A DNA stretch of 64,000 nt from a virus: positions 32,001-96,000 of the IMG/VR virus record IMGVR_UViG_3300046170_000446; one strand, 5' to 3'. Positions 1-64,000 of this stretch are shown one piece after another. Each line of letters opens with the position of its first letter. Positions within the stretch are counted from its first letter, which is position 1. The notes beneath the pieces are model-generated. The model was not told where the DNA came from. It worked only from the letters and a program-made list of their open reading frames with translations, and searched no databases. Both the position numbers and the translations under genes were made by a program.

Positions 1-768
1 CGCACTAGAGGTTGGTTAGAGGACTCTAAAGACCTAGACGCGTGTATAGATGACTCTTTAAAGCCTCAGAGCCGAGGAGCTTTCCGCCAGTCTTACTTTA
101 TGGGGATTGACTTAGGGCTTGTGGGTGACGGTACTGCTATTGCCATAGGTCATGTGAACCATGAGGGCAAGATCGTCCTCGACCTCGTAGATCAGATTAA
201 AGCTGGCGAGGGAGCACATGAGAGCAGAGAGAGATTAGACTTTGATGATGTAGCGGATTGGATCGAGGGCTACACTAAGAAGTTTCTTATCCAAGAGGGC
301 ATCTTCGACCAATGGGCAGGTATTCCGCTAGAGCAAGCGTTAGAGAAGCGAGGGCTCAAACAGATGAAGTCGGTACACTTAACTAAGACGCTCAACTCTC
401 AAATGTACCAAAACTTTAAAGACATGATATGGGACAAGCGCATTTCCTTTTACAATGCGCCCGTTAAAGACGGGGATGAATACTGCGACTACCTGAAAGA
501 GCTTTTAGAGCTCCAGGCTGATAGGCAGAGTAAACACGTTGTGATTGTAGAAGCTCCTCAGCTAGCAGGGAAGCACGATGATCGCTCTGACGCGATAGCG
601 CGTATGATATGGTTAGCGACTCAAAAGCTAGGTAAACAAGCATATGTCTCTAAAGGCGGGAACGCTGATCCTCGTATACAAAGTGCTTTAAGGAGGAAGG
701 CTTCTTTGAGAGCGAGACGATCAGGTAGTCATTCCTCACGTATGATACCTAAGAAACGCAGGAGATGA
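1..768 (+). CDS. terL: Terminase large subunit, C-terminal RNase H-like nuclease domain (5'-truncated)
   Basis: Frame is open from base 1; YFMGIDLG...D, FDQW and KHDDRSDA acidic motifs; lies just upstream of the portal gene. Confidence 0.85.
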   Translation, partial: RTRGWLEDSKDLDACIDDSLKPQSRGAFRQSYFMGIDLGLVGDGTAIAIGHVNHEGKIVLDLVDQIKAGEGAHESRERLDFDDVADWIEGYTKKFLIQEGIFDQWAGIPLEQALEKRGLKQMKSVHLTKTLNSQMYQNFKDMIWDKRISFYNAPVKDGDEYCDYLKELLELQADRQSKHVVIVEAPQLAGKHDDRSDAIARMIWLATQKLGKQAYVSKGGNADPRIQSALRRKASLRARRSGSHSSRMIPKKRRR

Positions 769-772
769 GACA

Positions 773-1033
773 ATGGCTAAGTTAGACGCAGACTATCCTT
801 ACAGGGCTTACCACAGACACATTCAGTATATCCTCAAGCAGTACGGTAATGGGAGTAAGATTATCCATGAGCCAGCCAAGTACGAGAAGATTAATGTGGT
901 GTTTAAACGCATGGGAGGCTCATGGGAGGGTGTCTTTAAGGGCAACCCTGATGACATTACACTCCTTAAGAAGGTCATTAAGATCGCGATTAAGAAGAAA
1001 ATCTTCACACCTAATACAAAGTTGAAGCCATGA
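773..1033 (+). CDS. Hypothetical protein
   Basis: ORF packed into the head operon, good RBS (GGAG). Confidence 0.6.
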   Translation: MAKLDADYPYRAYHRHIQYILKQYGNGSKIIHEPAKYEKINVVFKRMGGSWEGVFKGNPDDITLLKKVIKIAIKKKIFTPNTKLKP

Positions 1034-1287
1034 GACGACCTCGTTCATATTTACTCAAATCTAAGTTTGATGTAGAGATTGACTCTTATATTACGAACGC
1101 TCTGAGGGAGTTATCTAGGGCAGAGGAGGCTTGCAAAGGCTTCACTAAAACCAAAGATAACGCAGGGGTGACTCGTAGAAGAGCTCAGAGGGTACAGGAA
1201 GATATACAGCGTGCTGTTAGCCTGTTAAATAGCCTAAAGACAATATACCCTCTGTATGACTTAACAGATAAAGACCTCAAGGATTAA
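1030..1287 (+). CDS. Hypothetical helical protein
   Basis: ATGA overlap with the previous ORF. Confidence 0.6.
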   Translation: MRRPRSYLLKSKFDVEIDSYITNALRELSRAEEACKGFTKTKDNAGVTRRRAQRVQEDIQRAVSLLNSLKTIYPLYDLTDKDLKD

Positions 1288-1289
1288 GC

Positions 1290-2975
1290 ATGAAAAATCA
1301 GCAGGACGCAGACGAGATTAGAAAGATCCCGAAGCGGGCGAGTGTCCATGTAGGTAAGCCTCAAAAGATCGTTAAGACGGCAATGCTGTCTAAAACGGCT
1401 TTCGGTGCGTCCTCGGTCGGCGGTTCTGCGATGGGGTCAGGCGGTAACTTCTACTCTCCTGAGCTATCTACAGACTTTCTTGAGTTACCTCAGTCATTAG
1501 ACGAACAGCGTAACTATTACCGCTTCTTCTATCGGAACGACCCGTTCGTAGGTCAAGCTATTGACCTCCACACCGAGCTCCCCTTATCTAAGCTAAGATT
1601 AGGTATGCCTAAGGCAGAGAACAGAGCTATTGCAGAGCAGGCACTCAACTTCTGTGTGCGCTGGGCTAAGCGCGTAGGACTCTTACACCGTATGATTGAA
1701 ATCGTACATGATTACCACTTGGTGGGTGAGGTCTTTACTTTCTGCGAAGACACTTCACCTGATATGCCTGAAGATATCACTTACGAGGTCAAACGCGAGC
1801 TAGATAAGAAGGGCAACCCTGTCGAGAAAAAGGTAAAGCGTGAAGACCACGTAGAGCGTGAGGTCGCGTGGCTAAAGAAAAACTATAAAGGGTGGACGGC
1901 TATACGCGTATTGCCACCTGAACAAATACACATGGAGTCGTTCCCTTTCACAGATCAGAAGCTCATACAGCTTATACCTGACTCTAAAACAAAAGATCTG
2001 ATCTCTAGAGCAGATATGGGCGACCCCTCGGCTAAAACCGTAGCTAAGACGATGCCTGAAGATGTGATCAAAGCGATCCGTAGCGGTGATAATATACCAC
2101 TCAACACTGACCCTGACGCAGGGAGCTTCGTCCACTATATGGCGAGGAAGAAATCTCAATATGAGCCGAGAGGTCACTCAATCTTAGAGCGGTGTATTCG
2201 CACGCTTGTATATAGAGACAAGCTACGACAGGCGCAAACCTCTATCGCCTCAAGGCACATGACTCCTATCAGGATTGTGTACGCTGAGGACATGGACGCA
2301 ACAGATGTTGAGGAGCTGAGAGATCAGATTGACCTCGCGCTCGCTGACCCTGATTACTCGATTGTGGCTAACTACCAAATCAACTGGGAAGAGATGGGTG
2401 CAGACTCACGTCTCCTCAATCTAGACGGAGAGTATGAACTGTCTAATCGGCAACTCTACGCAGGGTTAGGAGTGACCGAGGGCTTGTTGAGCGGTGAGTC
2501 TAGCCACAGCGGTGAGCGCATCTCCCTTGAGGTAATCAACACTCGTTATATGCTCCTCCGAGAGCTTCTACAGGATATGGTAGAAGAAAATATGCTGAAG
2601 CCGATGTGTCGTCGCATGGGCTTCATTGAGACTAGAGATGGTGAAGATCAAGTCATCTACCCAACCCTTAGCTTTACCCGCCTCGCGATTAGAGATAATC
2701 GAGACACTTTTGACGCGCTCTTTAATCTTTATCAGAAGGGCTCTCTTGATGTAGACGTAATCTTAGAGCTCCTAAACATCGACCCAGTGATGACGAGAGA
2801 GAAGCTCAAGAAAGACCTGTTCACTCTCCAAGACTCTACATTTAATGAGGTCTTGCGTAGCGTGTACGGGGATGCCGCTCGCGATGTGGCGGAAAACTCA
2901 GACGCGGCTCAACGGATTGCGGCAGAGCTGGGGCTCATCTATGAAAAGAAGGAAGAGGACACAAACCGCTTCTAA
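1290..2975 (+). CDS. Portal protein
   Basis: 561 aa; RFFYRNDPFVGQAIDLHTELPLS, RGHSILERCIRTL and YAGLGV segments typical of large-phage portals; sits between terminase and protease. Confidence 0.8.
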   Translation: MKNQQDADEIRKIPKRASVHVGKPQKIVKTAMLSKTAFGASSVGGSAMGSGGNFYSPELSTDFLELPQSLDEQRNYYRFFYRNDPFVGQAIDLHTELPLSKLRLGMPKAENRAIAEQALNFCVRWAKRVGLLHRMIEIVHDYHLVGEVFTFCEDTSPDMPEDITYEVKRELDKKGNPVEKKVKREDHVEREVAWLKKNYKGWTAIRVLPPEQIHMESFPFTDQKLIQLIPDSKTKDLISRADMGDPSAKTVAKTMPEDVIKAIRSGDNIPLNTDPDAGSFVHYMARKKSQYEPRGHSILERCIRTLVYRDKLRQAQTSIASRHMTPIRIVYAEDMDATDVEELRDQIDLALADPDYSIVANYQINWEEMGADSRLLNLDGEYELSNRQLYAGLGVTEGLLSGESSHSGERISLEVINTRYMLLRELLQDMVEENMLKPMCRRMGFIETRDGEDQVIYPTLSFTRLAIRDNRDTFDALFNLYQKGSLDVDVILELLNIDPVMTREKLKKDLFTLQDSTFNEVLRSVYGDAARDVAENSDAAQRIAAELGLIYEKKEEDTNRF

Positions 2976-3062
2976 CATGATTGACATAAGATTAAACCCT
3001 TTCTAAGATTAGTGTCGGCATTTGCCACTACACACATACACAACACAGAAAGGGTTTGACTC

Positions 3063-3380
3063 ATGTCAAAACTCAAAGGTGATCTTTTAAAGTCTACATC
3101 AGGTAGGACTCCATACGAGGTTCGTCTCGAAGTTCTCCGCTTGGCTCAACACATTGCCGAAGATAAAGCTGAACGGCAGTTACAATACCTCCACACGCAA
3201 AACGACATCGCCCATAACTTTCTTCACCGAGACTATGAAGAGGGAGTTACGAGTGACAGAGCACAAGAGCTTGTCCAAACAGCTAAGGCGAACATTGACC
3301 AAATGTCTATGCCACAAATGGGCGTCGAAGAAGTCTTGAAAATCGCCAAGAAACTGAATAAGTTTATCTCAGAGGGATGA
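3063..3380 (+). CDS. Conserved phage hypothetical protein (TPYEVRLEVL motif)
   Basis: TPYExRLE-type N-terminus recalled from large myoviruses; RBS present. Confidence 0.6.
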   Translation: MSKLKGDLLKSTSGRTPYEVRLEVLRLAQHIAEDKAERQLQYLHTQNDIAHNFLHRDYEEGVTSDRAQELVQTAKANIDQMSMPQMGVEEVLKIAKKLNKFISEG

Positions 3381-3395
3381 ACATTAGAGGGTGAT

Positions 3396-3451
3396 CTCTC
3401 CTGCTCGCTTAACCTTGTATAAAATACACAGAGGTAAAGTGAGCAGGAGAG
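3396..3451 (+). promoter_or_regulatory. Hairpin that sequesters the RBS of the 3461 gene
   Basis: CTCTCCTGCTCGCTT pairs with AAGTGAGCAGGAGAG, which contains the SD; TGTATAAAATACA lies in the loop. Confidence 0.55.
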
Positions 3452-3460
3452 TATTATCTT

Positions 3461-5239
3461 ATGAAGCCATACGAGTTTACAGGGGAACTCTACCCCATAA
3501 TGTCTCCCAAGTTTAATCTCAGAGAGATATGTAAGCAGATCGTCTTATTAGAAGACCACCTCAATCAAGTTAAGAAGAGGTGTCCTGACTGCATAAGAAA
3601 ACACCTCCTCACGATAGAAGGGCTCTTTGAAGAGGCGATCAGTTTAGATACTGAGGGTACACTCGCTAAGCAGATAGAGCGAGCGCCTGATTACTTTAGA
3701 TACCTACAAGAGCGTTGGGTGGACGGGGCTGACGAGCGCAAGATTGCTCAAGCGATCCGTAAGATTAGGAAAGGGCTCTCCCCCCTATGCTTCGACATGA
3801 GGAAGACAGCCAGCTCATACGAGCCCCCTCTCAATCAAGTCTTACTCAAGCAAGCGAGCAGAAACCTGGAGAGGTTTGTAGGCGCTAGCCCTTCAAGAGT
3901 CGCTCTCAGGTTTATCGTAGCGTCTAAGACAGAAGCCGAGAAAGAGGACAAAGAAATCGGCACGAAGGTTCGTAAAGAGCCCCGTAAGCTCCCTCCTCAC
4001 GTAGGCACACGTAGCAAGTACATTGGTAAAGACGTAGACTCTCGCGACCCTGACATGGAAGGAGTAGGCAAGAGTGAAGGAGGTGACCCTGACCTTTTCC
4101 GCAAAAGAAAAGCAGGGCAGAGACGTAAAAAAAAGATAATCACTCGCTTCCCCAACCAATTCTATAAAGACTTAGCTGACGTTAAGGTTAAAAACCCTAA
4201 TACTAAGCGCGAAGTGCTCTTATCTTCCCTTAAGCCTAAAGAGGATGCTAAACATCAAAAGATTGTCCAGCGATATTACGAGAAGTGGAAAGCTGAGAGG
4301 AAAAAGAAGAAGCGAGAGACTAACGTAGACCTCTCTAGAGGTATAGGTGTGGCTTTTGGTGATGTCAGGGCTATGTCTAAAGAGAACAGAGAGAAAGCCT
4401 ACGACAACGCGCACGACTTATTTGTAAAGAAGAAAAGCACTACAGGCGGGGCGCTGATGAAGAAGGTTGCTCTCTTAGGAGTAGCTCAGATTGTAGAGGG
4501 CGACAAAGAGACAGAGTTTACAGTCGCAGACGGTGCGATTAAGAGGCTCATCGCTAATGCAGAGAAAAAGGGCAAAACGCGAAGAGAGAGAGGGCTCGCT
4601 GTTAAGCAAGCAACACAGCTCTATACGAACCCTTTATCAGAAGAGTCCCGCCAGGCGATGATTGCGAGTATGGACGGGATGTCTATAAGCGAGATTACAG
4701 GGCTGACAGACTCAAAAGCCGTAGGCGACATTGAGGATATGATAAAGGATTTCGACCAAGAAGACCCTTACGGTCGGAATAATCTTAAGCTCACTAATGA
4801 GCAAAGGAAGATTAATAAGAAAGACCATGAAGACGCTCGCAACAGGATGATTGACATTCTGAAGAAAGCCGCCGCCTCAGGGATGCTCGAAGAGTGTTTA
4901 AAGGTTTACAATGAGATGGAAAAAATCATGCAGGGGAAGAAGACTACTGGAAAGGGAAGCACTAAGTCGAAGTCTCAAAGCTCCTCTCCGTCTTCGAGTA
5001 AACCAGCAAAGTCTAAAAGTAAAACTTTAACGAAGTCTAAGATTAAGCCTCTAACAAGGTCGCAACTTAAAGACTTTAAGAGTATACAATTGAAGATGCT
5101 TGAGGAGCTCAAAGAAAAAGCAACATGGCTATCTTCTGAGCAAAGACGAGCTTTAAACAAGGCTCTTCGTGAAAGAGAGCCGAAACTCTTTTACGACTCA
5201 CACCCAAGCGCCGAAGAGGTATTAGCAGAGAGAAAATGA
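3461..5239 (+). CDS. Basic putative internal head protein
   Basis: 592 aa, Lys-rich; CPDC motif near the N-terminus; several K/R-x-A-S sites; in the head operon. Confidence 0.55.
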   Translation: MKPYEFTGELYPIMSPKFNLREICKQIVLLEDHLNQVKKRCPDCIRKHLLTIEGLFEEAISLDTEGTLAKQIERAPDYFRYLQERWVDGADERKIAQAIRKIRKGLSPLCFDMRKTASSYEPPLNQVLLKQASRNLERFVGASPSRVALRFIVASKTEAEKEDKEIGTKVRKEPRKLPPHVGTRSKYIGKDVDSRDPDMEGVGKSEGGDPDLFRKRKAGQRRKKKIITRFPNQFYKDLADVKVKNPNTKREVLLSSLKPKEDAKHQKIVQRYYEKWKAERKKKKRETNVDLSRGIGVAFGDVRAMSKENREKAYDNAHDLFVKKKSTTGGALMKKVALLGVAQIVEGDKETEFTVADGAIKRLIANAEKKGKTRRERGLAVKQATQLYTNPLSEESRQAMIASMDGMSISEITGLTDSKAVGDIEDMIKDFDQEDPYGRNNLKLTNEQRKINKKDHEDARNRMIDILKKAAASGMLEECLKVYNEMEKIMQGKKTTGKGSTKSKSQSSSPSSSKPAKSKSKTLTKSKIKPLTRSQLKDFKSIQLKMLEELKEKATWLSSEQRRALNKALREREPKLFYDSHPSAEEVLAERK

Positions 5240-5304
5240 AGTCTCGTTTTATCTTCTATTAAAGCCCCTTTTAGTAAAACACCATTCCCACAGGAGTAAT
5301 CCCT

Positions 5305-6165
5305 ATGTCTAGGATCATCACCGCGTCACAAAGAAACAAGATCGCATCGACTCTCGACCACATTGCAGAGATTTTCGAGAAGAGTGCTTCTCAGCTCGGC
5401 ATCCCTCAGAGCGTTGGTACTGATTTCGCTTACCGTTGCGACCTCCTCTCAGACGCTATTGAGAAGAACGCAAGCAAGAACACCACCATGACTGAAGCAC
5501 GTAGATTTGACCCTTCACAGGTCGGTCAGCGCACTCAAGGCCCTCTTCGCATGGACGACGAGGACACTTACCTCAGCAATGAGTTTACAGGTGAGGAGTT
5601 CTCAGCTCTCTCAGACATGATTGAGCATGGTCACAACTTCCATGAGGTTTCTCTCCTTGAGGGTGAGACTGAGGAAGAGGATAACTTCCTCGTAGACGAG
5701 AAAGCACTCTCTAAGATGGCTTTTGATCTCTTTGCCTCTGACGAAGACGAAGAGGATGAGGATGAGGACGAAGAGGATGAGGGCGAGGATGAGGACGAGG
5801 ACGAAGAGGATGAGGGCGAGGATGAGGACGAGGATGAGGACGAGGATGAGGATGAGGACGAGAAGACTCAAAAGAAAGCTCGCCTGATCCTCGCGGCACT
5901 TAATCTTATCGCCTCTGAAGAGGACGACGAAGATGAGGACGAGGATGAGGACGACGAAGATGAAGACGACGAGGATGAAGACGACGAGGATGAAGACGAC
6001 GATGGTAAATCTGCCGTCCAGCACCTCAAGCCTGCTCACCGCCGAAAGCTCAGCCAGTCTGCGAAGAAAGCTCACAGAAGCACTCGTAAGAAGCAAACAC
6101 AGTCTACGCGCACTCAGCAGAACAAAGCCCGTAAGCGTTCACGCTCTCGCGGAGCAAACGTCTAA
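5305..6165 (+). CDS. Acidic/basic prohead core or scaffold-like protein
   Basis: Two poly-D/E tracts and an Arg/Lys-rich C-tail separated by xxAS sites; upstream of the protease. Confidence 0.55.
   Translation: MSRIITASQRNKIASTLDHIAEIFEKSASQLGIPQSVGTDFAYRCDLLSDAIEKNASKNTTMTEARRFDPSQVGQRTQGPLRMDDEDTYLSNEFTGEEFSALSDMIEHGHNFHEVSLLEGETEEEDNFLVDEKALSKMAFDLFASDEDEEDEDEDEEDEGEDEDEDEEDEGEDEDEDEDEDEDEDEKTQKKARLILAALNLIASEEDDEDEDEDEDDEDEDDEDEDDEDEDDDGKSAVQHLKPAHRRKLSQSAKKAHRSTRKKQTQSTRTQQNKARKRSRSRGANV
5740..6003 (+). repeat. GAG/GAT/GAC low-complexity repeats encoding poly-Asp/Glu
   Basis: Seen directly (GAGGATGAGGAC units). Confidence 0.9.
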
Positions 6166-6188
6166 TATTAAGGCGCTAAGGTAAGATT

Positions 6189-6512
6189 ATGAGAAAGCAC
6201 AGCCACTATACAAACTATCAGCAGTCTGCTCTCCGCTTCTCAGTAGGAGATACCGTCAGACCCAGCGTTAACGGTATATCAGACAACGCTATATACGGTG
6301 AGGTAGTTGCTGTCTTTCCCGCTATCGGTATGGTTGACGTACAGTATACAGAAGGTGTGAAAAGACACCCTGTAGAAGACGTAGCACATACTGATAAGAG
6401 GCCACTCGGATTAGATGACACCCCCGCTGGCGGTCAAGGTGTCTCTTTACCGAACAGCTCATTAGTAAGAAAAGTGGCTTCTCGATATTTGCGTATACTC
6501 GCTGAGAAGTAA
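6189..6512 (+). CDS. Small SH3-like beta protein with a C-terminal RKVASRYL motif
   Basis: FSVGDTV...GEVVAV...VDVQY pattern. Confidence 0.55.
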   Translation: MRKHSHYTNYQQSALRFSVGDTVRPSVNGISDNAIYGEVVAVFPAIGMVDVQYTEGVKRHPVEDVAHTDKRPLGLDDTPAGGQGVSLPNSSLVRKVASRYLRILAEK

Positions 6513-6527
6513 GAGGCGGTAATAGAT

Positions 6528-8063
6528 ATGGCATTTCTTAAATACGCACGCGCTCAGATTGTGAAGCCCCACGTTGAGGGCTTACATTGGCGTAAGGTTA
6601 TTACTGCCTCTGATAGAGGTATGAGGAATGTCACGGAGCAGGCTTCCAAAGTTTTGGGAGAGTCCTTCGACCCCTCAAAATATCTACTTACGCACGCCAC
6701 TATTATGGCGAGTGTTCAAGTAGAAGAAGTCCCTAACGCAGACCTGGGTAAGATTACCCACGAAGGTAAAACAATACACCGCAAGTATAGTGATTACCGC
6801 ATCTCTGCTGACACGGACAAATATATCAATAACAACTTAGACGCGTGGTCTAAGGAAGCCCTGCTTAAGTCTTACAAGACCTTTATCGGCGCACACAACT
6901 TTGTGGAGCACGTTCAAATAGAGGACTTGAGTAAGGGGCGCATTATAGATGCTGTGCCGAGAGATATCGGAGACAGCATTTATATTGATATTCTTGTCGC
7001 TACCAACCGCAAACATAAAGACCTCATCGAGTCAATAGAGTCAGGTAAGATGTCAGGTATGAGCATGGGTTGCTCAGTTGATTTTACGATATGTTCTTAC
7101 TGCGGTAATGTTGCCTCTGATGAGACTCAGATGTGTGAGCACATCAAGTATCAAAAGGGGAACGTCTTTTACGATGAGAAGGGCGGTCAGCACCGTATAG
7201 CTGAACTATGTGGACACAAGACGATTGACCCTACAGGAGCGGTTAACTTTGTAGAGGCTTCATGGGTTGCTGTCCCTGCTTTTAGAGGAGCGGTTGCTCG
7301 TAATATATTGTCATGGAGTAAAGAAGAAGAGACAGCGCCTCTAAACGCTGTACCTGAGGAATGGGGGGGCGAGGCTACTGATAGTAAGCCAGTGCTCTCT
7401 AGCCTCCCTACAGGAGAAGATACTCCACTCTTAGCAAAGGTAGCCTTCTTAAAAGAGGCTGGTCTTTGGGATGATGTTGAAGACGCGCTCGAAGAAGAAG
7501 AAGAGTCAGAAGACGGCGAAGACTCTGACGATAGCGACGGAGAGTCAGAAGACGGCGAAGACTCTGACGATAGCGACGGAGAGTCCTCTGATAAAAAGAA
7601 GGGTAAGAAAAACAAGAAGGAAGACCCTACTAAGAAACTCAAAGACCTAGAGAATGATGTCTACGATGAGGTTGTCGGTCGAGTTAAAAACCGCATTAAG
7701 ATCGACCTTAATAAAATGGAGACACCTAAAGGATTAGGCCCTGAAGACAGCACTACCCATATGAATGATACGATCATTAAAGAAGGTAGTGTAAGCAAGC
7801 TCGCCTACGTATCAGCAGTTGAGATGATCAGTAAAACAGCTTCCGACAATCGAGAGATGGTGAGTCTCTTAGAAGATTACAATAAAAAAGTTGGGGTTAA
7901 TATTGAACAATCTCTCTATATGACCGCCTTAAAATTAGGCTCAGATACTAACTATGAGTCGTTAGGCGCTTTTCACAAGTCAGCTTCCTTTTTTCTTGGG
8001 ACTGACCCTAGCCCAACACAGTTAAGAGTCCTTATACGGCTCAGCAAACTACTCAGACATTAA
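6528..8063 (+). CDS. Prohead maturation protease with Zn-ribbon insert and acidic C-terminal extension
   Basis: NFVEH, GRIIDA, MSMGC...CSYCG...CEH...CG and FVEASWVAVPAF motifs of the HK97/herpes-assemblin-like prohead protease family; position between portal and capsid. Confidence 0.8.
   Translation: MAFLKYARAQIVKPHVEGLHWRKVITASDRGMRNVTEQASKVLGESFDPSKYLLTHATIMASVQVEEVPNADLGKITHEGKTIHRKYSDYRISADTDKYINNNLDAWSKEALLKSYKTFIGAHNFVEHVQIEDLSKGRIIDAVPRDIGDSIYIDILVATNRKHKDLIESIESGKMSGMSMGCSVDFTICSYCGNVASDETQMCEHIKYQKGNVFYDEKGGQHRIAELCGHKTIDPTGAVNFVEASWVAVPAFRGAVARNILSWSKEEETAPLNAVPEEWGGEATDSKPVLSSLPTGEDTPLLAKVAFLKEAGLWDDVEDALEEEEESEDGEDSDDSDGESEDGEDSDDSDGESSDKKKGKKNKKEDPTKKLKDLENDVYDEVVGRVKNRIKIDLNKMETPKGLGPEDSTTHMNDTIIKEGSVSKLAYVSAVEMISKTASDNREMVSLLEDYNKKVGVNIEQSLYMTALKLGSDTNYESLGAFHKSASFFLGTDPSPTQLRVLIRLSKLLRH
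7502..7585 (+). repeat. 39-bp tandem duplication (ESEDGEDSDDSDG x2) in the protease linker
   Basis: AGAGTCAGAAGACGGCGAAGACTCTGACGATAGCGACGG repeated. Confidence 0.9.
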
Positions 8064-8075
8064 GGAGACACTAAT

Positions 8076-9710
8076 ATGTCTAGGAACCGATTGACTTGGC
8101 GAAGTGCTTCAGCACACCCTGCCACTCCTTGGGAGGGTCACACCCACCCTGCATCTTACGAAGACCCTGTAGAGGATGCTTACGGGATCGACTCTGACTT
8201 TGGCGCAGAGGTAACCGAAGGCCCTTACAGCAACGGTATGCCTCCTGCTTCACAGGGTTGGGTTTCTGACCACCCTGCGTCACGTCGCCACCTTGAGCGT
8301 AAGGCTTCGCGCTGTATTCAAATCGCACAATCAATGCTCGGTAAGACTGCAAGCGCCCTTGAGATTGAAGACCAAGCTCTCGCACTTATGGACTTGAGCG
8401 ACGGTGAGGTTAACCGTACTCTGTCTCGCGTAGCTTCTTCTTTCATGGTCGCTGAGGACATGGAGGATGACGTTGAGGCTGGAATGTTCGCTGAGGACAT
8501 GGAGGCTCACGATCTCTTCGACGCGTATGACGTTGAGGGAAACGGCATGATTAGCCGTAACGAGTTTGGTGGCTCTGATGATGTCTTCGACGCAATCGAC
8601 CTCGATAATGACGAGATGCTCTCACCTTACGAGGTAAGCCAAGGTCTTGGTCAAGGTTTCTCAAGAGAAGACGACCTCTCTAACGTAGAGAATGAGCTCG
8701 ACTACCTTGAGGATGAGGTCGAGGCTCTTGAGGATGAGCTCGGTATTACTGCGGAAGATATCGAAGCTGACCGCAAATGGGGTATGAAAGGCCCTCGCGG
8801 TAAGTACAAAGGTGGCAAAGGCTACTTCTCCGCTCCTAAAGCTCGCAAAGGCATTAAGCAACCTCTTAAGCCTTGGGTTCGCGGTGGCGCAAACAAAGCT
8901 ATGAAGCAGTACAACCGCCAATACGGTGCTACCTACCTTGATGATAGCGGTCAGCGTAAGACTAAGGGTCGTAAGAAGCTCAGAAGAAACAAGAAGGCTT
9001 CTGAAGAGCTGGCTACTTACATGGATCTTCCTCAGAACCACGCGCACGCTTTCTACTCAGACGATGAGTCTAACAACTTCGAGATAACCGCAAGTGATAT
9101 CGAGGCTGAGCTCGCTTCTATCGCAGACGAGATCGAGGCTTGTGAAGCAGAGATGCAAATGGCAAACGAGATTGAGGCTTGCGGTATGTATGCTGAGGAC
9201 ACTGAGGCTATGCACACGGCTGAGGACATCGAGGCTGACCTTTTCGCTGAGGATGTTGATGCTATGCACTGCGCTGACGACGACGACGACGACGACAGCG
9301 ACGTTGAGGCTATGCTCGCAGAGATGCTTGCTGAGCTAGACGGAGACACTGAGGCTTGTACTGCTGAGGATACTGAGGCTATGCAGATGGCTGAGGACAC
9401 CGACCTTAACGCATCTCTTGAGCCCCACGCAGATGACAACATGGGACTCAACGCTGGCGATATGGAAGCTGACGAAACTCTCGCGGCTCTCTTCAAAGCG
9501 GCATCTGACGATGATGACGAAGACGAAGACGAGACTCAAGACGAGGACGAGTCTGAGGGTACTTCTAAGAAAGCATCTCTCAAGCCACAAGGTCGCAAGT
9601 CTAGCGAGGGCGTTAAGTCACTCGGCGCGATCAACAAAGAGGCTTCAAGCGAGGTTAATGATCTCGCTAAACTTTGGGAGTCTGCACCTGACGTAAAGGC
9701 TTTCTTCTGA
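8076..9710 (+). CDS. Capsid scaffolding protein with an EF-hand pair and a basic internal peptide
   Basis: Very acidic; many xxAED/xxAS repeats; C-terminal LWESAPDVKAFF; lies between protease and capsid genes. Confidence 0.7.
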   Translation: MSRNRLTWRSASAHPATPWEGHTHPASYEDPVEDAYGIDSDFGAEVTEGPYSNGMPPASQGWVSDHPASRRHLERKASRCIQIAQSMLGKTASALEIEDQALALMDLSDGEVNRTLSRVASSFMVAEDMEDDVEAGMFAEDMEAHDLFDAYDVEGNGMISRNEFGGSDDVFDAIDLDNDEMLSPYEVSQGLGQGFSREDDLSNVENELDYLEDEVEALEDELGITAEDIEADRKWGMKGPRGKYKGGKGYFSAPKARKGIKQPLKPWVRGGANKAMKQYNRQYGATYLDDSGQRKTKGRKKLRRNKKASEELATYMDLPQNHAHAFYSDDESNNFEITASDIEAELASIADEIEACEAEMQMANEIEACGMYAEDTEAMHTAEDIEADLFAEDVDAMHCADDDDDDDSDVEAMLAEMLAELDGDTEACTAEDTEAMQMAEDTDLNASLEPHADDNMGLNAGDMEADETLAALFKAASDDDDEDEDETQDEDESEGTSKKASLKPQGRKSSEGVKSLGAINKEASSEVNDLAKLWESAPDVKAFF

Positions 9711-9754
9711 GATTAGCCTGACAGTGCGCACCTAACCTTATAACGGTTAGGCTC

Positions 9755-9807
9755 GAAAAAAGGTGAGGGCTCAGGGACTTAGTTTCCCTGAGCCCTCACC
9801 TTTTTTC
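9755..9807. terminator. Perfect 23-bp inverted repeat, bidirectional intrinsic terminator or RNA stability element
   Basis: GAAAAAAGGTGAGGGCTCAGGGA-cttagtt-TCCCTGAGCCCTCACCTTTTTTC. Confidence 0.8.
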
Positions 9808-9915
9808 AATAACTGATAAATACTCTGACCTAATATTAACGAGTATTACTCACAGAGCTTATTTCACATTACACTTGCTCTCTGAACAGGGAGTATCAGC
9901 GAAAGGTTTAATCCT

Positions 9916-10587
9916 ATGGCTATGCTTGGACAGGCAAGTGGTGGTTTCACAGAGTCTTCATCTTCATTGCGTCTTCTTCACGTCGGTGTCCGTAACACCG
10001 TCGGTGTTTTGACTGATGATGCGTTTACTCAGACGAACCCACCCGTCGTTAGTACCGCAGGTACTGTCTCAGATAACGTCCCCACCACCGTACTTGGTGT
10101 TCTTGGTGGCTCAGTTGCTTTCTCACGTCCTGACGCAGGTTCAAACTTCGTCGGTGGCAACGTAGAAGGTCTTGCTGTCGCTACTCAAGAGACTTTTGTA
10201 CGTCCTCTTGGTGTCTTTCTTAACAACGCGAATGGTCGCCCATTCGAGAACCTTCCTGCTCAGGCGAGCGGTAAAGGCCCTTACGTTTCTGCGCAGGGTA
10301 CTTACGCAAACTCTCTCTTTGAGACTCAGGCTCTCGACACTGACGGTGCGAACGTCGCTCAAGGCGCTGACCTCACCTACACCGTAGGTGCAGAGCTCAT
10401 CGCTTCTCGTAACGGCTACCTCATGCCTCGTAACACCATCGACTCAGCAGGCGCTGTCGCATCTATCGACATCGCGGCTATTTCGGCTGAGGTTGAGCAT
10501 GGTCGTACTGCTTCTACCACCATCGGTATCCTTAAGATGCCTGCTGACTCGACTCAAAACGAGTTGGTCTACGACCAGCGCATTTAA
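9916..10587 (+). CDS. Head decoration / capsid cement protein
   Basis: Small, Gly/Ala/Thr-rich, beta-type protein directly before the capsid gene; high-expression codon bias; PLGVF...GKGPY...G.Y pattern. Confidence 0.65.
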   Translation: MAMLGQASGGFTESSSSLRLLHVGVRNTVGVLTDDAFTQTNPPVVSTAGTVSDNVPTTVLGVLGGSVAFSRPDAGSNFVGGNVEGLAVATQETFVRPLGVFLNNANGRPFENLPAQASGKGPYVSAQGTYANSLFETQALDTDGANVAQGADLTYTVGAELIASRNGYLMPRNTIDSAGAVASIDIAAISAEVEHGRTASTTIGILKMPADSTQNELVYDQRI

Positions 10588-10602
10588 TAGGAGGACAGTA
10601 AC

Positions 10603-11481
10603 ATGAGCGCACCAGTAACTAACGCAGTTAAATCTAAGATTATCAGCGATTACATTAAGACTCCGCAGGGTCGTGCGAAGCTCGCCGCTTCAATGACTCA
10701 GCCACTTCGTACTCGCCGTGACTATAGCTCTGTCGGACGTAAGACTTTCTTGGTCGAGCAACTCCCTGACGGCGCACTTCCGATCTACGACAAAGACCCT
10801 GACGTGACCGCGTTCGTGGTTGGTGAAGAGGGCGAGAACATTCTTGCTATCACCAAGCCACGTCGTGTGATCTTCCCTCTTTTCGAGATCGCATCAAACC
10901 CTGAGATCCCTCTCACGCAGATTAAAGAGCGCCGTTTCGACCTCATCGAGCGTGCTCAGGATCTCGCTCGCGCACAGATCCAGGCGGCAGAGGACGAGCG
11001 CGTCTTCAGCATCCTCGATGCTATCGCGACTGAGGGCTTTGACAGCCTCCCAGGTGGTACTAACGCAGACATCCCTGTCGTTGCACCTATCAGTGGGTCT
11101 GTTCTTGCTGACGCATACAGCCTCATCGAGCGCCACGATCTCCGTGTTGCACGCGTCTTCATGAACGCACGCGATTACGCAGACGTTCGTAAGTTTGGTC
11201 GCGACATTCTCGACATCGAGTCTCAGGCAACTCTCCTCAAGACTGGTCTTCAGGCTAGCCTTTGGGGTGCTCAGATCATCACTAGCCGTATCGTACCTGT
11301 TGGTACTGTTTACGTCTGCTGTGAGCCTGAGATGTTCGGTCGCATCCCTGTCCGTACTGAGCTTACTGTCCTCAGCGCAGATGACCCTAAGGCTCGTACT
11401 GTCGGTTTCTCTTGCTTCGAGAACCTCGGTATCGGTGCATTCAACCCTCGCGGGCTCGTTCGCCTCACTATCACTCGCTAA
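10603..11481 (+). CDS. mcp: Major capsid protein (HK97 fold)
   Basis: 292 aa; RDYSSVGRK, FEIASNPEI, AQIQAAEDER, FMNARDYADVRK, LWGAQIITSR and GFSCFENLGIGAFNP; strong codon bias; followed by a terminator. Confidence 0.85.
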   Translation: MSAPVTNAVKSKIISDYIKTPQGRAKLAASMTQPLRTRRDYSSVGRKTFLVEQLPDGALPIYDKDPDVTAFVVGEEGENILAITKPRRVIFPLFEIASNPEIPLTQIKERRFDLIERAQDLARAQIQAAEDERVFSILDAIATEGFDSLPGGTNADIPVVAPISGSVLADAYSLIERHDLRVARVFMNARDYADVRKFGRDILDIESQATLLKTGLQASLWGAQIITSRIVPVGTVYVCCEPEMFGRIPVRTELTVLSADDPKARTVGFSCFENLGIGAFNPRGLVRLTITR

Positions 11482-11537
11482 TATTAACAGCTTGTGATTA
11501 GGCGCTCTCCTTAGGGAAGCGCATAAGGGTTAAGAAG

Positions 11538-11571
11538 AAACCCTGTCTCTCTCTGAGGGGCAGGGTTTTTT
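11538..11571 (+). terminator. Rho-independent terminator after the capsid gene
   Basis: AAACCCTGTCTC...GAGGGGCAGGGTTTTTT. Confidence 0.75.
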
Positions 11572-11623
11572 CGTTTTTCCAACCATATTAAAAGTCCTGT
11601 AGGTTAAACGAAAGGACACCACT

Positions 11624-12151
11624 ATGATGAGGATCTTAGCCCTATTAATACTCTCTCTCCCTATTAGCTCTTATGCTAATGACCACAACCCTTGGGAAGT
11701 GAGCTTAGGCACTACTCAAATGTTCTTTGGGTGGTATGGTGAGGACTCCTCTCAAGTGCCTACCTCCTCTGCTACTCTAATCTTATCGAGAGAGCTTATC
11801 GGAGGTCTTTCCGCATGGGGAGTATTCAACTTGCCTCTAACTCCTAACAAAAGAGTTACCGCAGAGGGTGTGATTGAGGACACCATTACACTGCCTACCC
11901 TAATGTTAGGTCTAAGCTATGAGGCTCTGAGTTATCAATACGACGAGCGCAAAAGAATAGGCTTAGACGCAGGGCTTTCTGTAGGAAGACCGCTAACTCT
12001 AAAGGGTCAAGTGTTCCCTGTAGGGGCTTTTCGCCTCAAGCTCGTTAAAGATAACGAGAACACTGTCTACGTAGGGTTGACCACCTCACCTTACAACCCT
12101 GAAGGTGATTTGGTTTGGGGACTAATCTACGGAATGGGTACTAAATTTTAA
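11624..12151 (+). CDS. Secreted, probably outer-membrane beta-barrel protein
   Basis: Signal peptide (ILALLILSLPISSYA), alternating beta-strands, C-terminal aromatic YGMGTKF. Confidence 0.55.
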   Translation: MMRILALLILSLPISSYANDHNPWEVSLGTTQMFFGWYGEDSSQVPTSSATLILSRELIGGLSAWGVFNLPLTPNKRVTAEGVIEDTITLPTLMLGLSYEALSYQYDERKRIGLDAGLSVGRPLTLKGQVFPVGAFRLKLVKDNENTVYVGLTTSPYNPEGDLVWGLIYGMGTKF

Positions 12152-13174
12152 AGTCCACAGGTGCTCTCTAAAAGCACTCTAGCTACCTCATAAGGGTCAG
12201 CGTTAGCGTTAGGTCGCCTGTCTTCTAAATACCCACAACCTGCGTCATAAACATTAGCAGGGATACGAACAGAAGCGGTGCGGTCTGACACTCCCCACTT
12301 AAACTCGTCGTAGCGACACGTCTCATGGTGGCCTGTAAGTCGGATTTCGTACCCTGCGCCGTACACATCTAAGTGCTCTTGTACGCGACCGCTAATCTTA
12401 AACAGTGCGTCCTCGATATGTGTCATCCCGTTTTCTTGCCTCATAGCTTCAGTAGAGAAGTTAGTGTGCATACCCGCGCCGTTCCAATCACCAGGTACAG
12501 GCTTAGGGTCTAAGGTTGCAGAGAGCCCGTAATCTTCACCCAAGCGGTATAATAACCAACGTGCTATCCACAGATCATCACTTGCCCTGAGCGCATCTCC
12601 TTCAGGGCCTCCGATTTGAAACTCCCACTGTCCAGGCATGACCTCAGCATTAATGCCTGTTAACATTAGGTCTGCCTCTAAGCAAACTTTCATGTGATGC
12701 TCTACGAGAGCTCGACCGTACACCTCATCAGCGCCTACTCCACAATAATAAGGGCCTTGCTCAGCGGGAAAACGTCTCTCTGAAGGGAAGCCCAACGGAC
12801 GAGAGCCTTTATAGAGAGTGTACTCTTGCTCGAAGCCGAACCAAGCCTTTTCTTTATCTGCTCCGTTAGACAAGACCTCTCTTAAGAGCGCCCTTGTGTT
12901 GGTAGAGTGAGGTTTCTTATCTGCCCCATAGACTTCGCACATTAAGAGGATAGCTCCTTCTCCCCTAATAGGGTCTTTATATGCTCTCACGGGCTTCAAG
13001 ATGCAATCTGAGCTCCCTCCCTCCGCCTGTGAGGTAGAAGACCCATCAAACTGCCACTCAGGGAGGTTTACCGCTAGAGGGACGACCTCACCCCCCGATG
13101 ATCTTTGTCTTAGAACGTAATCTAGCGGTAGGCTTAGATCCGTCAACCCATATGTATTCAACTGCTCTTTTCAT
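12148..13174 (-). CDS. glnII: Glutamine synthetase type II (one extra base at 13091-13096; true start ATG 13174)
   Basis: EYIWVDG..LRSKTK (in the upstream frame), PEWQFDGSST, WFGFEQEY, QGPYYCGVG, GINAEVMPGQWEFQ, DWNGAGMHTNFST, YLEDRRP. Confidence 0.93.
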
Positions 13175-13251
13175 TAATGCCTCGTTTTTTTCTTATCCTT
13201 TGAACCTTGTAGTAACCTATGCCCCTACTCTACGGGAGGGAAAATATTATT

Positions 13252-13575
13252 ATGGATTTTCACGTAAGATTAGCAAGACTTAATGAGAGGCTAGAAACCC
13301 TTCAAGAAGGCTTAAACGGTAGAACCGCAGGCTTTCCCTCTAGTTTTGAAAAGTTGGTAAGAGGTAGAGTCGAGAACCCTCGGAAGCGACAAAGGATTAT
13401 GGCGTTGAAAGCTCGCCTCGATAATGGGGATTACTCAGGATCATTTGAGAGACGAGAGATCCACCTTGAGATCCAGCATCTTCTTCTCCCCCCAAAAGAT
13501 CATTACAAGGCAAAGATGACCTCACCAAGACCCTCACGTCAAGGATATGCGAATGTTTATAAGCGAAATCAATAA
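13252..13575 (+). CDS. Hypothetical protein with coiled leader (VRLARLNERLE...GRTAG)
   Basis: RBS GGAGGG before ATG 13252. Confidence 0.6.
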   Translation: MDFHVRLARLNERLETLQEGLNGRTAGFPSSFEKLVRGRVENPRKRQRIMALKARLDNGDYSGSFERREIHLEIQHLLLPPKDHYKAKMTSPRPSRQGYANVYKRNQ

Positions 13576-13630
13576 GATATCTATTTACCTTTCTTAATAT
13601 AAAAACCTCCAACTTAAAAGGAGCTCAGTT

Positions 13631-14074
13631 ATGAGTTTTGAACGACGTATCGCAAGTCTACAAATCCGCCTCGCAAGCCTAAAGTCTAACCTCTCAGGTG
13701 TTGGTAAGATGCACTACTGCCAGTTGCCCAATGGAAGCAGACTCGGCGTTATGGCACTCCAAGGCGCTGGTCAATTGAGACTCGGCTTCCAATATGGGAA
13801 TGGCGCTTACTCACATCAAGACACTGTTTCTAATCTCAGAGACTGTCTGAAAGATATGAAGAGAGACGGAGCGCTCGCCTCACTTGGAAAAGAATACCGA
13901 GGCCCGATGTGCTCATTCTTGCTCCCTAATGGACAACAGTTTGGGATGTATGTAATTTGCGGTCGTATGGGCGATTGCCGTCTCGGTTTCCAGTGTGGCA
14001 ATGGCTCATACTCACACCTTGGCACTCTTGAAGACATGAGAGCAATCATCGACGACGGTATCCTAGACCACTAA
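13631..14074 (+). CDS. Protein with a leader peptide and two ~55-aa internal repeats
   Basis: LPNG...RLGFQxGNGxYSHxxT occurs twice; RBS AGGAG. Confidence 0.7.
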   Translation: MSFERRIASLQIRLASLKSNLSGVGKMHYCQLPNGSRLGVMALQGAGQLRLGFQYGNGAYSHQDTVSNLRDCLKDMKRDGALASLGKEYRGPMCSFLLPNGQQFGMYVICGRMGDCRLGFQCGNGSYSHLGTLEDMRAIIDDGILDH

Positions 14075-14151
14075 GAAAAATACCGTTCCCCTTAAAAGCC
14101 TATAAAGTCTTCTCCATAGCGTCCTAATTCTATACGTAAGGCGGTGTGGAG

Positions 14152-15049
14152 ATGACTCATAAGATACATAAGCAGAGCTGTGTCATCGCGGTAAGCGAAA
14201 AAGAAGACAAGCCTATCCTCTTTAAGATTAGAGATCGCAAATACGTCCCTAAACTAAGAGTCTACCATGAGCTTGTGAACGGTGTAGAAGTCCTATACGT
14301 CAAAGACGAGATCACCGCATGGATAGAGGGCATTAACGAGTATGGTATCGGTGTGATTAACTCCGCCCTACTCGTTAAGCGTGACGAGAACGAACATCTC
14401 AACCCTATCCGAAGAAAACGGCAAGGTAGGGTAATGTCTAGAGACGGCAACCGAGTTTTAAAGATACTCGCTAGCCGTAATATTGAAGAAGCCCTAGACA
14501 TGACACTCAAATATGATGACGGGATCAAAGGACACACCTTCATCTCTGACGGCACAACCACGTATGCAGTAGAGCACACTAGTAAACTCAAGCCTAAGCA
14601 CCGTAAGCTCAGAGGTAAAGCCACCCATGTGCGCACCAATCACGGGCTACTCTACCCCTGGAGCGGGCTACTCAGGAGGCGCACCTCTTGAGTCTTCTGT
14701 ACAGCGTAAGAAAATGGTTGAGCGCGTACTCAGGAAGTCTGAGAAGATTAAAGACATTAGCCCTGACCTCTTTAACGAGAGCTTAAAGTCTAAGCAAAAC
14801 TTTAACTCTGCTGTGCGTAAAGGTAAGGGGGAGATGTTCACCTCCTCCCTCATGGCGATCAACCTTAAAGAGCTTAAAATTATGCTCTACATATTAGAAG
14901 ACAAAGGCGACTACCTCGGATACCGAAATCACATCAACGGGCAGACTAAATGCACCTTTGATGTGTATCGGTTCAACAAGAAAAACAAGATAGAGAGGCT
15001 AGGTAACAAGCCTGATCAGTTTGTCGAAGACGTGCCTAAAGATATGTAG
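14152..15049 (+). CDS. Ntn-hydrolase (C45 / choloylglycine-hydrolase-like), split by an extra C at 14655-14658
   Basis: S-CVIAV nucleophile, KIRDR.Y.P, EGINEYGIGVINSAL and RTNHG motifs; removing one C joins ORFs 14146-14691 and 14627-15049 as HGLLYPGAGY. Confidence 0.7.
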
Positions 15050-15059
15050 CCTAACGCTC

Positions 15060-15084
15060 TAATCTTTTTATGAGCTTCATTAAG
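15060..15084 (+). promoter_or_regulatory. Putative late promoter TAATCTTTT..T-N-TCATTAA
   Basis: Same bipartite motif upstream of the genes starting at 45179 and 46089. Confidence 0.5.
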
Positions 15085-15118
15085 TTAGAAAACACCATAT
15101 GCAAAGAGGTACAGGATT

Positions 15119-16060
15119 ATGAAGAAAGTCGCCGCTAGTAAACTAAGGAAGATAGCTAAAGCGAGCAGAGAAGTAGGTGCTTCAGACGTTGAACATCTCG
15201 CTCTCTTCGCTTTAGGGGAGATCGGCACTACAGACGGGCTCTCTAAGCACGCAAGTTCTAATCTTATCGCGGGCATTAAAATAAAGATGCTCGATGGGAT
15301 TGCTAAGTTTAGTATGAAGGCATCTAAGTTTTCTCAGGAAGACCCTACGGTTAAAAAGATTAGAGATTTCATCCACAAAGAGAAGCTCGTAAGTCGGATC
15401 TACCATTCAGTTCACAGCAAAGCCTATGACAAAATGGAGCAACCTTCAAACTGGGTAGAGAAGCGCATTAAGAAGTACCTAATGAGCATGACCTCCACTT
15501 CTGATCTCCTCCGAGCTTGTGCATCTCTCATCTCAGCACGAAACATAGAAGAGCTCTCAGAGTCTATCGGTGTTAGCTCACTTACGCTAAAAAAACACCT
15601 AGACCCTAATCTCGACACTCAGAGCAAGTTTAAGAAGTACACTCCTGCGGTAATAGAGCACGCAATTGATTACTTCGCCGTTGTCAAAGACGCTCAGATC
15701 TTCGGTGTGAAACTTGCGATCATCCTCTTTAAAGGGATGGTCGTCGGAGGTATCTACGCGCTTTTCACAGGTAAGGCAATGTCTGTAGTGCTTGCAGGAG
15801 TCGGCGTGACTTTTGGATGGTTCTTAGCAGGGGTCGTCTTAGGTCTTTTATTTACGAGCCATAAGAGCACCGCGTCGTTCCTTAGGAAGTCAGGAGTATT
15901 TTTTGGGCTCATACCTCTAGCTATCTTAAATGACCTAGTTTCCTTCATAGGATGGTCGAAAGAAAAAATCGCTGGTATTATGCGGGCTATCTCAGGGCGC
16001 TTGGCTGAGGCTAAAGCGAACCTAACTCAGTCAGAAAGCCAGTCTCAATACGCTTATTAA
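15119..16060 (+). CDS. Helical protein with a C-terminal hydrophobic hairpin
   Basis: Two to three TM-like segments near the C-terminus; N-terminal KVAAS/KHAS sites; architecture like the 45-48 kb paralogs. Confidence 0.6.
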   Translation: MKKVAASKLRKIAKASREVGASDVEHLALFALGEIGTTDGLSKHASSNLIAGIKIKMLDGIAKFSMKASKFSQEDPTVKKIRDFIHKEKLVSRIYHSVHSKAYDKMEQPSNWVEKRIKKYLMSMTSTSDLLRACASLISARNIEELSESIGVSSLTLKKHLDPNLDTQSKFKKYTPAVIEHAIDYFAVVKDAQIFGVKLAIILFKGMVVGGIYALFTGKAMSVVLAGVGVTFGWFLAGVVLGLLFTSHKSTASFLRKSGVFFGLIPLAILNDLVSFIGWSKEKIAGIMRAISGRLAEAKANLTQSESQSQYAY

Positions 16061-16959
16061 TAAGACGCCTTTTGTCTCATAGACTCACCTTTACGGTTGA
16101 ATACTTCAAAGCCGTCTAGATGAAAAACGACGAGGAAATCTAAGTCTTTTATTTCTCTCAGATAGCTGTTCGTCTTTACTGAGCCGTCTCGCATATATAA
16201 GTTGATTAAACTTTGAAAACGACTCGGAGGGGTTGCTCCTTCTGATCCAGAATTCTGCTCTTCTTCCGCTCTCATCTTCGCTATCTTACTTCTAAAAGAA
16301 GGCCCGATAACAAAGTTAAGAGGAGCATGGACGACCATACCTGAAGGCTCCCCTGACACATAACCGTGTCTTCTTGTCTGAATGTAAACACCGATACGAG
16401 ATCTCTTCGATGCGTTACCCATAGACTGACCGAAAGACTCTCTATGAATAACCTCCCCGTTACCTCCAGGTCTTTCCCCTACTAAGATAAAGTGTTCTAC
16501 GCCACCGCCATACTGCTCTAATAAGTTACGGAGTCTCGGTATATCTGCCTCTGTATAATGACCTTCGATCTCATCGAGGGTCGCTAAAGACCCTAAGAAC
16601 TGAAAAGCCATCCAGTTAGTAATCACGTCTTCGTTAGCGTAATGCTTTTCAAAAACGTCCTTGTCGAAACGATGGACACGTAGAAAAGACCGCCCTTTCC
16701 AAGTCCCGTCGATAGCAAAGGTCACCTTGTCTTCTTCGCTCGCTGACTTTACGAGGTATTGAAAAGCCACTCTCTTTGCAGAAGCAGTTTTCTTAGCAGG
16801 CTTGTTAGACCCTGAGCTGATTGAATACTGCTCTTGGCTATCAAGCCACTTTTGCTGATCTTCCTTACTCAAACCGTTAAACCACTTCTTAAACGCTTTT
16901 TTGTCGCCTTTAGCGAACCTTGCTGATCTTCTCATAATCTTAAACCTCTCTAAGAGCAT
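16057..16959 (-). CDS. Hypothetical protein with KKTASAKRVAFQYL and VKSAS motifs
   Basis: 300-aa ORF. Confidence 0.6.
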   Translation of the reverse strand: MLLERFKIMRRSARFAKGDKKAFKKWFNGLSKEDQQKWLDSQEQYSISSGSNKPAKKTASAKRVAFQYLVKSASEEDKVTFAIDGTWKGRSFLRVHRFDKDVFEKHYANEDVITNWMAFQFLGSLATLDEIEGHYTEADIPRLRNLLEQYGGGVEHFILVGERPGGNGEVIHRESFGQSMGNASKRSRIGVYIQTRRHGYVSGEPSGMVVHAPLNFVIGPSFRSKIAKMRAEEEQNSGSEGATPPSRFQSLINLYMRDGSVKTNSYLREIKDLDFLVVFHLDGFEVFNRKGESMRQKASY

Positions 16960-17013
16960 AATATACTCAGAGAGTATATAGGCTCTTTATACCTGTGCTC
17001 AGAGAGTCAAGAT

Positions 17014-17505
17014 ATGGTAAATAATCCTCCTAAAAAGGAAGGCCACAACAAGATGAAATGTCTAATCAGCGTCTTTAACCAAGAAGGCAAAATCGTATGG
17101 GTCTGTAACAGCGAAGTTGGTAGCCCTGTAAAGAACAATGTTAGCCGTGACCGATGCTGGAAGTACAACTGCAAAGGCCGAAGGCACATACCCCAAAAAG
17201 AAATCGACTTACTAACCGTAGACAGTCCTACGGAGTGTCTAAGTAGGGAGTGTTCAAACAATCTACCTAGCAACAGGAAGAAGTTTTGCTCTACGGAGTG
17301 CAGGATCGTTGAAAACCGCGCTCGCCACAGAGACAAGAACAAAATAAAGCCCCGTAAAAGGCATCTCTTCTGCAATAATATTAAATGCCGAGAAGAGATG
17401 CCTAAAGACCGTTTCAAATACTGTAGCTTTGAATGTGAGCGCCTAGAGAACGCGAGACGCAAAAGGCAAAAGAGAGAAGACCTCAAGAAAGAAAACAGTC
17501 AATGA
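17014..17505 (+). CDS. Cys-rich Zn-binding protein (C..C...KFCSxEC repeats)
   Basis: KKFCSTECR and FKYCSFECER treble-clef-like repeats. Confidence 0.55.
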   Translation: MVNNPPKKEGHNKMKCLISVFNQEGKIVWVCNSEVGSPVKNNVSRDRCWKYNCKGRRHIPQKEIDLLTVDSPTECLSRECSNNLPSNRKKFCSTECRIVENRARHRDKNKIKPRKRHLFCNNIKCREEMPKDRFKYCSFECERLENARRKRQKREDLKKENSQ

Positions 17506-17900
17506 GACTTTAAAACGTAGACCTCTACATCAACATCGCCATTCCCATGCGTGGCTTTACGCACTGAGTATTGAAGAAGTTTCAACCTATTCCATTTGTA
17601 AAGAACCTCTTCAGTAGGCTTTTTCATTTGATACCCTCTCTCGAAGTTGTAAGTGCTCACCTTAACTAACCTTTTAAGACGGTCGTAGTAACACTTGTGT
17701 ATCTGTGAGTAAGGGACGATGTGCTCCATCTCTGTTTTTATGTGCCTTACTTCTTTTACAGGGAAGGTACAACCTTTCGATTTGGGTACAGACCAAACTA
17801 CAACCTTAGGTTCGTTTAAGCTGATTTCCGCCAACACAAAAATACTCATTGCTAATGAAAGCATTGAGAGAGCAGAAAATATACCCATTTCCATTTTCAT
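17499..17900 (-). CDS. Membrane-anchored hypothetical protein
   Basis: N-terminal hydrophobic helix. Confidence 0.55.
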   Translation of the reverse strand: MKMEMGIFSALSMLSLAMSIFVLAEISLNEPKVVVWSVPKSKGCTFPVKEVRHIKTEMEHIVPYSQIHKCYYDRLKRLVKVSTYNFERGYQMKKPTEEVLYKWNRLKLLQYSVRKATHGNGDVDVEVYVLKSH

Positions 17901-17919
17901 CGTTCACCACCTAATCGTT

Positions 17920-18096
17920 TTAGGTGAGCTGTCTTATTTTATCAGAGACAGCTTTATTCTCCACGGCTGATCCCTGAGTAGGCTCAGCCGTCTTTAGAGT
18001 CTCTACGATCTCTTTATAGAGAGCCTTAGCGAGTTTCTTAGTGTCAGGGTCACAGGGCTCCACTAAGAGCTTATACAGCTTATTCTCGTCCACCAT
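17920..18096 (-). CDS. Small hypothetical protein (58 aa, not in the ORF track)
   Basis: ATG after GAGGA; fills the gap between co-directional genes. Confidence 0.45.
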   Translation of the reverse strand: MVDENKLYKLLVEPCDPDTKKLAKALYKEIVETLKTAEPTQGSAVENKAVSDKIRQLT

Positions 18097-18358
18097 TTGA
18101 TTTCCTCTTCCGCACGTTTTCGTAAGTCCTGTCTCTGAGGCTATACCATTGGCGCTTAGTCATCAACTTACTCGCACATCTATTAGAAGAGGGAAAATCT
18201 GAAGACTTAATCTCCCCTATGCCGAAATAGGTAACTTTATCCCCATTCGCGCATAAAGTTACTCGCACCTCCCGCCTTGAGTCCATCAAGTAAAGCACTG
18301 TAAAAAATGAAATAACGACTACTAGGAAGTTAAGATTATCATTGTTCTTAAACTTCAA
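18080..18358 (-). CDS. Small membrane-anchored protein, paralog of 18355-18639
   Basis: TM helix followed by VxLC...YFG...C...MTKxxW. Confidence 0.55.
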   Translation of the reverse strand: MKFKNNDNLNFLVVVISFFTVLYLMDSRREVRVTLCANGDKVTYFGIGEIKSSDFPSSNRCASKLMTKRQWYSLRDRTYENVRKRKSNGGRE

Positions 18359-18639
18359 CGGACACCTCTAGGTCTTGGGAAACCTGGATAGGTTTGACCT
18401 AAAAGCCTTTTAATCTCAAACCATTCATTTTTTGTCATAACGTGCTCTTCACATTCAAAGTTTTTCATCTGAGGTAAAGACTTTGTGAGGTCGAAGTAAT
18501 CTCTCTCTCGCCCGATAAAATGATAGCCTGCTTCGCTGGGACACATCACGACAGTAATCTCCTGTGTGTAGTAAAAGTATGCTATTAAAGCAGAGACGGA
18601 GAGGATTAACACGACTCCTAAAAGGTTATCTAAGTCCAT
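18355..18639 (-). CDS. Small membrane-anchored protein
   Basis: TM helix followed by VVMC...HFIG...C...MTKNEW. Confidence 0.6.
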   Translation of the reverse strand: MDLDNLLGVVLILSVSALIAYFYYTQEITVVMCPSEAGYHFIGRERDYFDLTKSLPQMKNFECEEHVMTKNEWFEIKRLLGQTYPGFPRPRGVR

Positions 18640-18675
18640 TTTCTTTTTTCTTTATGCGTATGTGTGTGCAAAGGA

Positions 18676-18748
18676 TGGGCAGTCAGGGATTTGAACCCTG
18701 GATCGCTCGTTTATGAGACGAGAGCCTTAACCGCTTGGCTAACTGCCC
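18676..18748 (-). tRNA. tRNA with CAU anticodon (elongator Met or Ile2); CCA not encoded
   Basis: GGGCAGT/ACTGCCC acceptor stem, CTCGT-CTCATAA-ACGAG anticodon arm, GTTCAAATCC T-loop. Confidence 0.9.
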
Positions 18749-18978
18749 ATAACTGATTTCTCTACACTAGAAGTCTCTAAGAGAGTGTCTACTTTTTCAA
18801 TTTCTTCAGAGCTGAAGTATTTAGTCGAGCGCATGACGGCTTCTGTGGTCAACTCTAAAAGCCCGTACTTTGTCTTCAAATACTGACCTCCGACAATCAC
18901 GCACTCAGTACCTTTAGGTAAGACTACGTACTCTACGCTACCTTTCTTCCTCAGCGCCACTGCTTCCTTCACCCACAT
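18739..18978 (-). CDS. Hypothetical protein
   Basis: ORF with RBS GGAGG; its last codons overlap the tRNA 5' end. Confidence 0.5.
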   Translation of the reverse strand: MWVKEAVALRKKGSVEYVVLPKGTECVIVGGQYLKTKYGLLELTTEAVMRSTKYFSSEEIEKVDTLLETSSVEKSVMGS

Positions 18979-19342
18979 CTTCTACCTCCTCCAAAAACAC
19001 ATCTAAATCTTCACGAGATACGTAAATAGGATAACCCGCTCCTAGAGAGCCCTCGATATTGTAATAGTAATACTCAAGAGCTTCTTCATACGCGGTGTCT
19101 TCAGACTCCCCGTAAGTAGGGTCACTTAGCCAAGACTTAGCGAGTATATCTATTATCCTATCCTTATCGTAGACAGCTACCCTGTACCCATTAACGTGAG
19201 ACATTCCTACTAGGGCGCTGTCGTACATTTTTCTTGGTAAAAAAACAACATTATCGCCGTCGTAATCTAATAGCTCAGGGGTGGGGCGCGCGCTCTGAGA
19301 CTCAGGGGCATTCATCTTCTTTATGACCTCAAGACACCACAT
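18938..19342 (-). CDS. Conserved phage hypothetical protein
   Basis: YDSALVG...VAVYD..RIIDIL...EEALEYYYYNIEGS pattern recalled from phage hypotheticals. Confidence 0.65.
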   Translation of the reverse strand: MWCLEVIKKMNAPESQSARPTPELLDYDGDNVVFLPRKMYDSALVGMSHVNGYRVAVYDKDRIIDILAKSWLSDPTYGESEDTAYEEALEYYYYNIEGSLGAGYPIYVSREDLDVFLEEVEDVGEGSSGAEEER

Positions 19343-19365
19343 AGTGCTTATCCTTTGCGTAAGAA

Positions 19366-19437
19366 TGGGTCGTCAGGGACTCGAACCCTGAACCAATGGA
19401 TTAAAAGTCCACTGCTCTACCATTGAGCTAACAACCC
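19366..19437 (-). tRNA. tRNA-Lys(UUU)
   Basis: GGGTTGT/ACGACCC acceptor stem, GTGGA-CTTTTAA-TCCAT anticodon arm, TTCGAGT T-loop. Confidence 0.93.
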
Positions 19438-19449
19438 AAAAGGGCTTTC

Positions 19450-19478
19450 AGTTAATGCCCTGAAGTGTATCCTGTCAA
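19450..19478 (-). promoter_or_regulatory. Sigma70-type promoter for tRNA-Lys
   Basis: TTGACA-N17-TTAACT ending 12 nt upstream of the tRNA. Confidence 0.6.
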
Positions 19479-19572
19479 GACGTTACTTTAAAACGTGATA
19501 AAGTATCGTGCTTACGGTCAAGATGTAAAAAAACACGGAGATGTTAGGCAGTATCTGTTCAGCAGGCATCTC

Positions 19573-19830
19573 TCAATAGTCCTCAAAGCCCTTAGCTTGA
19601 AGATTAGACACCTTCACGTCTTGAGAAGAAGCGACCTCTGAAAACACCTCTTCGGCGCTCTCCCTTGACTTACACGACAAAGACATTCCGAAAAGAAATT
19701 CTTCACCGTTACCGTAAACATCAATGAAGCAGGTGTTATTGGGAGTTGTTGTTAAAGTAACCGCTACCTCTGTACACCTCTCACCCCACGCAACGTCCGT
19801 AGTAGGAGCGGTCTGCTTCTTAACTATCAT
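19573..19830 (-). CDS. Hypothetical protein
   Basis: ORF with RBS AGGAG. Confidence 0.55.
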   Translation of the reverse strand: MIVKKQTAPTTDVAWGERCTEVAVTLTTTPNNTCFIDVYGNGEEFLFGMSLSCKSRESAEEVFSEVASSQDVKVSNLQAKGFEDY

Positions 19831-19986
19831 TTGATCTCCTAATTTTCTTTACTACTCGCTCTAAGATTATAACAAGCCTTGAAGACACTCGATGTATTTG
19901 AACACCTAACAATACAAACCCTGCACTGGATAACATAGCAAAGAGCGCGTCGAGGTCTACACCGTCCACTTTTAGGGCTCCTTTTA

Positions 19987-20058
19987 CGCGCCTGGCAGGG
20001 GTCGAACCTGCGACCAATGGCTTAGAAGGCCACTGCTCTTCCACTGAGCTACAAACGC
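19987..20058 (-). tRNA. tRNA-Arg(UCU)
   Basis: GCGTTTG/CAGGCGC acceptor stem, GTGGC-CTTCTAA-GCCAT anticodon arm, TTCGACC T-loop. Confidence 0.92.
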
Positions 20059-20141
20059 CTAGAGTTAGATTAAAGCACCGCCTTAAGCCATGCTCCGTAA
20101 ACATCTATACCACCCCGACCAAGACCGTCAACCCTAATCGC

Positions 20142-21380
20142 TTAAATCTTACGCACCCTGCCTCTCTTGTCTACAAGGTAAGGCTGATCCTTCAAATAAA
20201 TCATATCTAGCGTTACGTCTAAGAAACGATAACCTTGAGTGAAACGATTGTAGGGGAAGCGCCCTCTTACTCGCCCTTTCCTGTAAGGGAAGCCTTTAAC
20301 CACTCTAAAACAAGCCGTAACAGCCTCTCCCTCAAGTGGAAGCCCATCCTCTTCACTTACTTTGAGGAACGTGCGAGAAACAACAGGACGGCGACCACTC
20401 TTAGTAATCTTAGGCTTGCCTAAATTGAAGAACCTCAAGCTACCTGGGATCTCTTTAAACGATCCAAAGAGAGTTGGGTTCTTTATCTCAAGACCTTTAT
20501 GCTTAAGTGAATAGGTGCTCAGACGGCTTGGGAAACAGAACAGCTTAGAGGGGAGAGCTTTCCGCTGTCTCTTCATATCGCTTAGAAGAGCTTTGTGCTC
20601 TCGACTCTTCCTAAAAGTCTTCCTTTGTAGAGGAGTCATAGGCTTGGTAAGGAACTGTTTTCTGCTCACAGCATCTAGTTTACGGAAGTCACGTAAGCCT
20701 TTAAAGAAACACCTAGCCTTCTCGTAAGAGTAATATCTTGAAGAGAGGTAGGTGGTGTGGGATGCGCAAGAGGGTAGGTATTTGAGAAAATTAAGATCAG
20801 AAGAATACCTCGACTCCTTAAAGACCTGAGCCGACTCAGGGATCGTGAGCTTTATAATACCGCTCTCTTGGTTAATCTCTACTTGTGCGTGCTCAATCCT
20901 GTCGGAGATTAAGGTAGGGAATACGATCTCCCAACGAGCTATCGTAGGTACAGAACGGCTTAAAACCCTCTGTCTAATATCTTTAAAGCTCCCTGCCCGT
21001 AAAAGTGGGGTAGACTCTCCCTCGTATAAGATAGGGACTATTCCGCTTAAGACTTGGAAGTACCTCTCTGCCGTTAAATCTTTAGGCTCTGAGGGTATTT
21101 CTTCCCTGTAGGGCTCTAAGCGCCTCCCGTCTTCGTAAGTGGTAGCCTCTAACCTAACAAATAGATAAACGGAGATCGCCACCCGATTAAGATTACTTGA
21201 TACCTTAATCTTGTATTTGACTGTAAAGAGGCGCTCTTCAAAGTAATCCTCGGAAGGTGATTTCTCAGTGATTGAAGGCGGGAGGCTTGGGACATGGATG
21301 CGTAAAACCTCAGCAGAAGCGGTGAGTGTTATTACAGACGCCAGCGCCGTTGTAAGGACTAATCTACAATATGGGGACAA
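20142..21380 (-). CDS. Secreted basic hypothetical protein
   Basis: Signal peptide ending ASA-E; 412 aa. Confidence 0.55.
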   Translation of the reverse strand: MSPYCRLVLTTALASVITLTASAEVLRIHVPSLPPSITEKSPSEDYFEERLFTVKYKIKVSSNLNRVAISVYLFVRLEATTYEDGRRLEPYREEIPSEPKDLTAERYFQVLSGIVPILYEGESTPLLRAGSFKDIRQRVLSRSVPTIARWEIVFPTLISDRIEHAQVEINQESGIIKLTIPESAQVFKESRYSSDLNFLKYLPSCASHTTYLSSRYYSYEKARCFFKGLRDFRKLDAVSRKQFLTKPMTPLQRKTFRKSREHKALLSDMKRQRKALPSKLFCFPSRLSTYSLKHKGLEIKNPTLFGSFKEIPGSLRFFNLGKPKITKSGRRPVVSRTFLKVSEEDGLPLEGEAVTACFRVVKGFPYRKGRVRGRFPYNRFTQGYRFLDVTLDMIYLKDQPYLVDKRGRVRKI

Positions 21381-21418
21381 AAGATCCCTCCTTTAAGAAA
21401 AATGAAAAGAGCCAGATT

Positions 21419-21707
21419 TCACTCAAAAGAAGACACGGCTTGAGCTTGCCCGCCTTTCGTGAGCATCAGGCTTTTGATTTTGCATCTGACCTGCTCAGAC
21501 CTTAAATCACAGAGGTGGGCGGAAAAGAAAACAATAAAACCCAAACCTGAGAGCACGCCTGCTCCGCGTATACTGCCCACCGAAGCAGAAAAAAAGCACA
21601 CCTGAGAGGATTAGCCAGCCCATAGTCTTCAAGGCTAAGCTAGCTCGATCTGCCTTAATCTTCTCTAACATTAGTAGTCTCAAGTTTTCCACGTATTCGG
21701 AGCTCAT
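21419..21707 (-). CDS. Two-TM membrane protein, split by an extra base in the A7 run at 21589-21595
   Basis: Removing one base joins ORFs 21507-21707 and 21419-21601 into a 95-aa protein with two TM segments. Confidence 0.5.
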
Positions 21708-21774
21708 CTATCTTTACCTTAATCCTTAAGCGCGTTAGGTTGTCTTAACCTGTAAATATCCGAGGCGACAGAGC

Positions 21775-22752
21775 ATGGTCAATATGATTGAGAAGTCTAA
21801 CCTTAAAACTTTTTTTTTGAGACTCGTAAAAAGTAAAGGAGGCTTCGTGTGTCACCACGCGCACCTAGACAAAGCCTACTTGGTGACGCCCTATAACCTC
21901 AAACTGTCTCAAAACAGCCTGCAAGAAAAGTGGAATATCTACAGAGAGCTCAAATTTCGCTATACCGAAAACTCTCTTGTAAGCAGGATGGAGATGGGTA
22001 TCGCCTCTCTTAAAGAGCAGGGAGTCACCAAATGCAGAACCTTCATTGACGCAGACCCTATCGTCGGGCTCACACCAATGAAAGTAGCTCAAAAATTGAA
22101 GGAAAAACACGCTAAAGAAGGTTTTGACCTCCAACTCGCCGTACAGCCTTTGGAAGGTGTCGTACAGCCTGAAGCGCGGAGAATATTTACAGAGGCTTGC
22201 GAGATAGCCGATGTGGTAGGTGGACTCCCCGATAGAGACGAGTCTCCCTCTTTACACATGGACATCATTTTATCCATAGCTAAAGAAATGTCGAAACCCG
22301 TAGACGTACACGTAGGGCAAAACAACATTCCGTCAGAGAAGGAGTCCGAGATGGTGGCGGATAAAGTCTCTGAGTATGGTTTAGAAGGTGAGGTTAATCT
22401 CGTCCACGCTATTTCTTTAGCCTGCCAGCAGAAGAGTGATCGGGAGCGCGTGATCTCTAAGATTAGAGACGCGGGTATAGGTGTCATAGTGTGTCCGAGC
22501 GCCGCTTTAAGCATGAAGCAACAGAGCGACCTGACCGCGCCCATCCACAACTCTATAGCTCCCGTGATGGAGTTAATCGAAGGGGGAGTAGACGTAATGT
22601 TAGGAGTGGATAACATCGCTGACTTATTCATGCCTCTAGTCGATGGTGACTTGTGGTTTGAGAGCCGTATCTTAATGGAGGCTATTCGATGTTATGATTT
22701 GGAGCTCATCTCAAATATTGTGTCTAATCCGCGAGGCTTCTCAACTACGTAG
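21775..22752 (+). CDS. Amidohydrolase, cytosine-deaminase (CodA)-like
   Basis: HHAHLDKA, RTFIDAD, DVVGGLP, VDVHV, NLVHAISL and LGVDNIAD metal-binding motifs. Confidence 0.8.
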   Translation: MVNMIEKSNLKTFFLRLVKSKGGFVCHHAHLDKAYLVTPYNLKLSQNSLQEKWNIYRELKFRYTENSLVSRMEMGIASLKEQGVTKCRTFIDADPIVGLTPMKVAQKLKEKHAKEGFDLQLAVQPLEGVVQPEARRIFTEACEIADVVGGLPDRDESPSLHMDIILSIAKEMSKPVDVHVGQNNIPSEKESEMVADKVSEYGLEGEVNLVHAISLACQQKSDRERVISKIRDAGIGVIVCPSAALSMKQQSDLTAPIHNSIAPVMELIEGGVDVMLGVDNIADLFMPLVDGDLWFESRILMEAIRCYDLELISNIVSNPRGFSTT

Positions 22753-22796
22753 CTCACGTCGAAAAAACGATCAGGTTTTCTCCCTCTATCCTCTAG

Positions 22797-23234
22797 TTGA
22801 AAATACGAGTGAAGGCTGGAGAGGGTAGGGACATGAGCATAACTGACTATATCAACTTCTTATACAGAGGATTTATCCACTGCTGTCAAAGAAAAAGCTC
22901 TCTTCATGAGAGCTTTAAGATTATGTGGCTTTTCTTAGACTGTTGGTTTACAGGCCACCTTGAAGACTTCGTAGACGTGTGCTCTGAGAACCTTGTTTTC
23001 GGCTTAAAAGACATCAGACCGTTACCCAAAGTCGATGACCTTCAGGACTTTGCCATAATTCTATGTTGGAACAGATCTTGTACTCTTTGGTTTTGTCCGA
23101 ATACAAGATTAACCACTGTTAAAGAGGGATCAGAGGCGCTAATCCGCCATTGGGAATGGAAGATCGCGAGCGGTGACTTAGAGGTGGTCGAGATAGACCC
23201 TCTTATTGTTCAGGATATCCTTAACCCTGAATAA
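22797..23234 (+). CDS. Hypothetical protein
   Basis: ORF; likely start is MSITD. Confidence 0.45.
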   Translation: MKIRVKAGEGRDMSITDYINFLYRGFIHCCQRKSSLHESFKIMWLFLDCWFTGHLEDFVDVCSENLVFGLKDIRPLPKVDDLQDFAIILCWNRSCTLWFCPNTRLTTVKEGSEALIRHWEWKIASGDLEVVEIDPLIVQDILNPE

Positions 23235-23463
23235 CCCAATCAGGCTTCTCGCGCTCTCCGAGCTTGACTCCTCGACCCCAAGCGTAACCTTCTTTGAAGG
23301 CAACCGCTTTGTCGCTCAAGTCGCTTTCTTCGTACTTATCTTGCTCACTCAAGGTGTAGCCCCAAATGTAGCCTTGCTGGAAAGCGAGAGGGTCTTTAGA
23401 GGGTAGCTCTCCCATGTTCATGCGGAGTATCTGAGGTGTATTTGACGTTTTCATCATTGGCAT
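23221..23463 (-). CDS. Hypothetical protein with two AFxxGYxWG repeats
   Basis: AFQQGYIWG and AFKEGYAWG. Confidence 0.55.
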   Translation of the reverse strand: MPMMKTSNTPQILRMNMGELPSKDPLAFQQGYIWGYTLSEQDKYEESDLSDKAVAFKEGYAWGRGVKLGEREKPDWVIQG

Positions 23464-23483
23464 GGCGAGTGCTCCCGTTAGTC

Positions 23484-24662
23484 TTAGTCATCCTCTAATC
23501 CGTCGAGAATAGACGGATCAGCGCCCTCGTCGGGTTCGACCTCTCCGTCTCCAAACTGTTGAGTAAGTAACGGAGAGATGTGACTAAACAAAGTGTCGCT
23601 CAAACCTTTCTCATCAATCGCAGAGCGGAAAGCCGCGTAACCACAGCATTTGATCTCCTCCCCATCAGGAGTCACCCACGTATACCACGCGCCTTTCTTG
23701 CTGATAACATTATAGTTAGTGCCTACCTCGATGATAGAGCGCACGTCATCAATCCCGCTCCCATGCGAAAGCCAATACTTCATCTCATGGAACACGGATG
23801 AGCTGACTTTACACTTATCGAGCTTCGCAATGACATTAGTAGCTGTTACTTGCTCCTCAGCCTTACCTAAAAGAGGGTTGAACATCTTCGCCCGCTCTTT
23901 ACCTGCGACACGTAAGCCCATACGGACACAAGAATAATACTGCCAAGCCTTACCTCCCTGCACTTCCGTAGTCGGCCCCATACCCATACCACCAATCTTA
24001 GAACGGAGTTGAGAGATCGCGATGACCGCTGTACCGCTCTTTGTGATAAGGCGCTTGAAGCGAGGGAGGAAGTTAGACCACTTTGAAGCGAGCAAGCCGA
24101 TGCGACCCTGCTGACCAATTTCTTCGTCTTTGGCACGAAACCATTGCTCAGGCACACCCGCGCCTACAGAGTCGATAACAATAAGACTTACACCAGCTTT
24201 CGCATAAGCCCACATCAGGCGGAAACCCTCTTCAAGGGTATCAGGTTGATCAAGGATGAAATGGTTCTCGTCTGCGATAGGGATACCGATAGCCGCCGCA
24301 TAAGAAGGATCAACCTCGTTCTCAAAGTCGATATAAGCGCAAGCCTCTCCCATGCGGATTACAGAAGCGCAGGCTTCAAGTGCCGCTGTAGTCTTACCTG
24401 CGCCTGGATTGCCGTAAACATTAGAGATACGACCGCGAGGCCAACCTGGACATGGAGGCACACCAAACTGATTAGGACGACCGCCGATGAGGTAGTCTAA
24501 TATTACGCTCCCTGTAGGGATATGGGGCGCTGGCTCTCTTAAAAGATCGTCGTTGAGAGGTACTTTAGAGTCCTCGTAGTTCTTACCCAACGACTTTTTG
24601 AGCCCTTCGCGAGCTTTTTGGATGGGAGAGATAGGCTTACTTTCTGTCTTCTTTTTTGGCAT
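23484..24662 (-). CDS. recA: RecA recombinase
   Basis: IPTGS..LD, GWPRGRI..YGNPGAGKTT (Walker A), IVIDSV (Walker B), ISQLRSKIG, GGKAW.YY, KKGAWY. Confidence 0.93.
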   Translation of the reverse strand: MPKKKTESKPISPIQKAREGLKKSLGKNYEDSKVPLNDDLLREPAPHIPTGSVILDYLIGGRPNQFGVPPCPGWPRGRISNVYGNPGAGKTTAALEACASVIRMGEACAYIDFENEVDPSYAAAIGIPIADENHFILDQPDTLEEGFRLMWAYAKAGVSLIVIDSVGAGVPEQWFRAKDEEIGQQGRIGLLASKWSNFLPRFKRLITKSGTAVIAISQLRSKIGGMGMGPTTEVQGGKAWQYYSCVRMGLRVAGKERAKMFNPLLGKAEEQVTATNVIAKLDKCKVSSSVFHEMKYWLSHGSGIDDVRSIIEVGTNYNVISKKGAWYTWVTPDGEEIKCCGYAAFRSAIDEKGLSDTLFSHISPLLTQQFGDGEVEPDEGADPSILDGLEDD

Positions 24663-25315
24663 TACACATCGCCTTCATCATTAGACCAAAGGAAGAAACG
24701 ATCCTCTTCTCTGTGGATCAGACCGCTCTTGACTGTTTGACCTGCTCTCTTACCGCGAGAGAAGGTGTGTTCTCTACAGAACATTTTTTTCTCGACCTCA
24801 CTGAGATCGTCTGCTGTTAATACACTATCTAGATGTAAAAAGAACCGCCCCGCTGAACGAGCGACCAAGTAGGCATCTGCTTCATTGTGGTTCCAGCGAG
24901 CTTTTGTGTTGGTATCTTTCTTCGCTGTATCCACCATATCAGCCTTCAACATCTTCCATCCTTTCGGTCTACCCAAGGACTCTCTCGCTAGAGCTTTGAC
25001 TTGCGGGGGGGTGAAGAAAACAACATCGGCCTTAGACTCATACAGTGCCTCACACGAATAGAGAAAGAGCCCATACATACCCTCAGACCACAGGGCGTTA
25101 AAGATCGGGTACTCGATACCAACCCGATCAACATTGTGCTCTGTAATCAGCGAAATGAGGCGTTGTCGCATCTCCATATAACGCGTAACGAAGAGTTGCT
25201 TCTTCTTTGTTTGCCACCTCCCTCTAGCGACACACCTACCAGCTTCCTTAGCTTCCGTATCGTGTACCGCCCAACCGAAGTTGGTTAAGGAGGGGTCTAA
25301 TCCTAACACTCTCAT
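24662..25315 (-). CDS. ruvC: RuvC-like Holliday junction resolvase
   Basis: MRVLGLDPSLTNFGW, VGIE, P.QVK and HNEADA. Confidence 0.85.
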   Translation of the reverse strand: MRVLGLDPSLTNFGWAVHDTEAKEAGRCVARGRWQTKKKQLFVTRYMEMRQRLISLITEHNVDRVGIEYPIFNALWSEGMYGLFLYSCEALYESKADVVFFTPPQVKALARESLGRPKGWKMLKADMVDTAKKDTNTKARWNHNEADAYLVARSAGRFFLHLDSVLTADDLSEVEKKMFCREHTFSRGKRAGQTVKSGLIHREEDRFFLWSNDEGDV

Positions 25316-25415
25316 AAAAACCTTTCTTACATACGAAGAAGGGGGATGAGCCCATCGTGAGCCCACCCCCCTTTTAATCTAAAACCTTAGTGCCTGCTCT
25401 TAATCTTAAAGACTA

Positions 25416-26135
25416 TCAGTCATCGTCTAAGATGTCTCCGAGCATATCATCAATCTCGCCTGAAGAAGCGCCGACGCTACCAGTAGGATTAGCGACCTCA
25501 AGACCGAGCTTCTCCTTGAACTGATCAAGCGTATAGTCATTAGCGAGAGTGTTGTTGATGTTCTCAACGACGTTCTGAGCCTTCGTGATCACGTCCTTAG
25601 CGATTGAGCTGTCCTTGCTCAAGAGCGTAGCGAAAAGATTATCGCGAGTGATCGAAAAGTCCATCTTCTGAAACTGCGTGTCGGTACAAGCGATGGTGAG
25701 ATCATGCTCAGAGAGAGGCCACTCTTGGTGCTTGCGAAGGATTGACTTTACCTTGTCCTCGGAGAAGACCCAAGGCATGACCTTGTACTCACCGTTAGCG
25801 AGCGCAGTCTTGTCAGGGCGACCGTCCTTGAGAGGCCAAGAGACGATCACAGTGCCGATTGCGAGACGAGCCTTCTTCACCTTAGGATCAACTTGCTGTG
25901 CAACACGGAGAAACTCAGGCCCCTTGTCGAGCACATAACCAGCGCCCTGCACATACATACGGTGGCAAGAAGCGAACTGAGGAGAATTCTCCATGAGAGG
26001 AGTACCGTCTTCGATGCCCTTCCACCAAAGGAAAGAAACGCGGTACTCCTTGCCCTCCTCGCCTTTAAAGCGATCTGACTTGTAAGAGCTAGGCACTGAG
26101 CCTGGGTTGTCGAGTGTGAATGTCGAGAATGACAT
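25416..26135 (-). CDS. Single-stranded DNA-binding protein (gp32-like)
   Basis: Acidic C-tail (DILDDD), HDL.I.CTD..FQK, located in the recombination block. Confidence 0.6.
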   Translation of the reverse strand: MSFSTFTLDNPGSVPSSYKSDRFKGEEGKEYRVSFLWWKGIEDGTPLMENSPQFASCHRMYVQGAGYVLDKGPEFLRVAQQVDPKVKKARLAIGTVIVSWPLKDGRPDKTALANGEYKVMPWVFSEDKVKSILRKHQEWPLSEHDLTIACTDTQFQKMDFSITRDNLFATLLSKDSSIAKDVITKAQNVVENINNTLANDYTLDQFKEKLGLEVANPTGSVGASSGEIDDMLGDILDDD

Positions 26136-26261
26136 AATGTAAACCTCCGAAAGGGGGGTGTGTGGTTAATGAGTGGGTTTTTAGGCTTGGGTCGAAAGTG
26201 ACAAAAGAAAGAAACTAGCCTCCCACGTCTCATATACACTTTGACGTGAGAATGTTGACCA

Positions 26262-27020
26262 TTAAAAATCAAAATCTTCTAAAATGTCGTCCAAGTCGAA
26301 GTTTGAGAAGTTGTTAGAGTTAGGGAGCACCTCAGCCTTTTGAGGCTCGCTACCACAAAAGGCTTCTGCGCTATCGTCTTTGTTTGGAGCCTCTTCTATC
26401 ATGTCAGAGGTCATCAAATGAGGCTCAGTAAAGATAGGGAGAGGGATCTCTGCCCTCCCCTCCTGCGACGGGCTTTTCTTCACAAAGCCACTAACGATAG
26501 CTTGGTTCTTGCCTGGGATCAGCTCTACAGCTTGAGCTTCAAGATTACCCCACTTAGTGCCGAGGTTAATCTCTTCCTGTATGAGCTTAATCTGATCTCT
26601 CAAGCGCCCTTGTATGTCCTTAAGGTCAGAACGCTTAGCTTTGATGACCGTCAAACAAGCCTCCACCTCTTCGATAAAGAGGGTAAGATCATTAATCTTA
26701 CGGTGCTCTACCTCTAGCTTCATCGTAGCGATAGCTTCACGGTCTTTAAGGTTACGACCAGCTCTGACCTCAGGGTCATTGGCGAGTAAGTGCTTCATCT
26801 GAAGGCTAAAGTCAGCCTCAGCTAGTCTGCTCTCTCGCTTCACTCTTGAGAGCTCTTGAGACAAGTCTAAGAAAATAGACTCGCATTTTGAAAGCTGAGC
26901 CCTACTCTCAGCAACCTTACCGTTAAGGCGCTTCGGGCCGTATTGAATAGGGTCAGGGTCTAACGGCACGTCCATGACGCGGAGCGCGTCGTAGATGCCG
27001 TCAAAGTCAATCGTTGTCAT
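26262..27020 (-). CDS. Coiled-coil protein with acidic tail, possibly a UvsY-like recombination mediator
   Basis: Helical; ...DREA..., acidic C-terminus; adjacent to SSB and RecA. Confidence 0.4.
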   Translation of the reverse strand: MTTIDFDGIYDALRVMDVPLDPDPIQYGPKRLNGKVAESRAQLSKCESIFLDLSQELSRVKRESRLAEADFSLQMKHLLANDPEVRAGRNLKDREAIATMKLEVEHRKINDLTLFIEEVEACLTVIKAKRSDLKDIQGRLRDQIKLIQEEINLGTKWGNLEAQAVELIPGKNQAIVSGFVKKSPSQEGRAEIPLPIFTEPHLMTSDMIEEAPNKDDSAEAFCGSEPQKAEVLPNSNNFSNFDLDDILEDFDF

Positions 27021-27403
27021 TTTTTCAATGCCTCCAAAATAAGTTGGTCGTAGTTAGCTTTAATCTGTCGGACTGCTTGCTGGTAGTGCTCAGAAGAAAT
27101 CGAACCACCCGATACCGCGTGCTCATAAGCGGCGAGGTCTGCCTCCCTAGCGACAATCTTAGAAGCGATAACAGCCTCTTTCATGGTCATCGCGTTTAAG
27201 GACTGTGCCTCATCTATGTCACCGACATTCTCAAGATCATGCGTACCGTCATCTTGAATGGTGTCCCAAGACGCAGAAAAGCCAACGTAGCTGTCGCCCC
27301 CTCGACCTTTGACGGATCGGGTGCAGACCACCTTGGTAATACGGATCTTCTTTTTAATATCACGCAGTCTTGCGCGGATCGCTTGAAGCTCTTTGTCTTC
27401 CAT
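27017..27403 (-). CDS. Hypothetical protein
   Basis: RBS GGAGGG before ATG 27403. Confidence 0.6.
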   Translation of the reverse strand: MEDKELQAIRARLRDIKKKIRITKVVCTRSVKGRGGDSYVGFSASWDTIQDDGTHDLENVGDIDEAQSLNAMTMKEAVIASKIVAREADLAAYEHAVSGGSISSEHYQQAVRQIKANYDQLILEALKK

Positions 27404-27467
27404 CTTGCCCTCCTTTGTGGCGGTTGAAAGGTTCAAGAGCTATACACTTTTAAGTCTCCTCAGAGTC

Positions 27468-30092
27468 CTATTTTTTCCACCAAGCCTTCTCTCCCTCTAT
27501 CTCTTCCAAGGGCAGAGCCTCGTAAACATCATCAGGTAAGCTGTCGATACCTTGTAAAGAAAACCACTCACCCTTAAGGCGATGAGAGCCTAGTTTAATG
27601 TGCAAATCAGACTCCCTCCAACCCCAACCCTCGTAAGAAGCGATCAGCTTAATCTCTTCACTGTTACCTGTTTGAAGCTGGGCTACCCTCGCTTTAGGGT
27701 CTTTAGCTCTACCTATCTTCAAGTGTCCGTTACCTGATGATTGCATAATGTAAAGGTAATCCCCATTACGCTCTTTCTGAGAGCTCTGAGCCTCAGCCCA
27801 TAAGAGGCGAGATTTAATGCGAGCACTTAAGTGTGTATTCCTGTGTTCATCTTGAGAGTTAAGCACAGCCTTTTGGATCGCCCCCTCATTAGAGAGTAAG
27901 ATTACTTTCTTCTTAGCTCTCGTCACCGCTGTATACAGAAGATTTCTCTGTAACTGGTTATGGAAAGCACTAATCATAGGGATTACAACAACATCGTATT
28001 CCTGACCTTGGCTCTTATGGATTGTCATCGCATACGCAAGGCGCAAGAGGCTCGACGCTTCTGAAAACTTAATCCGCACATACCGAGCAGGGGTATCGTG
28101 GAGCTTAATCTCTATCTCAGAGCTTTTCGTGTCGATCTGATTAACCTTACCCACATCGCCATTGTAAACACCGAGCTTGTAGTTATTCTTGACCACCATC
28201 ACACGGTCTTGCTCTCGGAGCGTATCGTTACCAATGCGCCACTCTCTGAGCCCTGCATTTGCAGGATTAATGCGCTCTCTAATCGAGCTATTCAAACTCG
28301 TCACTCCTGCGTCTCCTTTATGTCTAGGAGAGAGCACTTGGAAGTTGACGCGATCTCGGTAGAGCTTCGTAGCAATCTCGACAATCTTCCCTTGAGCATC
28401 CTTACCTGTATGGCACTCGTCTAATATGAAGTCAGAGTAGTTTGAGTAGTCAGGCATCAATCCTTTATGGATAGCGTGAGACGCATACACAATATCTGAG
28501 GTGTTCTCTTGCCTGAAAATCTCCTCTAAAGACACAACAGGGAACACTCCACAAGAAATAACCTCCTTGAGCACATTACCCGCCCCTACTGAAGGAAGCT
28601 GATTAACGTCGCCCACGAATACGAGCCTACACCCAGGCTTGGTGCTGTGTGTGATCCGATACAGCAAGTGTTGATCAAGCATCGAAGACTCATCAATCAC
28701 TACCACATCAGCAGGATGAGGATCTGTAGGCGTATAGCCCCACTCCTCTTTAGACCCGTCTGTGTTTAAGCCTCCATCGGTATCGCCTGTAATCCCTGCG
28801 TAAGAGCTTTCGCGCTCTCCCCCTGTATTAAGATTTTTGGCGCTAAAAGCTCTGTGTACTGTAGAGGCTGAGCAACCGCACACACTCGCGACCCTCTTAG
28901 CCGCAATCCCTGTAGGCGCTATGAGGAGCACTTGCTGACCCGCATCTCTCAATAAGCTCACAAGCATCTTTAAGGATGTAGTCTTACCTGTGCCAGGTAA
29001 CCCTGTGATTACGGACACTGGAGCTAACACAGCGTTTCTTACGCCTTCGAGTTGCTTATCTGTTAATGTTAAGGAAGCCTTGTAGCGGTCTAAATACATA
29101 TCAAGAGCTAACTCAAGGTCGCCCCAAACCTCTTGGTTTTGGGGGTTGAGGCTTCTCGCAATCTCTAATCTTGACGTGTCGCTGAGCTTTGCGTCTGTTA
29201 ATCTCCTCACCAGCGTCTGAGAGGCAGAGTTTTCGATCTTGTAGTTCCACAGATCGTAAATACTCACTTGACTGCCGATACGGTCTATGACGAGGCGCTT
29301 TTCTTTATGAAGCTCTTTAAGCAAAGCACCAATCTCTCCATCTGTGACGCTCGACCCGCAGAAACTACGTACTTGTTGAGCGAGGTACGCGCTACCAATG
29401 TAAAGATGTCCGAAGCCTCCCCCCTCACGCACAACATAATGGATTGAACCTCTTATCCTGTTAGGATTGCCGTTTAGTTTGACACCGTATTTCTGAGCTA
29501 TGGTGTCACACTGTTCAAACTTGACCCCGCGCACCTTAAGCAAAGACCAAGGGTTAGCTTTAATCTTACTAGCGCAATCATCTCCAAAAGTGCGCCAAAT
29601 AGTCCTAATCTTTTCAGAAGAGAGCCCTAAGCCGTTGAGGAAGTCGAGCGTTTGAAAGAAGTTTTTAACAAACAGCCACTTTACATTAACGTGTTGCGCT
29701 GACACCTCAGTGAGCCCACACTGAGTCTGCAAGAAATCAACATCGCCTAACGACTTTAGGAAGTCTTCATCAGAGAGTGTCTTACGTAACTGTGCGAGAG
29801 TCCAAGCACCTACGCCATACGAGACGAGCGCCTTTTCAGCGGTGTCTGCTGTCCACTCGCCCTTTACGCAAGGCGCGTTTTTGATGGTAAACTGCCGACC
29901 CCACTTAGGGTCTGTTTTCCAAAAGCCCTCAAAGCCAAACCATGTGCCGACTTGAACGTCAATACCTGGAACATTCCCTTTAACATCGACAAGTTGCCCT
30001 GTGTTGTCGAGCTTCATTTTTAGGATATAAAAGTTTTGAGCGGGATTTTTAAACTTTACCGAGTGGACAGTACCACTTTCATATGCCTTCAT
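27468..30092 (-). CDS. recD2: RecD2-like SF1B helicase fused to a C-terminal GIY-YIG (T5orf172-like) domain
   Basis: N-terminal RecD2 domain (NPW.L), TGLPGTGKTT, APTGIAA, IDESSM, VGDVNQLPSVG, YAMTIHKSQGQE and LLYTAVTRAK; tail YLYIM...KIG.AKDP..R...LQTGN...GEWF. Confidence 0.9.
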   Translation of the reverse strand: MKAYESGTVHSVKFKNPAQNFYILKMKLDNTGQLVDVKGNVPGIDVQVGTWFGFEGFWKTDPKWGRQFTIKNAPCVKGEWTADTAEKALVSYGVGAWTLAQLRKTLSDEDFLKSLGDVDFLQTQCGLTEVSAQHVNVKWLFVKNFFQTLDFLNGLGLSSEKIRTIWRTFGDDCASKIKANPWSLLKVRGVKFEQCDTIAQKYGVKLNGNPNRIRGSIHYVVREGGGFGHLYIGSAYLAQQVRSFCGSSVTDGEIGALLKELHKEKRLVIDRIGSQVSIYDLWNYKIENSASQTLVRRLTDAKLSDTSRLEIARSLNPQNQEVWGDLELALDMYLDRYKASLTLTDKQLEGVRNAVLAPVSVITGLPGTGKTTSLKMLVSLLRDAGQQVLLIAPTGIAAKRVASVCGCSASTVHRAFSAKNLNTGGERESSYAGITGDTDGGLNTDGSKEEWGYTPTDPHPADVVVIDESSMLDQHLLYRITHSTKPGCRLVFVGDVNQLPSVGAGNVLKEVISCGVFPVVSLEEIFRQENTSDIVYASHAIHKGLMPDYSNYSDFILDECHTGKDAQGKIVEIATKLYRDRVNFQVLSPRHKGDAGVTSLNSSIRERINPANAGLREWRIGNDTLREQDRVMVVKNNYKLGVYNGDVGKVNQIDTKSSEIEIKLHDTPARYVRIKFSEASSLLRLAYAMTIHKSQGQEYDVVVIPMISAFHNQLQRNLLYTAVTRAKKKVILLSNEGAIQKAVLNSQDEHRNTHLSARIKSRLLWAEAQSSQKERNGDYLYIMQSSGNGHLKIGRAKDPKARVAQLQTGNSEEIKLIASYEGWGWRESDLHIKLGSHRLKGEWFSLQGIDSLPDDVYEALPLEEIEGEKAWWKK

Positions 30093-30157
30093 TGTCTGTA
30101 CTCCTGATTGAGTTATGAGTACAGACAATACCCTATTTATGGCTGAAAGTAGCCTCC

Positions 30158-31144
30158 TTATTTAGCCATACTCCAGTCAAACTCGCCCGTCATACCGCTT
30201 GCATTGTAATCAGTTACCGTACCCTCAAAGAAATTCTTGAAGCTGTCCCCTGCGATTACCCAATCGAGCCAAGGAAGAGGGTTAGTCTTTTGTTTAAAGA
30301 TAGGCTTAAGTCCTAGCTGTAATAATCTGCGGTCTGCCAAATATCGAACATACGTCTTAACATCAGAAATCGAAAGCTCGTTTACGGTTTCTTCTTCTCC
30401 GTAAATCAGCTCAACCAGCGCGTCCTCAAGCTCTACCGCCTTCTCAAAGTTACGGTAAACGTAAGCCTTAAGATTATCGTTAACCACATGAGGGTTCTCA
30501 AGGCAGTATTCGTGGAAGAGCTTAGTCATCCCCTCAACGTGCATCGACTCGTCGCGGATCGACCACTCCACTACCTCGCACATTCCCCTCATCTTACCAA
30601 ATCTTTGGTAGTTAAGTAACATTACAAAAGCACTAAACAGGCTCATGCCTTCATTACAGACGGTGCGGGCAAGATGATAAGCAAGCTCTTCATCCCTGTT
30701 CTCAACCTGATCAGGCGGATTAAGCATAAAATCAATCTTATCCCTCATCTCATCAAAAGAAAGAAATTTAGTATACTCGCTCTCATGTAAGCCAAGCGTA
30801 TCATTGAGGAGCGCATAAGCGCGTTGGTGCGTGCCTTCGCGATTAGCGAAGCTCAAGAGCATATTCCTGATCTCGTTGTTTTTGAACGCAGGGATAAACA
30901 GAGAGCAGTAGTTGCCCCCCACCGCTACGTCAGATTGAGTGAACACCCTTAAGATTTGAGTAATATAACTCTTCTCAGAGTCGCTAATCCTACCGCCTTT
31001 CCATTGAGACAAGTCTTCTTGTAATCGGACTTCCCATGTCCCCCAATGGATTTTCTCATGTTCCTCAGCGATCTGCATCGCCCACGGAGCAGAGAAAGGT
31101 TTATAGGTGGTACTGTATTCGGTCAACCTTGGCATGAGAGGCAC
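30158..31144 (-). CDS. nrdB: Ribonucleotide reductase class Ia beta subunit
   Basis: FTQSD, EGTHQRAY, EGMSLFSAF, WSIRDESMH and NFFEGTVTDY. Confidence 0.93.
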   Translation of the reverse strand: MPLMPRLTEYSTTYKPFSAPWAMQIAEEHEKIHWGTWEVRLQEDLSQWKGGRISDSEKSYITQILRVFTQSDVAVGGNYCSLFIPAFKNNEIRNMLLSFANREGTHQRAYALLNDTLGLHESEYTKFLSFDEMRDKIDFMLNPPDQVENRDEELAYHLARTVCNEGMSLFSAFVMLLNYQRFGKMRGMCEVVEWSIRDESMHVEGMTKLFHEYCLENPHVVNDNLKAYVYRNFEKAVELEDALVELIYGEEETVNELSISDVKTYVRYLADRRLLQLGLKPIFKQKTNPLPWLDWVIAGDSFKNFFEGTVTDYNASGMTGEFDWSMAK

Positions 31145-32835
31145 TCCTCAATCTTATAATCACTCAATTTCTTACGCTCAACCCTTTGGCTGACTTTATC
31201 CGCTGTCACTCCTGCGTCGGTGCGCAAATAGTAAAGAGCCTTAAGCCCTTTCTTATATGCGCTGAGGTGAACAGCGTTAACATAGTTTACGTCTACCCCC
31301 GCAGGGAAGAATAGGTTCACACTCTGACCTTGACAGATATACTCTTGTCTCGCAGAAGCGTGCTCAATGACCCACATTTGATCCAGCTCTGAAGCGGTCT
31401 TAAAGACCTCCTTCTCTTGATCAGTCAGACAATCGAGGTGTTGCACAGAGCCCTTATGGGCAATCACGCTCTTGATGATCCCATCCACATCTACGTCGCG
31501 AGCTTCCAAGAGTTTAACGAGATATTTATTCGTATGAAGGAACGTCCCTGCCCTCGAACGATAAGTAAACGCATTAGAGCTGACGGGCTCAATGCTCGGT
31601 GAGGTGTCCAAGATGATCGCTGAGTTTGCATTAGGGGCAACAGCTAACAAGTGGCTGTTCCTCATTCCTGTGCCGACACCATCCCGATACTCACCGCGCT
31701 CCTCAGCCAATCTACGAGAAGCCTTAACCGCTCTCTCCTTAATCAAAGAAAATACTTGATGATTAAGGCTCTGAGCAAACATACTCTCAAAAGCAATGCC
31801 TCTACGCTGTAAAAGAGCGTGGAAGCCCATAGCGCCTAACCCAAGACTGCGCTCGCGCTCGGCACTCTTAATAGCAAGCTCTAACGAAGCAGGAGCGTTC
31901 TCAATGAAATACTGAAGCACGTCGTCAAGAAACTCGATTAAGTCTTCCACGATGGTGGTGTTTTTCCACTCGTCATAATATTCGAGGTTCAGCGAGCTCA
32001 GACAACACACCGCAGAACGGTCACCACTTGTAGGGAGCATAATCTCTGAGCAAAGATTAGAGCCTCTAATCTTAAGACCTCTCGCCTTCAACGCCCTTGG
32101 GAGTGCTCGATTGGCTGTGTCGATAAAACACAGATACGGCTCGCCTGTACGAAAGCGTATTTTTAAGATGCGCTCCCACAAAGCTCTAGCATCAAGAGTA
32201 TCTCTGACTTCACCTGAGTGCGGGTCAATCAAATCCCAAGAGTCCCCTGCGAGCACCGCATCCATAAACTTGTCTGTAATGTTGATCGCGTTATGGATAT
32301 TAAAACACTTACGGTTAGTGTCCCCGCCTGTAGGGACTCTAAGATTAAGAAACTCCATAATGTCAGGGTGGCTCACATCAAGGTAAGCCGCATAAGACCC
32401 CTTACGAGTCTTGCCTTGACGATAAGCCACCATGTCCGAGTCCACAGTTTTAATGAACGGGATAGGGCCAGGCGACTTATCCGACACAGCCCTAATGTCA
32501 GACCAGTGTCCTCCGACTCCTCCGCCGAGAACACTCATCCACCTCAGCTCGTCAGAATGCGCAATGAGTCCCTCAACGCTGTCGCCCACATAAGTAAGAA
32601 AGCATGAGATAGGTAGACCCCTGCCTCCTGCGTTAGAGAGGACAGGAGAGGAAAACATGAACCACCCTTTACGGACATATCCATAGAGCCGTTCCGCGAG
32701 GGCTTTGTTAGAGGTGTATGCGTAAGAGGCTCGTTTGAAAGCCTCAAGGGGATCTATCTCCCCATTCTTCATGTAATATTCTCTCAGGAGGCTCTCTGCG
32801 TGATCCGAGAGCGCGAAATCTTGGGTGTCCGTCAT
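31123..32835 (-). CDS. nrdA: Ribonucleotide reductase class Ia alpha subunit (short, no ATP cone)
   Basis: SSPVLSN, PISCFL, GSNLCSEI, VCCLSSLN, APNANS, CQGQSVNLF and C-terminal CLSCQG. Confidence 0.95.
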   Translation of the reverse strand: MTDTQDFALSDHAESLLREYYMKNGEIDPLEAFKRASYAYTSNKALAERLYGYVRKGWFMFSSPVLSNAGGRGLPISCFLTYVGDSVEGLIAHSDELRWMSVLGGGVGGHWSDIRAVSDKSPGPIPFIKTVDSDMVAYRQGKTRKGSYAAYLDVSHPDIMEFLNLRVPTGGDTNRKCFNIHNAINITDKFMDAVLAGDSWDLIDPHSGEVRDTLDARALWERILKIRFRTGEPYLCFIDTANRALPRALKARGLKIRGSNLCSEIMLPTSGDRSAVCCLSSLNLEYYDEWKNTTIVEDLIEFLDDVLQYFIENAPASLELAIKSAERERSLGLGAMGFHALLQRRGIAFESMFAQSLNHQVFSLIKERAVKASRRLAEERGEYRDGVGTGMRNSHLLAVAPNANSAIILDTSPSIEPVSSNAFTYRSRAGTFLHTNKYLVKLLEARDVDVDGIIKSVIAHKGSVQHLDCLTDQEKEVFKTASELDQMWVIEHASARQEYICQGQSVNLFFPAGVDVNYVNAVHLSAYKKGLKALYYLRTDAGVTADKVSQRVERKKLSDYKIEECLSCQG

Positions 32836-33014
32836 TCCTTAGTCTCCAATTTTAGATACGTTTAACTGCTCGACCGCCCACCCCTCGACCTGCTCATAAG
32901 ATTAGAGGGAGAGGTTGAGCCCAAGTCGGTGCCGTAATACGGACTATAAGATGAAAAAAGGAAAATATGCGACAGCTTTCTTGAGTTGCTGAGGATATCT
33001 TTCTCTATTTCTTC

Positions 33015-33980
33015 TTAAGTATCAAAGACTTCTAAGATACCTCCGAGCAAGACAAAAAATGGTGAGCGCACACTTCTCATCGTAGCCTCTTGGGTACGAG
33101 ACAAAACGCACACCAATCTTAAGCAACCCTCGCGCCCCCACGCACGCGCAGGTGCGCACAGGGAGTTCTTCAGATAATACTCGTTAATACCAGTGTCTGA
33201 AGCGATCTGCTTGGTTGTGAGCCCGCGCTCTAAAAGGTCTGCCACCTGTAACCACTTTAAAAGAGTAGGCTGTAGGTACTGAGAGATCAGTGTGTAAGTA
33301 TCTGCCTTATTCGTCTTGAGGTACTTCTCTACAGCCCTCAAGAGCACTTTCTTGTTCTTCGTGGCGAGCGCCTCACAGATGATGTTGCCCGATACCTCTG
33401 CGAGCGGAGCGATCACTTGCTTCAAGTCCTCAGCAGTGACCTCTTGATCTTTTGAGATCATCGCGACTTTTCTCAACTCAAAGTTGAGTATACCCAAGTC
33501 TGTACCCACCGCTTTAACGAGCGCCTTGACTAGCTTTGAGCTGATCTTGATATTAAGAGACTTAGCGATATTAGTAGCCACCTTAACCGCGTGCTCTTCA
33601 GCCTTGTACCACTCAGGAGACTTAAACTCTCGTTTGTAATCTGAAGCCAGCTTACTCACCACCTCCGTAAACAAGCCTGTTGCTTTCCTCAGTTTACCTT
33701 CCTGCTCTAGCAAGACCATAACATTAGGGTTCGCGTGCCGACCTATCTGATCCCTAATCATAGTCGGGTCTACCTTATCAGGCTTCTTTACCCATAAGAG
33801 CGTCTTCTCGGTAAAGAAAATACCGCCCATTAAAGTGGTTCGGATTGACTCATCAGAAGTCACACCGCCGACACAAGACTCGACGCGCCACCCTTCAGCT
33901 TCCTTCTCTTTCAGAAAGCCTCTAACAAACGCGTTCCTCAGCCACGTATCTCCACCCTCTACAAAGTAAACGAGACTCAT
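33015..33980 (-). CDS. holA: DNA polymerase III delta-like clamp-loader subunit
   Basis: VYFVEG, FF.EK.L, and AVGTDLGILNFELRK...VTAEDL motif. Confidence 0.7.
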   Translation of the reverse strand: MSLVYFVEGGDTWLRNAFVRGFLKEKEAEGWRVESCVGGVTSDESIRTTLMGGIFFTEKTLLWVKKPDKVDPTMIRDQIGRHANPNVMVLLEQEGKLRKATGLFTEVVSKLASDYKREFKSPEWYKAEEHAVKVATNIAKSLNIKISSKLVKALVKAVGTDLGILNFELRKVAMISKDQEVTAEDLKQVIAPLAEVSGNIICEALATKNKKVLLRAVEKYLKTNKADTYTLISQYLQPTLLKWLQVADLLERGLTTKQIASDTGINEYYLKNSLCAPARAWGREGCLRLVCVLSRTQEATMRSVRSPFFVLLGGILEVFDT

Positions 33981-34594
33981 TTGACCATACTCCCGAAAAG
34001 CCCTTCAATAACTTGACTTGGCGTGAGCGCCCTCATCGACAAAAGCTCTCTTAATCTTAACCAGCCCTCTATCACATGATCAGAAGCCCCTAAACCTATA
34101 GAATTAGAGTACCCTGCGAGGCAAGACTCTACCACCTCTCGCTCCATGCCCTTATTATCCCTCAAGACCTCTATAAAGAAACTGAGGTCTTGATCAGCCC
34201 ACCTCTGATAGAGCAAACTAATATCAAAAGGGTGGCTCTCCTCCCCGTCTCCGTTAGGACACCATACGGCTCGACAGCGTGACTTAATCGTAGGAGAAAC
34301 ACCTCCAAGATCATCTGCCCACAAGAATATGCCGACCTTCTCAAAAGGCTCTTCGATGACCTTGAGAAGCGCATCTGAAGATAAAGGACTCGCGATGTCT
34401 AATCTGCCGATGATTATCGAACTAGGGTTTACAGCGCCTTTACGGTTAAGCTGTACGACTTCGCGAGCCTCATCTTTCTTGAGCCCGCGACCCTCCATAC
34501 CGAAAGGCTTTCTTAGTAAACGACCAAAGAGCATGGCTTCCTGGGTACAGGTAGCTTCCGCAGTAGGCCCATGATAAAGTGCTGGTGTGAGCAT
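33977..34594 (-). CDS. holB: DNA polymerase III delta'-like clamp-loader subunit
   Basis: LYHGP, DALLKVIEEP and PTIKSRC (SRC motif). Confidence 0.75.
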   Translation of the reverse strand: MLTPALYHGPTAEATCTQEAMLFGRLLRKPFGMEGRGLKKDEAREVVQLNRKGAVNPSSIIIGRLDIASPLSSDALLKVIEEPFEKVGIFLWADDLGGVSPTIKSRCRAVWCPNGDGEESHPFDISLLYQRWADQDLSFFIEVLRDNKGMEREVVESCLAGYSNSIGLGASDHVIEGWLRLRELLSMRALTPSQVIEGLFGSMVK

Positions 34595-34643
34595 GGTTAT
34601 ACCTCCTGCTTCACATACACTATAAACACACATAGGTGGCAAG

Positions 34644-34802
34644 ATGAATGAAGACTACACCCTCGAAGAGTTATACGAGATTAACCGAGAAGCGATTAAA
34701 AAAGAGCTCCCTGAGCTCGATGAAGAAACTCTCCATGACGAAGCCTGTGATGCGGCGCTGACGCAACACCTTTATCAAGAGCTGGCTAAAAAAGACTCAT
34801 AA
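34644..34802 (+). CDS. Small acidic hypothetical protein (52 aa, not in the ORF track)
   Basis: Open frame MNEDYTLEELYEINRE... after AGGTGG. Confidence 0.35.
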   Translation: MNEDYTLEELYEINREAIKKELPELDEETLHDEACDAALTQHLYQELAKKDS

Positions 34803-35125
34803 CTCTGTTGAAGCCGAGCCTCGACAATCCCTATCGCGTCCTGATCCTGTTTGGCGCTCCAATAGTCCCTACAGCTCTCTAAACTGCTCTCAGTACCCTC
34901 AACACTCAAAGACTCCAAAACAGGCACATAGATGCCTTCCCATTCGTCATATCGGAAGGTGAGCACCTTTGAGGTTAAAGAGTCTGTGACGTACACGTTT
35001 CTTGACGTGTTACCCACCATGCTCCTAGGAAAGCCTACATGGGTTGTGCCTCTTAAAACTCCTAAGACCGCTAACGCGATGTCTTGGTTGATGGGTGTAA
35101 GCCCTCTCTTCAGTCCTGTAAGCAT
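34775..35125 (-). CDS. Hypothetical protein
   Basis: RBS AAGGAGG before ATG 35125. Confidence 0.55.
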   Translation of the reverse strand: MLTGLKRGLTPINQDIALAVLGVLRGTTHVGFPRSMVGNTSRNVYVTDSLTSKVLTFRYDEWEGIYVPVLESLSVEGTESSLESCRDYWSAKQDQDAIGIVEARLQQSYESFLASS

Positions 35126-35176
35126 CTGATCTGCCTCCTTATTTCCAACTAAGCTCACTAGCAGGTTGCTTAGAGG

Positions 35177-35361
35177 CAAATTAATTTGGGCTTCAGGCAA
35201 AATGTTTTCAAATTAATTTGGGCTTCAGGCAAAATGTTTTCAAATTAATTTGGGCTTCAGGCAAAATGTTTTCAAATTAATTTAACCTTAAATCGAGCCT
35301 AGAAGCGGTTTAACCTCCAAATTAATTTGGGCTTCGGGCAAAATGTTTTCAAATTAATTTG
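35177..35361. repeat. Iteron-like 32-bp repeats with a palindromic core CAAATTAATTTG (putative origin)
   Basis: CAAATTAATTTGGGCTTCAGGCAAAATGTTTT at 35177, 35209, 35241 and 35318 (one mismatch); partial copies at 35273 and 35350. Confidence 0.85.
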
Positions 35362-35570
35362 CTCGCAAATTGTTTTCAGCGGGGCAAATCTTTTTGTCTC
35401 TCATCAAAATCTTTTCAAGTCGCTAGAAGAGGTTTTCCAGCCTCTCGCCCCTGTAAGCTGTTGATTTCTTTGAGTTATTTTGTTTAGTATCTTTTAGAGA
35501 GTGTTTCTAATCTTTTCTAGATTAAAAAATCTACTTATCTAAAGATAAAGTACCCCTAAAATAATGAAAG

Positions 35571-35687
35571 ATGATCATTACTACTATGATGATTATTAGT
35601 ATGAGTATGACTACTACTAGGACTAGTATCAGTAGGATGAGTATGAGGAGTAAGAGTAGGATTATTATGAGCGACGTTATTATTATT
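35571..35687. repeat. Degenerate trinucleotide tract (A-N-N)n
   Basis: 34 consecutive triplets start with A (ATG ATC ATT ACT ACT ATG...). Confidence 0.8.
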
Positions 35688-36140
35688 CACATGGACTTCC
35701 CCACTCTACCCTATAAGTCTACTTAGATAATTTACTTCTACCTACTTAGAGATTTAACGGCTCTCTCTCAGTAGAAGCACCCGACTATCTAGTAGAGGGT
35801 GGTGAGGTTGTGGAGCCTCCTTTAAACCTCTGTGATAAGAATAAGGTCTTATCCGCTAGAGGAACAGAGAGGGTCGCTGTTGGTAGACCCTATTTAGCCT
35901 ACCTACCTTCTCTGCAAGGTTCTCCGAGTCCCTTCTCCAAGAGGAGTTAGGGCAACCCATGACTAGGATTTGTAAAGATCGCTAGAGGTGGCTCCCGCAC
36001 GTTTCCACGACATCTCTATCTCGGTTTTCAATCAAGTCTTGAGTGTGGGCGCTCAAGCCTCTCAACCGACACACCTCCAAACGGAGGGTCTAGCAAGGTT
36101 CTTATGTAGCCCCAAACTGAACCCTCCGTCAAGAGCCTTT

Positions 36141-39100
36141 TTACAGGTTATGTGCGAGGTACTCTGAGATGTCACCGCGAAGACCTGGGTACACGACGCT
36201 TAGCTGAGCGAGTGATTGTAGGTCGCTCGCTTGTTTACGGCGCTTAGTACGCTTAGTAGTCTTCGACTTGGTAGTCTTAGGCTTAGTACGCTTAGTAGTC
36301 TTAGGCTTGGTAGTCTTCGACTTGGTAGTCTTAGGCTTGGTAGCCTTAGGCTTGGTACGCTTAGTAGCCTTAGGCTTCGTTCGCTTGGTAGCCTTAGGCT
36401 TAGGCTTAGTAGCCTTAGGCTTCTTCGTTGTCTCAGCTAACTGAGTGCCAGCTTCCGCAATCGCCTGATTGAGGAGCTTCTTAACGGCTCTCTTGATAGC
36501 GCGACGGTTTTTCTCAAGACCCTCCTTCGCCACATAAGGAACACCATGCTTCTTAGCGATAGCCTTTAACGGAGTCGCCTTGATGCTTGAGTCTGCAAGT
36601 GCGCTAAAGTCTGTCTGCAAATCTGCAACCTTCTTAGCGATAGCTTTAGTGGTCTTGGTAGACTTGGTGGTCTTGGTAGACTTGGTGGTCTTGGTAGACT
36701 TGGTGGTCTTGGTAGACTTTGGTAGACTTGGTGGTCTTGGTGGTCTTGGTAGACTTGGTGCGCTTAGTACGCTTTGTACGGGCTCTAGACGAACGCTCTT
36801 CTAGTCTCGCAAGCTCAGCCTTCAATCTCTTTCTGATCTCTCTCAGGATCGCTTTACGGGCTTCTTCTTTAGTAGCTGTCGTTACAGAAGGAGTTAAGCC
36901 GTATTTAACAGAGAGTGCCTTGAGGTCTTTAACCTTCAAACCGCTGATACTGCGACCTCTTAAGTCAAGGAACTGCCTATCTGCGGATAACTCCTCTGCG
37001 CTGATTGTAGGAGTCGTCGGTGCGGTGGTCTTAGTAGTCCTTCTTTGAGCTCTCTCAGCAGACCGAGCCTTTGCCCTGTCAAGCCTCTCACGTCTCTCGT
37101 TACGCTCCTTGACTCTCTTAACGCGAGCTTTCCGAGCCTCTTCCTCAAGACGTTTCTTACGCTTCGCTTCTGTGTCTGCTTCAGCAAACTCTTGGCGAAC
37201 GCGAGGCTTCTTTTGAGGTGCGGTAGCCTGAGTTGTACGAGCCACTCTTACCGACTTAATGTGCTGGAACGCACTATAGCGACCCGCAAAAGTGTTCAAG
37301 TCAAACGAAGAGAGGTTAATCGACTCACTACGAGAAATCTCAGCAAGAGCATCCTTATCAGGGGCGCTGTAAACGCGGTTGATATAGTTGTCAGCCCCTT
37401 TGCGACCTTCTACGGTGTTCAGGTCAAACGCTGAAATATCTCCGCCCACAGATCGAGCCTTGATGTTTAGGTCTTCTGCCGAGATCACAGTATCTGCGCC
37501 TTCTTCTATGAAGGAGCTCTTGATGTTCTCAACTTGCTCGTCAATCTTACGGACAATGTTGCGTCTTAGACTCGCTTCGGTAGAGCGAGCTGTTACACGG
37601 ATGCCGAGCTTCTTAGCCACTAGAGCCAGCTTCTCAACTCCCTCAACAGGTCTGTTTCGCTTAACCGCAGTATTGGCTTTCTTTAAGCCTCTCTTACGCT
37701 CGCTGACGAGAGCCCGCGCACTCTTAATATTAGCGTCTAGCTCTACAAGTGCAGAAGCCGCTCCTGTATCGCCCTTACGCTTTGCTTGATTTAAAGAGGC
37801 TCTATTGCTGACGAGGCTCGCTAAGCTACTCTCAGCATTTTGGAGCAGAGTCTCTAGCTTGGTAACCTCGTCCTCTAAGACTTTAGGATTAACTCTCGAC
37901 TTCATTTTCAGAAGGTCTGCGATGTCCTTAGCGCCCTTAGCATTCTTAGCCGCTACGTCTCTTAAGACTTCTAGCTCCGCACTGTCCGTCACCACGCGCT
38001 CAAGTTTCTCTTCAGCGCCACGTTGCTCAGCAATCGCCTTATCTGCATCCCCACGCGTCTTTAGGCGCTTCTTAAGGCGCTCATCAAGACGCATACTTAA
38101 AGTGCTTAAAGGTGTAGATGCTCCCTGAGGATAGTCTTTCTTTAGGTACTTCATCTCGCCATAAATGCCTGCTTCTACAGCCTGCTTTGCGAGCGTGTCG
38201 AACATAAGCTCGTAAAAGCGTTGGTCAGCACCACCTGAGCCTGGGTCACAGATATAAAAGTCAGGATTACCCGTAATCCCGTAAGCCTGATACATAAACT
38301 CTGCGTACTTCGCTTCGTTACCTGCCAAGAGCGCCTTCTCTGCTCTAGCTTTGATGCCTCTAGCTTTCTTAGTTTGCGCAGAGGTAGGAGTCTTGGCATT
38401 AAGAGCAAAGAAAGCCACGTTCCCTGCATTCTCGATCTTCCGCTCAAGATTAGCGATCATGGTCGCACCGACGCGAGCTGGCTTACGCTTGATGCCTCGA
38501 AGAGAGACTCCCATCTCCTCAGCTTGAGCGATGGTTTCTTCCCAACGATTAAGAAGTGCTCTCTGCTCACGGGTTTGTTGCGAGGTTCTCGTCTCCCTAC
38601 GTACCGTTTCAATCTCTTGAGCGAGATTAAGAGCCCTGGACGTTTGCTTCGGTAACGCGCTTCTTACTCACAGCCTTTGCTTGAGTGCCGTTAATCTTAG
38701 CACTCAACTCGCTAATAATCGCTCTGACTTGATCAGCATCTACACCGTCTCTACGGAGCTTATTAGCCAATGCAGTTACTCTAATCTTAGCCTGCTTAGC
38801 CTGTTCGATAAGACCCTCAGCACGCTGTTTCTCTGCTTCAAACTCACCGCGCTTGGTTTCAATCTTGTCACGAATATCACGGACGACCTCTGCGAGCTCG
38901 ATCTCGTTGTACTGGTTTTTCAAGATGAGACGGCAGAAGTAGCTCACATCATCAGAAGACAAGAAACGGCTTGAGTCGAGTAGATTAGCCGCGTTGGTTA
39001 CAGCTTGGTAAAGCTCGTTAGTAATGTCACCATTCGCGACGAGTGCTTTGTAGCGTGTCTTAAGAGTGTCGAGCCGAGCCTCTGAGATGAAGTTTTTAAC

Positions 39101-42100
39101 TCTGCGGGGGTTCTTCTCAAACTCTGCCTCAAGAGCTTCCATTGAGAGTCCGACTTCTTCAAGGTCAGTAAGCCCAACCTCACTCATACTAATATTAGCT
39201 TGGCTCGTACCAATGCTGTAACGGTAAAGGTGATGTCTAACGAGCTTTTGACTCAGATCAAAAATCTTAACGAGCGTCTCGTTGTCTTTGACGTGCTGGT
39301 CTACTTCGCTAAGTAGTCGGTACATACGGGGATTAGCATCTGCCGTAGAGATATACTGACCTGAGAATACATGCTCAAGAATATCAAGGATCTCACCTTT
39401 GGTGATCTCAACACCTTCAGCAACCTGTAATCTCTTTGAGAGCTGAGCCTTGGTTAAAGAGCTACGGGCGCGGTCAACAGAGCCGACTGCCCCTCTCTTC
39501 GGTAAAATCTCGCTGATGATGTGAAGAGGGATGCCCTTTGAGGTCAAATACTCACGGCAGAGGTTATCTTCAAGGCTCTCGCTGATGCGCCCAATCTTCG
39601 CAAAGTCTTGAGCTATCGACATCTTACGAGGCTCAAGGATAACCTTACGCCCCTTCTTAATCGCGCCGACACCCTCCTTTACGCTATCGAGTACCTCTTG
39701 GATGTCACGGTAGAGCTTCTCTGCCTTAGCGCGGAGCTTTCGATTATTAGTCGTAAGATTAAGACCCTCTACACTGCTCTCTCTTATTGCTTTGTTGAAG
39801 CTCGCATAGGCGCTCTCAAGGATGTCTCTCTCCTGCTCGAAAGATTTCTTACGCGCTTGTTCTGTCGCAAGCTCTTGTCGGAGCACAGCGATCTGACTGT
39901 CAATCTCATCTCTAAACCTATCAGAGCGCGTTCGTGCTTTCTGATTTTCAGCGCCTACGATCTTCTCCTCAAGATCGCTAATCTTAGCCGTCTGACGAGA
40001 CTCTGCATAAGCCTTAGCGTTTTGGATACGTCTTCTAAAGCGCATCCCAATCTCTTCTCTCACTGTTGAAGGACGCGTGGAGTCCATCATGCGAGTCCTT
40101 GACTGGCTTCCCCCTGTGGGTCGGCGGATTTCGCTAAGGTAAACGGAGTACCAATCATTAGCGAAGTCCTCTAAGAAATCGTCCACCTCTTCCTCGACAG
40201 AGACTTGGAAGCTGTCTTTGAGCTCCGCGAACAATCTGCGTGCTTCAACCAATGCTTCTCTTGTAGTCAAGTCCGTGGTGAGAGGCTCGCCCATGTTCGC
40301 CTTAGCGAAGTCACCTGAAGAGTTTTTAGCGACCTCATTAAGTATCGCTTGGGCAGAAGACTTGATCCCCTTAACGCCAATCTTCTTTAGTACCTCTGCG
40401 ATCTTCTCTGCGGATAGACCTTCTGCAAATAAACGATACGCAATAGCGTAAGATAAGTTGCTTGGGATTGCGCCAGCCTTAGAGTCAATGCTCGCGAAGT
40501 ATTTAGAGAGCAAGTCGTCTTTTGCGCTCATCGTGCGGATAATGTCTGCGAGAGACATCTTATTTTTCTTACTCTTATACTTAGTGACCATTAAGATTAG
40601 GTCAGCGATCTCTTTAGCATTACCGCTTCTTAAAGCAGACGGATCAAGCCCTAGTTTAGTCAAGACTTTAGCCTGAGGTTCTGAGAGCGCATCTCCACCG
40701 AGCACCGTAGCCTCTATCTGATCCATGCCTGCGACACCCTCAGACTTTTGGAATACCGCGTTGATCGCTTGTAAGGCTTGGCTCTTATTAAAGTTAGCCT
40801 TAAACTTATCCTCTGCGAGCTTAACGACGCGCTTCCCCATGTATACATCAAGCACTCTTTGGTCGAGTTTCCTCTCTAACTCTGCCTTCTCGTCTTTATT
40901 TAGCTTAGCTCTAAAAGCCTCTAATCGACCTGGATCACTAGGAGCTATCTTGTCGCCGATCTTAATCTTCTTTTTTCTTTCACTCGTCCATGTATGACAG
41001 AACCGCACGAAGATGTTTCTTTGGTTAGCACTCAGCCCCATGTAATAATCATGGAAATCAGGGTCGAGGTTTCTGCTGTGTGCGATGTCTTGAATAAGAC
41101 GGTCACGAATAGGCTTCATTACGTCTTCAGAGATCGCGACCTCTTCAAAACTACGGCTCGCCCTAGGCTTATCTAAAGTCTCGTAAAGGCTAACCAACTC
41201 TTCTTCGCTCATGTAAAGGGAGAGCTGTGGCATATTAGAAGAAGCCGCTTCCCCTTCTACTCTAGCTGAGAGCCCCTCAGTGTCTTCTTCCCCCTCTTCA
41301 GGAGAACCGCTAAAGACATTTACCCCTGCGCCTCCTACCTCAAGGCTGTGTCCGAAATAACCTCTTAGGGCTGAGACAGCACCTCTTTCTTTAGCGTCTA
41401 TAAGTCTTTCGAGGCGCTTTTTCGTTACCTCAAACCCTACAGGGGCGCTGTTACCTTTAGCTACTGAGGCTTCAACTTCATTAATTTGACGAGTAAGTGT
41501 GCCAATCAAGGAGTCGACGTCTTTAGACCTTTGCTCTCGGACTTCCCCTTCCGTGAAAGCGTCTCGACCGCGCTCAAGTAAAGCGGTGTAATCTCTTTGG
41601 ATGTCCGTCACTAAAGTTTTGACAATATTTTTGACCGCGTTGATGAACACTTGATTACCGTCTGCAACGTCTACAAACGACACTCTCTCATTGTTCGCCA
41701 CAGTACGGGCAATACCCTCGACAGACTTCTTGTCGGTCTTAAGGTCGTCAGCGATAACGTTACCTTCTGCATCTACGAGCTGATTAGTAGATGCGCCATA
41801 AAGAACAGATTTAGCTTTCTCCATAACGGCTTCAGGGTGAGTTTGAGCGAGTTTTATTAGAGTATAGACGATAACACGGCCTGCGGTTCTCTTATTCTTT
41901 GAAGCCCTTGCAGGATTTTGAAGGAGCTTAGTGCCAGGCACTGGGCCGAGGTTGTCCATGACAAGCTCTCTAAAGCTAGCATTGTTCCACCAAGGGTGGT
42001 TACCTGAGAGAGCTCTAGATATCGTTGTCCGAGGGTCACCGCCTCCACCACCGCGCAGACGCTTTCTTTTCGACGGAGTTGAGCCTTTGTTGAGCCCCGC

Positions 42101-42730
42101 TTTCAACTCGTTAAAGAAAATTGACTTAGCGTCTGCTATTTGCAGTAGCTTTTGTCTGTAAGCCTCGTCACCCTCCGCCTTTTTAGGGTCAAGCCTGATA
42201 GGTAAAGGTACTCGGCTTTTTCGGTTTTCAAAATACACAATCTCCGTTAAATCAGGCTGTCTCCCTTGTACGGTTAGATTGATAGAAGAGATCTCACTCT
42301 GAAGATAATTGAGTTTTCTTTGCTTCTCTTTCTTCAATGCCTGTTTACTTTTGTTAGAGGTGCGTCGAGTCAGCAACTCCTCAAGGTAAGCTCTTCTAAA
42401 CAGGTACTCAAAACCCTCCGCGTCTGAAATCATTGCGCGGAACTCATAGTCTCCATCATCTTCTTCAGAGGCGACACGCGCATTAAACTTGGCAAATGCG
42501 TCTTTGTTAAGGTAAGGCGTTTTCTTAGAAGCTACCCTTGGAAGACCATTACCCTGAGCCCGCTCAGAAGCCTTTGCTTCTCGACTGACCACATGTGACA
42601 TCTTAAAAGAGGGGAAGAGGTTCGCGACGATCTCCAAAAGACGGGCTGTCTTGGTCATATCACTCGCCAGCTTACGGTAAGGTCTTCTTACAGCATTCAT
42701 ATCGGGTGTTCCTTTATAATCTAAACTCAC
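36141..42730 (-). CDS. Giant (~2195 aa) helical protein with HEH-like modules and a histone-H1-like Lys/Thr tail; split in three by extra bases at 38638-38639 and 36718-36720
   Basis: Removing one base at each site fuses ORFs 38627-42730, 36646-38514 and 36141-36620 without a stop (ANVRALNLAQE...EEMGVS; KSTKTTKAIAKKVADLQTD). Confidence 0.7.
36240..36420 (-). repeat. KPKATKRT/KTTKSK coding repeats
   Basis: Tandem CTTAGG/CTTGGTAG units. Confidence 0.85.
36648..36760 (-). repeat. 9-bp unit repeats encoding (KST/KTT)n
   Basis: GGTAGACTT/GGTGGTCTT tandem on the + strand. Confidence 0.9.
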
Positions 42731-43088
42731 TTAACCTTATCTTTAAGATAAAGGGATAAATGAGAACCTGTAGCATAAAGCTCCCGACACCTTCCCTTCC
42801 TTACTTTACTTCTGCAAAACACATAAACGTGCTTGTACTACACGCGCAGGCGCGTGCTGAGCGTGCAGAAAAACAGGGCTCGAAAAAACTTTTAGGGCCT
42901 TAAAGTATTAAAAACTAAAGGTAAAGAGGGTACTCAAGGGATAAAGTAAGAAAAAAGTAGTTGTAGCTACTGGTCAGGTAGTGTAGACCTATCCATGTCA
43001 GCGTGACTCCTGTGTAACGCACCTAGTCATAACGCTGTACTGACTTAAACCTCCCAAGTAGGGCAACGCGCCCTAAGGAGACATACCG

Positions 43089-43727
43089 ATGAGTAACACT
43101 ACTACTGAAAAGTGGCTGGCTGAAAACTACGATGAGTTGAATAAGACTCTCGTTACTTTCCTGAGCTACCGTTTCCCTCTCTCCTCTCAGAGGAGCATTG
43201 TCGAAGACCATATCTCAAACTTCATGTGTGAGCTTCTCGCTAAAGATACCCTGAGCGGCGTAACCGATCTCACCGTTAAAGGAGTTGCTTCACTCGCTTT
43301 TAACTCAACCCATAATCATATCCGCACTATGAGTAAAGACCCTGCCCATAAACTCCGATATGGCGGTATGACTGAGGCTGAGAGGAAGAAAGCTCAAGAG
43401 CGGGGCGAGTCTCCTGCCGACTTTATGATCGCACGTAATGAGGTCTTAAAGGCTCGGCTTCAAGATCAATCTCCAGTCGCAGACTTGAGCCCTGAAGATC
43501 AGCTCTTTTTCGTGGAGCAGATTAAAGCGATGGAGGCTACCTTGCTGAGGCACTTCGGCAAGAGCGAAGCAAAGCTCGACCGAGCCATGAGAGTCTTTAA
43601 TCTCATGCTAGAGGGCAACGGCAATCGTGAGATCGCCAAGGAGATGGGCATCACCAACACTATGGCTAACAAGTGGGTGGCTAAGGTGAGGCTAATCTTA
43701 GACTCACACCGCTTATCTCTCGTCTAA
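43089..43727 (+). CDS. RNA polymerase sigma70-family (ECF-like) factor
   Basis: Region 2-like VEDHISNF..LL and ...AFN...NHIR; region 4 HTH EGNGNREIAKEMGITNTMANKW. Confidence 0.7.
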   Translation: MSNTTTEKWLAENYDELNKTLVTFLSYRFPLSSQRSIVEDHISNFMCELLAKDTLSGVTDLTVKGVASLAFNSTHNHIRTMSKDPAHKLRYGGMTEAERKKAQERGESPADFMIARNEVLKARLQDQSPVADLSPEDQLFFVEQIKAMEATLLRHFGKSEAKLDRAMRVFNLMLEGNGNREIAKEMGITNTMANKWVAKVRLILDSHRLSLV

Positions 43728-43743
43728 AGCCTACTTAGACACT

Positions 43744-43819
43744 AAAAGATATAGAATTTGAGCACCGAGGGTAGGCGTGGCACACACGCTCCCTCAATAG
43801 CTCAATTTCTTAGTCTTTT
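43744..43819. other. Long imperfect hairpin between convergent genes (terminator or small RNA)
   Basis: AAAAGA..AGAATTTGAGC..GAGGG..GCGTG pairs with CACGC..CCCTC..GCTCAATTTCT..TCTTTT. Confidence 0.5.
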
Positions 43820-43885
43820 CGACACGGGTTAATCAGCAGAGGACTCAAGGTTGATTATATATTCCTGTCGGAGGGTACATGGTCA

Positions 43886-45179
43886 TTAAACCGCTACAAA
43901 CTCAAGAGAGTTGCTGATGTGTTGAAGTGAGGGGTTATTAGTTACGATGTAACCCATGTCGCTATCACGCGTTACGAAGTGAGCACACTGACAGTTAGAG
44001 GCGAGCTTAATCGCGCCTACTCTTGCTTCTTCAAGGGTAGGGAAGCACATGACTGAGTTGTTGAGGTTTTCTGAAGCTCTGCGAGACAAGCCTACAAGAA
44101 TAACCTCGTCTTGAGGTACGGACATGGTTTTACCGCTGTGAGGCATACCGCTGTTGTCATGCTTGTGCTCAACCATTCTCTTCCGTGTGCGCGGATCATA
44201 ATAAATACCCGTAACGGTAGCCGTCTCACCTAAGTGCTCAATCCTGTCAAAGAGTCTACCCTCTTGCCCATTAGCATCTAAGAAAGACTCAATGCGGATA
44301 CCTGAAGAAGCCTTGCGCTGATTAGAGCAACCTGCATAGATAAACGCTTTGCAGACATTTCTTGTTGCAATCGCAAAAGCTCTACCTTGATTGTAGTTGT
44401 GCTTAAGCATCAGGTGGTGCGCCCACATATCTCTCATCTGCACAAACTGTTCCCTGTTGACGGTATCGCCTTTGCCTACACCGAGTCTTCTTACGAGCGT
44501 TGAGAATTTAGGCTCAAACTCGTTACCACCTGTCTCTGCTAGAAGTTGCTGGCGGATCGCCTTGTTTTTCCTACGCCCCCTACGGCTAGGGGTGTCTAAG
44601 TCCGTAGAGATTTGCTTCTCTGTACGGCGTGCTACACCTCTGAGTGCTCTAATGTTAGGGTCTTTCTTTTCAGCGTTGATATTCTGAACTATGCGATCAA
44701 ACTTTCGGAGCTGACCGCCGCTTGCCGCGTGGAGGCGCAATAAGATTTCTTTGCGCTTACGGCCTAAGTCGCTGATCTCAACACGGAGAGCCTGAGCCAT
44801 GTCTCTGAGTTGATTGAGGCGCGGTAGAGATGAGCCTGGGATCGCTCTAAGGACTTCAATGTCTGCTTCAGTCATGTTGAGACGAGCGCGAAGCTCTTGC
44901 TCTGTCTTCTGTACCTTCTTAGTCCTCTTTGAGAGAGACTTAACACGCTTAGTGCGCTTAGCTCTAGTAGTCCTTAGCCTTAGCCTTAGTCGCTTTCGGC
45001 ACTGAGATTACAGGGACATAGGTGTCCTTAACCTCTTTAAGCAGGGCTTTCTTTTGCTCTACGCTTTTCGCTCGACTGAGTTTGCCTTTGAGCTTCTTAG
45101 CTTCAGCAGGTGTAATACGAGCTCCTTCTTCAATGAGCTTGAAGATAAGGTTCATAAATTTCTTCTCGAAATTTTTCAT
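43886..45179 (-). CDS. Basic multidomain protein (~430 aa) with a Lys-rich linker and an HEH-like module; split by an extra base at 44972-44973
   Basis: Removing one base joins 44964-45179 to 43886-44875 via KTTRAKRTKRVKSLSKRTKK. Confidence 0.65.
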
Positions 45180-45231
45180 AGTTCCCCCTCATTAGGTTAG
45201 TGTTAGTTTAATGAGAGGGAGGAATAAAAGA

Positions 45232-46089
45232 TTAACCGAGCACAGGGTTAGAGTACCCTGCTAAAACTCCTCGCTGATATTCCATTGAGGGAAGTTGATG
45301 AGCGAGCTTGGTATTCATCTTGAGTGAGAGCATCTTGAAAGCGCCTTTGAAGCCATACTTTTTGACTGCTAAGACCATCCAGCTACTAAACCATGTGCCG
45401 AGGACGATCTTGATGCTTGTAAAGAGCGCCACTGTCCACCCAAGAGTGATCGTACCCTCTGAAAGCACCGCAAAATAGCTCATCACCCACGCCCACCCGA
45501 AGAAGGATATCGCCGCGACGACAAGAGAGACTCCCAAGAAACCTGCGAGGTAGGTCAACACCTTTTGCGCGGTGCCTTTAGGTTTAAAAGCGTCTGTAGA
45601 CTTACCTGAACTGAGGATCTTGCTACCCTTAGTAAACTTATCAACCGTCTCAACGACCTTGGAGAGAAGGCGCTCAGACTTTCTGCGCTCTTTTTTAGCG
45701 GCTCTCGCAAACTCTTTGAAATCCTCGTAGGTCATTTGAGTGATTTCAAGATCAAAGCGATCTCCATTAAGATTAACGAAGATCTTCGCATCGCAGAGCG
45801 CACCTTGATAGCTGATCTTTATACCGTCAGCTTCAAAACGCGTAAGGGTTTTCTTGAAGTATGCCTCAGCCTGTTTGCGTTCCATATCAAACTTAGCCGT
45901 AATATTACGCTTACCCTCTACGCGGGCTCTCTCAATTTTAACCCTTTCCTCAGGAGGGATCTCTGCAATGCCTTTAGCGAGCTTAGAGATCGTTTTGTTA
46001 AGGCCGTAGTGCATACGAAGCACGTCATCGCCATTACGTAGGTAAACACCTTGGCGGTTTAAGTCTCGGATGAAATCGTTTGTACTCAT
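45232..46089 (-). CDS. Membrane-hairpin protein, paralog 3
   Basis: LNxxGVY..N..D...YGL...KLA leader; hydrophobic hairpin followed by KYGFKG. Confidence 0.7.
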   Translation of the reverse strand: MSTNDFIRDLNRQGVYLRNGDDVLRMHYGLNKTISKLAKGIAEIPPEERVKIERARVEGKRNITAKFDMERKQAEAYFKKTLTRFEADGIKISYQGALCDAKIFVNLNGDRFDLEITQMTYEDFKEFARAAKKERRKSERLLSKVVETVDKFTKGSKILSSGKSTDAFKPKGTAQKVLTYLAGFLGVSLVVAAISFFGWAWVMSYFAVLSEGTITLGWTVALFTSIKIVLGTWFSSWMVLAVKKYGFKGAFKMLSLKMNTKLAHQLPSMEYQRGVLAGYSNPVLG

Positions 46090-46135
46090 TTTTTTTCCTC
46101 GTTAAGTGTGTCTTTTAATGAGGAAGATCAAAAGA

Positions 46136-46954
46136 TTAACCGATAAATACGTCAAACTGACTTAAGAGGTAAGCCTGTTTTTTAAGTGGGGGCGCATCGT
46201 GGGCTAGCTTTGTCAAGTTTCGTGCTTTAAGTTTAACGCGGTTAACAGTCCCTTTAAAGCCATATTTTCTTACAGAGGCCATCAGCCACCTGAATAAGCC
46301 CGCCCCTAAGATAATGGACAAGTATGCCATAACACCAGGTTGACCTGTCAGGATAGCGAGCACCATTAAGATTTGAGTGGCATGAGCACCTAAGTCTAAG
46401 ATGTGTGTGACTAAGCTAATCAGCATCTTTGTCTTACGGGAGGGCTCTTTAGGCACTTCTCCTTTCCCCTCGTAGACAACTAAAGAGAGGTTAGAGAGCT
46501 TCTCTACCTCTTCTACAGCCTTCTCTAAATACTTCGCATAATCTTTATTTAGTTTACTCGTTTCCGCTACAAAAGCCTTAAACTCTTTTAAGTCTAAGGT
46601 GTCACCTCTACGGTTTAAGTAGTTGTTTGTAATCTTAAACGAAATATCTCCGTTATGGATCGCGCCTCTAACTTCTATGAACACGCCGTAAGCGCCGTAT
46701 TTACTGAGGGACTTTTCTACATAAGAGTCCATTTTATCTTTGGCTTTATCTAAGACTTTCTTGAGGTTAGCCTTGCTATCTCTCTTCGCGTTATCGAGCA
46801 TCTCTTGTTCTTTATTACTCAGGCTTTGAGTCCCTGAAGCGAGCTTCTGCAACCCTTTCATTAAGCCGTAGTTGAAGCGGATAGCGTCGTTACGGTTTTG
46901 GATATAGATACCCTCTGAGTTGAGGGCGCGTACCATTGAAGCGTATCTTTGCAT
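46136..46954 (-). CDS. Membrane-hairpin protein, paralog 2
   Basis: MVRALNSEGIY, TNNYLNRRG and VYEGKGEVPKE shared with 46972-47829. Confidence 0.75.
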   Translation of the reverse strand: MQRYASMVRALNSEGIYIQNRNDAIRFNYGLMKGLQKLASGTQSLSNKEQEMLDNAKRDSKANLKKVLDKAKDKMDSYVEKSLSKYGAYGVFIEVRGAIHNGDISFKITNNYLNRRGDTLDLKEFKAFVAETSKLNKDYAKYLEKAVEEVEKLSNLSLVVYEGKGEVPKEPSRKTKMLISLVTHILDLGAHATQILMVLAILTGQPGVMAYLSIILGAGLFRWLMASVRKYGFKGTVNRVKLKARNLTKLAHDAPPLKKQAYLLSQFDVFIG

Positions 46955-46971
46955 GATGTTTTATCCTTTTA

Positions 46972-47829
46972 TCAGTAGCGGTAAGCCATCATTAAGCCGA
47001 CTTGATAATCCACCGAAGGTCGAGCAGACGCAACTTTTAGGCTTTCCTTTACTCCTTCTTCGACATCGCGAGATTTCAGCTTAAAGTAGTTAAAAGCGTC
47101 TTTGAAGCCGTACTGTCTTACTTTGTTAATGAGCAATGCTAATAAACCAGCGCCTACAATTCCTACAAGACCTCCTAAGACCCCCAAAATACTCATCTCT
47201 AAAATACCACCCCCTATTAACAACCCTACACAGGCTATACCTTCATATAAAGCAGTGCCGATACCTAAGAGAGCTAATACATTAGTGACGACTTTCTTTG
47301 TCAGTGAGGTAACCTCTTTGGGGACTTCACCTTTGCCTTCGTACACTAAAGAGGACAAGTTGATTAATCTATCAACCTCCTCCATCGCTTCAGTCATGTA
47401 TTTAGCGTAGTCCTTCTTTTGCTTGTGGACTTCAGCAGTAAAAGCCTTAAACCCTTTAGCATCCAACTTCTCACCTCTACGGTTTAAGTAGTTGTTTGTA
47501 AGGGTAAACGATATGTCTCCTTTGTGGAGAAGACCTTCGTATTCGATCTTCAAACCGTAGTTGGTAAACCTACCTAGCTTCTTTTTAGCGTAGGCTTCCA
47601 TTTTCTTTTGGGTCTTCTCTGCAAACTTTTTTGCTCTTTCCTTAGCGCCCTTTTGAGCTTTCTCTAAGGCTTCAGCGTCTTTAGGGCTCATCTCTTCAGG
47701 TAGCTTCGATGCGAGCTTCTGTAAACCTTTAAAGAGTCCGTACTCAACACGGATCATGTCGTTGCGGTTTCGGACATATATACCCTCTGAGTTGAGAGCG
47801 CGTACCATTGATGAAGCATATTTATACAT
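46972..47829 (-). CDS. Membrane-hairpin protein, paralog 1
   Basis: Same blocks as paralog 2; Gly-rich hydrophobic hairpin. Confidence 0.75.
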   Translation of the reverse strand: MYKYASSMVRALNSEGIYVRNRNDMIRVEYGLFKGLQKLASKLPEEMSPKDAEALEKAQKGAKERAKKFAEKTQKKMEAYAKKKLGRFTNYGLKIEYEGLLHKGDISFTLTNNYLNRRGEKLDAKGFKAFTAEVHKQKKDYAKYMTEAMEEVDRLINLSSLVYEGKGEVPKEVTSLTKKVVTNVLALLGIGTALYEGIACVGLLIGGGILEMSILGVLGGLVGIVGAGLLALLINKVRQYGFKDAFNYFKLKSRDVEEGVKESLKVASARPSVDYQVGLMMAYRY

Positions 47830-47883
47830 AAGTCTTCCTTCACTGTTAGCAGGTTGATCTAAGGATAAGAGGGTATATAAGGA

Positions 47884-48684
47884 TCACTGAGCCTTAGAGA
47901 TTAGGCTAGAAAACAGCTCTGTGTAAGGGTCTTTAAAACTCTCTAGCTCATCGTTATCCCGTACCTTTTGCCAAAGCGCATCTGAGTCCAAACTCTCATC
48001 CCCATCCATATTCCAGTAATCTATGAGGATCTCTTGCCCTAAAGAAATGTCCTCAGTAGCTATGATCGCGACCTGCTTCCTTTTCGGGAATAGCTTAGCT
48101 AAAGCGTTCACTCCAGGTATGTCCTCAAGCTCAGGCTCAGCGCGGTTGCAGTTATAAAGCACTCCATTACCAAGAGGGATCGCCTTACGCGGAAATACCC
48201 AAGGATAGACGTAATCTATTAGACCACCTTCTACCGTCATCATAAGATAGGCAGACTCCGCAGGAGATATCACTAAGACAGGGCATACCTCAACGATGCT
48301 TCCTTTAGGGATGCTTAAGTTGGCAAACACCCCTCTCCCCTTAAGTCTGTTCATGTAAGAGACTTGGGTCTTTTGGATAATGTAATCAGGCAAGTCCATT
48401 TGATCAAAACTAGACTCTTGTTTAACGCCTAAAAGGAAGTTTTCGAGCTTCTGTAAGAAAACACTCTGAAGATTATTAATGTGGCAAGTCCCTCGGTACA
48501 TCTCGCCAGCGCCTAAGACACCTGACGGGTAGGCAGAGCACATTACAAAGCTATACTCTCCACTCGATTTATAGCTCACAGTGCAATAAGTGTCTTTGAG
48601 CTCTAACTCACATCGGAGAAATTTGTCAGTAGACATCTCTCGGTTAACTTGAGCGTCCATCCCTTTTAAGAATACGGGTAACAT
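47884..48684 (-). CDS. SET-domain protein-lysine methyltransferase-like protein
   Basis: KGRGVFA...IPKGSIVEVCPV, LGNGVLYNC (NHS-equivalent), IIATEDISLGQEILIDY. Confidence 0.8.
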   Translation of the reverse strand: MLPVFLKGMDAQVNREMSTDKFLRCELELKDTYCTVSYKSSGEYSFVMCSAYPSGVLGAGEMYRGTCHINNLQSVFLQKLENFLLGVKQESSFDQMDLPDYIIQKTQVSYMNRLKGRGVFANLSIPKGSIVEVCPVLVISPAESAYLMMTVEGGLIDYVYPWVFPRKAIPLGNGVLYNCNRAEPELEDIPGVNALAKLFPKRKQVAIIATEDISLGQEILIDYWNMDGDESLDSDALWQKVRDNDELESFKDPYTELFSSLISKAQ

Positions 48685-48697
48685 TAGAGACTCCTAA

Positions 48698-49664
48698 TCA
48701 GCTATTCGTGCCGTCAGTGTTGAATACCGCATCCCACCAACAGGCGATATCCCACTTGCCTTTGCCTGAGAAGTCTACATGATGGTGTCCCAAAATACCG
48801 CTATAATCGTTAAGAGCAAAGTCTTTATTGAGAACACCGTGGTGAACCTCGCCTTCCATATCCTCGCCATGCGATCCGCGAGGTGAGCGCATCGGAATGC
48901 AGAACAGCTCGCTTAGTCCTTCTACGAGGTGGCGGGTCGCTTCCGCGATCTTTGGGTCGAGGCTAAGAATATTCTTACGACCTACTGAAGTAGGGTTTTT
49001 AATCTTATGTATCTCGTACCCTTCTTTAGACTGATAGTGGTCATACCAATCATGAGTAGGTTGCTGGCAGATGTCGATACCTATAGAGGTCTTGTTAATA
49101 GGCCCACCATGCCATGCGTTGTGCTCAAGATCGAGCCACTGATAGATTACAGCCTCACCGTCTTCGTTAAGACCGATACCAAAGTGTGAAGACGCATCTC
49201 TTGAAGTGAATACATTATAGCAGTGCTTAGGATTAAGCCCTCCCCAATGGATAACAATGTTGCGGATTTCTTTGCCACTACGAGAAGAAAACTTACCGTA
49301 ACGGTGAAGGTCGAGCCCTCTAGGGTCATCGAAAGGCGTGATCAGCGTCTCAGAGTTAATGTTGAGGCGCTGGCCTCCATATACAACATAATTGTCTGTA
49401 ATCGGGTCATATGTCTTAAGCATATGAGTCCACGTTTGCCGACCAAAGTAGCCGTCTACGCTACCACTGTCAAAATGATCTGTTTGGTACTGGATGATAC
49501 CTTCAAGAAATTCAACGCTGTCGGCGCTATATGCCAAGTTAGGGTAGGCTGAGATCGCCCCTTCAGGGATAACCTTATCGCCCAAACCAAACCTCGCGTA
49601 CATCTTAGCATTAAACTTTTTCGCTTTAGATGCATTAATATTACTTCTGAACAAGTCACTCATT
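48698..49664 (-). CDS. N-acetylmuramoyl-L-alanine amidase (Amidase_2) with a peptidoglycan-binding-like N-terminus; probable endolysin
   Basis: VDGYFGRQT, IVIHW, ASSHFGI, AWHGG..NKTSIGIDIC, ILGHHHV...KWD. Confidence 0.85.
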
Positions 49665-49716
49665 GTGCTCACCTTCCTGCTGTGTTTACAGGCGAGCATT
49701 TATTTAAGGACTATGA

Positions 49717-50142
49717 CTAAGCGTGGATAAACGTCAAATCCTCGCCAAACTCTCTCTTAAGTCTAATGTTGAGTTGGCGCAAGCAAGAGCGAACCTCTCC
49801 TGATGGATGCTTCAGGGCAGGGTTTCTTTGGACTTTACCGAAGCTCAGTTGGAGAGCCACTTTAGTGCCGACCACTTGATCGTTAGTGGCTCTTACCTTT
49901 GATGTAAAGGCGTATTCGTTCTCTAGGGTGTTTACGATGTTCATCACTCTGCGAGCGTTTTGAGTGTAATAGTAAACGTCAATGACCATCTCCCCATCCA
50001 TCCTCTCATAAGAGGTGACAGATACTGCGTCAGCGACATCGTAACCTGCTTGCTGGTTGATTTCTTCGCGTGAGTAGTTTTTTTTGTGTGCCGAAGCTAC
50101 ACGATTAAGCCTGCGTTGCAGGTTCTCGATAGGATCTCTCAT
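49717..50142 (-). CDS. Hypothetical protein with leader IENLQRRLNRVAS
   Basis: RBS AAGGAGG. Confidence 0.65.
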   Translation of the reverse strand: MRDPIENLQRRLNRVASAHKKNYSREEINQQAGYDVADAVSVTSYERMDGEMVIDVYYYTQNARRVMNIVNTLENEYAFTSKVRATNDQVVGTKVALQLSFGKVQRNPALKHPSGEVRSCLRQLNIRLKREFGEDLTFIHA

Positions 50143-50210
50143 TTTGACCTCCTTATGAGTAGTTACACTCCGATGGGGAAGATAAAGAGCATATTGATTT
50201 TTAAGCCTCC

Positions 50211-50829
50211 CTAGCCCCTTTCCTCGTACAGTTTAGAAGCAAGCGTCTCTAGTGAGGAAATAATGTCAATCAATCTCTCAGGAGAGCGGGCGCTGACTTT
50301 ACCGACAGCTAGGGGATTAACAAAAACGCGGTTTTCTTCAGGCGTTAAAAAAGTGAGGGCGATTGAGCCTAAGTTAAGTGCCAACTGCCCATGCTTCCTT
50401 GTCGCATACCCTGCATTTTGACCGTATCTACTAAATAGGAGCGCACTGAAAACCCCCCCTGGCATTTAACCCTTCAACTTCTTTTTGCCTACGCCCTAAA
50501 GACATCTCTACCTCTCCGCCTCCTACAGATTTGAGGAGTCGGTTTAGGGCATCTAAGTTGTCCATTAAACTGTTAAAATTAGATGTGGAGAACGGCTTAA
50601 GGCTGAGCTTAGCTACGAATGACCCACTTTCTTTAACTACTGAAAATTGGAACAAAGGGTGTCGGATAAAAACCGCTACCTTTGGAGGTCTTCCCTTTTG
50701 CTCATAAACATTAGCGTGGCTAAACTTGTCCTCTGCTAAAGTTAAAAACTTGCCCATAGACAAGTACCTGTCTTCTAAGTGCGCCAGCTTCATTTGGAGA
50801 GAGTGGACTTTTGCGTTGAGGTCTTTCAA
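50211..50829 (-). CDS. Hypothetical protein(s) with leader KVHSLQMKLAHLE; overlapping ORFs 50431-50829 and 50211-50465
   Basis: Two overlapping ORFs of similar style; may be a single gene with another indel. Confidence 0.45.
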
Positions 50830-50882
50830 GACAATGCCTTCCTTACATAAGTGTGTATACGCCCATGTAATATATAAGGCTA

Positions 50883-51497
50883 TTAGTCTTCCTCAGCCCC
50901 CAAAGTTTCTGAGTCACTTTCCTCAACGACCTCTTCCTCAGCCTCCAAAGGCTCTGAGTCATCTCCCTCGATGAGCTCTACTTCAGCCTCTTCTTTTGAA
51001 GCGAGATACTCCTCAAACCCAAAACGGTCGTTTATAAAGTCCCACACTTTGCTGTTCTGAGGCTCATACAGGTCATTACCAAGCTCATGGTAAGCCTCCG
51101 TGAAAGATTGAAAAGTGAGCTCGTCGCTGACACTGAGCCAGTGAGACACATTCTTAGCTTCATTAGAGATGTCTTGGATCGGTGTGTTTTGATACTTTAC
51201 AGCATACACAGCACAAGCCTCATCCTTGTCAATCGCCACACCCTCTTCACCATAAATCCCAGCGAACAGAGGCGACCACACACCCGTGGAGTAATCTGAG
51301 TGCAGGTAGTTGGCTACGTGGCAACGCCAAAAGTCTACTTGTGGTAACATTAGATCTCTCATTTGAGACATTAAGTCCCTGGCGATCTTATTTCGATTGC
51401 GCACTTTTCGACCGAGTTTTGATTGTGCTTTACGAGCACCTCTCTTACGTTGGTTACGTAGCTCTGAAGCTCTCTTCTTATGACTCTTCTTCTTCAT
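50883..51497 (-). CDS. Hypothetical protein with basic N-terminus and acidic C-terminus
   Basis: 204-aa ORF. Confidence 0.6.
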   Translation of the reverse strand: MKKKSHKKRASELRNQRKRGARKAQSKLGRKVRNRNKIARDLMSQMRDLMLPQVDFWRCHVANYLHSDYSTGVWSPLFAGIYGEEGVAIDKDEACAVYAVKYQNTPIQDISNEAKNVSHWLSVSDELTFQSFTEAYHELGNDLYEPQNSKVWDFINDRFGFEEYLASKEEAEVELIEGDDSEPLEAEEEVVEESDSETLGAEED

Positions 51498-51512
51498 GTA
51501 GGTTTAACCCTT

Positions 51513-52880
51513 ATGGCGATATTCGACAACCCCTCAAGAGAAATACTCAAAGGCGCGGAAGTAGTGGCTAAACTTATATCTCTTTCTTATGGGGCGCAAC
51601 AAAATAATATCCTCTTACAGCGCCGATCAGGGCTCACACACACTTTCTCAGCCCTCGCCATTTGTAATGAGGTCAGACTCGAAAACTCGTTGATGGAGAT
51701 CGGAGTCCGTTTGATGAGAGACGTGTGTTTGAAGATGGACTCTAATCACGGAGACGGCGCTTCAACTGCGATCCTCATGGCTTACCGAGGCATGGCGGAG
51801 AGCACTCGTCTAATGGGAGACGTTGCAATCAAGCATGAAGAAGTCGAGGCTTCTATCCGATGCCTCAAGAGCACCGCTAATGTTAAGGACTTGCTTAATG
51901 TAGTATCTGAGCCTGAGGCAACACCTTTATTATTAGAGGCTCTGCAAGAAATAGGTGAGGACGGGACTATCCTTATTCAAGACGGGCAAAAGGTAGAGGC
52001 GACGCTAGAGTTTAAAGAGGGTATGCCAGCCCCCTTCAAGCGCCCTAATACGAAGTTTAAAGATGAGATGCTTGAGGGAGCTATGGTTGCGGTCTTTAAC
52101 TACCCTCTCTGTGACGAGAGGGACATCGTGCCTGTACTTGAGGAGAGTAGCCAATGGCCTGACAACCCCTTGATCATATTTACTCCCTACATAGTGGGAG
52201 ATGCGCTCAGGATATGCTTGTCTAATCAAGACAGTATTCCTAACATTGCGCTTGTCCCTGCTAAGGTTAAGCCTAATCAGGTAGAGTCTCACCTAAAAGA
52301 CCTTGCGTCATGCGCCAACGGGTCTTTTATTTGCAGAAACCACATGGACACCAAACAGTTTGACCCTTCGTGGTTTGGTTTCTTCCGTAAAATAGACTTC
52401 AAAGAAGACTCCCTTGAGATTACGTTTTACAATGAAGAGGAATACGTCGAAGCGAGAGACAAGCGCATCTCAGAGCTAGAGGGTGAGCTGGTCATAGCAC
52501 CTACTAACTACGATCAGAGAGAGATTAGGAAACGTATCTCATATCTTGACGAGGGAGTTGCGGTAATAGGTGTCGGCGGGCATACCGAGTTAGAGAGGAA
52601 AGTTAACCGAGCTAAATACGAGAAATGGGTGCTCACAGCTCAATCTGCTTCAGGCGGGGTGGTCGGTGATATTAAAAGCTCCCTACAAACTCTCTCAGAA
52701 GACTGTTTAAACGTAACATTAAAGAAAATGCTCTTAGAGCCTTCTAAACTCCTAGAGGGCGGTCAGAACCCTCTAAGTTTGAGCGCACTAAGTGATGCGA
52801 TTAGAGTCTCTGCATCAGTCGTCAACGAGTACGCTAAAATCAAAAAAGCGGTCACTATTCCCGCTCGAAAGGGTAAATGA
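51513..52880 (+). CDS. groEL: Divergent GroEL-like chaperonin
   Basis: ILKGAEVVA....SYG, HGDGASTA, IGEDGTILIQDG, FKEGM, LKDLA, KRISYL.EGVAVIGVGG.TE.E. Confidence 0.8.
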   Translation: MAIFDNPSREILKGAEVVAKLISLSYGAQQNNILLQRRSGLTHTFSALAICNEVRLENSLMEIGVRLMRDVCLKMDSNHGDGASTAILMAYRGMAESTRLMGDVAIKHEEVEASIRCLKSTANVKDLLNVVSEPEATPLLLEALQEIGEDGTILIQDGQKVEATLEFKEGMPAPFKRPNTKFKDEMLEGAMVAVFNYPLCDERDIVPVLEESSQWPDNPLIIFTPYIVGDALRICLSNQDSIPNIALVPAKVKPNQVESHLKDLASCANGSFICRNHMDTKQFDPSWFGFFRKIDFKEDSLEITFYNEEEYVEARDKRISELEGELVIAPTNYDQREIRKRISYLDEGVAVIGVGGHTELERKVNRAKYEKWVLTAQSASGGVVGDIKSSLQTLSEDCLNVTLKKMLLEPSKLLEGGQNPLSLSALSDAIRVSASVVNEYAKIKKAVTIPARKGK

Positions 52881-52881
52881 T

Positions 52882-53223
52882 ATGTCCGATACGGATAGAG
52901 ATAAAGCTCTTAGGCTCATTGAAGCTGTCGGAGTTTTCACAACACTTATTATTGCTAGTAGGGTCATCCCTGAAGAAGAAATGCCTAAAGCAGTCCTAGA
53001 CTGCGCTTACCTGCTTCAAGTCATAGACTTAATGCTCACAGGAGACACCCATGAGAGAGACATCACAAAAGACCTTACGTGGGTGTATCAGGCTCTCAAC
53101 AAGAGGGTTAAGATACCTTTATCAAGCTCTAGTAGCTATTTAATAGTAGACTTAAACAAGGAAAAGACCATTGATTTTATTGGAAGTGTTAAAGATGTGT
53201 GGGAAAAAACTAAAGAGTTGTAA
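52882..53223 (+). CDS. Hypothetical protein
   Basis: Start MSDTD follows the groEL stop. Confidence 0.5.
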   Translation: MSDTDRDKALRLIEAVGVFTTLIIASRVIPEEEMPKAVLDCAYLLQVIDLMLTGDTHERDITKDLTWVYQALNKRVKIPLSSSSSYLIVDLNKEKTIDFIGSVKDVWEKTKEL

Positions 53224-53392
53224 AAAAACCGACAAGGTTAAAAGTATTATGCTGTTTTCATGGGCAAAAGCGGCTCGTGACTTTAAAAGGTCTATCTCCG
53301 ATGGTGCTAGTAAAGAAGACCTCTACCGAGAAGCGTATTGGAGAGGAGTGCAGGACGCGCTCTCTCTTAGTGAGTCAAAGTCTTGCGAGTAA
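53171..53392 (+). CDS. Hypothetical protein
   Basis: Short ORF with AYWRGVQDAL. Confidence 0.45.
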   Translation: MILLEVLKMCGKKLKSCKKTDKVKSIMLFSWAKAARDFKRSISDGASKEDLYREAYWRGVQDALSLSESKSCE

Positions 53393-53815
53393 GGTCTTTT
53401 AGCGTCAACGATCCGCATTGGGGGCGCTTTAAGTTAGTTATCCCTAAGCACACAGAAGAAGGCGGTGCTTGGGGCGACCTTTACCCTTTAAAGGACACTG
53501 AGTTAGGGGCTTTAATACGAGAGCATCCTCAAGATATTATTGAGAAGGCTCATTTCGGCTTCGCTAGTCCTTTGCTTGAGAGATTAGGCAGACCGCCTAC
53601 GGCTTACGGTAAAGGGCTCTCTCAGCCTTACTTGTGCAATATGCACACCTCCTGCCTGTCTTATGACAAGAAGAAATGCCGTATCGTTAAAGGCACTCCT
53701 GATTGCTATGAAGCGCCTCCCCAGGGTCGGTGCTTCTGAGGCTTATCAATCCTGTGCAACCTTCGTCATTAACAAGTGGGCTGAGGGCTCTTACGTCATA
53801 GTTGTCAAAGATTAA
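53383..53815 (+). CDS. Cys-containing hypothetical protein; extra C at 53719-53722
   Basis: Removing one C extends the ORF to ...KWAEGSYVIVVKD* at 53815. Confidence 0.5.
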
Positions 53816-53872
53816 GAGAGGTTTTCTGATTATATCTCCGTAACTGTAGTGCCAAGACTACAGGAGGTAAAA

Positions 53873-54067
53873 ATGGAAAACCGAAACGCTAGGGAATGTG
53901 CTGTTTTCTTTCTTGAGCTTGCGCTAGAGCTTTTAAGAGAGGGGCGCGGAGGCTCTCAAGTTAGAAGAGTTGTCCGTAATGCTTACGTATATCTTCAAGA
54001 CTGCGCACCTAAAATCGAAGGCGACCTTGAGAGGCTGTACGTCACCGATAATTTTGAGGCAGATTGA
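53873..54067 (+). CDS. Hypothetical protein
   Basis: RBS AGGAGG before MENR. Confidence 0.55.
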   Translation: MENRNARECAVFFLELALELLREGRGGSQVRRVVRNAYVYLQDCAPKIEGDLERLYVTDNFEAD

Positions 54068-54121
54068 CCAGCGCATAGTGTATTAAAGGCATACCCACAT
54101 CACCTATGAAGGGAGTGCCTT

Positions 54122-56863
54122 TTGTCTGTCTTAGACTTTTTGGAGAACGTAAATAAGATCGAGCTCGACCTCCATCCTTGGATGAAAGAGAAAGAGTTCG
54201 TGCTCGCCACTGACGAGAATATGCCTCAAATCATTGACGAGTGTATTGAGTCAAAGCTCTATTCTCTCGACCTTGAAACCACAGGACTTAATAATAACGT
54301 CTTTGACGGAGAGACTGTCGATAAGATTGTCGGCGCTTGCATCTCTGCCGATGGCCATACGGGCTACTACATTCCTTTAAGGCATAAAGTAAACCGAGAG
54401 TCGAACGTGTCATGGAGCCTCTTTAAACGAGAGATGGTCAGGTTGGTAGAGAGTGATGCAGTCGCGATCTTCCACAACGGGAAGTTTGATCAGGAGTTTT
54501 TACAGTTTTGCGGAGGCGAACCTATCGGTGAGTGGGATAACTCTAAGAAATGGCACGACACCCTAATCATTCAGTACCTCCTCGACTCTCGGACAAAAAA
54601 TAAAAGCCTAAAGGTGCTCTCAAAGCTAGAGCTTGGGATGGAGATGTTCGAGCTAGGTGAGCTATACCCAAAGCCAAGAAGAGGTGAGCCTAAGCCCGTT
54701 AAGGACTTCTCTAAGCTCGATCCTCAAGATCGTAATACCCTCTACTACGCTGGTGCTGACGCAATCTGCACTTTCTTACTCTTTAAGAAGCTCTACGCTA
54801 GGCTTACCGAGTCGGACACCCCTCAAAAGTTTATCTATCAGCTAGAGAAAGATGTGATCACAGCAACAAGGTGGATGGAGCGCAACCGTATAATGATCTC
54901 AGAGGAGAAAGTCACTGAGCTTATACGGCTAGGGCAGAGGGAGTGGCTTAACAGCATTACAGAGCTTTACGAGGGTGCTAACGATCTCTTGGGTCGCGAC
55001 GTAAGGGCTGGATACATTAAGCTCTTACAAGGCGAGACTCCTGATGGTCGGAGAAGAGGAGTTAATCCTAGGGTAGATTTCAGCTTCGACCCTGAAGATG
55101 TAGGGCTCACTTTAAAGAAGAAACTTGAGCTAGCTAGAGGTGAAAGCTCTGCCTGTCTTTTAGACCCAATGCTTAAGGTTGACGGCAAGTATAAAGTTGA
55201 AACCGTTATGAAGCGCGTGTCCTCGCTCACTCAAAGAGGCGCTATGGTCGATAAAGACTTCCCTCTTGTTTATGATCTAAACAGCGCAGAGCAGTTGGGA
55301 CTCATGCTCCATGAGCTAGGAGTTAAGGGCTTACAGGTGACTGAAAAGTCAGGTCAGATTAAAACCTCAAAGGATGAGATTAACGCTGTGCTAGAGAAGG
55401 GGCTTAAAGACTTCCCTTTCCTCTCTAAGATTAAAAACTTTAGAGAGGTATCGAAAGCATTAGGCACGTATCTCATGGCGCTCTACAACGACCGCCACCC
55501 CGATGGGTCTGTAACCGCTAACTTCAACTCTACCCGCGCAGATACAGGGCGCTTTACAGCCAAGTCATCGAAAGACCCTTCTCAAGACGGGCGCACTACT
55601 TTCCCGTTTCACGGAACACCTGCGCAATACAAGAAAGATATACCTGAATGTCTTAAGCGTATCCGCGAATGCATCATAGCCCGCGAAGGTAAGATTATGG
55701 CGGCTATTGACTACGCAGGTGTCGAGCTCCGTATCGTAACTAATATCTCACATGAGCCTAAATGGTTGCGAGAATACTTTAGGTGTTCTTCATGCGATAA
55801 CACCTTTGAAGCTGGTGATGGGAAGAGCACCCCTGAAGAGCCTCCTGCGTTTTGCCCTGAATGCGGTAGCGATAAGATTGGCGATCTCCACACTCTAACC
55901 TCTATCGCCTTGTACGGCGAGACTGACGGTAAGCGTAAAGATAAGCGCCAAGTCGCTAAGTCAGTCAACTTTGCTCTTTGCTATGGAGGGAGCGGTAAAG
56001 CTGTAACGAGAACCACGGGCGTTGAAGAAAACGAGGGGGCTCGTATCAAAAACCAGTTCGACTCCACTTATAAGACCTTAAAAGGTTGGTGGGACGTGCA
56101 GAGAGCTTTCGCTCGTAAGACAGGATATGTCTTAACACCTTTCGGTCGTAAGTATCCTGTACCTGACATCCTCTTACCCAGGCGGGATAAAGAGACAGGG
56201 CGCAGTAATGGAATGTTCATTAGCAAAGCGGAGCGCAACGCAGTTAACGGCCCGATACAAGGTGCTTCGGCTGACATTACCAAAATCGCTATGGCGCTCA
56301 TTTATAAGAAAGTCAAAGCTAAAGGATGGTTCGGCAAGCTCAATATGCTCATCACCATGCACGATGAGCTTGTCTTTGAGATCGACAAGGATATTTTGCA
56401 AGAAGCACTCGACATGATCTCCAAAGCGATGGTGCGAAACAAAGCTATTATAGCGCTAAAGTGGGACGTTCCGCTAAAGGTGGACGTGGAGCTAGGTGTC
56501 GATTGGACAGCGCCTTGGAACGTATCTGAGTATCAATATGGTATGGCTGAAGCACCTGCTGAGATTAAGCCATACATTAACCTTGAGGGTGTTGAGATTA
56601 AGACACAGGCTGAAGAGCCTGAAGCACCAAAACAAGAAACAGAGATTTACACGTTGAGCTTAAAGGAAGCAGATTTTTCTTTTGGCGGTGCTAACAAGCT
56701 CGCTGAGAGTCTAATCTCAGCACTTGATCAAAACGGCTCTCCCGTGAAAGTGCTTTACAAAGAGGTTGATTGCACCGCGTTGCTACTTGACGTTATTAGA
56801 GGGAACGGACATTCTCTAGACTCGATTAAGGTTGACCCTAACAAGTTTGTAATGTCTCCGTGA
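54122..56863 (+). CDS. polA: Family A DNA polymerase with 3'-5' exonuclease and a Zn-ribbon insert
   Basis: DLETTGL, HNGKFD, YAGADA; DTGRF; motif A DYAGVELR; motif B RQVAKSVNFALCYG; NGPIQG..AD; motif C MHDEL. Confidence 0.93.
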   Translation: MSVLDFLENVNKIELDLHPWMKEKEFVLATDENMPQIIDECIESKLYSLDLETTGLNNNVFDGETVDKIVGACISADGHTGYYIPLRHKVNRESNVSWSLFKREMVRLVESDAVAIFHNGKFDQEFLQFCGGEPIGEWDNSKKWHDTLIIQYLLDSRTKNKSLKVLSKLELGMEMFELGELYPKPRRGEPKPVKDFSKLDPQDRNTLYYAGADAICTFLLFKKLYARLTESDTPQKFIYQLEKDVITATRWMERNRIMISEEKVTELIRLGQREWLNSITELYEGANDLLGRDVRAGYIKLLQGETPDGRRRGVNPRVDFSFDPEDVGLTLKKKLELARGESSACLLDPMLKVDGKYKVETVMKRVSSLTQRGAMVDKDFPLVYDLNSAEQLGLMLHELGVKGLQVTEKSGQIKTSKDEINAVLEKGLKDFPFLSKIKNFREVSKALGTYLMALYNDRHPDGSVTANFNSTRADTGRFTAKSSKDPSQDGRTTFPFHGTPAQYKKDIPECLKRIRECIIAREGKIMAAIDYAGVELRIVTNISHEPKWLREYFRCSSCDNTFEAGDGKSTPEEPPAFCPECGSDKIGDLHTLTSIALYGETDGKRKDKRQVAKSVNFALCYGGSGKAVTRTTGVEENEGARIKNQFDSTYKTLKGWWDVQRAFARKTGYVLTPFGRKYPVPDILLPRRDKETGRSNGMFISKAERNAVNGPIQGASADITKIAMALIYKKVKAKGWFGKLNMLITMHDELVFEIDKDILQEALDMISKAMVRNKAIIALKWDVPLKVDVELGVDWTAPWNVSEYQYGMAEAPAEIKPYINLEGVEIKTQAEEPEAPKQETEIYTLSLKEADFSFGGANKLAESLISALDQNGSPVKVLYKEVDCTALLLDVIRGNGHSLDSIKVDPNKFVMSP

Positions 56864-56873
56864 AAGCCCTAAT

Positions 56874-57569
56874 ATGAAAACAGATTATCTCTCGCAGTGT
56901 AATGACCAAGGACTCTCTGAAAAGGATTTTAAGACTCTCTTTTGTCGGAGGTGTCGTAACCAGTCTTGTAACCTCTCAAGATGGGGGGAGAGCAGATGGA
57001 AGAGTCGTATGGACACCCAAGTAGAGCACTTGCTAGAGCGCCCTCTGTTCGCTGATCCTAACGACTCTAACTTCGAGAGCCTCAGACGTATAGAATTTGA
57101 GTCTCTGCTTCACAAAGCCGAGGCTCTTATCGTTTCTGACCTAAAAGGGGATTGGGATGTGCCTGCTTACTTCAAAACAGAGCAAGTACATCTCGCGGAG
57201 GTCGCTCCTCAAGAGACAAAAGAAGGCTCGCTCTCTAAAGTAGAGGAAGCTCTTAGGGCAATGCGCAATAAAGGCTCTAACATTATAGACAAGAAACCTG
57301 AGCCCATACCACCTCCTTCGATAGACGAGGGCGAGATCGAAGAAGAGCCTAATGTCGAGCCTCAACCTGAGCGCGAAGAGCCTCCTATAGCAGTAGCGCC
57401 CGCGCCCATACCAGCGCCCGTACCCGCGAGCCCCCCCGCGCCTGCGCAAGCGAGTAAGAGAAAAGGTCTAATGATCGGCGGAGGTCAAGAGTCATCTCCT
57501 CCTCAAAACGATTGGGGAGTGCCTCAAGAGAAAGTCGTAAAATTCGGCGCTAAGATAAAGTTTAGCTAA
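56874..57569 (+). CDS. Hypothetical protein with CxxCxNxxC and a Pro-rich linker
   Basis: FCRRCRNQSC; PAP repeats. Confidence 0.6.
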   Translation: MKTDYLSQCNDQGLSEKDFKTLFCRRCRNQSCNLSRWGESRWKSRMDTQVEHLLERPLFADPNDSNFESLRRIEFESLLHKAEALIVSDLKGDWDVPAYFKTEQVHLAEVAPQETKEGSLSKVEEALRAMRNKGSNIIDKKPEPIPPPSIDEGEIEEEPNVEPQPEREEPPIAVAPAPIPAPVPASPPAPAQASKRKGLMIGGGQESSPPQNDWGVPQEKVVKFGAKIKFS

Positions 57570-57619
57570 GTATCTTGTGGGATAGGGTATATGAGGTAAC
57601 CGCAGGAAAGGAGCAAACG

Positions 57620-58411
57620 ATGAAAAGAGTGGCTGAGGCTAAGAAAGCAGAAATCCTTACAGCAATCTTCGGGTCTGTCGAAGAAGCTGAAGCACGCTTG
57701 GATATGGTAAGAGAGGTATTTGAGAAAGTAGACCAATGGGCAGAGAGCTCCTTCTTTGCTTCTCTAATCGAACAAGTTGAAGGAGGTAAGATCACACCTC
57801 ACTTTGACACTCGCTCAGGCACATTAGACTTCGTTATTGGTGAACCTACGTCTGTTACTAATGACTCTCCGCTAAAAGCAGAGAAGCCCGCGCCTAAGAC
57901 CTCGAAACCGCGAAGAGTTAGACGCGCATTTAAAAACTCTGATGTCCGTAAAATATCTCTAGATGAGCTTAGGAAAGAAGCTGACAAGTTAGGCATTGAC
58001 GTGAGCCACTTAGGACGCAAGAAAAAAGAGATACTCGCGCTCTTGAATAGCTCTGCCGAAGAGCCTGAGGAGGTTAAGCCCGCCAAGTCTGTAGTGAAGC
58101 CTAAACCTAAAGCGGTAGAGCCTCCACTTCCTCAAACCAAGCCTCCGCAAGAAGAGAAGCCTAGCGACGACTTAAACTTCCTTGATGACTTTGACAACGA
58201 GCCTGTCGATGGAGGGAGTTTGTCCGAAGGCTTTGAGGTTGTTGTCGATGAGGTCTATATCCCTAAGTCTACCAAGTTTAACGCTACCTTATCGACAACC
58301 TTTGCGAAGAGAGGCAAGAAGGCTAATCTTAACCTAGGTTCGATCAGAGCGAGTGCGGGTGAGATTGACGTTGAGGATCTTCTTAAACCTGAGCCCAAGC
58401 CTGAGGCTTAG
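57620..58411 (+). CDS. Protein with an HEH/Rho-N-like module
   Basis: RBS AAGGAG; SLDELRKEADKLGIDVSHLGRKKKEILALL. Confidence 0.6.
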   Translation: MKRVAEAKKAEILTAIFGSVEEAEARLDMVREVFEKVDQWAESSFFASLIEQVEGGKITPHFDTRSGTLDFVIGEPTSVTNDSPLKAEKPAPKTSKPRRVRRAFKNSDVRKISLDELRKEADKLGIDVSHLGRKKKEILALLNSSAEEPEEVKPAKSVVKPKPKAVEPPLPQTKPPQEEKPSDDLNFLDDFDNEPVDGGSLSEGFEVVVDEVYIPKSTKFNATLSTTFAKRGKKANLNLGSIRASAGEIDVEDLLKPEPKPEA

Positions 58412-59338
58412 CCTTTACCGTAGTTTAAATAGTTAGCTACGGATTGGAGGATAGCGTGTGCTTGGGAGATTTTGCTCTCAGCCCAATCTTCTATGCAGGG
58501 GTTACTCTCAAGGTGCTTAAGAATGTCTCTAAGGTGGCTGTGGGTAGCGATAAGGTTTTGCCTGCTCATGTAGCAACCGTCAGAGCCTCCTAGTTGATCA
58601 AAAGCTCTTTTTACTGCTTTAGTCTTAGCTCTTTTCTCAGCGGCATCTAGGAAAGAAAGAGCAGTCCTCTTATCCGCAGACCGCGTAAAACTAAGGTTGC
58701 TAGGGAAAGTAATCCCTAAAGCCTTTGCCCTGCTTCTCAGCTCACCTGCGCTTGGTAAATTTTCATGTGAGCCATATTGATCGGCTAGCAAGACCCTTTG
58801 AACCGCTTGCATTTGCTTCGATGATAAATTGTCTCCGCGCTCTAACTGATTAATGATAGATAAAGTGAACGGAGAAGGGTCGAAAGACATACCCTTCAGT
58901 TTCTTAAGCAAAGTCTTGTTTTGACGCGTAATCTTAACGCCTGCTTTAGGGAAGAAATTTGCGATAGGTTTGCATCCAGGGGGCTCTTTGGAATGTGACT
59001 CTTTTTGCCGTAGCGACTTTCCCTGTAATGTCTAGGTCGTGAGTCCCTTTTAATACTACACCACCTTCATCTAATATGTAGTGTACCCAAAAATATTTAC
59101 CTCTAAATGAGGATTGGTGCGCTAAGACGAGCATTTTACTGCAAGCGAGAGTCCCTGCTGAAGTAAGGGAGCTTTGCGGGGCGAGTATAGCAGTGGGCTC
59201 GCTTAACCCATTTACGAAGTTGAGGACAAATCCTGCTTGAGCGGGGCTTGCCCAAGCCCCTCCCCTATTCTTGATAGCTCCTCTTAAAGACCTCGATATG
59301 TCTTCTATCTTGTCCATTTCTTGCTGTGTAATCGGCAT
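58408..59338 (-). CDS. Multidomain protein (~309 aa) with an HEH-like module and a C-terminal IEDWAESKIS domain; extra base at 58979-58983
   Basis: Removing one base joins 58946-59338 to 58408-58911 (RAPGCKPIANFFPKAGVKITRQNKTLL). Confidence 0.6.
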
Positions 59339-59396
59339 GGTATAACTCCTATAACCTTAATGTTAGAGACGCTTTATATTAGCTTAGGAGTATCAA

Positions 59397-59693
59397 ATGT
59401 CTAACGGTCAACAGAAAAACTGGTGGATCAGCAACGAGGGTAAGAATACTCTTGAAGAGGGAGCTCTCCCCGAAGAGACGGTGCTTGAGTTTCTTTGGCA
59501 GAACCCTTTTGCACGTAAAGACTTTGAGAAGATCGTACCTACGATGTCGGCTTATGAGAAGGAAAGACTCCGAAAATTAGTGCAGGATAATCCCTATATT
59601 AAGTACCTCATGCCCGACCCTCAGGTGATGGGCGATAAGATACAATCTAACCATAACAAGGCGGGGGTGCGGTTAAACCTGCCTAAGAGGTAG
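59397..59693 (+). CDS. Hypothetical protein
   Basis: RBS AGGAG. Confidence 0.6.
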   Translation: MSNGQQKNWWISNEGKNTLEEGALPEETVLEFLWQNPFARKDFEKIVPTMSAYEKERLRKLVQDNPYIKYLMPDPQVMGDKIQSNHNKAGVRLNLPKR

Positions 59694-59698
59694 CTCTC

Positions 59699-59956
59699 AT
59701 GGATAAGCTCAAAAGCAAAAAGTTCTTCGCCTTTCTCGTTGCAGATATCGGATGGAAAGCGTTTCTTTTCCTGATGATATATAAGTGGACACCTGAAGGC
59801 ACAACCACTACCATCATGCTCACCACAGTGGTAGTAAGTGGCTTCATACAAGCGGGGTACATCATTGGACAGGCGAGCTTAGATAAATATGTGCAAATCG
59901 CAGAAGTCGTCAGCAGACGCGACAGCAAAGATAAAGATAAGGGGCAAGGTAGTTAA
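59699..59956 (+). CDS. Small two-TM membrane protein, holin-like
   Basis: KLKSKKF followed by two TM segments, YIIGQA..D and a charged tail. Confidence 0.45.
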   Translation: MDKLKSKKFFAFLVADIGWKAFLFLMIYKWTPEGTTTTIMLTTVVVSGFIQAGYIIGQASLDKYVQIAEVVSRRDSKDKDKGQGS

Positions 59957-60350
59957 GTACATCCCCCACAAAATGTACGGCTTCCTTAGTGACGGGGAAG
60001 TTGTAGCTTTCTTCCATTTGTCTCAGTTTAATAGCGCCCCCCCTGAACCGATTGTCGGTGAGCAAGTAGAGTACACTCTACATACGTCTAAGACAGGTAA
60101 GACCTACTGCACAGAAGTAGTGCGCTTAACTGAGCCCTTTAGACTAAAAGGTGTCGTCTGCCACTTTGATAGCACTAAAGGCTACGGTAAGGTCAAAGCC
60201 GATGATGGCTCTCATTACTTTCTCCATCGCTCAGAGATGACTGACGGTAGGCATCCGAGCAAAGGAAGCGAAGTATTATTTTATAAAGGCATCCTGAAGG
60301 GCGAAAAGAGAGCCGTATATATTGATTTGAAGGAGCAAGGCAATGAGTGA
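59889..60350 (+). CDS. Tandem cold-shock-domain protein
   Basis: GKVVKY...YGFL...FFHLS and GVV.HFD..KGYG.V...YFLHRS. Confidence 0.8.
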   Translation: MCKSQKSSADATAKIKIRGKVVKYIPHKMYGFLSDGEVVAFFHLSQFNSAPPEPIVGEQVEYTLHTSKTGKTYCTEVVRLTEPFRLKGVVCHFDSTKGYGKVKADDGSHYFLHRSEMTDGRHPSKGSEVLFYKGILKGEKRAVYIDLKEQGNE

Positions 60351-60927
60351 AATATTCGGAGTAGCGAGAAGCTACACAAAACTCTCAGAGATTGAGCAAG
60401 AGTTTTTAGAGCGCATGACCGCCTCTCAAAACTTTGTTATCCACATTGTAGGCTGGGGCTATGTAGAGAACCCTAGGGTTAAGTTTGGTGACTTAAGATT
60501 AGGTCTTGAGTTTAGACTCGACTTTGTAAAGCCACATGAGCCAGTGCCTGTTCACTACTTTGACTTAGAGCTGAGGACAAGATCAGGAGTCCTTCTATTT
60601 AAAGAGCGCCAATCTTGTATGTATGACGGGAAACCTGTGCTTGTGGGAGCAGGTCTTTTCTTCGACCTCGCGTGGGACATCGCAATCACCGCGATTGATC
60701 CGAAGCTGATTAAGATGGTGATGCCTAACACTATCGGACTCACCTCTAGGTTCATCGACAAAGAGACTCAGCAAGTGTCTCTTTACGGCAACACTAAGAT
60801 GAGTGCTCAGGACAAGAAGCACCTAGAGCGAATGAGAGTTGCCGAGGCACTGTCTAAGAAAGACACTAAAGATAAAGCACTGAAAGCTCAGGTAGCAGAG
60901 ACTAAGGCTGGAGTGGTAAAAAAATAG
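60343..60927 (+). CDS. Hypothetical protein
   Basis: 194-aa ORF, RBS AAGGAG. Confidence 0.6.
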   Translation: MSEIFGVARSYTKLSEIEQEFLERMTASQNFVIHIVGWGYVENPRVKFGDLRLGLEFRLDFVKPHEPVPVHYFDLELRTRSGVLLFKERQSCMYDGKPVLVGAGLFFDLAWDIAITAIDPKLIKMVMPNTIGLTSRFIDKETQQVSLYGNTKMSAQDKKHLERMRVAEALSKKDTKDKALKAQVAETKAGVVKK

Positions 60928-60984
60928 CTCCGCTTTTAAACTCATAATGCCCCCTAACCGACACAACCTAAGGAGGGGGGTGCT

Positions 60985-61281
60985 ATGTCTTTAAGAGTTC
61001 ATTTAAAACAGGTCGAAGTCTCTTGTGACACTTGCTTGAGGAGTTGGTTTACAGTATCGAAGAAAGAGGTGGAGACTTTAAGGAAGCTATGCTCTAAAAG
61101 AGTACCGCCTCTCGATAGAGATCGGAGGGTGGCGCTTCTCCGCAGAAGATACAACAGGCTCGCTCAAATAATCGAGATACTAGCTTCCTCAGAGACGAGC
61201 CTAGAGATCATACAGCCAAAGATTAGGGTCTTGAAAAAGATCGTGGAGTCGCTCGGAGACTCTTTGAAAGACCGTAGGTAA
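60985..61281 (+). CDS. Hypothetical protein (CxxC)
   Basis: RBS AAGGAGG. Confidence 0.55.
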   Translation: MSLRVHLKQVEVSCDTCLRSWFTVSKKEVETLRKLCSKRVPPLDRDRRVALLRRRYNRLAQIIEILASSETSLEIIQPKIRVLKKIVESLGDSLKDRR

Positions 61282-61296
61282 GAAAGGAATACCAGC

Positions 61297-61944
61297 ATGT
61301 TAAGACAGATCGGGGTCAGGGCTTACGCAGAATACTTTTGCCCTCTTAATCAATCCCACAGGTTTGAAACACTACTCTCTCCCATTGAAGCACCTCCACA
61401 CGGCTTGAAGCCTATACAGAGTGCAGAGAGTCCTTCTCTACTTTACCCTGTATATTATGCTGAGCCCTGTGAGAGAGATGGCGGTTACCTCTGCTTATCT
61501 CTTAGAGAAGACTCGCCTGCTTATGAGGACAGAAGGGCGCTGATAGAGGACTATTCAGAGGTGCGAGGTACGATTACTCAAAAGTACAGCTACACTCCTT
61601 GGAGTCACATTTCGTTTGAAGAAAAGCTCTTTAAGGCGATGTTTAAGGCTGAGCTGATGTTCCACTTTGACTACAGTCATGCACTAAGCGCCATAGTTTT
61701 AGGGTCTGACGGGCTTATTAAAGAGCCTCGCTCCATTATTGAGGCTTGTGACCTACTGCTCATGTCCCGCTACATTGCAGATAAAAAGTGCAAGACAAGG
61801 GACAACCTAGAAGTACGCTTCCATGACACTCTTACCATGAAAGTCTTAGAAGACGAGTTTGAAGAGCACACCTTGACTCTTCACAGCCCTGATAACCCGT
61901 ATCAAACTGTTCTGAGTGTTCTTAGATCAGCGCCGAGGGGTTAA
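61297..61944 (+). CDS. Hypothetical protein
   Basis: 215-aa ORF. Confidence 0.55.
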   Translation: MLRQIGVRAYAEYFCPLNQSHRFETLLSPIEAPPHGLKPIQSAESPSLLYPVYYAEPCERDGGYLCLSLREDSPAYEDRRALIEDYSEVRGTITQKYSYTPWSHISFEEKLFKAMFKAELMFHFDYSHALSAIVLGSDGLIKEPRSIIEACDLLLMSRYIADKKCKTRDNLEVRFHDTLTMKVLEDEFEEHTLTLHSPDNPYQTVLSVLRSAPRG

Positions 61945-62398
61945 GACAACTCAAAGAGGGGTTTCGGCTTGAAAACACAAGCGCCTCTTTTTGACCGAAA
62001 ACGCTTACGGACATCCCTTTTCGCAAAGAAATCCTTACTCGGAGAGTTCAAGCTGTAATGTTAGGGTTTTCATTACAACCTGAAGATGTCTAAAGTAAGC
62101 CAATCTCGCGAGCTAAATCCTAATATTACGGCTCAGATGCTGGCGAGGATTTTTAAAACCGCTTAGTTCTGGTTAATTCCGCCCGCCCAGCGCGTGTGGG
62201 GATGCCTCTGCTCTGCGAACCTATTAAGTGCTTGAAAACAATAGTTTATTAAAGGGGAGGGGGTTTCTGCCTTCAAACTCCCCCCTCTCCACGGCGAGCC
62301 TCTAAAACTTGATGTAAGAGGTCTTCTCGTTAGAGCACTTATAAGGAATTAATATCAGTAAACATACTGCAAACATTTTTCCTAAGCGAGGTTGGCTT

Positions 62399-64000
62399 AT
62401 GAACAGTCGAGTAGCCGCAAGGCAATTCTTCAGCCCCCATAAGGGCATTGTCCCTAAAGAGGTTTTGGATAAGGCTATGGGCCGTATTCTTGACGACCTC
62501 TTAGGTTTGAAAGAAGAGAAGCAAAAATCTATCTTCCCTAACTCTGTCCTTACAGGTCTTCGTCAAAGTGCTCTCGCCACAAAGGGCATTGAGAGAAAAG
62601 ATTGGTGGGCTGTTCGTAACGGTACTATCGCAGTTTATGAGGATTTGTGTACCTTTGAGGTGTTGTTAGCCTCAGTCATGCCCAAGGCTATAGTAGGTCA
62701 GTCAATCATGGAGACTGACCTGCAAGGTGACTTTAAGAAGAGCTACAGCATCCTCTTGAAAAACCTTCTCTCTAAGAAAAACAACCCTGCTACATATGTA
62801 AGAGTTAAAGCGTTAGGTGATCGCATTAACCGCGTCCTCGGTCGCCTAGAGAATACTGCAAAGTCTGCTTACGTATCTTGTAAGGCAGACTTTGACTCTT
62901 TTAGAACGACCCCTGTGACGAGCCTTGACCCGCTACGTAGCTACTTTAATGGTGAGCTTGGGCTTTCACTCTCAGATCCGCAAATCCAAAAAGGTATCGG
63001 CTCTGATGGAACACTTACAGAGCAGTTTCTCTTTGACGCTTTTAGCGAAGCCTGTAAAAACTTCGCAAAGAATAAGCGGTTCGGGACACTAAAGAAGCAA
63101 CTTAAAGCCTTCCTAGACCCTACCAAGGGGCTCTTCGTTGAGTATATCACCTTGATCTTGGACTCTATCGAGACGTTCAAGCGTAAGGAGCTTGTCTACT
63201 CATCGCGAACCCGCGCTACTATGATTAAGCAGATTTCTGATATCAGCCAGTCAGTCTATGACATCAACGTAGCTAATCGTACTTTTAACGGGATGACTAG
63301 TGAAGAGCGTATTTCCTATTGCGCTACAATGTCTCTGAGCGACCTTTTAGACAAAGGACTTGTCAGCCTCTATCCTGGAGTCAGCACTGAGGATGCTCTA
63401 GCTGTCCGACGTGATGAGATTAGTGCCTCTCTTAAGTCTACTAAGAAGAGCACCAAAATCTTCGGTGTCGTACAGAGAAAGAAGCGCGGTGCTTTCTTTA
63501 GCTACGGTGTTTGGCGTAAGGCGCGTGCAAAGGAGCTCGACCTTAAGGGTAGCTCCGATAGCATTAAAACGGCAATCCTTGAGAACGACTATATTACAGA
63601 GGTCGCTGAAGATTACGTCAGACGATATATGGAAGATAAAGGCTACGAGAAAGTCGGCAAAGACCAAGTAGTCTTCTTACCTGACAACGGAGGCTCTCGA
63701 AAAGTCTTTGAGTACAAGAAGAAGGGTGAGCCCACTCGCTTTATTACTATTAATAAAGAGGACATGGCTAACATTAAGACTCCTCTTGAGTTCGACACGA
63801 TGGAAGACGTTCGCGACCACTACAAGCAGGTCAACCGTCCTAACCAGCTCTTGCTCAAGAACCCTTATGTTCTTCAAGACCTTCAAAGCCGCAATCTCCC
63901 TAAGATTACAGAGGCGATGGAGTCTCAGCTCTTCGGTGATGTTGTCTACAAGTCTCTTTCAGATGACGCTTCCTCAAACTCAATCACCCGTGTCTATCCG
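62399..64000 (+). CDS. Large hypothetical protein, 3'-truncated (>534 aa, not in the ORF track), starting MNSRVAARQFF
   Basis: ATG 62399 after GAGG; the portions read and the in-frame window end indicate it runs off the window. Confidence 0.7.
   Translation, partial: MNSRVAARQFFSPHKGIVPKEVLDKAMGRILDDLLGLKEEKQKSIFPNSVLTGLRQSALATKGIERKDWWAVRNGTIAVYEDLCTFEVLLASVMPKAIVGQSIMETDLQGDFKKSYSILLKNLLSKKNNPATYVRVKALGDRINRVLGRLENTAKSAYVSCKADFDSFRTTPVTSLDPLRSYFNGELGLSLSDPQIQKGIGSDGTLTEQFLFDAFSEACKNFAKNKRFGTLKKQLKAFLDPTKGLFVEYITLILDSIETFKRKELVYSSRTRATMIKQISDISQSVYDINVANRTFNGMTSEERISYCATMSLSDLLDKGLVSLYPGVSTEDALAVRRDEISASLKSTKKSTKIFGVVQRKKRGAFFSYGVWRKARAKELDLKGSSDSIKTAILENDYITEVAEDYVRRYMEDKGYEKVGKDQVVFLPDNGGSRKVFEYKKKGEPTRFITINKEDMANIKTPLEFDTMEDVRDHYKQVNRPNQLLLKNPYVLQDLQSRNLPKITEAMESQLFGDVVYKSLSDDASSNSITRVYP

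Follow-up and report, generated by a model that had tools for sequence, protein, structure and literature searches.

In C. pneumoniae the SET protein cpnSET binds and methylates Hc1, an H1-like protein that compacts DNA in the dormant, infectious form, and in M. mazei Go1-SET methylates the chromatin protein MC1-alpha (the former from 2007; both reviewed in PMC3980110). In tailed phages, the internal and ejection proteins of T4, SPN3US and phiKZ are packaged with the DNA and trimmed at a recurrent short protease motif (PMC10052503, PMC5694885, PMC7697877); in SPN3US the prohead protease cuts both head and ejection proteins at one fixed motif, leaving N-terminal propeptides of 20-24 residues and, in the case of the protease, a propeptide at its own C-terminus (PMC10052503).

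The locus described here belongs to a huge uncultured tailed phage and was analysed in a window of 64,000 nucleotides, part of a 105-kb fragment. It encodes two Lys-rich proteins, a giant one of 2195 aa and one of 430 aa, and a SET-domain protein (Table 1). As in C. pneumoniae, a small prokaryote-type SET protein and Lys-rich, H1-like proteins are encoded in one genome. Differently from Hc1, the phage Lys-rich proteins are far larger and combine SAP-like modules with putative protease sites, while the phage SET protein has N-C for N-H and an extra N-terminal domain. The distribution of a short motif, K-x-A-S, over the phage proteome follows the pattern known from T4, SPN3US and phiKZ, as far as can be read from sequence; however, the motifs of those phages end in Glu (A/S/G-x-E, L/I-x-E), whereas the candidate here is K-x-A-S. 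A preliminary description of this DNA had known of no equivalent in tailed phages. Packaged internal proteins are described for T4 and SPN3US (PMC7697877, PMC10052503), and within the literature searched the statement stands for internal proteins tuned by methylation.

The explanation that best covers the whole of the evidence, to which we assign a probability of roughly 45%, is the following. The giant and the 430-aa protein, each encoded by a single gene, combine small, putatively bihelical modules with very basic K/T/P/A-rich tracts, and would most likely bind DNA through charge and modules together. They would enter the prohead, lose terminal pieces to the phage's prohead protease at the K-x-A-S sites near their ends and, as internal or ejected proteins, would then accompany the packaged genome. 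The SET protein, encoded four genes upstream, would be a lysine methyltransferase of the small SET type of viruses and protists, under selection and probably able to bind SAM, for which the Lys-rich tails are one candidate substrate.

Table 1. Features of the locus, with positions counted from the first base of the window
Feature	Position	Strand	Basis or remark
Giant gene, 2195 aa with three frames joined	36141-42730	-	ORFs; relatives P0048 and P0045
K-Q-A-S, 27 residues before the giant C-terminus, directly after tail 2	36225-36236	-
Basic tail 2, KPKATKRT and KTTKS repeats, 36% K and 26% T	36241-36427	-	TRF; composition
Helix-extension-helix-like bihelical module between the tails	36450-36614	-	Pattern alignment; conserved in P0045
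Basic tail 1, KRT/KST/KTT repeats, 34% T and 26% K	36649-36780	-	TRF period 9/18, score 187
Frame break 2, extra A (AAA 36718-36720) within the 9/18-nt array coding the KST/KTT tail	36711-36723	-
Helix-extension-helix-like bihelical module before tail 1	36808-36972	-	Pattern alignment; conserved in P0045
Third, weaker helix-extension-helix-like pattern in the giant protein	37510-37674	-	Pattern only
Frame break 1, CCAGGGCTC, one surplus G in the G run 38634-38636	38631-38639	-
K-L-A-S at giant residue 20 (residue 10 from the second Met), candidate N-terminal leader cleavage site	42662-42673	-
HTH protein, 212 aa ('sigma' in the preliminary description)	43089-43727	+	Divergent from the giant gene
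430-aa gene, split into 45179-44967 (70 aa) and 43886-44875 (329 aa)	43886-45179	-
K-L-A-S, 36 residues before the C-terminus of the 430-aa protein	43997-44008	-
Helix-extension-helix (SAP/LEM/Rho-N-like) module of the 430-aa protein	44693-44857	-	AlphaFold2 model; 8 other contigs
Frame break 3, extra G (GG 44972-44973) after the (GCTAAG)x3 repeat	44966-44978	-
Three paralogous proteins, 285/272/285 aa, each with a C-terminal hydrophobic hairpin	45232-47829	-	ORF calls
SET-domain protein, 266 aa: family-specific N-terminal domain (1-110) and SET core (about 112-224)	47884-48684	-
N-acetylmuramoyl-L-alanine amidase	48698-49699	-	Pfam Amidase_2, 3e-9; PHROG endolysin and amidase families

Gene models of the Lys-rich proteins

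The 12.5-kb block at 36141-48684 was said to be mostly co-directional, and it runs on the minus strand throughout with the single exception of the HTH gene. This exception is the 'sigma gene' of the preliminary description; its HTH and region-4 matches in Pfam (GerE, HTH_28, Sigma70_r4_2) are all sub-threshold, and the protein has an HTH match to phrog_3855 with an E-value of 7e-4.

Both Lys-rich proteins had been presented as continuous, the frame breaks being read through silently. In this contig the giant gene consists of three ORFs in three different frames (translation table 11), at 38627-42730 (1367 aa), 36646-38514 (622 aa, in a frame open from 38667) and 36141-36620 (159 aa, in a frame open from 36800), and the 430-aa gene consists of two. 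Dropping one base at each of three sites restores exactly 2195 and 430 aa. In relatives the situation is simpler. The homologue P0048 crosses the first junction of the giant gene in one frame (...NVQ then ALNLAQ...), and the frame of P0045, a homologue at 40% identity, spans the two junctions, the two tails and the modules that flank them and ends in a conserved C-terminal peptide, being continuous over the tail equivalent to frame break 2. Intact forms of 424-430 aa of the smaller protein were found in 8 other assemblies; P0017, P0022 and P0023 (430 aa) equal the joined reading, P0017 being identical to it, and in the contig L006 the homologue is one ORF, 38% identical. Because all three sites are crossed in frame by homologues from other assemblies, the joined proteins are taken as biologically right and the breaks as contig-specific. 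Judged by these comparisons, the giant and the 430-aa protein are thus each a single gene, as the preliminary description had them, and the three breaks are lesions or errors of this contig (single-base insertions) and not recoding. A protein from a Logan contig (P0009) has yet another extra base at frame break 1, and L005, an independent contig, stops at 44980, two bases short of frame break 3.

It could be argued, on the other hand, that the three +1 breaks are biological, and that programmed frameshifting, quadruplet decoding or phase variation controls the amount of full-length protein. All 3 detectable frame breaks in the 105 kb are confined to the two Lys-rich genes, a +1 shift is needed at each of them, and in a second assembly surplus bases occur again at the CCAGG(G)CTC site and, in the 430-aa gene, at a CCAGGCTC site. 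However, near-identical relatives carry these proteins uninterrupted, and a single frame is kept by relatives at each of the three sites, so that no shift site is conserved. Moreover, of the three contexts (AAA-G, AAG-G, CAG-G) two lack a slow codon or a stop where the shift would take place; the quadruplets vary from break to break, and in adjacent repeats an identical tetranucleotide is decoded as triplets; and all the tRNAs found have normal anticodon loops. A biological origin of the breaks, whether as a programmed +1 frameshift or another form of recoding, appears very improbable.

Under the single-gene reading, since both genes are broken in this contig, the phage variant that it represents may perhaps not make the full-length Lys-rich proteins. 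The correction of the gene models has a practical side, in that the literal ORFs of the contig would mislead annotation or synthesis of both genes.

Basic tracts and bihelical modules

The repeats noticed in the Lys-rich tracts are true tandem arrays in both cases (TRF scores 133-218), with 26-36% K and 18-34% T. The last 95 residues of the giant protein, in the region of tail 2, have a net charge of +30, and the last 395 residues, which include the basic tails, reach +78; P0045 carries a tail of the same character as tail 2. These tracts resemble linker histone H1 and bacterial H1-like tails in composition and repeat style, Lys being combined with T, P, A and S in short periodic repeats. The phage proteins differ from linker histone H1 in having no winged-helix globular domain (GH1/GH5), and Thr is far commoner in them; a search of the five ORF pieces at E-values up to 0.1 gave no Pfam Linker_histone match. 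The resemblance to H1 is compositional only.

Several helix-extension-helix-like motifs had also been reported, and the same motif was said to occur in both Lys-rich proteins. For the 430-aa protein a structural model lends weak support to the first claim. The module, which recurs in 8 other viral contigs of IMG/VR, is modelled by AlphaFold2 as a helix (14-23), a linker and a second helix (35-45), with a core pLDDT of 81-85. The top matches in a VIA comparison were the MANF SAP domain (Z 4.2, a low value, with an rmsd of 2.2 A over 40 of 40 residues), the Rho N-terminus (Z 3.9) and the emerin LEM domain (Z 3.7), and SAP, LEM and Rho-N domains account for about 12 of the best 50 matches. Like SAP, LEM, HeH and Rho-N domains, the modelled module has two helices and an extended linker of about 11 residues, and its structural neighbours comprise MANF/CDNF SAP-like domains, the Rho N-terminus, the LEM domains of emerin and LAP2 and the SAP domains of Hcc-1, Ku70, PIAS1 and SLX4. 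However, its Z-scores towards them are low (2.8-4.2), it lacks a Pfam or PDB sequence match, and its signature over the linker and second helix, D-I-S-D-L-G-R-K-K, sets it apart as a family of its own. Foldseek with the model returned nothing significant, and seven module segments searched against Pfam at E-values up to 10 gave no match, the SAP, LEM, HeH and Rho_N families being absent from both the Pfam and the PDB sequence searches of the modules; a sub-threshold Rho_N match (E 0.022) lies in another part of the L011 protein. In the giant protein the modules were recognized by pattern, and two of the three are conserved in a relative. As to the second claim, since a profile of the 430-aa module does not detect the three modules of the giant protein (E 0.2 or worse), 'same motif' denotes a shared pattern and not a demonstrated homology.

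K-x-A-S sites and packaging

The motif K-x-A-S occurs 65 times in the phage proteome against 15.0 +/- 3.9 in 300 shuffles (maximum 26), a 4.3-fold enrichment, while letter-permuted control motifs occur 9-16 times. It clusters around the portal and the prohead protease: an 817-aa protein contains it 9 times and one of 544 aa 5 times, 2 copies lie near the C-terminus of the protease itself, and the portal carries a single copy, at residue 15. Two of the three membrane paralogs of the locus contain it. The motif is absent from the identified enzymes PolA, RecD2, RecA, terminase, SET and amidase, but RNR, a non-virion enzyme, has 2 sites. As had been observed, K-x-A-S also stands at the borders of both Lys-rich proteins (Table 1). 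The two sites of the giant protein are as many as chance would give (expectation 1.85), and what is suggestive about them is their position and conservation: they share the context R-K-x-A-S-D, P0045 has K-K-A-S 28 residues before its end, matching the position of the C-terminal site, and the relative P0002 has three within its first 75 residues.

[quoted passage not shown] The earlier proposal of virion-packaged, DNA-condensing proteins is, in this respect, compatible with the enrichment of the motif and with the retention of tails and modules in the 40%-identical homologue, and may be kept as a plausible interpretation; a PHROG search showed no homology of the Lys-rich proteins to known internal proteins. 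A different function could nevertheless be hypothesized, in which these proteins act in the infected cell, organizing or protecting replicating DNA, and are not packaged, their K-x-A-S sites having arisen by chance. The genes indeed lie outside the head module, between replication genes and the amidase, GroEL and PolA genes and beside a long non-coding gap (35201-36140), and the number of sites in the giant protein agrees with chance. Yet both of these sites are less than 30 residues from an end and in the same extended context, the C-terminal one being kept at 40% identity, and a K-rich tract followed directly by K-V-A-S is also present in a small protein encoded elsewhere in the genome. We consider a purely intracellular role unlikely.

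If the packaging reading is true, very large and strongly basic proteins would accompany the DNA in the capsid, unlike the small internal proteins of T4 or the ejection proteins of phiKZ and SPN3US, and K-x-A-S as a processing motif would depart from the Glu-ending protease motifs of giant phages.

The SET protein and its candidate substrates

[quoted passage not shown] The best profile matches of the core among solved structures are PFL0690c (4rz0, 2.6e-8), S. pombe Set7 (5h6z, 3.6e-7) and PBCV-1 vSET (1n3j, 0.0067), with which the phage protein has a minimal SET architecture in common. Its K-G-R-G-V-F-A aligns with the SAM-binding G-x-G motif of all three, F120, A121 and N122 of this region being invariant in the family, and the catalytic-Tyr motif E-I-L-I-D-Y, invariant at E218, I219, I221, D222 and Y223 in the 7 members, aligns with I-L-I-S-Y and I-T-I-S-Y of solved SET proteins. 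The AlphaFold2 model of the core, built on the 7-sequence alignment, has a pLDDT below 50, and VIA lists for it MLL5, SETD6, EZH2 and Set7 with Z-scores of 4.8-5.2. In contrast to the phage protein, N-H is retained in all three solved proteins, two of which (vSET and Set7) have eukaryotic H3 as substrate, while the phage SET has a 110-residue N-terminal domain and a host that is presumably a bacterium without histones. The unusual N-C, already pointed out from the sequence, falls opposite their N-H in the profile alignment.

The loss of this SAM-contacting His raises the question of whether the protein is a catalytically dead binding module, in which case the neighbourhood would have no methylation function. 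Mutation of the N-H His abolishes the activity of SUV39H1 and DIM-5. In the phage family this His is replaced by Cys in 6 of 7 members and by Ser in the remaining one, P0008, and a SET-like ORF of the distant huge phage LR745208 has N-L. Against inactivity, the G-x-G, the motif Asn (Asn178) and the catalytic Tyr of E-L-x-F/Y-D-Y are all invariant, the Cys is conserved and not drifting, and the dN/dS of 0.076 relative to L005 reflects constraint across the whole SET core. The gene is under strong purifying selection, and a dead enzyme seems to us improbable.

If the SET protein is active, its targets could be host proteins (nucleoid-associated, translation or envelope), the enzyme serving as a takeover or late-stage factor and its adjacency to the Lys-rich genes being mere gene order of the lineage. 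Characterized small viral and bacterial SET proteins (vSET, NUE, LegAS4) mostly target proteins of the other party (PMC3980110; PDB matches 1n3j, 5czy), and SET genes are annotated in other phages with function unassigned (PMC9025141). The SET gene is also tightly coupled to the amidase gene, which lies 13 nt upstream, adjoins it in L006 too and shares its recombination block, and LR745208 has its SET-like gene with neither Lys-rich homologue detected. On the other side, the family-specific N-terminal domain has no clear fold match (best Z 7.2). We regard host targeting as somewhat unlikely.

The opposite idea draws on synteny: SET would methylate lysine residues of the two Lys-rich proteins, in their K/T-rich tails, prior to packaging or while it proceeds, and would so tune their hold on DNA. 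L006 has the same gene order (amidase, SET, membrane paralog, 430-aa gene), with SET 51% and the 430-aa protein 38% identical. The co-occurrence proposed as a check in the preliminary description is seen in two lineages for SET and the 430-aa gene, whereas in LR745208 no homologue of either Lys-rich protein was detected. The purifying selection on SET, the precedents of cpnSET on Hc1 and Go1-SET on MC1-alpha (PMC3980110), and the fact that its closest solved relatives, Set7 and vSET, are histone-tail enzymes also agree with it. However, the end of the block with SET and amidase is diverged by 12% from L005, whereas near-identity extends over the paralogs and the first part of the 430-aa gene; a recombination breakpoint is accordingly placed, from these alignments, between SET and the paralogs, the SET-amidase end being read as a separate recombination unit whose alleles are freely re-assorted with those of the paralog/430-aa block. 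The giant gene is probably in another transcription unit than SET, because its start lies beyond a divergent 358-bp gap. The replaced His and the lack of a K-x-A-S site in SET itself weigh on the same side, and methylation of the tails is, in our opinion, distinctly unlikely.

Still a little less probable is a minimal chromatin-like system of the phage, in which SET would act on lysines at one of two places, the H1-like tails of DNA-binding proteins packaged in the head or the K-x-A-S motif itself; methylation would then set the hold, release or protection of the genome, or cutting by the prohead protease. To our knowledge, no role for protein lysine methylation in phage particle biology has been shown so far, and a conserved, selected SET gene beside Lys-rich genes offers a concrete and cheap test case. 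The three paralogs lying between SET and the 430-aa gene are present as described and are membrane proteins; in L006 a single copy occupies the same place.

Gene models of the Lys-rich proteins

Under the standard code the 2195-aa giant gene is divided into three ORFs in three frames and the 430-aa gene appears in the contig as two ORFs, with a +1 shift required at every junction (see table). Removal of one base per site yields exactly 2195 and 430 codons, and therefore the preliminary description, which had listed proteins of these lengths, had read through the breaks. A search of the whole contig for coding-like stretches without a start codon that continue an upstream ORF returned only these three breaks, once two artefacts on the strand opposite known genes and a single weak case were set aside; large enzymes elsewhere in the contig are intact.

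Clustering at 90% identity groups the 329-aa piece of the 430-aa protein with eight proteins of 424-430 aa encoded in other assemblies, and the homologues P0017, P0022 and P0023 are identical letter for letter to the joined reading. In a relative, L006, the homologue (38% identity) is one ORF spanning its own Lys/Ser/Ala-rich linker. Concerning the giant, the homologous protein P0048 (91% identical) has an uninterrupted frame across junction 1, and P0045 (1301 aa, 40% identical, 5' end missing) starts at the counterpart of ORF1 residue 940, spans junction 1 and ORF2, and then shows, in order, a first tail rich in K/T/P/E, a bihelical module, another long tail of K/T/A/P and a conserved C-terminal peptide. 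Judging from these one-frame homologues in other assemblies, the giant and the 430-aa protein are single genes in relatives, and both gene models are right after correction of the frame breaks.

Programmed +1 frameshifting or quadruplet decoding was rejected on the strength of the intact one-frame alleles and of the phage tRNAs (Met, Lys-UUU, Arg-UCU), which are ordinary, and because no shift site is kept in relatives. Each of the three breaks is either an error of assembly or sequencing or a lesion in this strain. An independent contig, L005, ends two bases short of break 3, and a Logan contig (P0009, P0024) carries one further base at break 1 and an insertion at CCAGGCTC in the 430-aa gene. 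Frame-breaking extra bases thus hit CCAGG(G)CTC in both this assembly and the Logan one, which may reflect a sequencing bias or a real hotspot.

The IMG/VR virus record, of which the window covers bases 32001-96000, measures 105,117 bp with a completeness of 27% (CheckV), and the phage is therefore very large. The genes identified include those for the large terminase, portal and prohead protease, for a clamp loader, sliding clamp, family A polymerase, RecA, RecD2 and ribonucleotide reductase, for a GroEL-like protein and for three tRNAs, of which tRNA-Lys and tRNA-Arg fit the heavy AAA/AAG and AGA codon use of the basic tails. The closest GenBank phage is the uncultured LR745208.1 (485 kb; PolA identity 50%), and several genes have close relatives in metagenome assemblies (JGI, ENA, Logan). 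Searches of GenBank phages by megablast and tblastn gave no relatives of the block, the giant or SET, and PHROGs gave no match for the block proteins, the amidase and the HTH protein excepted. No relatives were returned by IMG/VR scans with the giant, its relative P0002, the SET alignment and the ORF2/P0045 alignment, by a first metagenome scan with P0002, by ESM Atlas queries with ORF1 and the 329-aa piece, or by a word-based protein search with ORF2, swamped by low-complexity candidates. Scans for sigma-70 promoters and terminators, together with an intergenic 9-mer search, gave no signal common to the block. The longest non-coding stretch of the record, an ORF-free gap of 940 bp, immediately follows the giant gene on its 3' side.

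Features of the record and of related contigs (window coordinates unless otherwise stated)
Feature	Position	Detail
Giant gene, ORF1	38627-42730	minus strand
Giant gene, ORF2	36646-38514	minus strand
Giant gene, third ORF	36141-36620	minus strand
430-aa gene, two ORFs	45179-44967 and 43886-44875	minus strand
Break 1	38631-38639	one G too many in CCAGGGCTC; extra G at 38634-38636
Break 2	36711-36723	one A too many in ACCAAAGTCT, within 9-nt tail repeat
Break 3	44966-44978	one G too many following (GCTAAG)x3
Frame-breaking extra bases in two assemblies	38631-38639 and 44832-44839	
Weak case of break scan	58411-59031	leader score 0.09
tRNA genes	18673-20058	tRNA-Met(CAT), tRNA-Lys(TTT), tRNA-Arg(TCT)
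ORF-free gap	35201-36140	
K-x-A-S enrichment (examples)	1290-9710; genome 22264-26155	
134-aa protein	genome 21320-21724	
592-aa head-module protein	3461-5239	
Prohead protease	6528-8063	
Second giant ORF	62399-64000 and on (genome 94399-101880)	2493 aa
SET/paralog border	~47830	44980-48831 compared with L005, Ga0228648_1001605
Insertion in SET gene of L006	905-960 of Ga0181597_10042268	1 nt, after TGGGG
SET-like gene of LR745208.1	L004 16144-16644	166 aa

The K-x-A-S motif and proposed packaging

K-x-A-S occurs 65 times in 102 ORFs (32,084 residues) and is 4.3-fold enriched; within-protein shuffles gave 15.0 +/- 3.9 occurrences, none of the 300 exceeding 26, and permutations of the same letters occur 9-16 times. 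K, A and S are each the top-enriched residue at their respective positions. The sites are concentrated near the portal and the prohead protease, in proteins lacking annotation: an 817-aa protein has nine, an acidic 544-aa protein and a 653-aa protein have five each, and a 286-aa protein has three. The protease itself has two close to its C-terminus, and the portal a single one at residue 15. The motif is absent from PolA, RecD2, RecA, terminase, amidase and SET.

[quoted passage not shown] The distribution of K-x-A-S resembles this pattern, but the motifs of T4, phiKZ and SPN3US end in Glu, unlike the candidate of this phage. From its distribution, K-x-A-S is probably the cleavage motif of the prohead protease. 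Phage prohead proteases are related to herpesvirus assemblin, for which cleavage between A and S is typical.

The two K-x-A-S sites of the giant are no more than the chance expectation (1.85). Both read R-K-x-A-S-D; the first lies 20 residues into the protein and the second 27 residues from its end, immediately behind tail 2, where P0045 has its sole site. P0002 has three within its first 75 residues, and the 430-aa protein has one, 36 residues from its end. The idea that these are virion-packaged DNA-binding proteins gains indirect support from this pattern, which is consistent with the giant and the 430-aa protein being packaged and trimmed. We tentatively place them among the internal proteins that giant phages process by protease, here with a phage SET gene, as yet uncharacterised, beside them.

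A K/S/T/P-rich basic tract is also present in the 134-aa protein, where K-V-A-S follows directly, and near the C-terminus of the 592-aa head-module protein. The 2493-aa ORF has SNF2-related and Helicase_C matches below threshold and four K-x-A-S sites, and may be a packaged helicase-like protein.

The SET gene and the Lys-rich tails

The SET protein has a Pfam SET match above threshold, and a profile of its family hits three small SET proteins, PFL0690c, S. pombe Set7 and PBCV-1 vSET. G-x-G, the motif Asn and the tyrosine of E-I-L-I-D-Y are invariant in 7/7 family members, and the N-C noticed earlier in place of N-H was borne out, the His being Cys in 6/7 members and Ser in 1/7. Compared with the L005 allele, dS is 0.67 and dN/dS 0.076, and the protein is clearly under selection. 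Its AlphaFold2 model (pLDDT 55) is too poor to judge the active site, and for the N-terminal domain of 110 residues the structural matches point to no more than a widespread alpha+beta arrangement (Z up to 7.2). Other phages have annotated SET genes whose role is not known (PMC9025141). In L006 a 1-nt insertion near the 3' end shortens the SET product to 230 aa, versus 264 aa in its cluster mates.

The listed parts of the block are real. That SET methylates the Lys-rich tails, as the preliminary description proposed, is a reasonable hypothesis and cheap to test, to which we give roughly one chance in seven. A good precedent is offered by cpnSET with Hc1 and Go1-SET with MC1-alpha (PMC3980110). 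The order amidase, SET, membrane paralog(s) and 430-aa gene is kept in L006, whose SET is 51% identical, and members of the SET and 430-aa clusters are both on 6927-bp contigs, which fits, but does not establish, their lying on one and the same contig. However, between the window and L005 the amidase end and SET show 12% divergence, whereas the following 2850 nt differ by 2 bases, and SET alleles have therefore been reassorted independently of the proposed substrates. The giant gene, moreover, starts past a divergent 358-bp gap, beyond the oppositely oriented HTH gene. The expected co-occurrence of SET and tail proteins held in L006 for the 430-aa gene, but in the distant LR745208.1, which has a SET-like gene, neither Lys-rich gene was detected, an empty search that shows little.

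The recombination breakpoint with respect to L005 is sharp and falls at the SET/paralog border. The core of the SET-like protein of LR745208.1 is 35-36% identical across roughly 70-74 residues; the protein reads N-L where N-H is usual and has a Cys-rich N-terminal segment, and an amidase lies 11 kb from its gene.

Putative helix-extension-helix modules

Pfam and PDB sequence searches assigned none of the modules to the SAP, LEM, HeH or Rho_N families. AlphaFold2, given the alignment of the recurring module, predicts for the 430-aa protein a helix, an 11-residue linker and a helix (core pLDDT 81-85). The top rows of an exhaustive structural search (Z 2.8-4.2) include the SAP-like domains of MANF and CDNF, the Rho N-terminus, the LEM domains of emerin and LAP2 and several SAP domains; Foldseek gave nothing significant with this module, and the modelled helix-extension-helix assignment is therefore plausible but weak. 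A profile of this module did not detect the three modules of the giant (E 0.2 or worse), which share its pattern, two of them being kept in P0045.

The signature D-I-S-D-L-G-R-K-K, which marks the module of the 430-aa protein, turns up again on eight other IMG/VR contigs, in proteins with no other relationship and with no SET gene near the module; by this recurrence the module is a real, mobile unit. In these contigs (L010-L017, 40-297 kb) it is a conserved stretch of about 40 residues with the signature D-I-S-D-L-G-R-K/Q-K, absent from Pfam and modelled as helix-extension-helix, and it stands C-terminal in proteins of 177-189 aa and internal in proteins of 461 and 678 aa.
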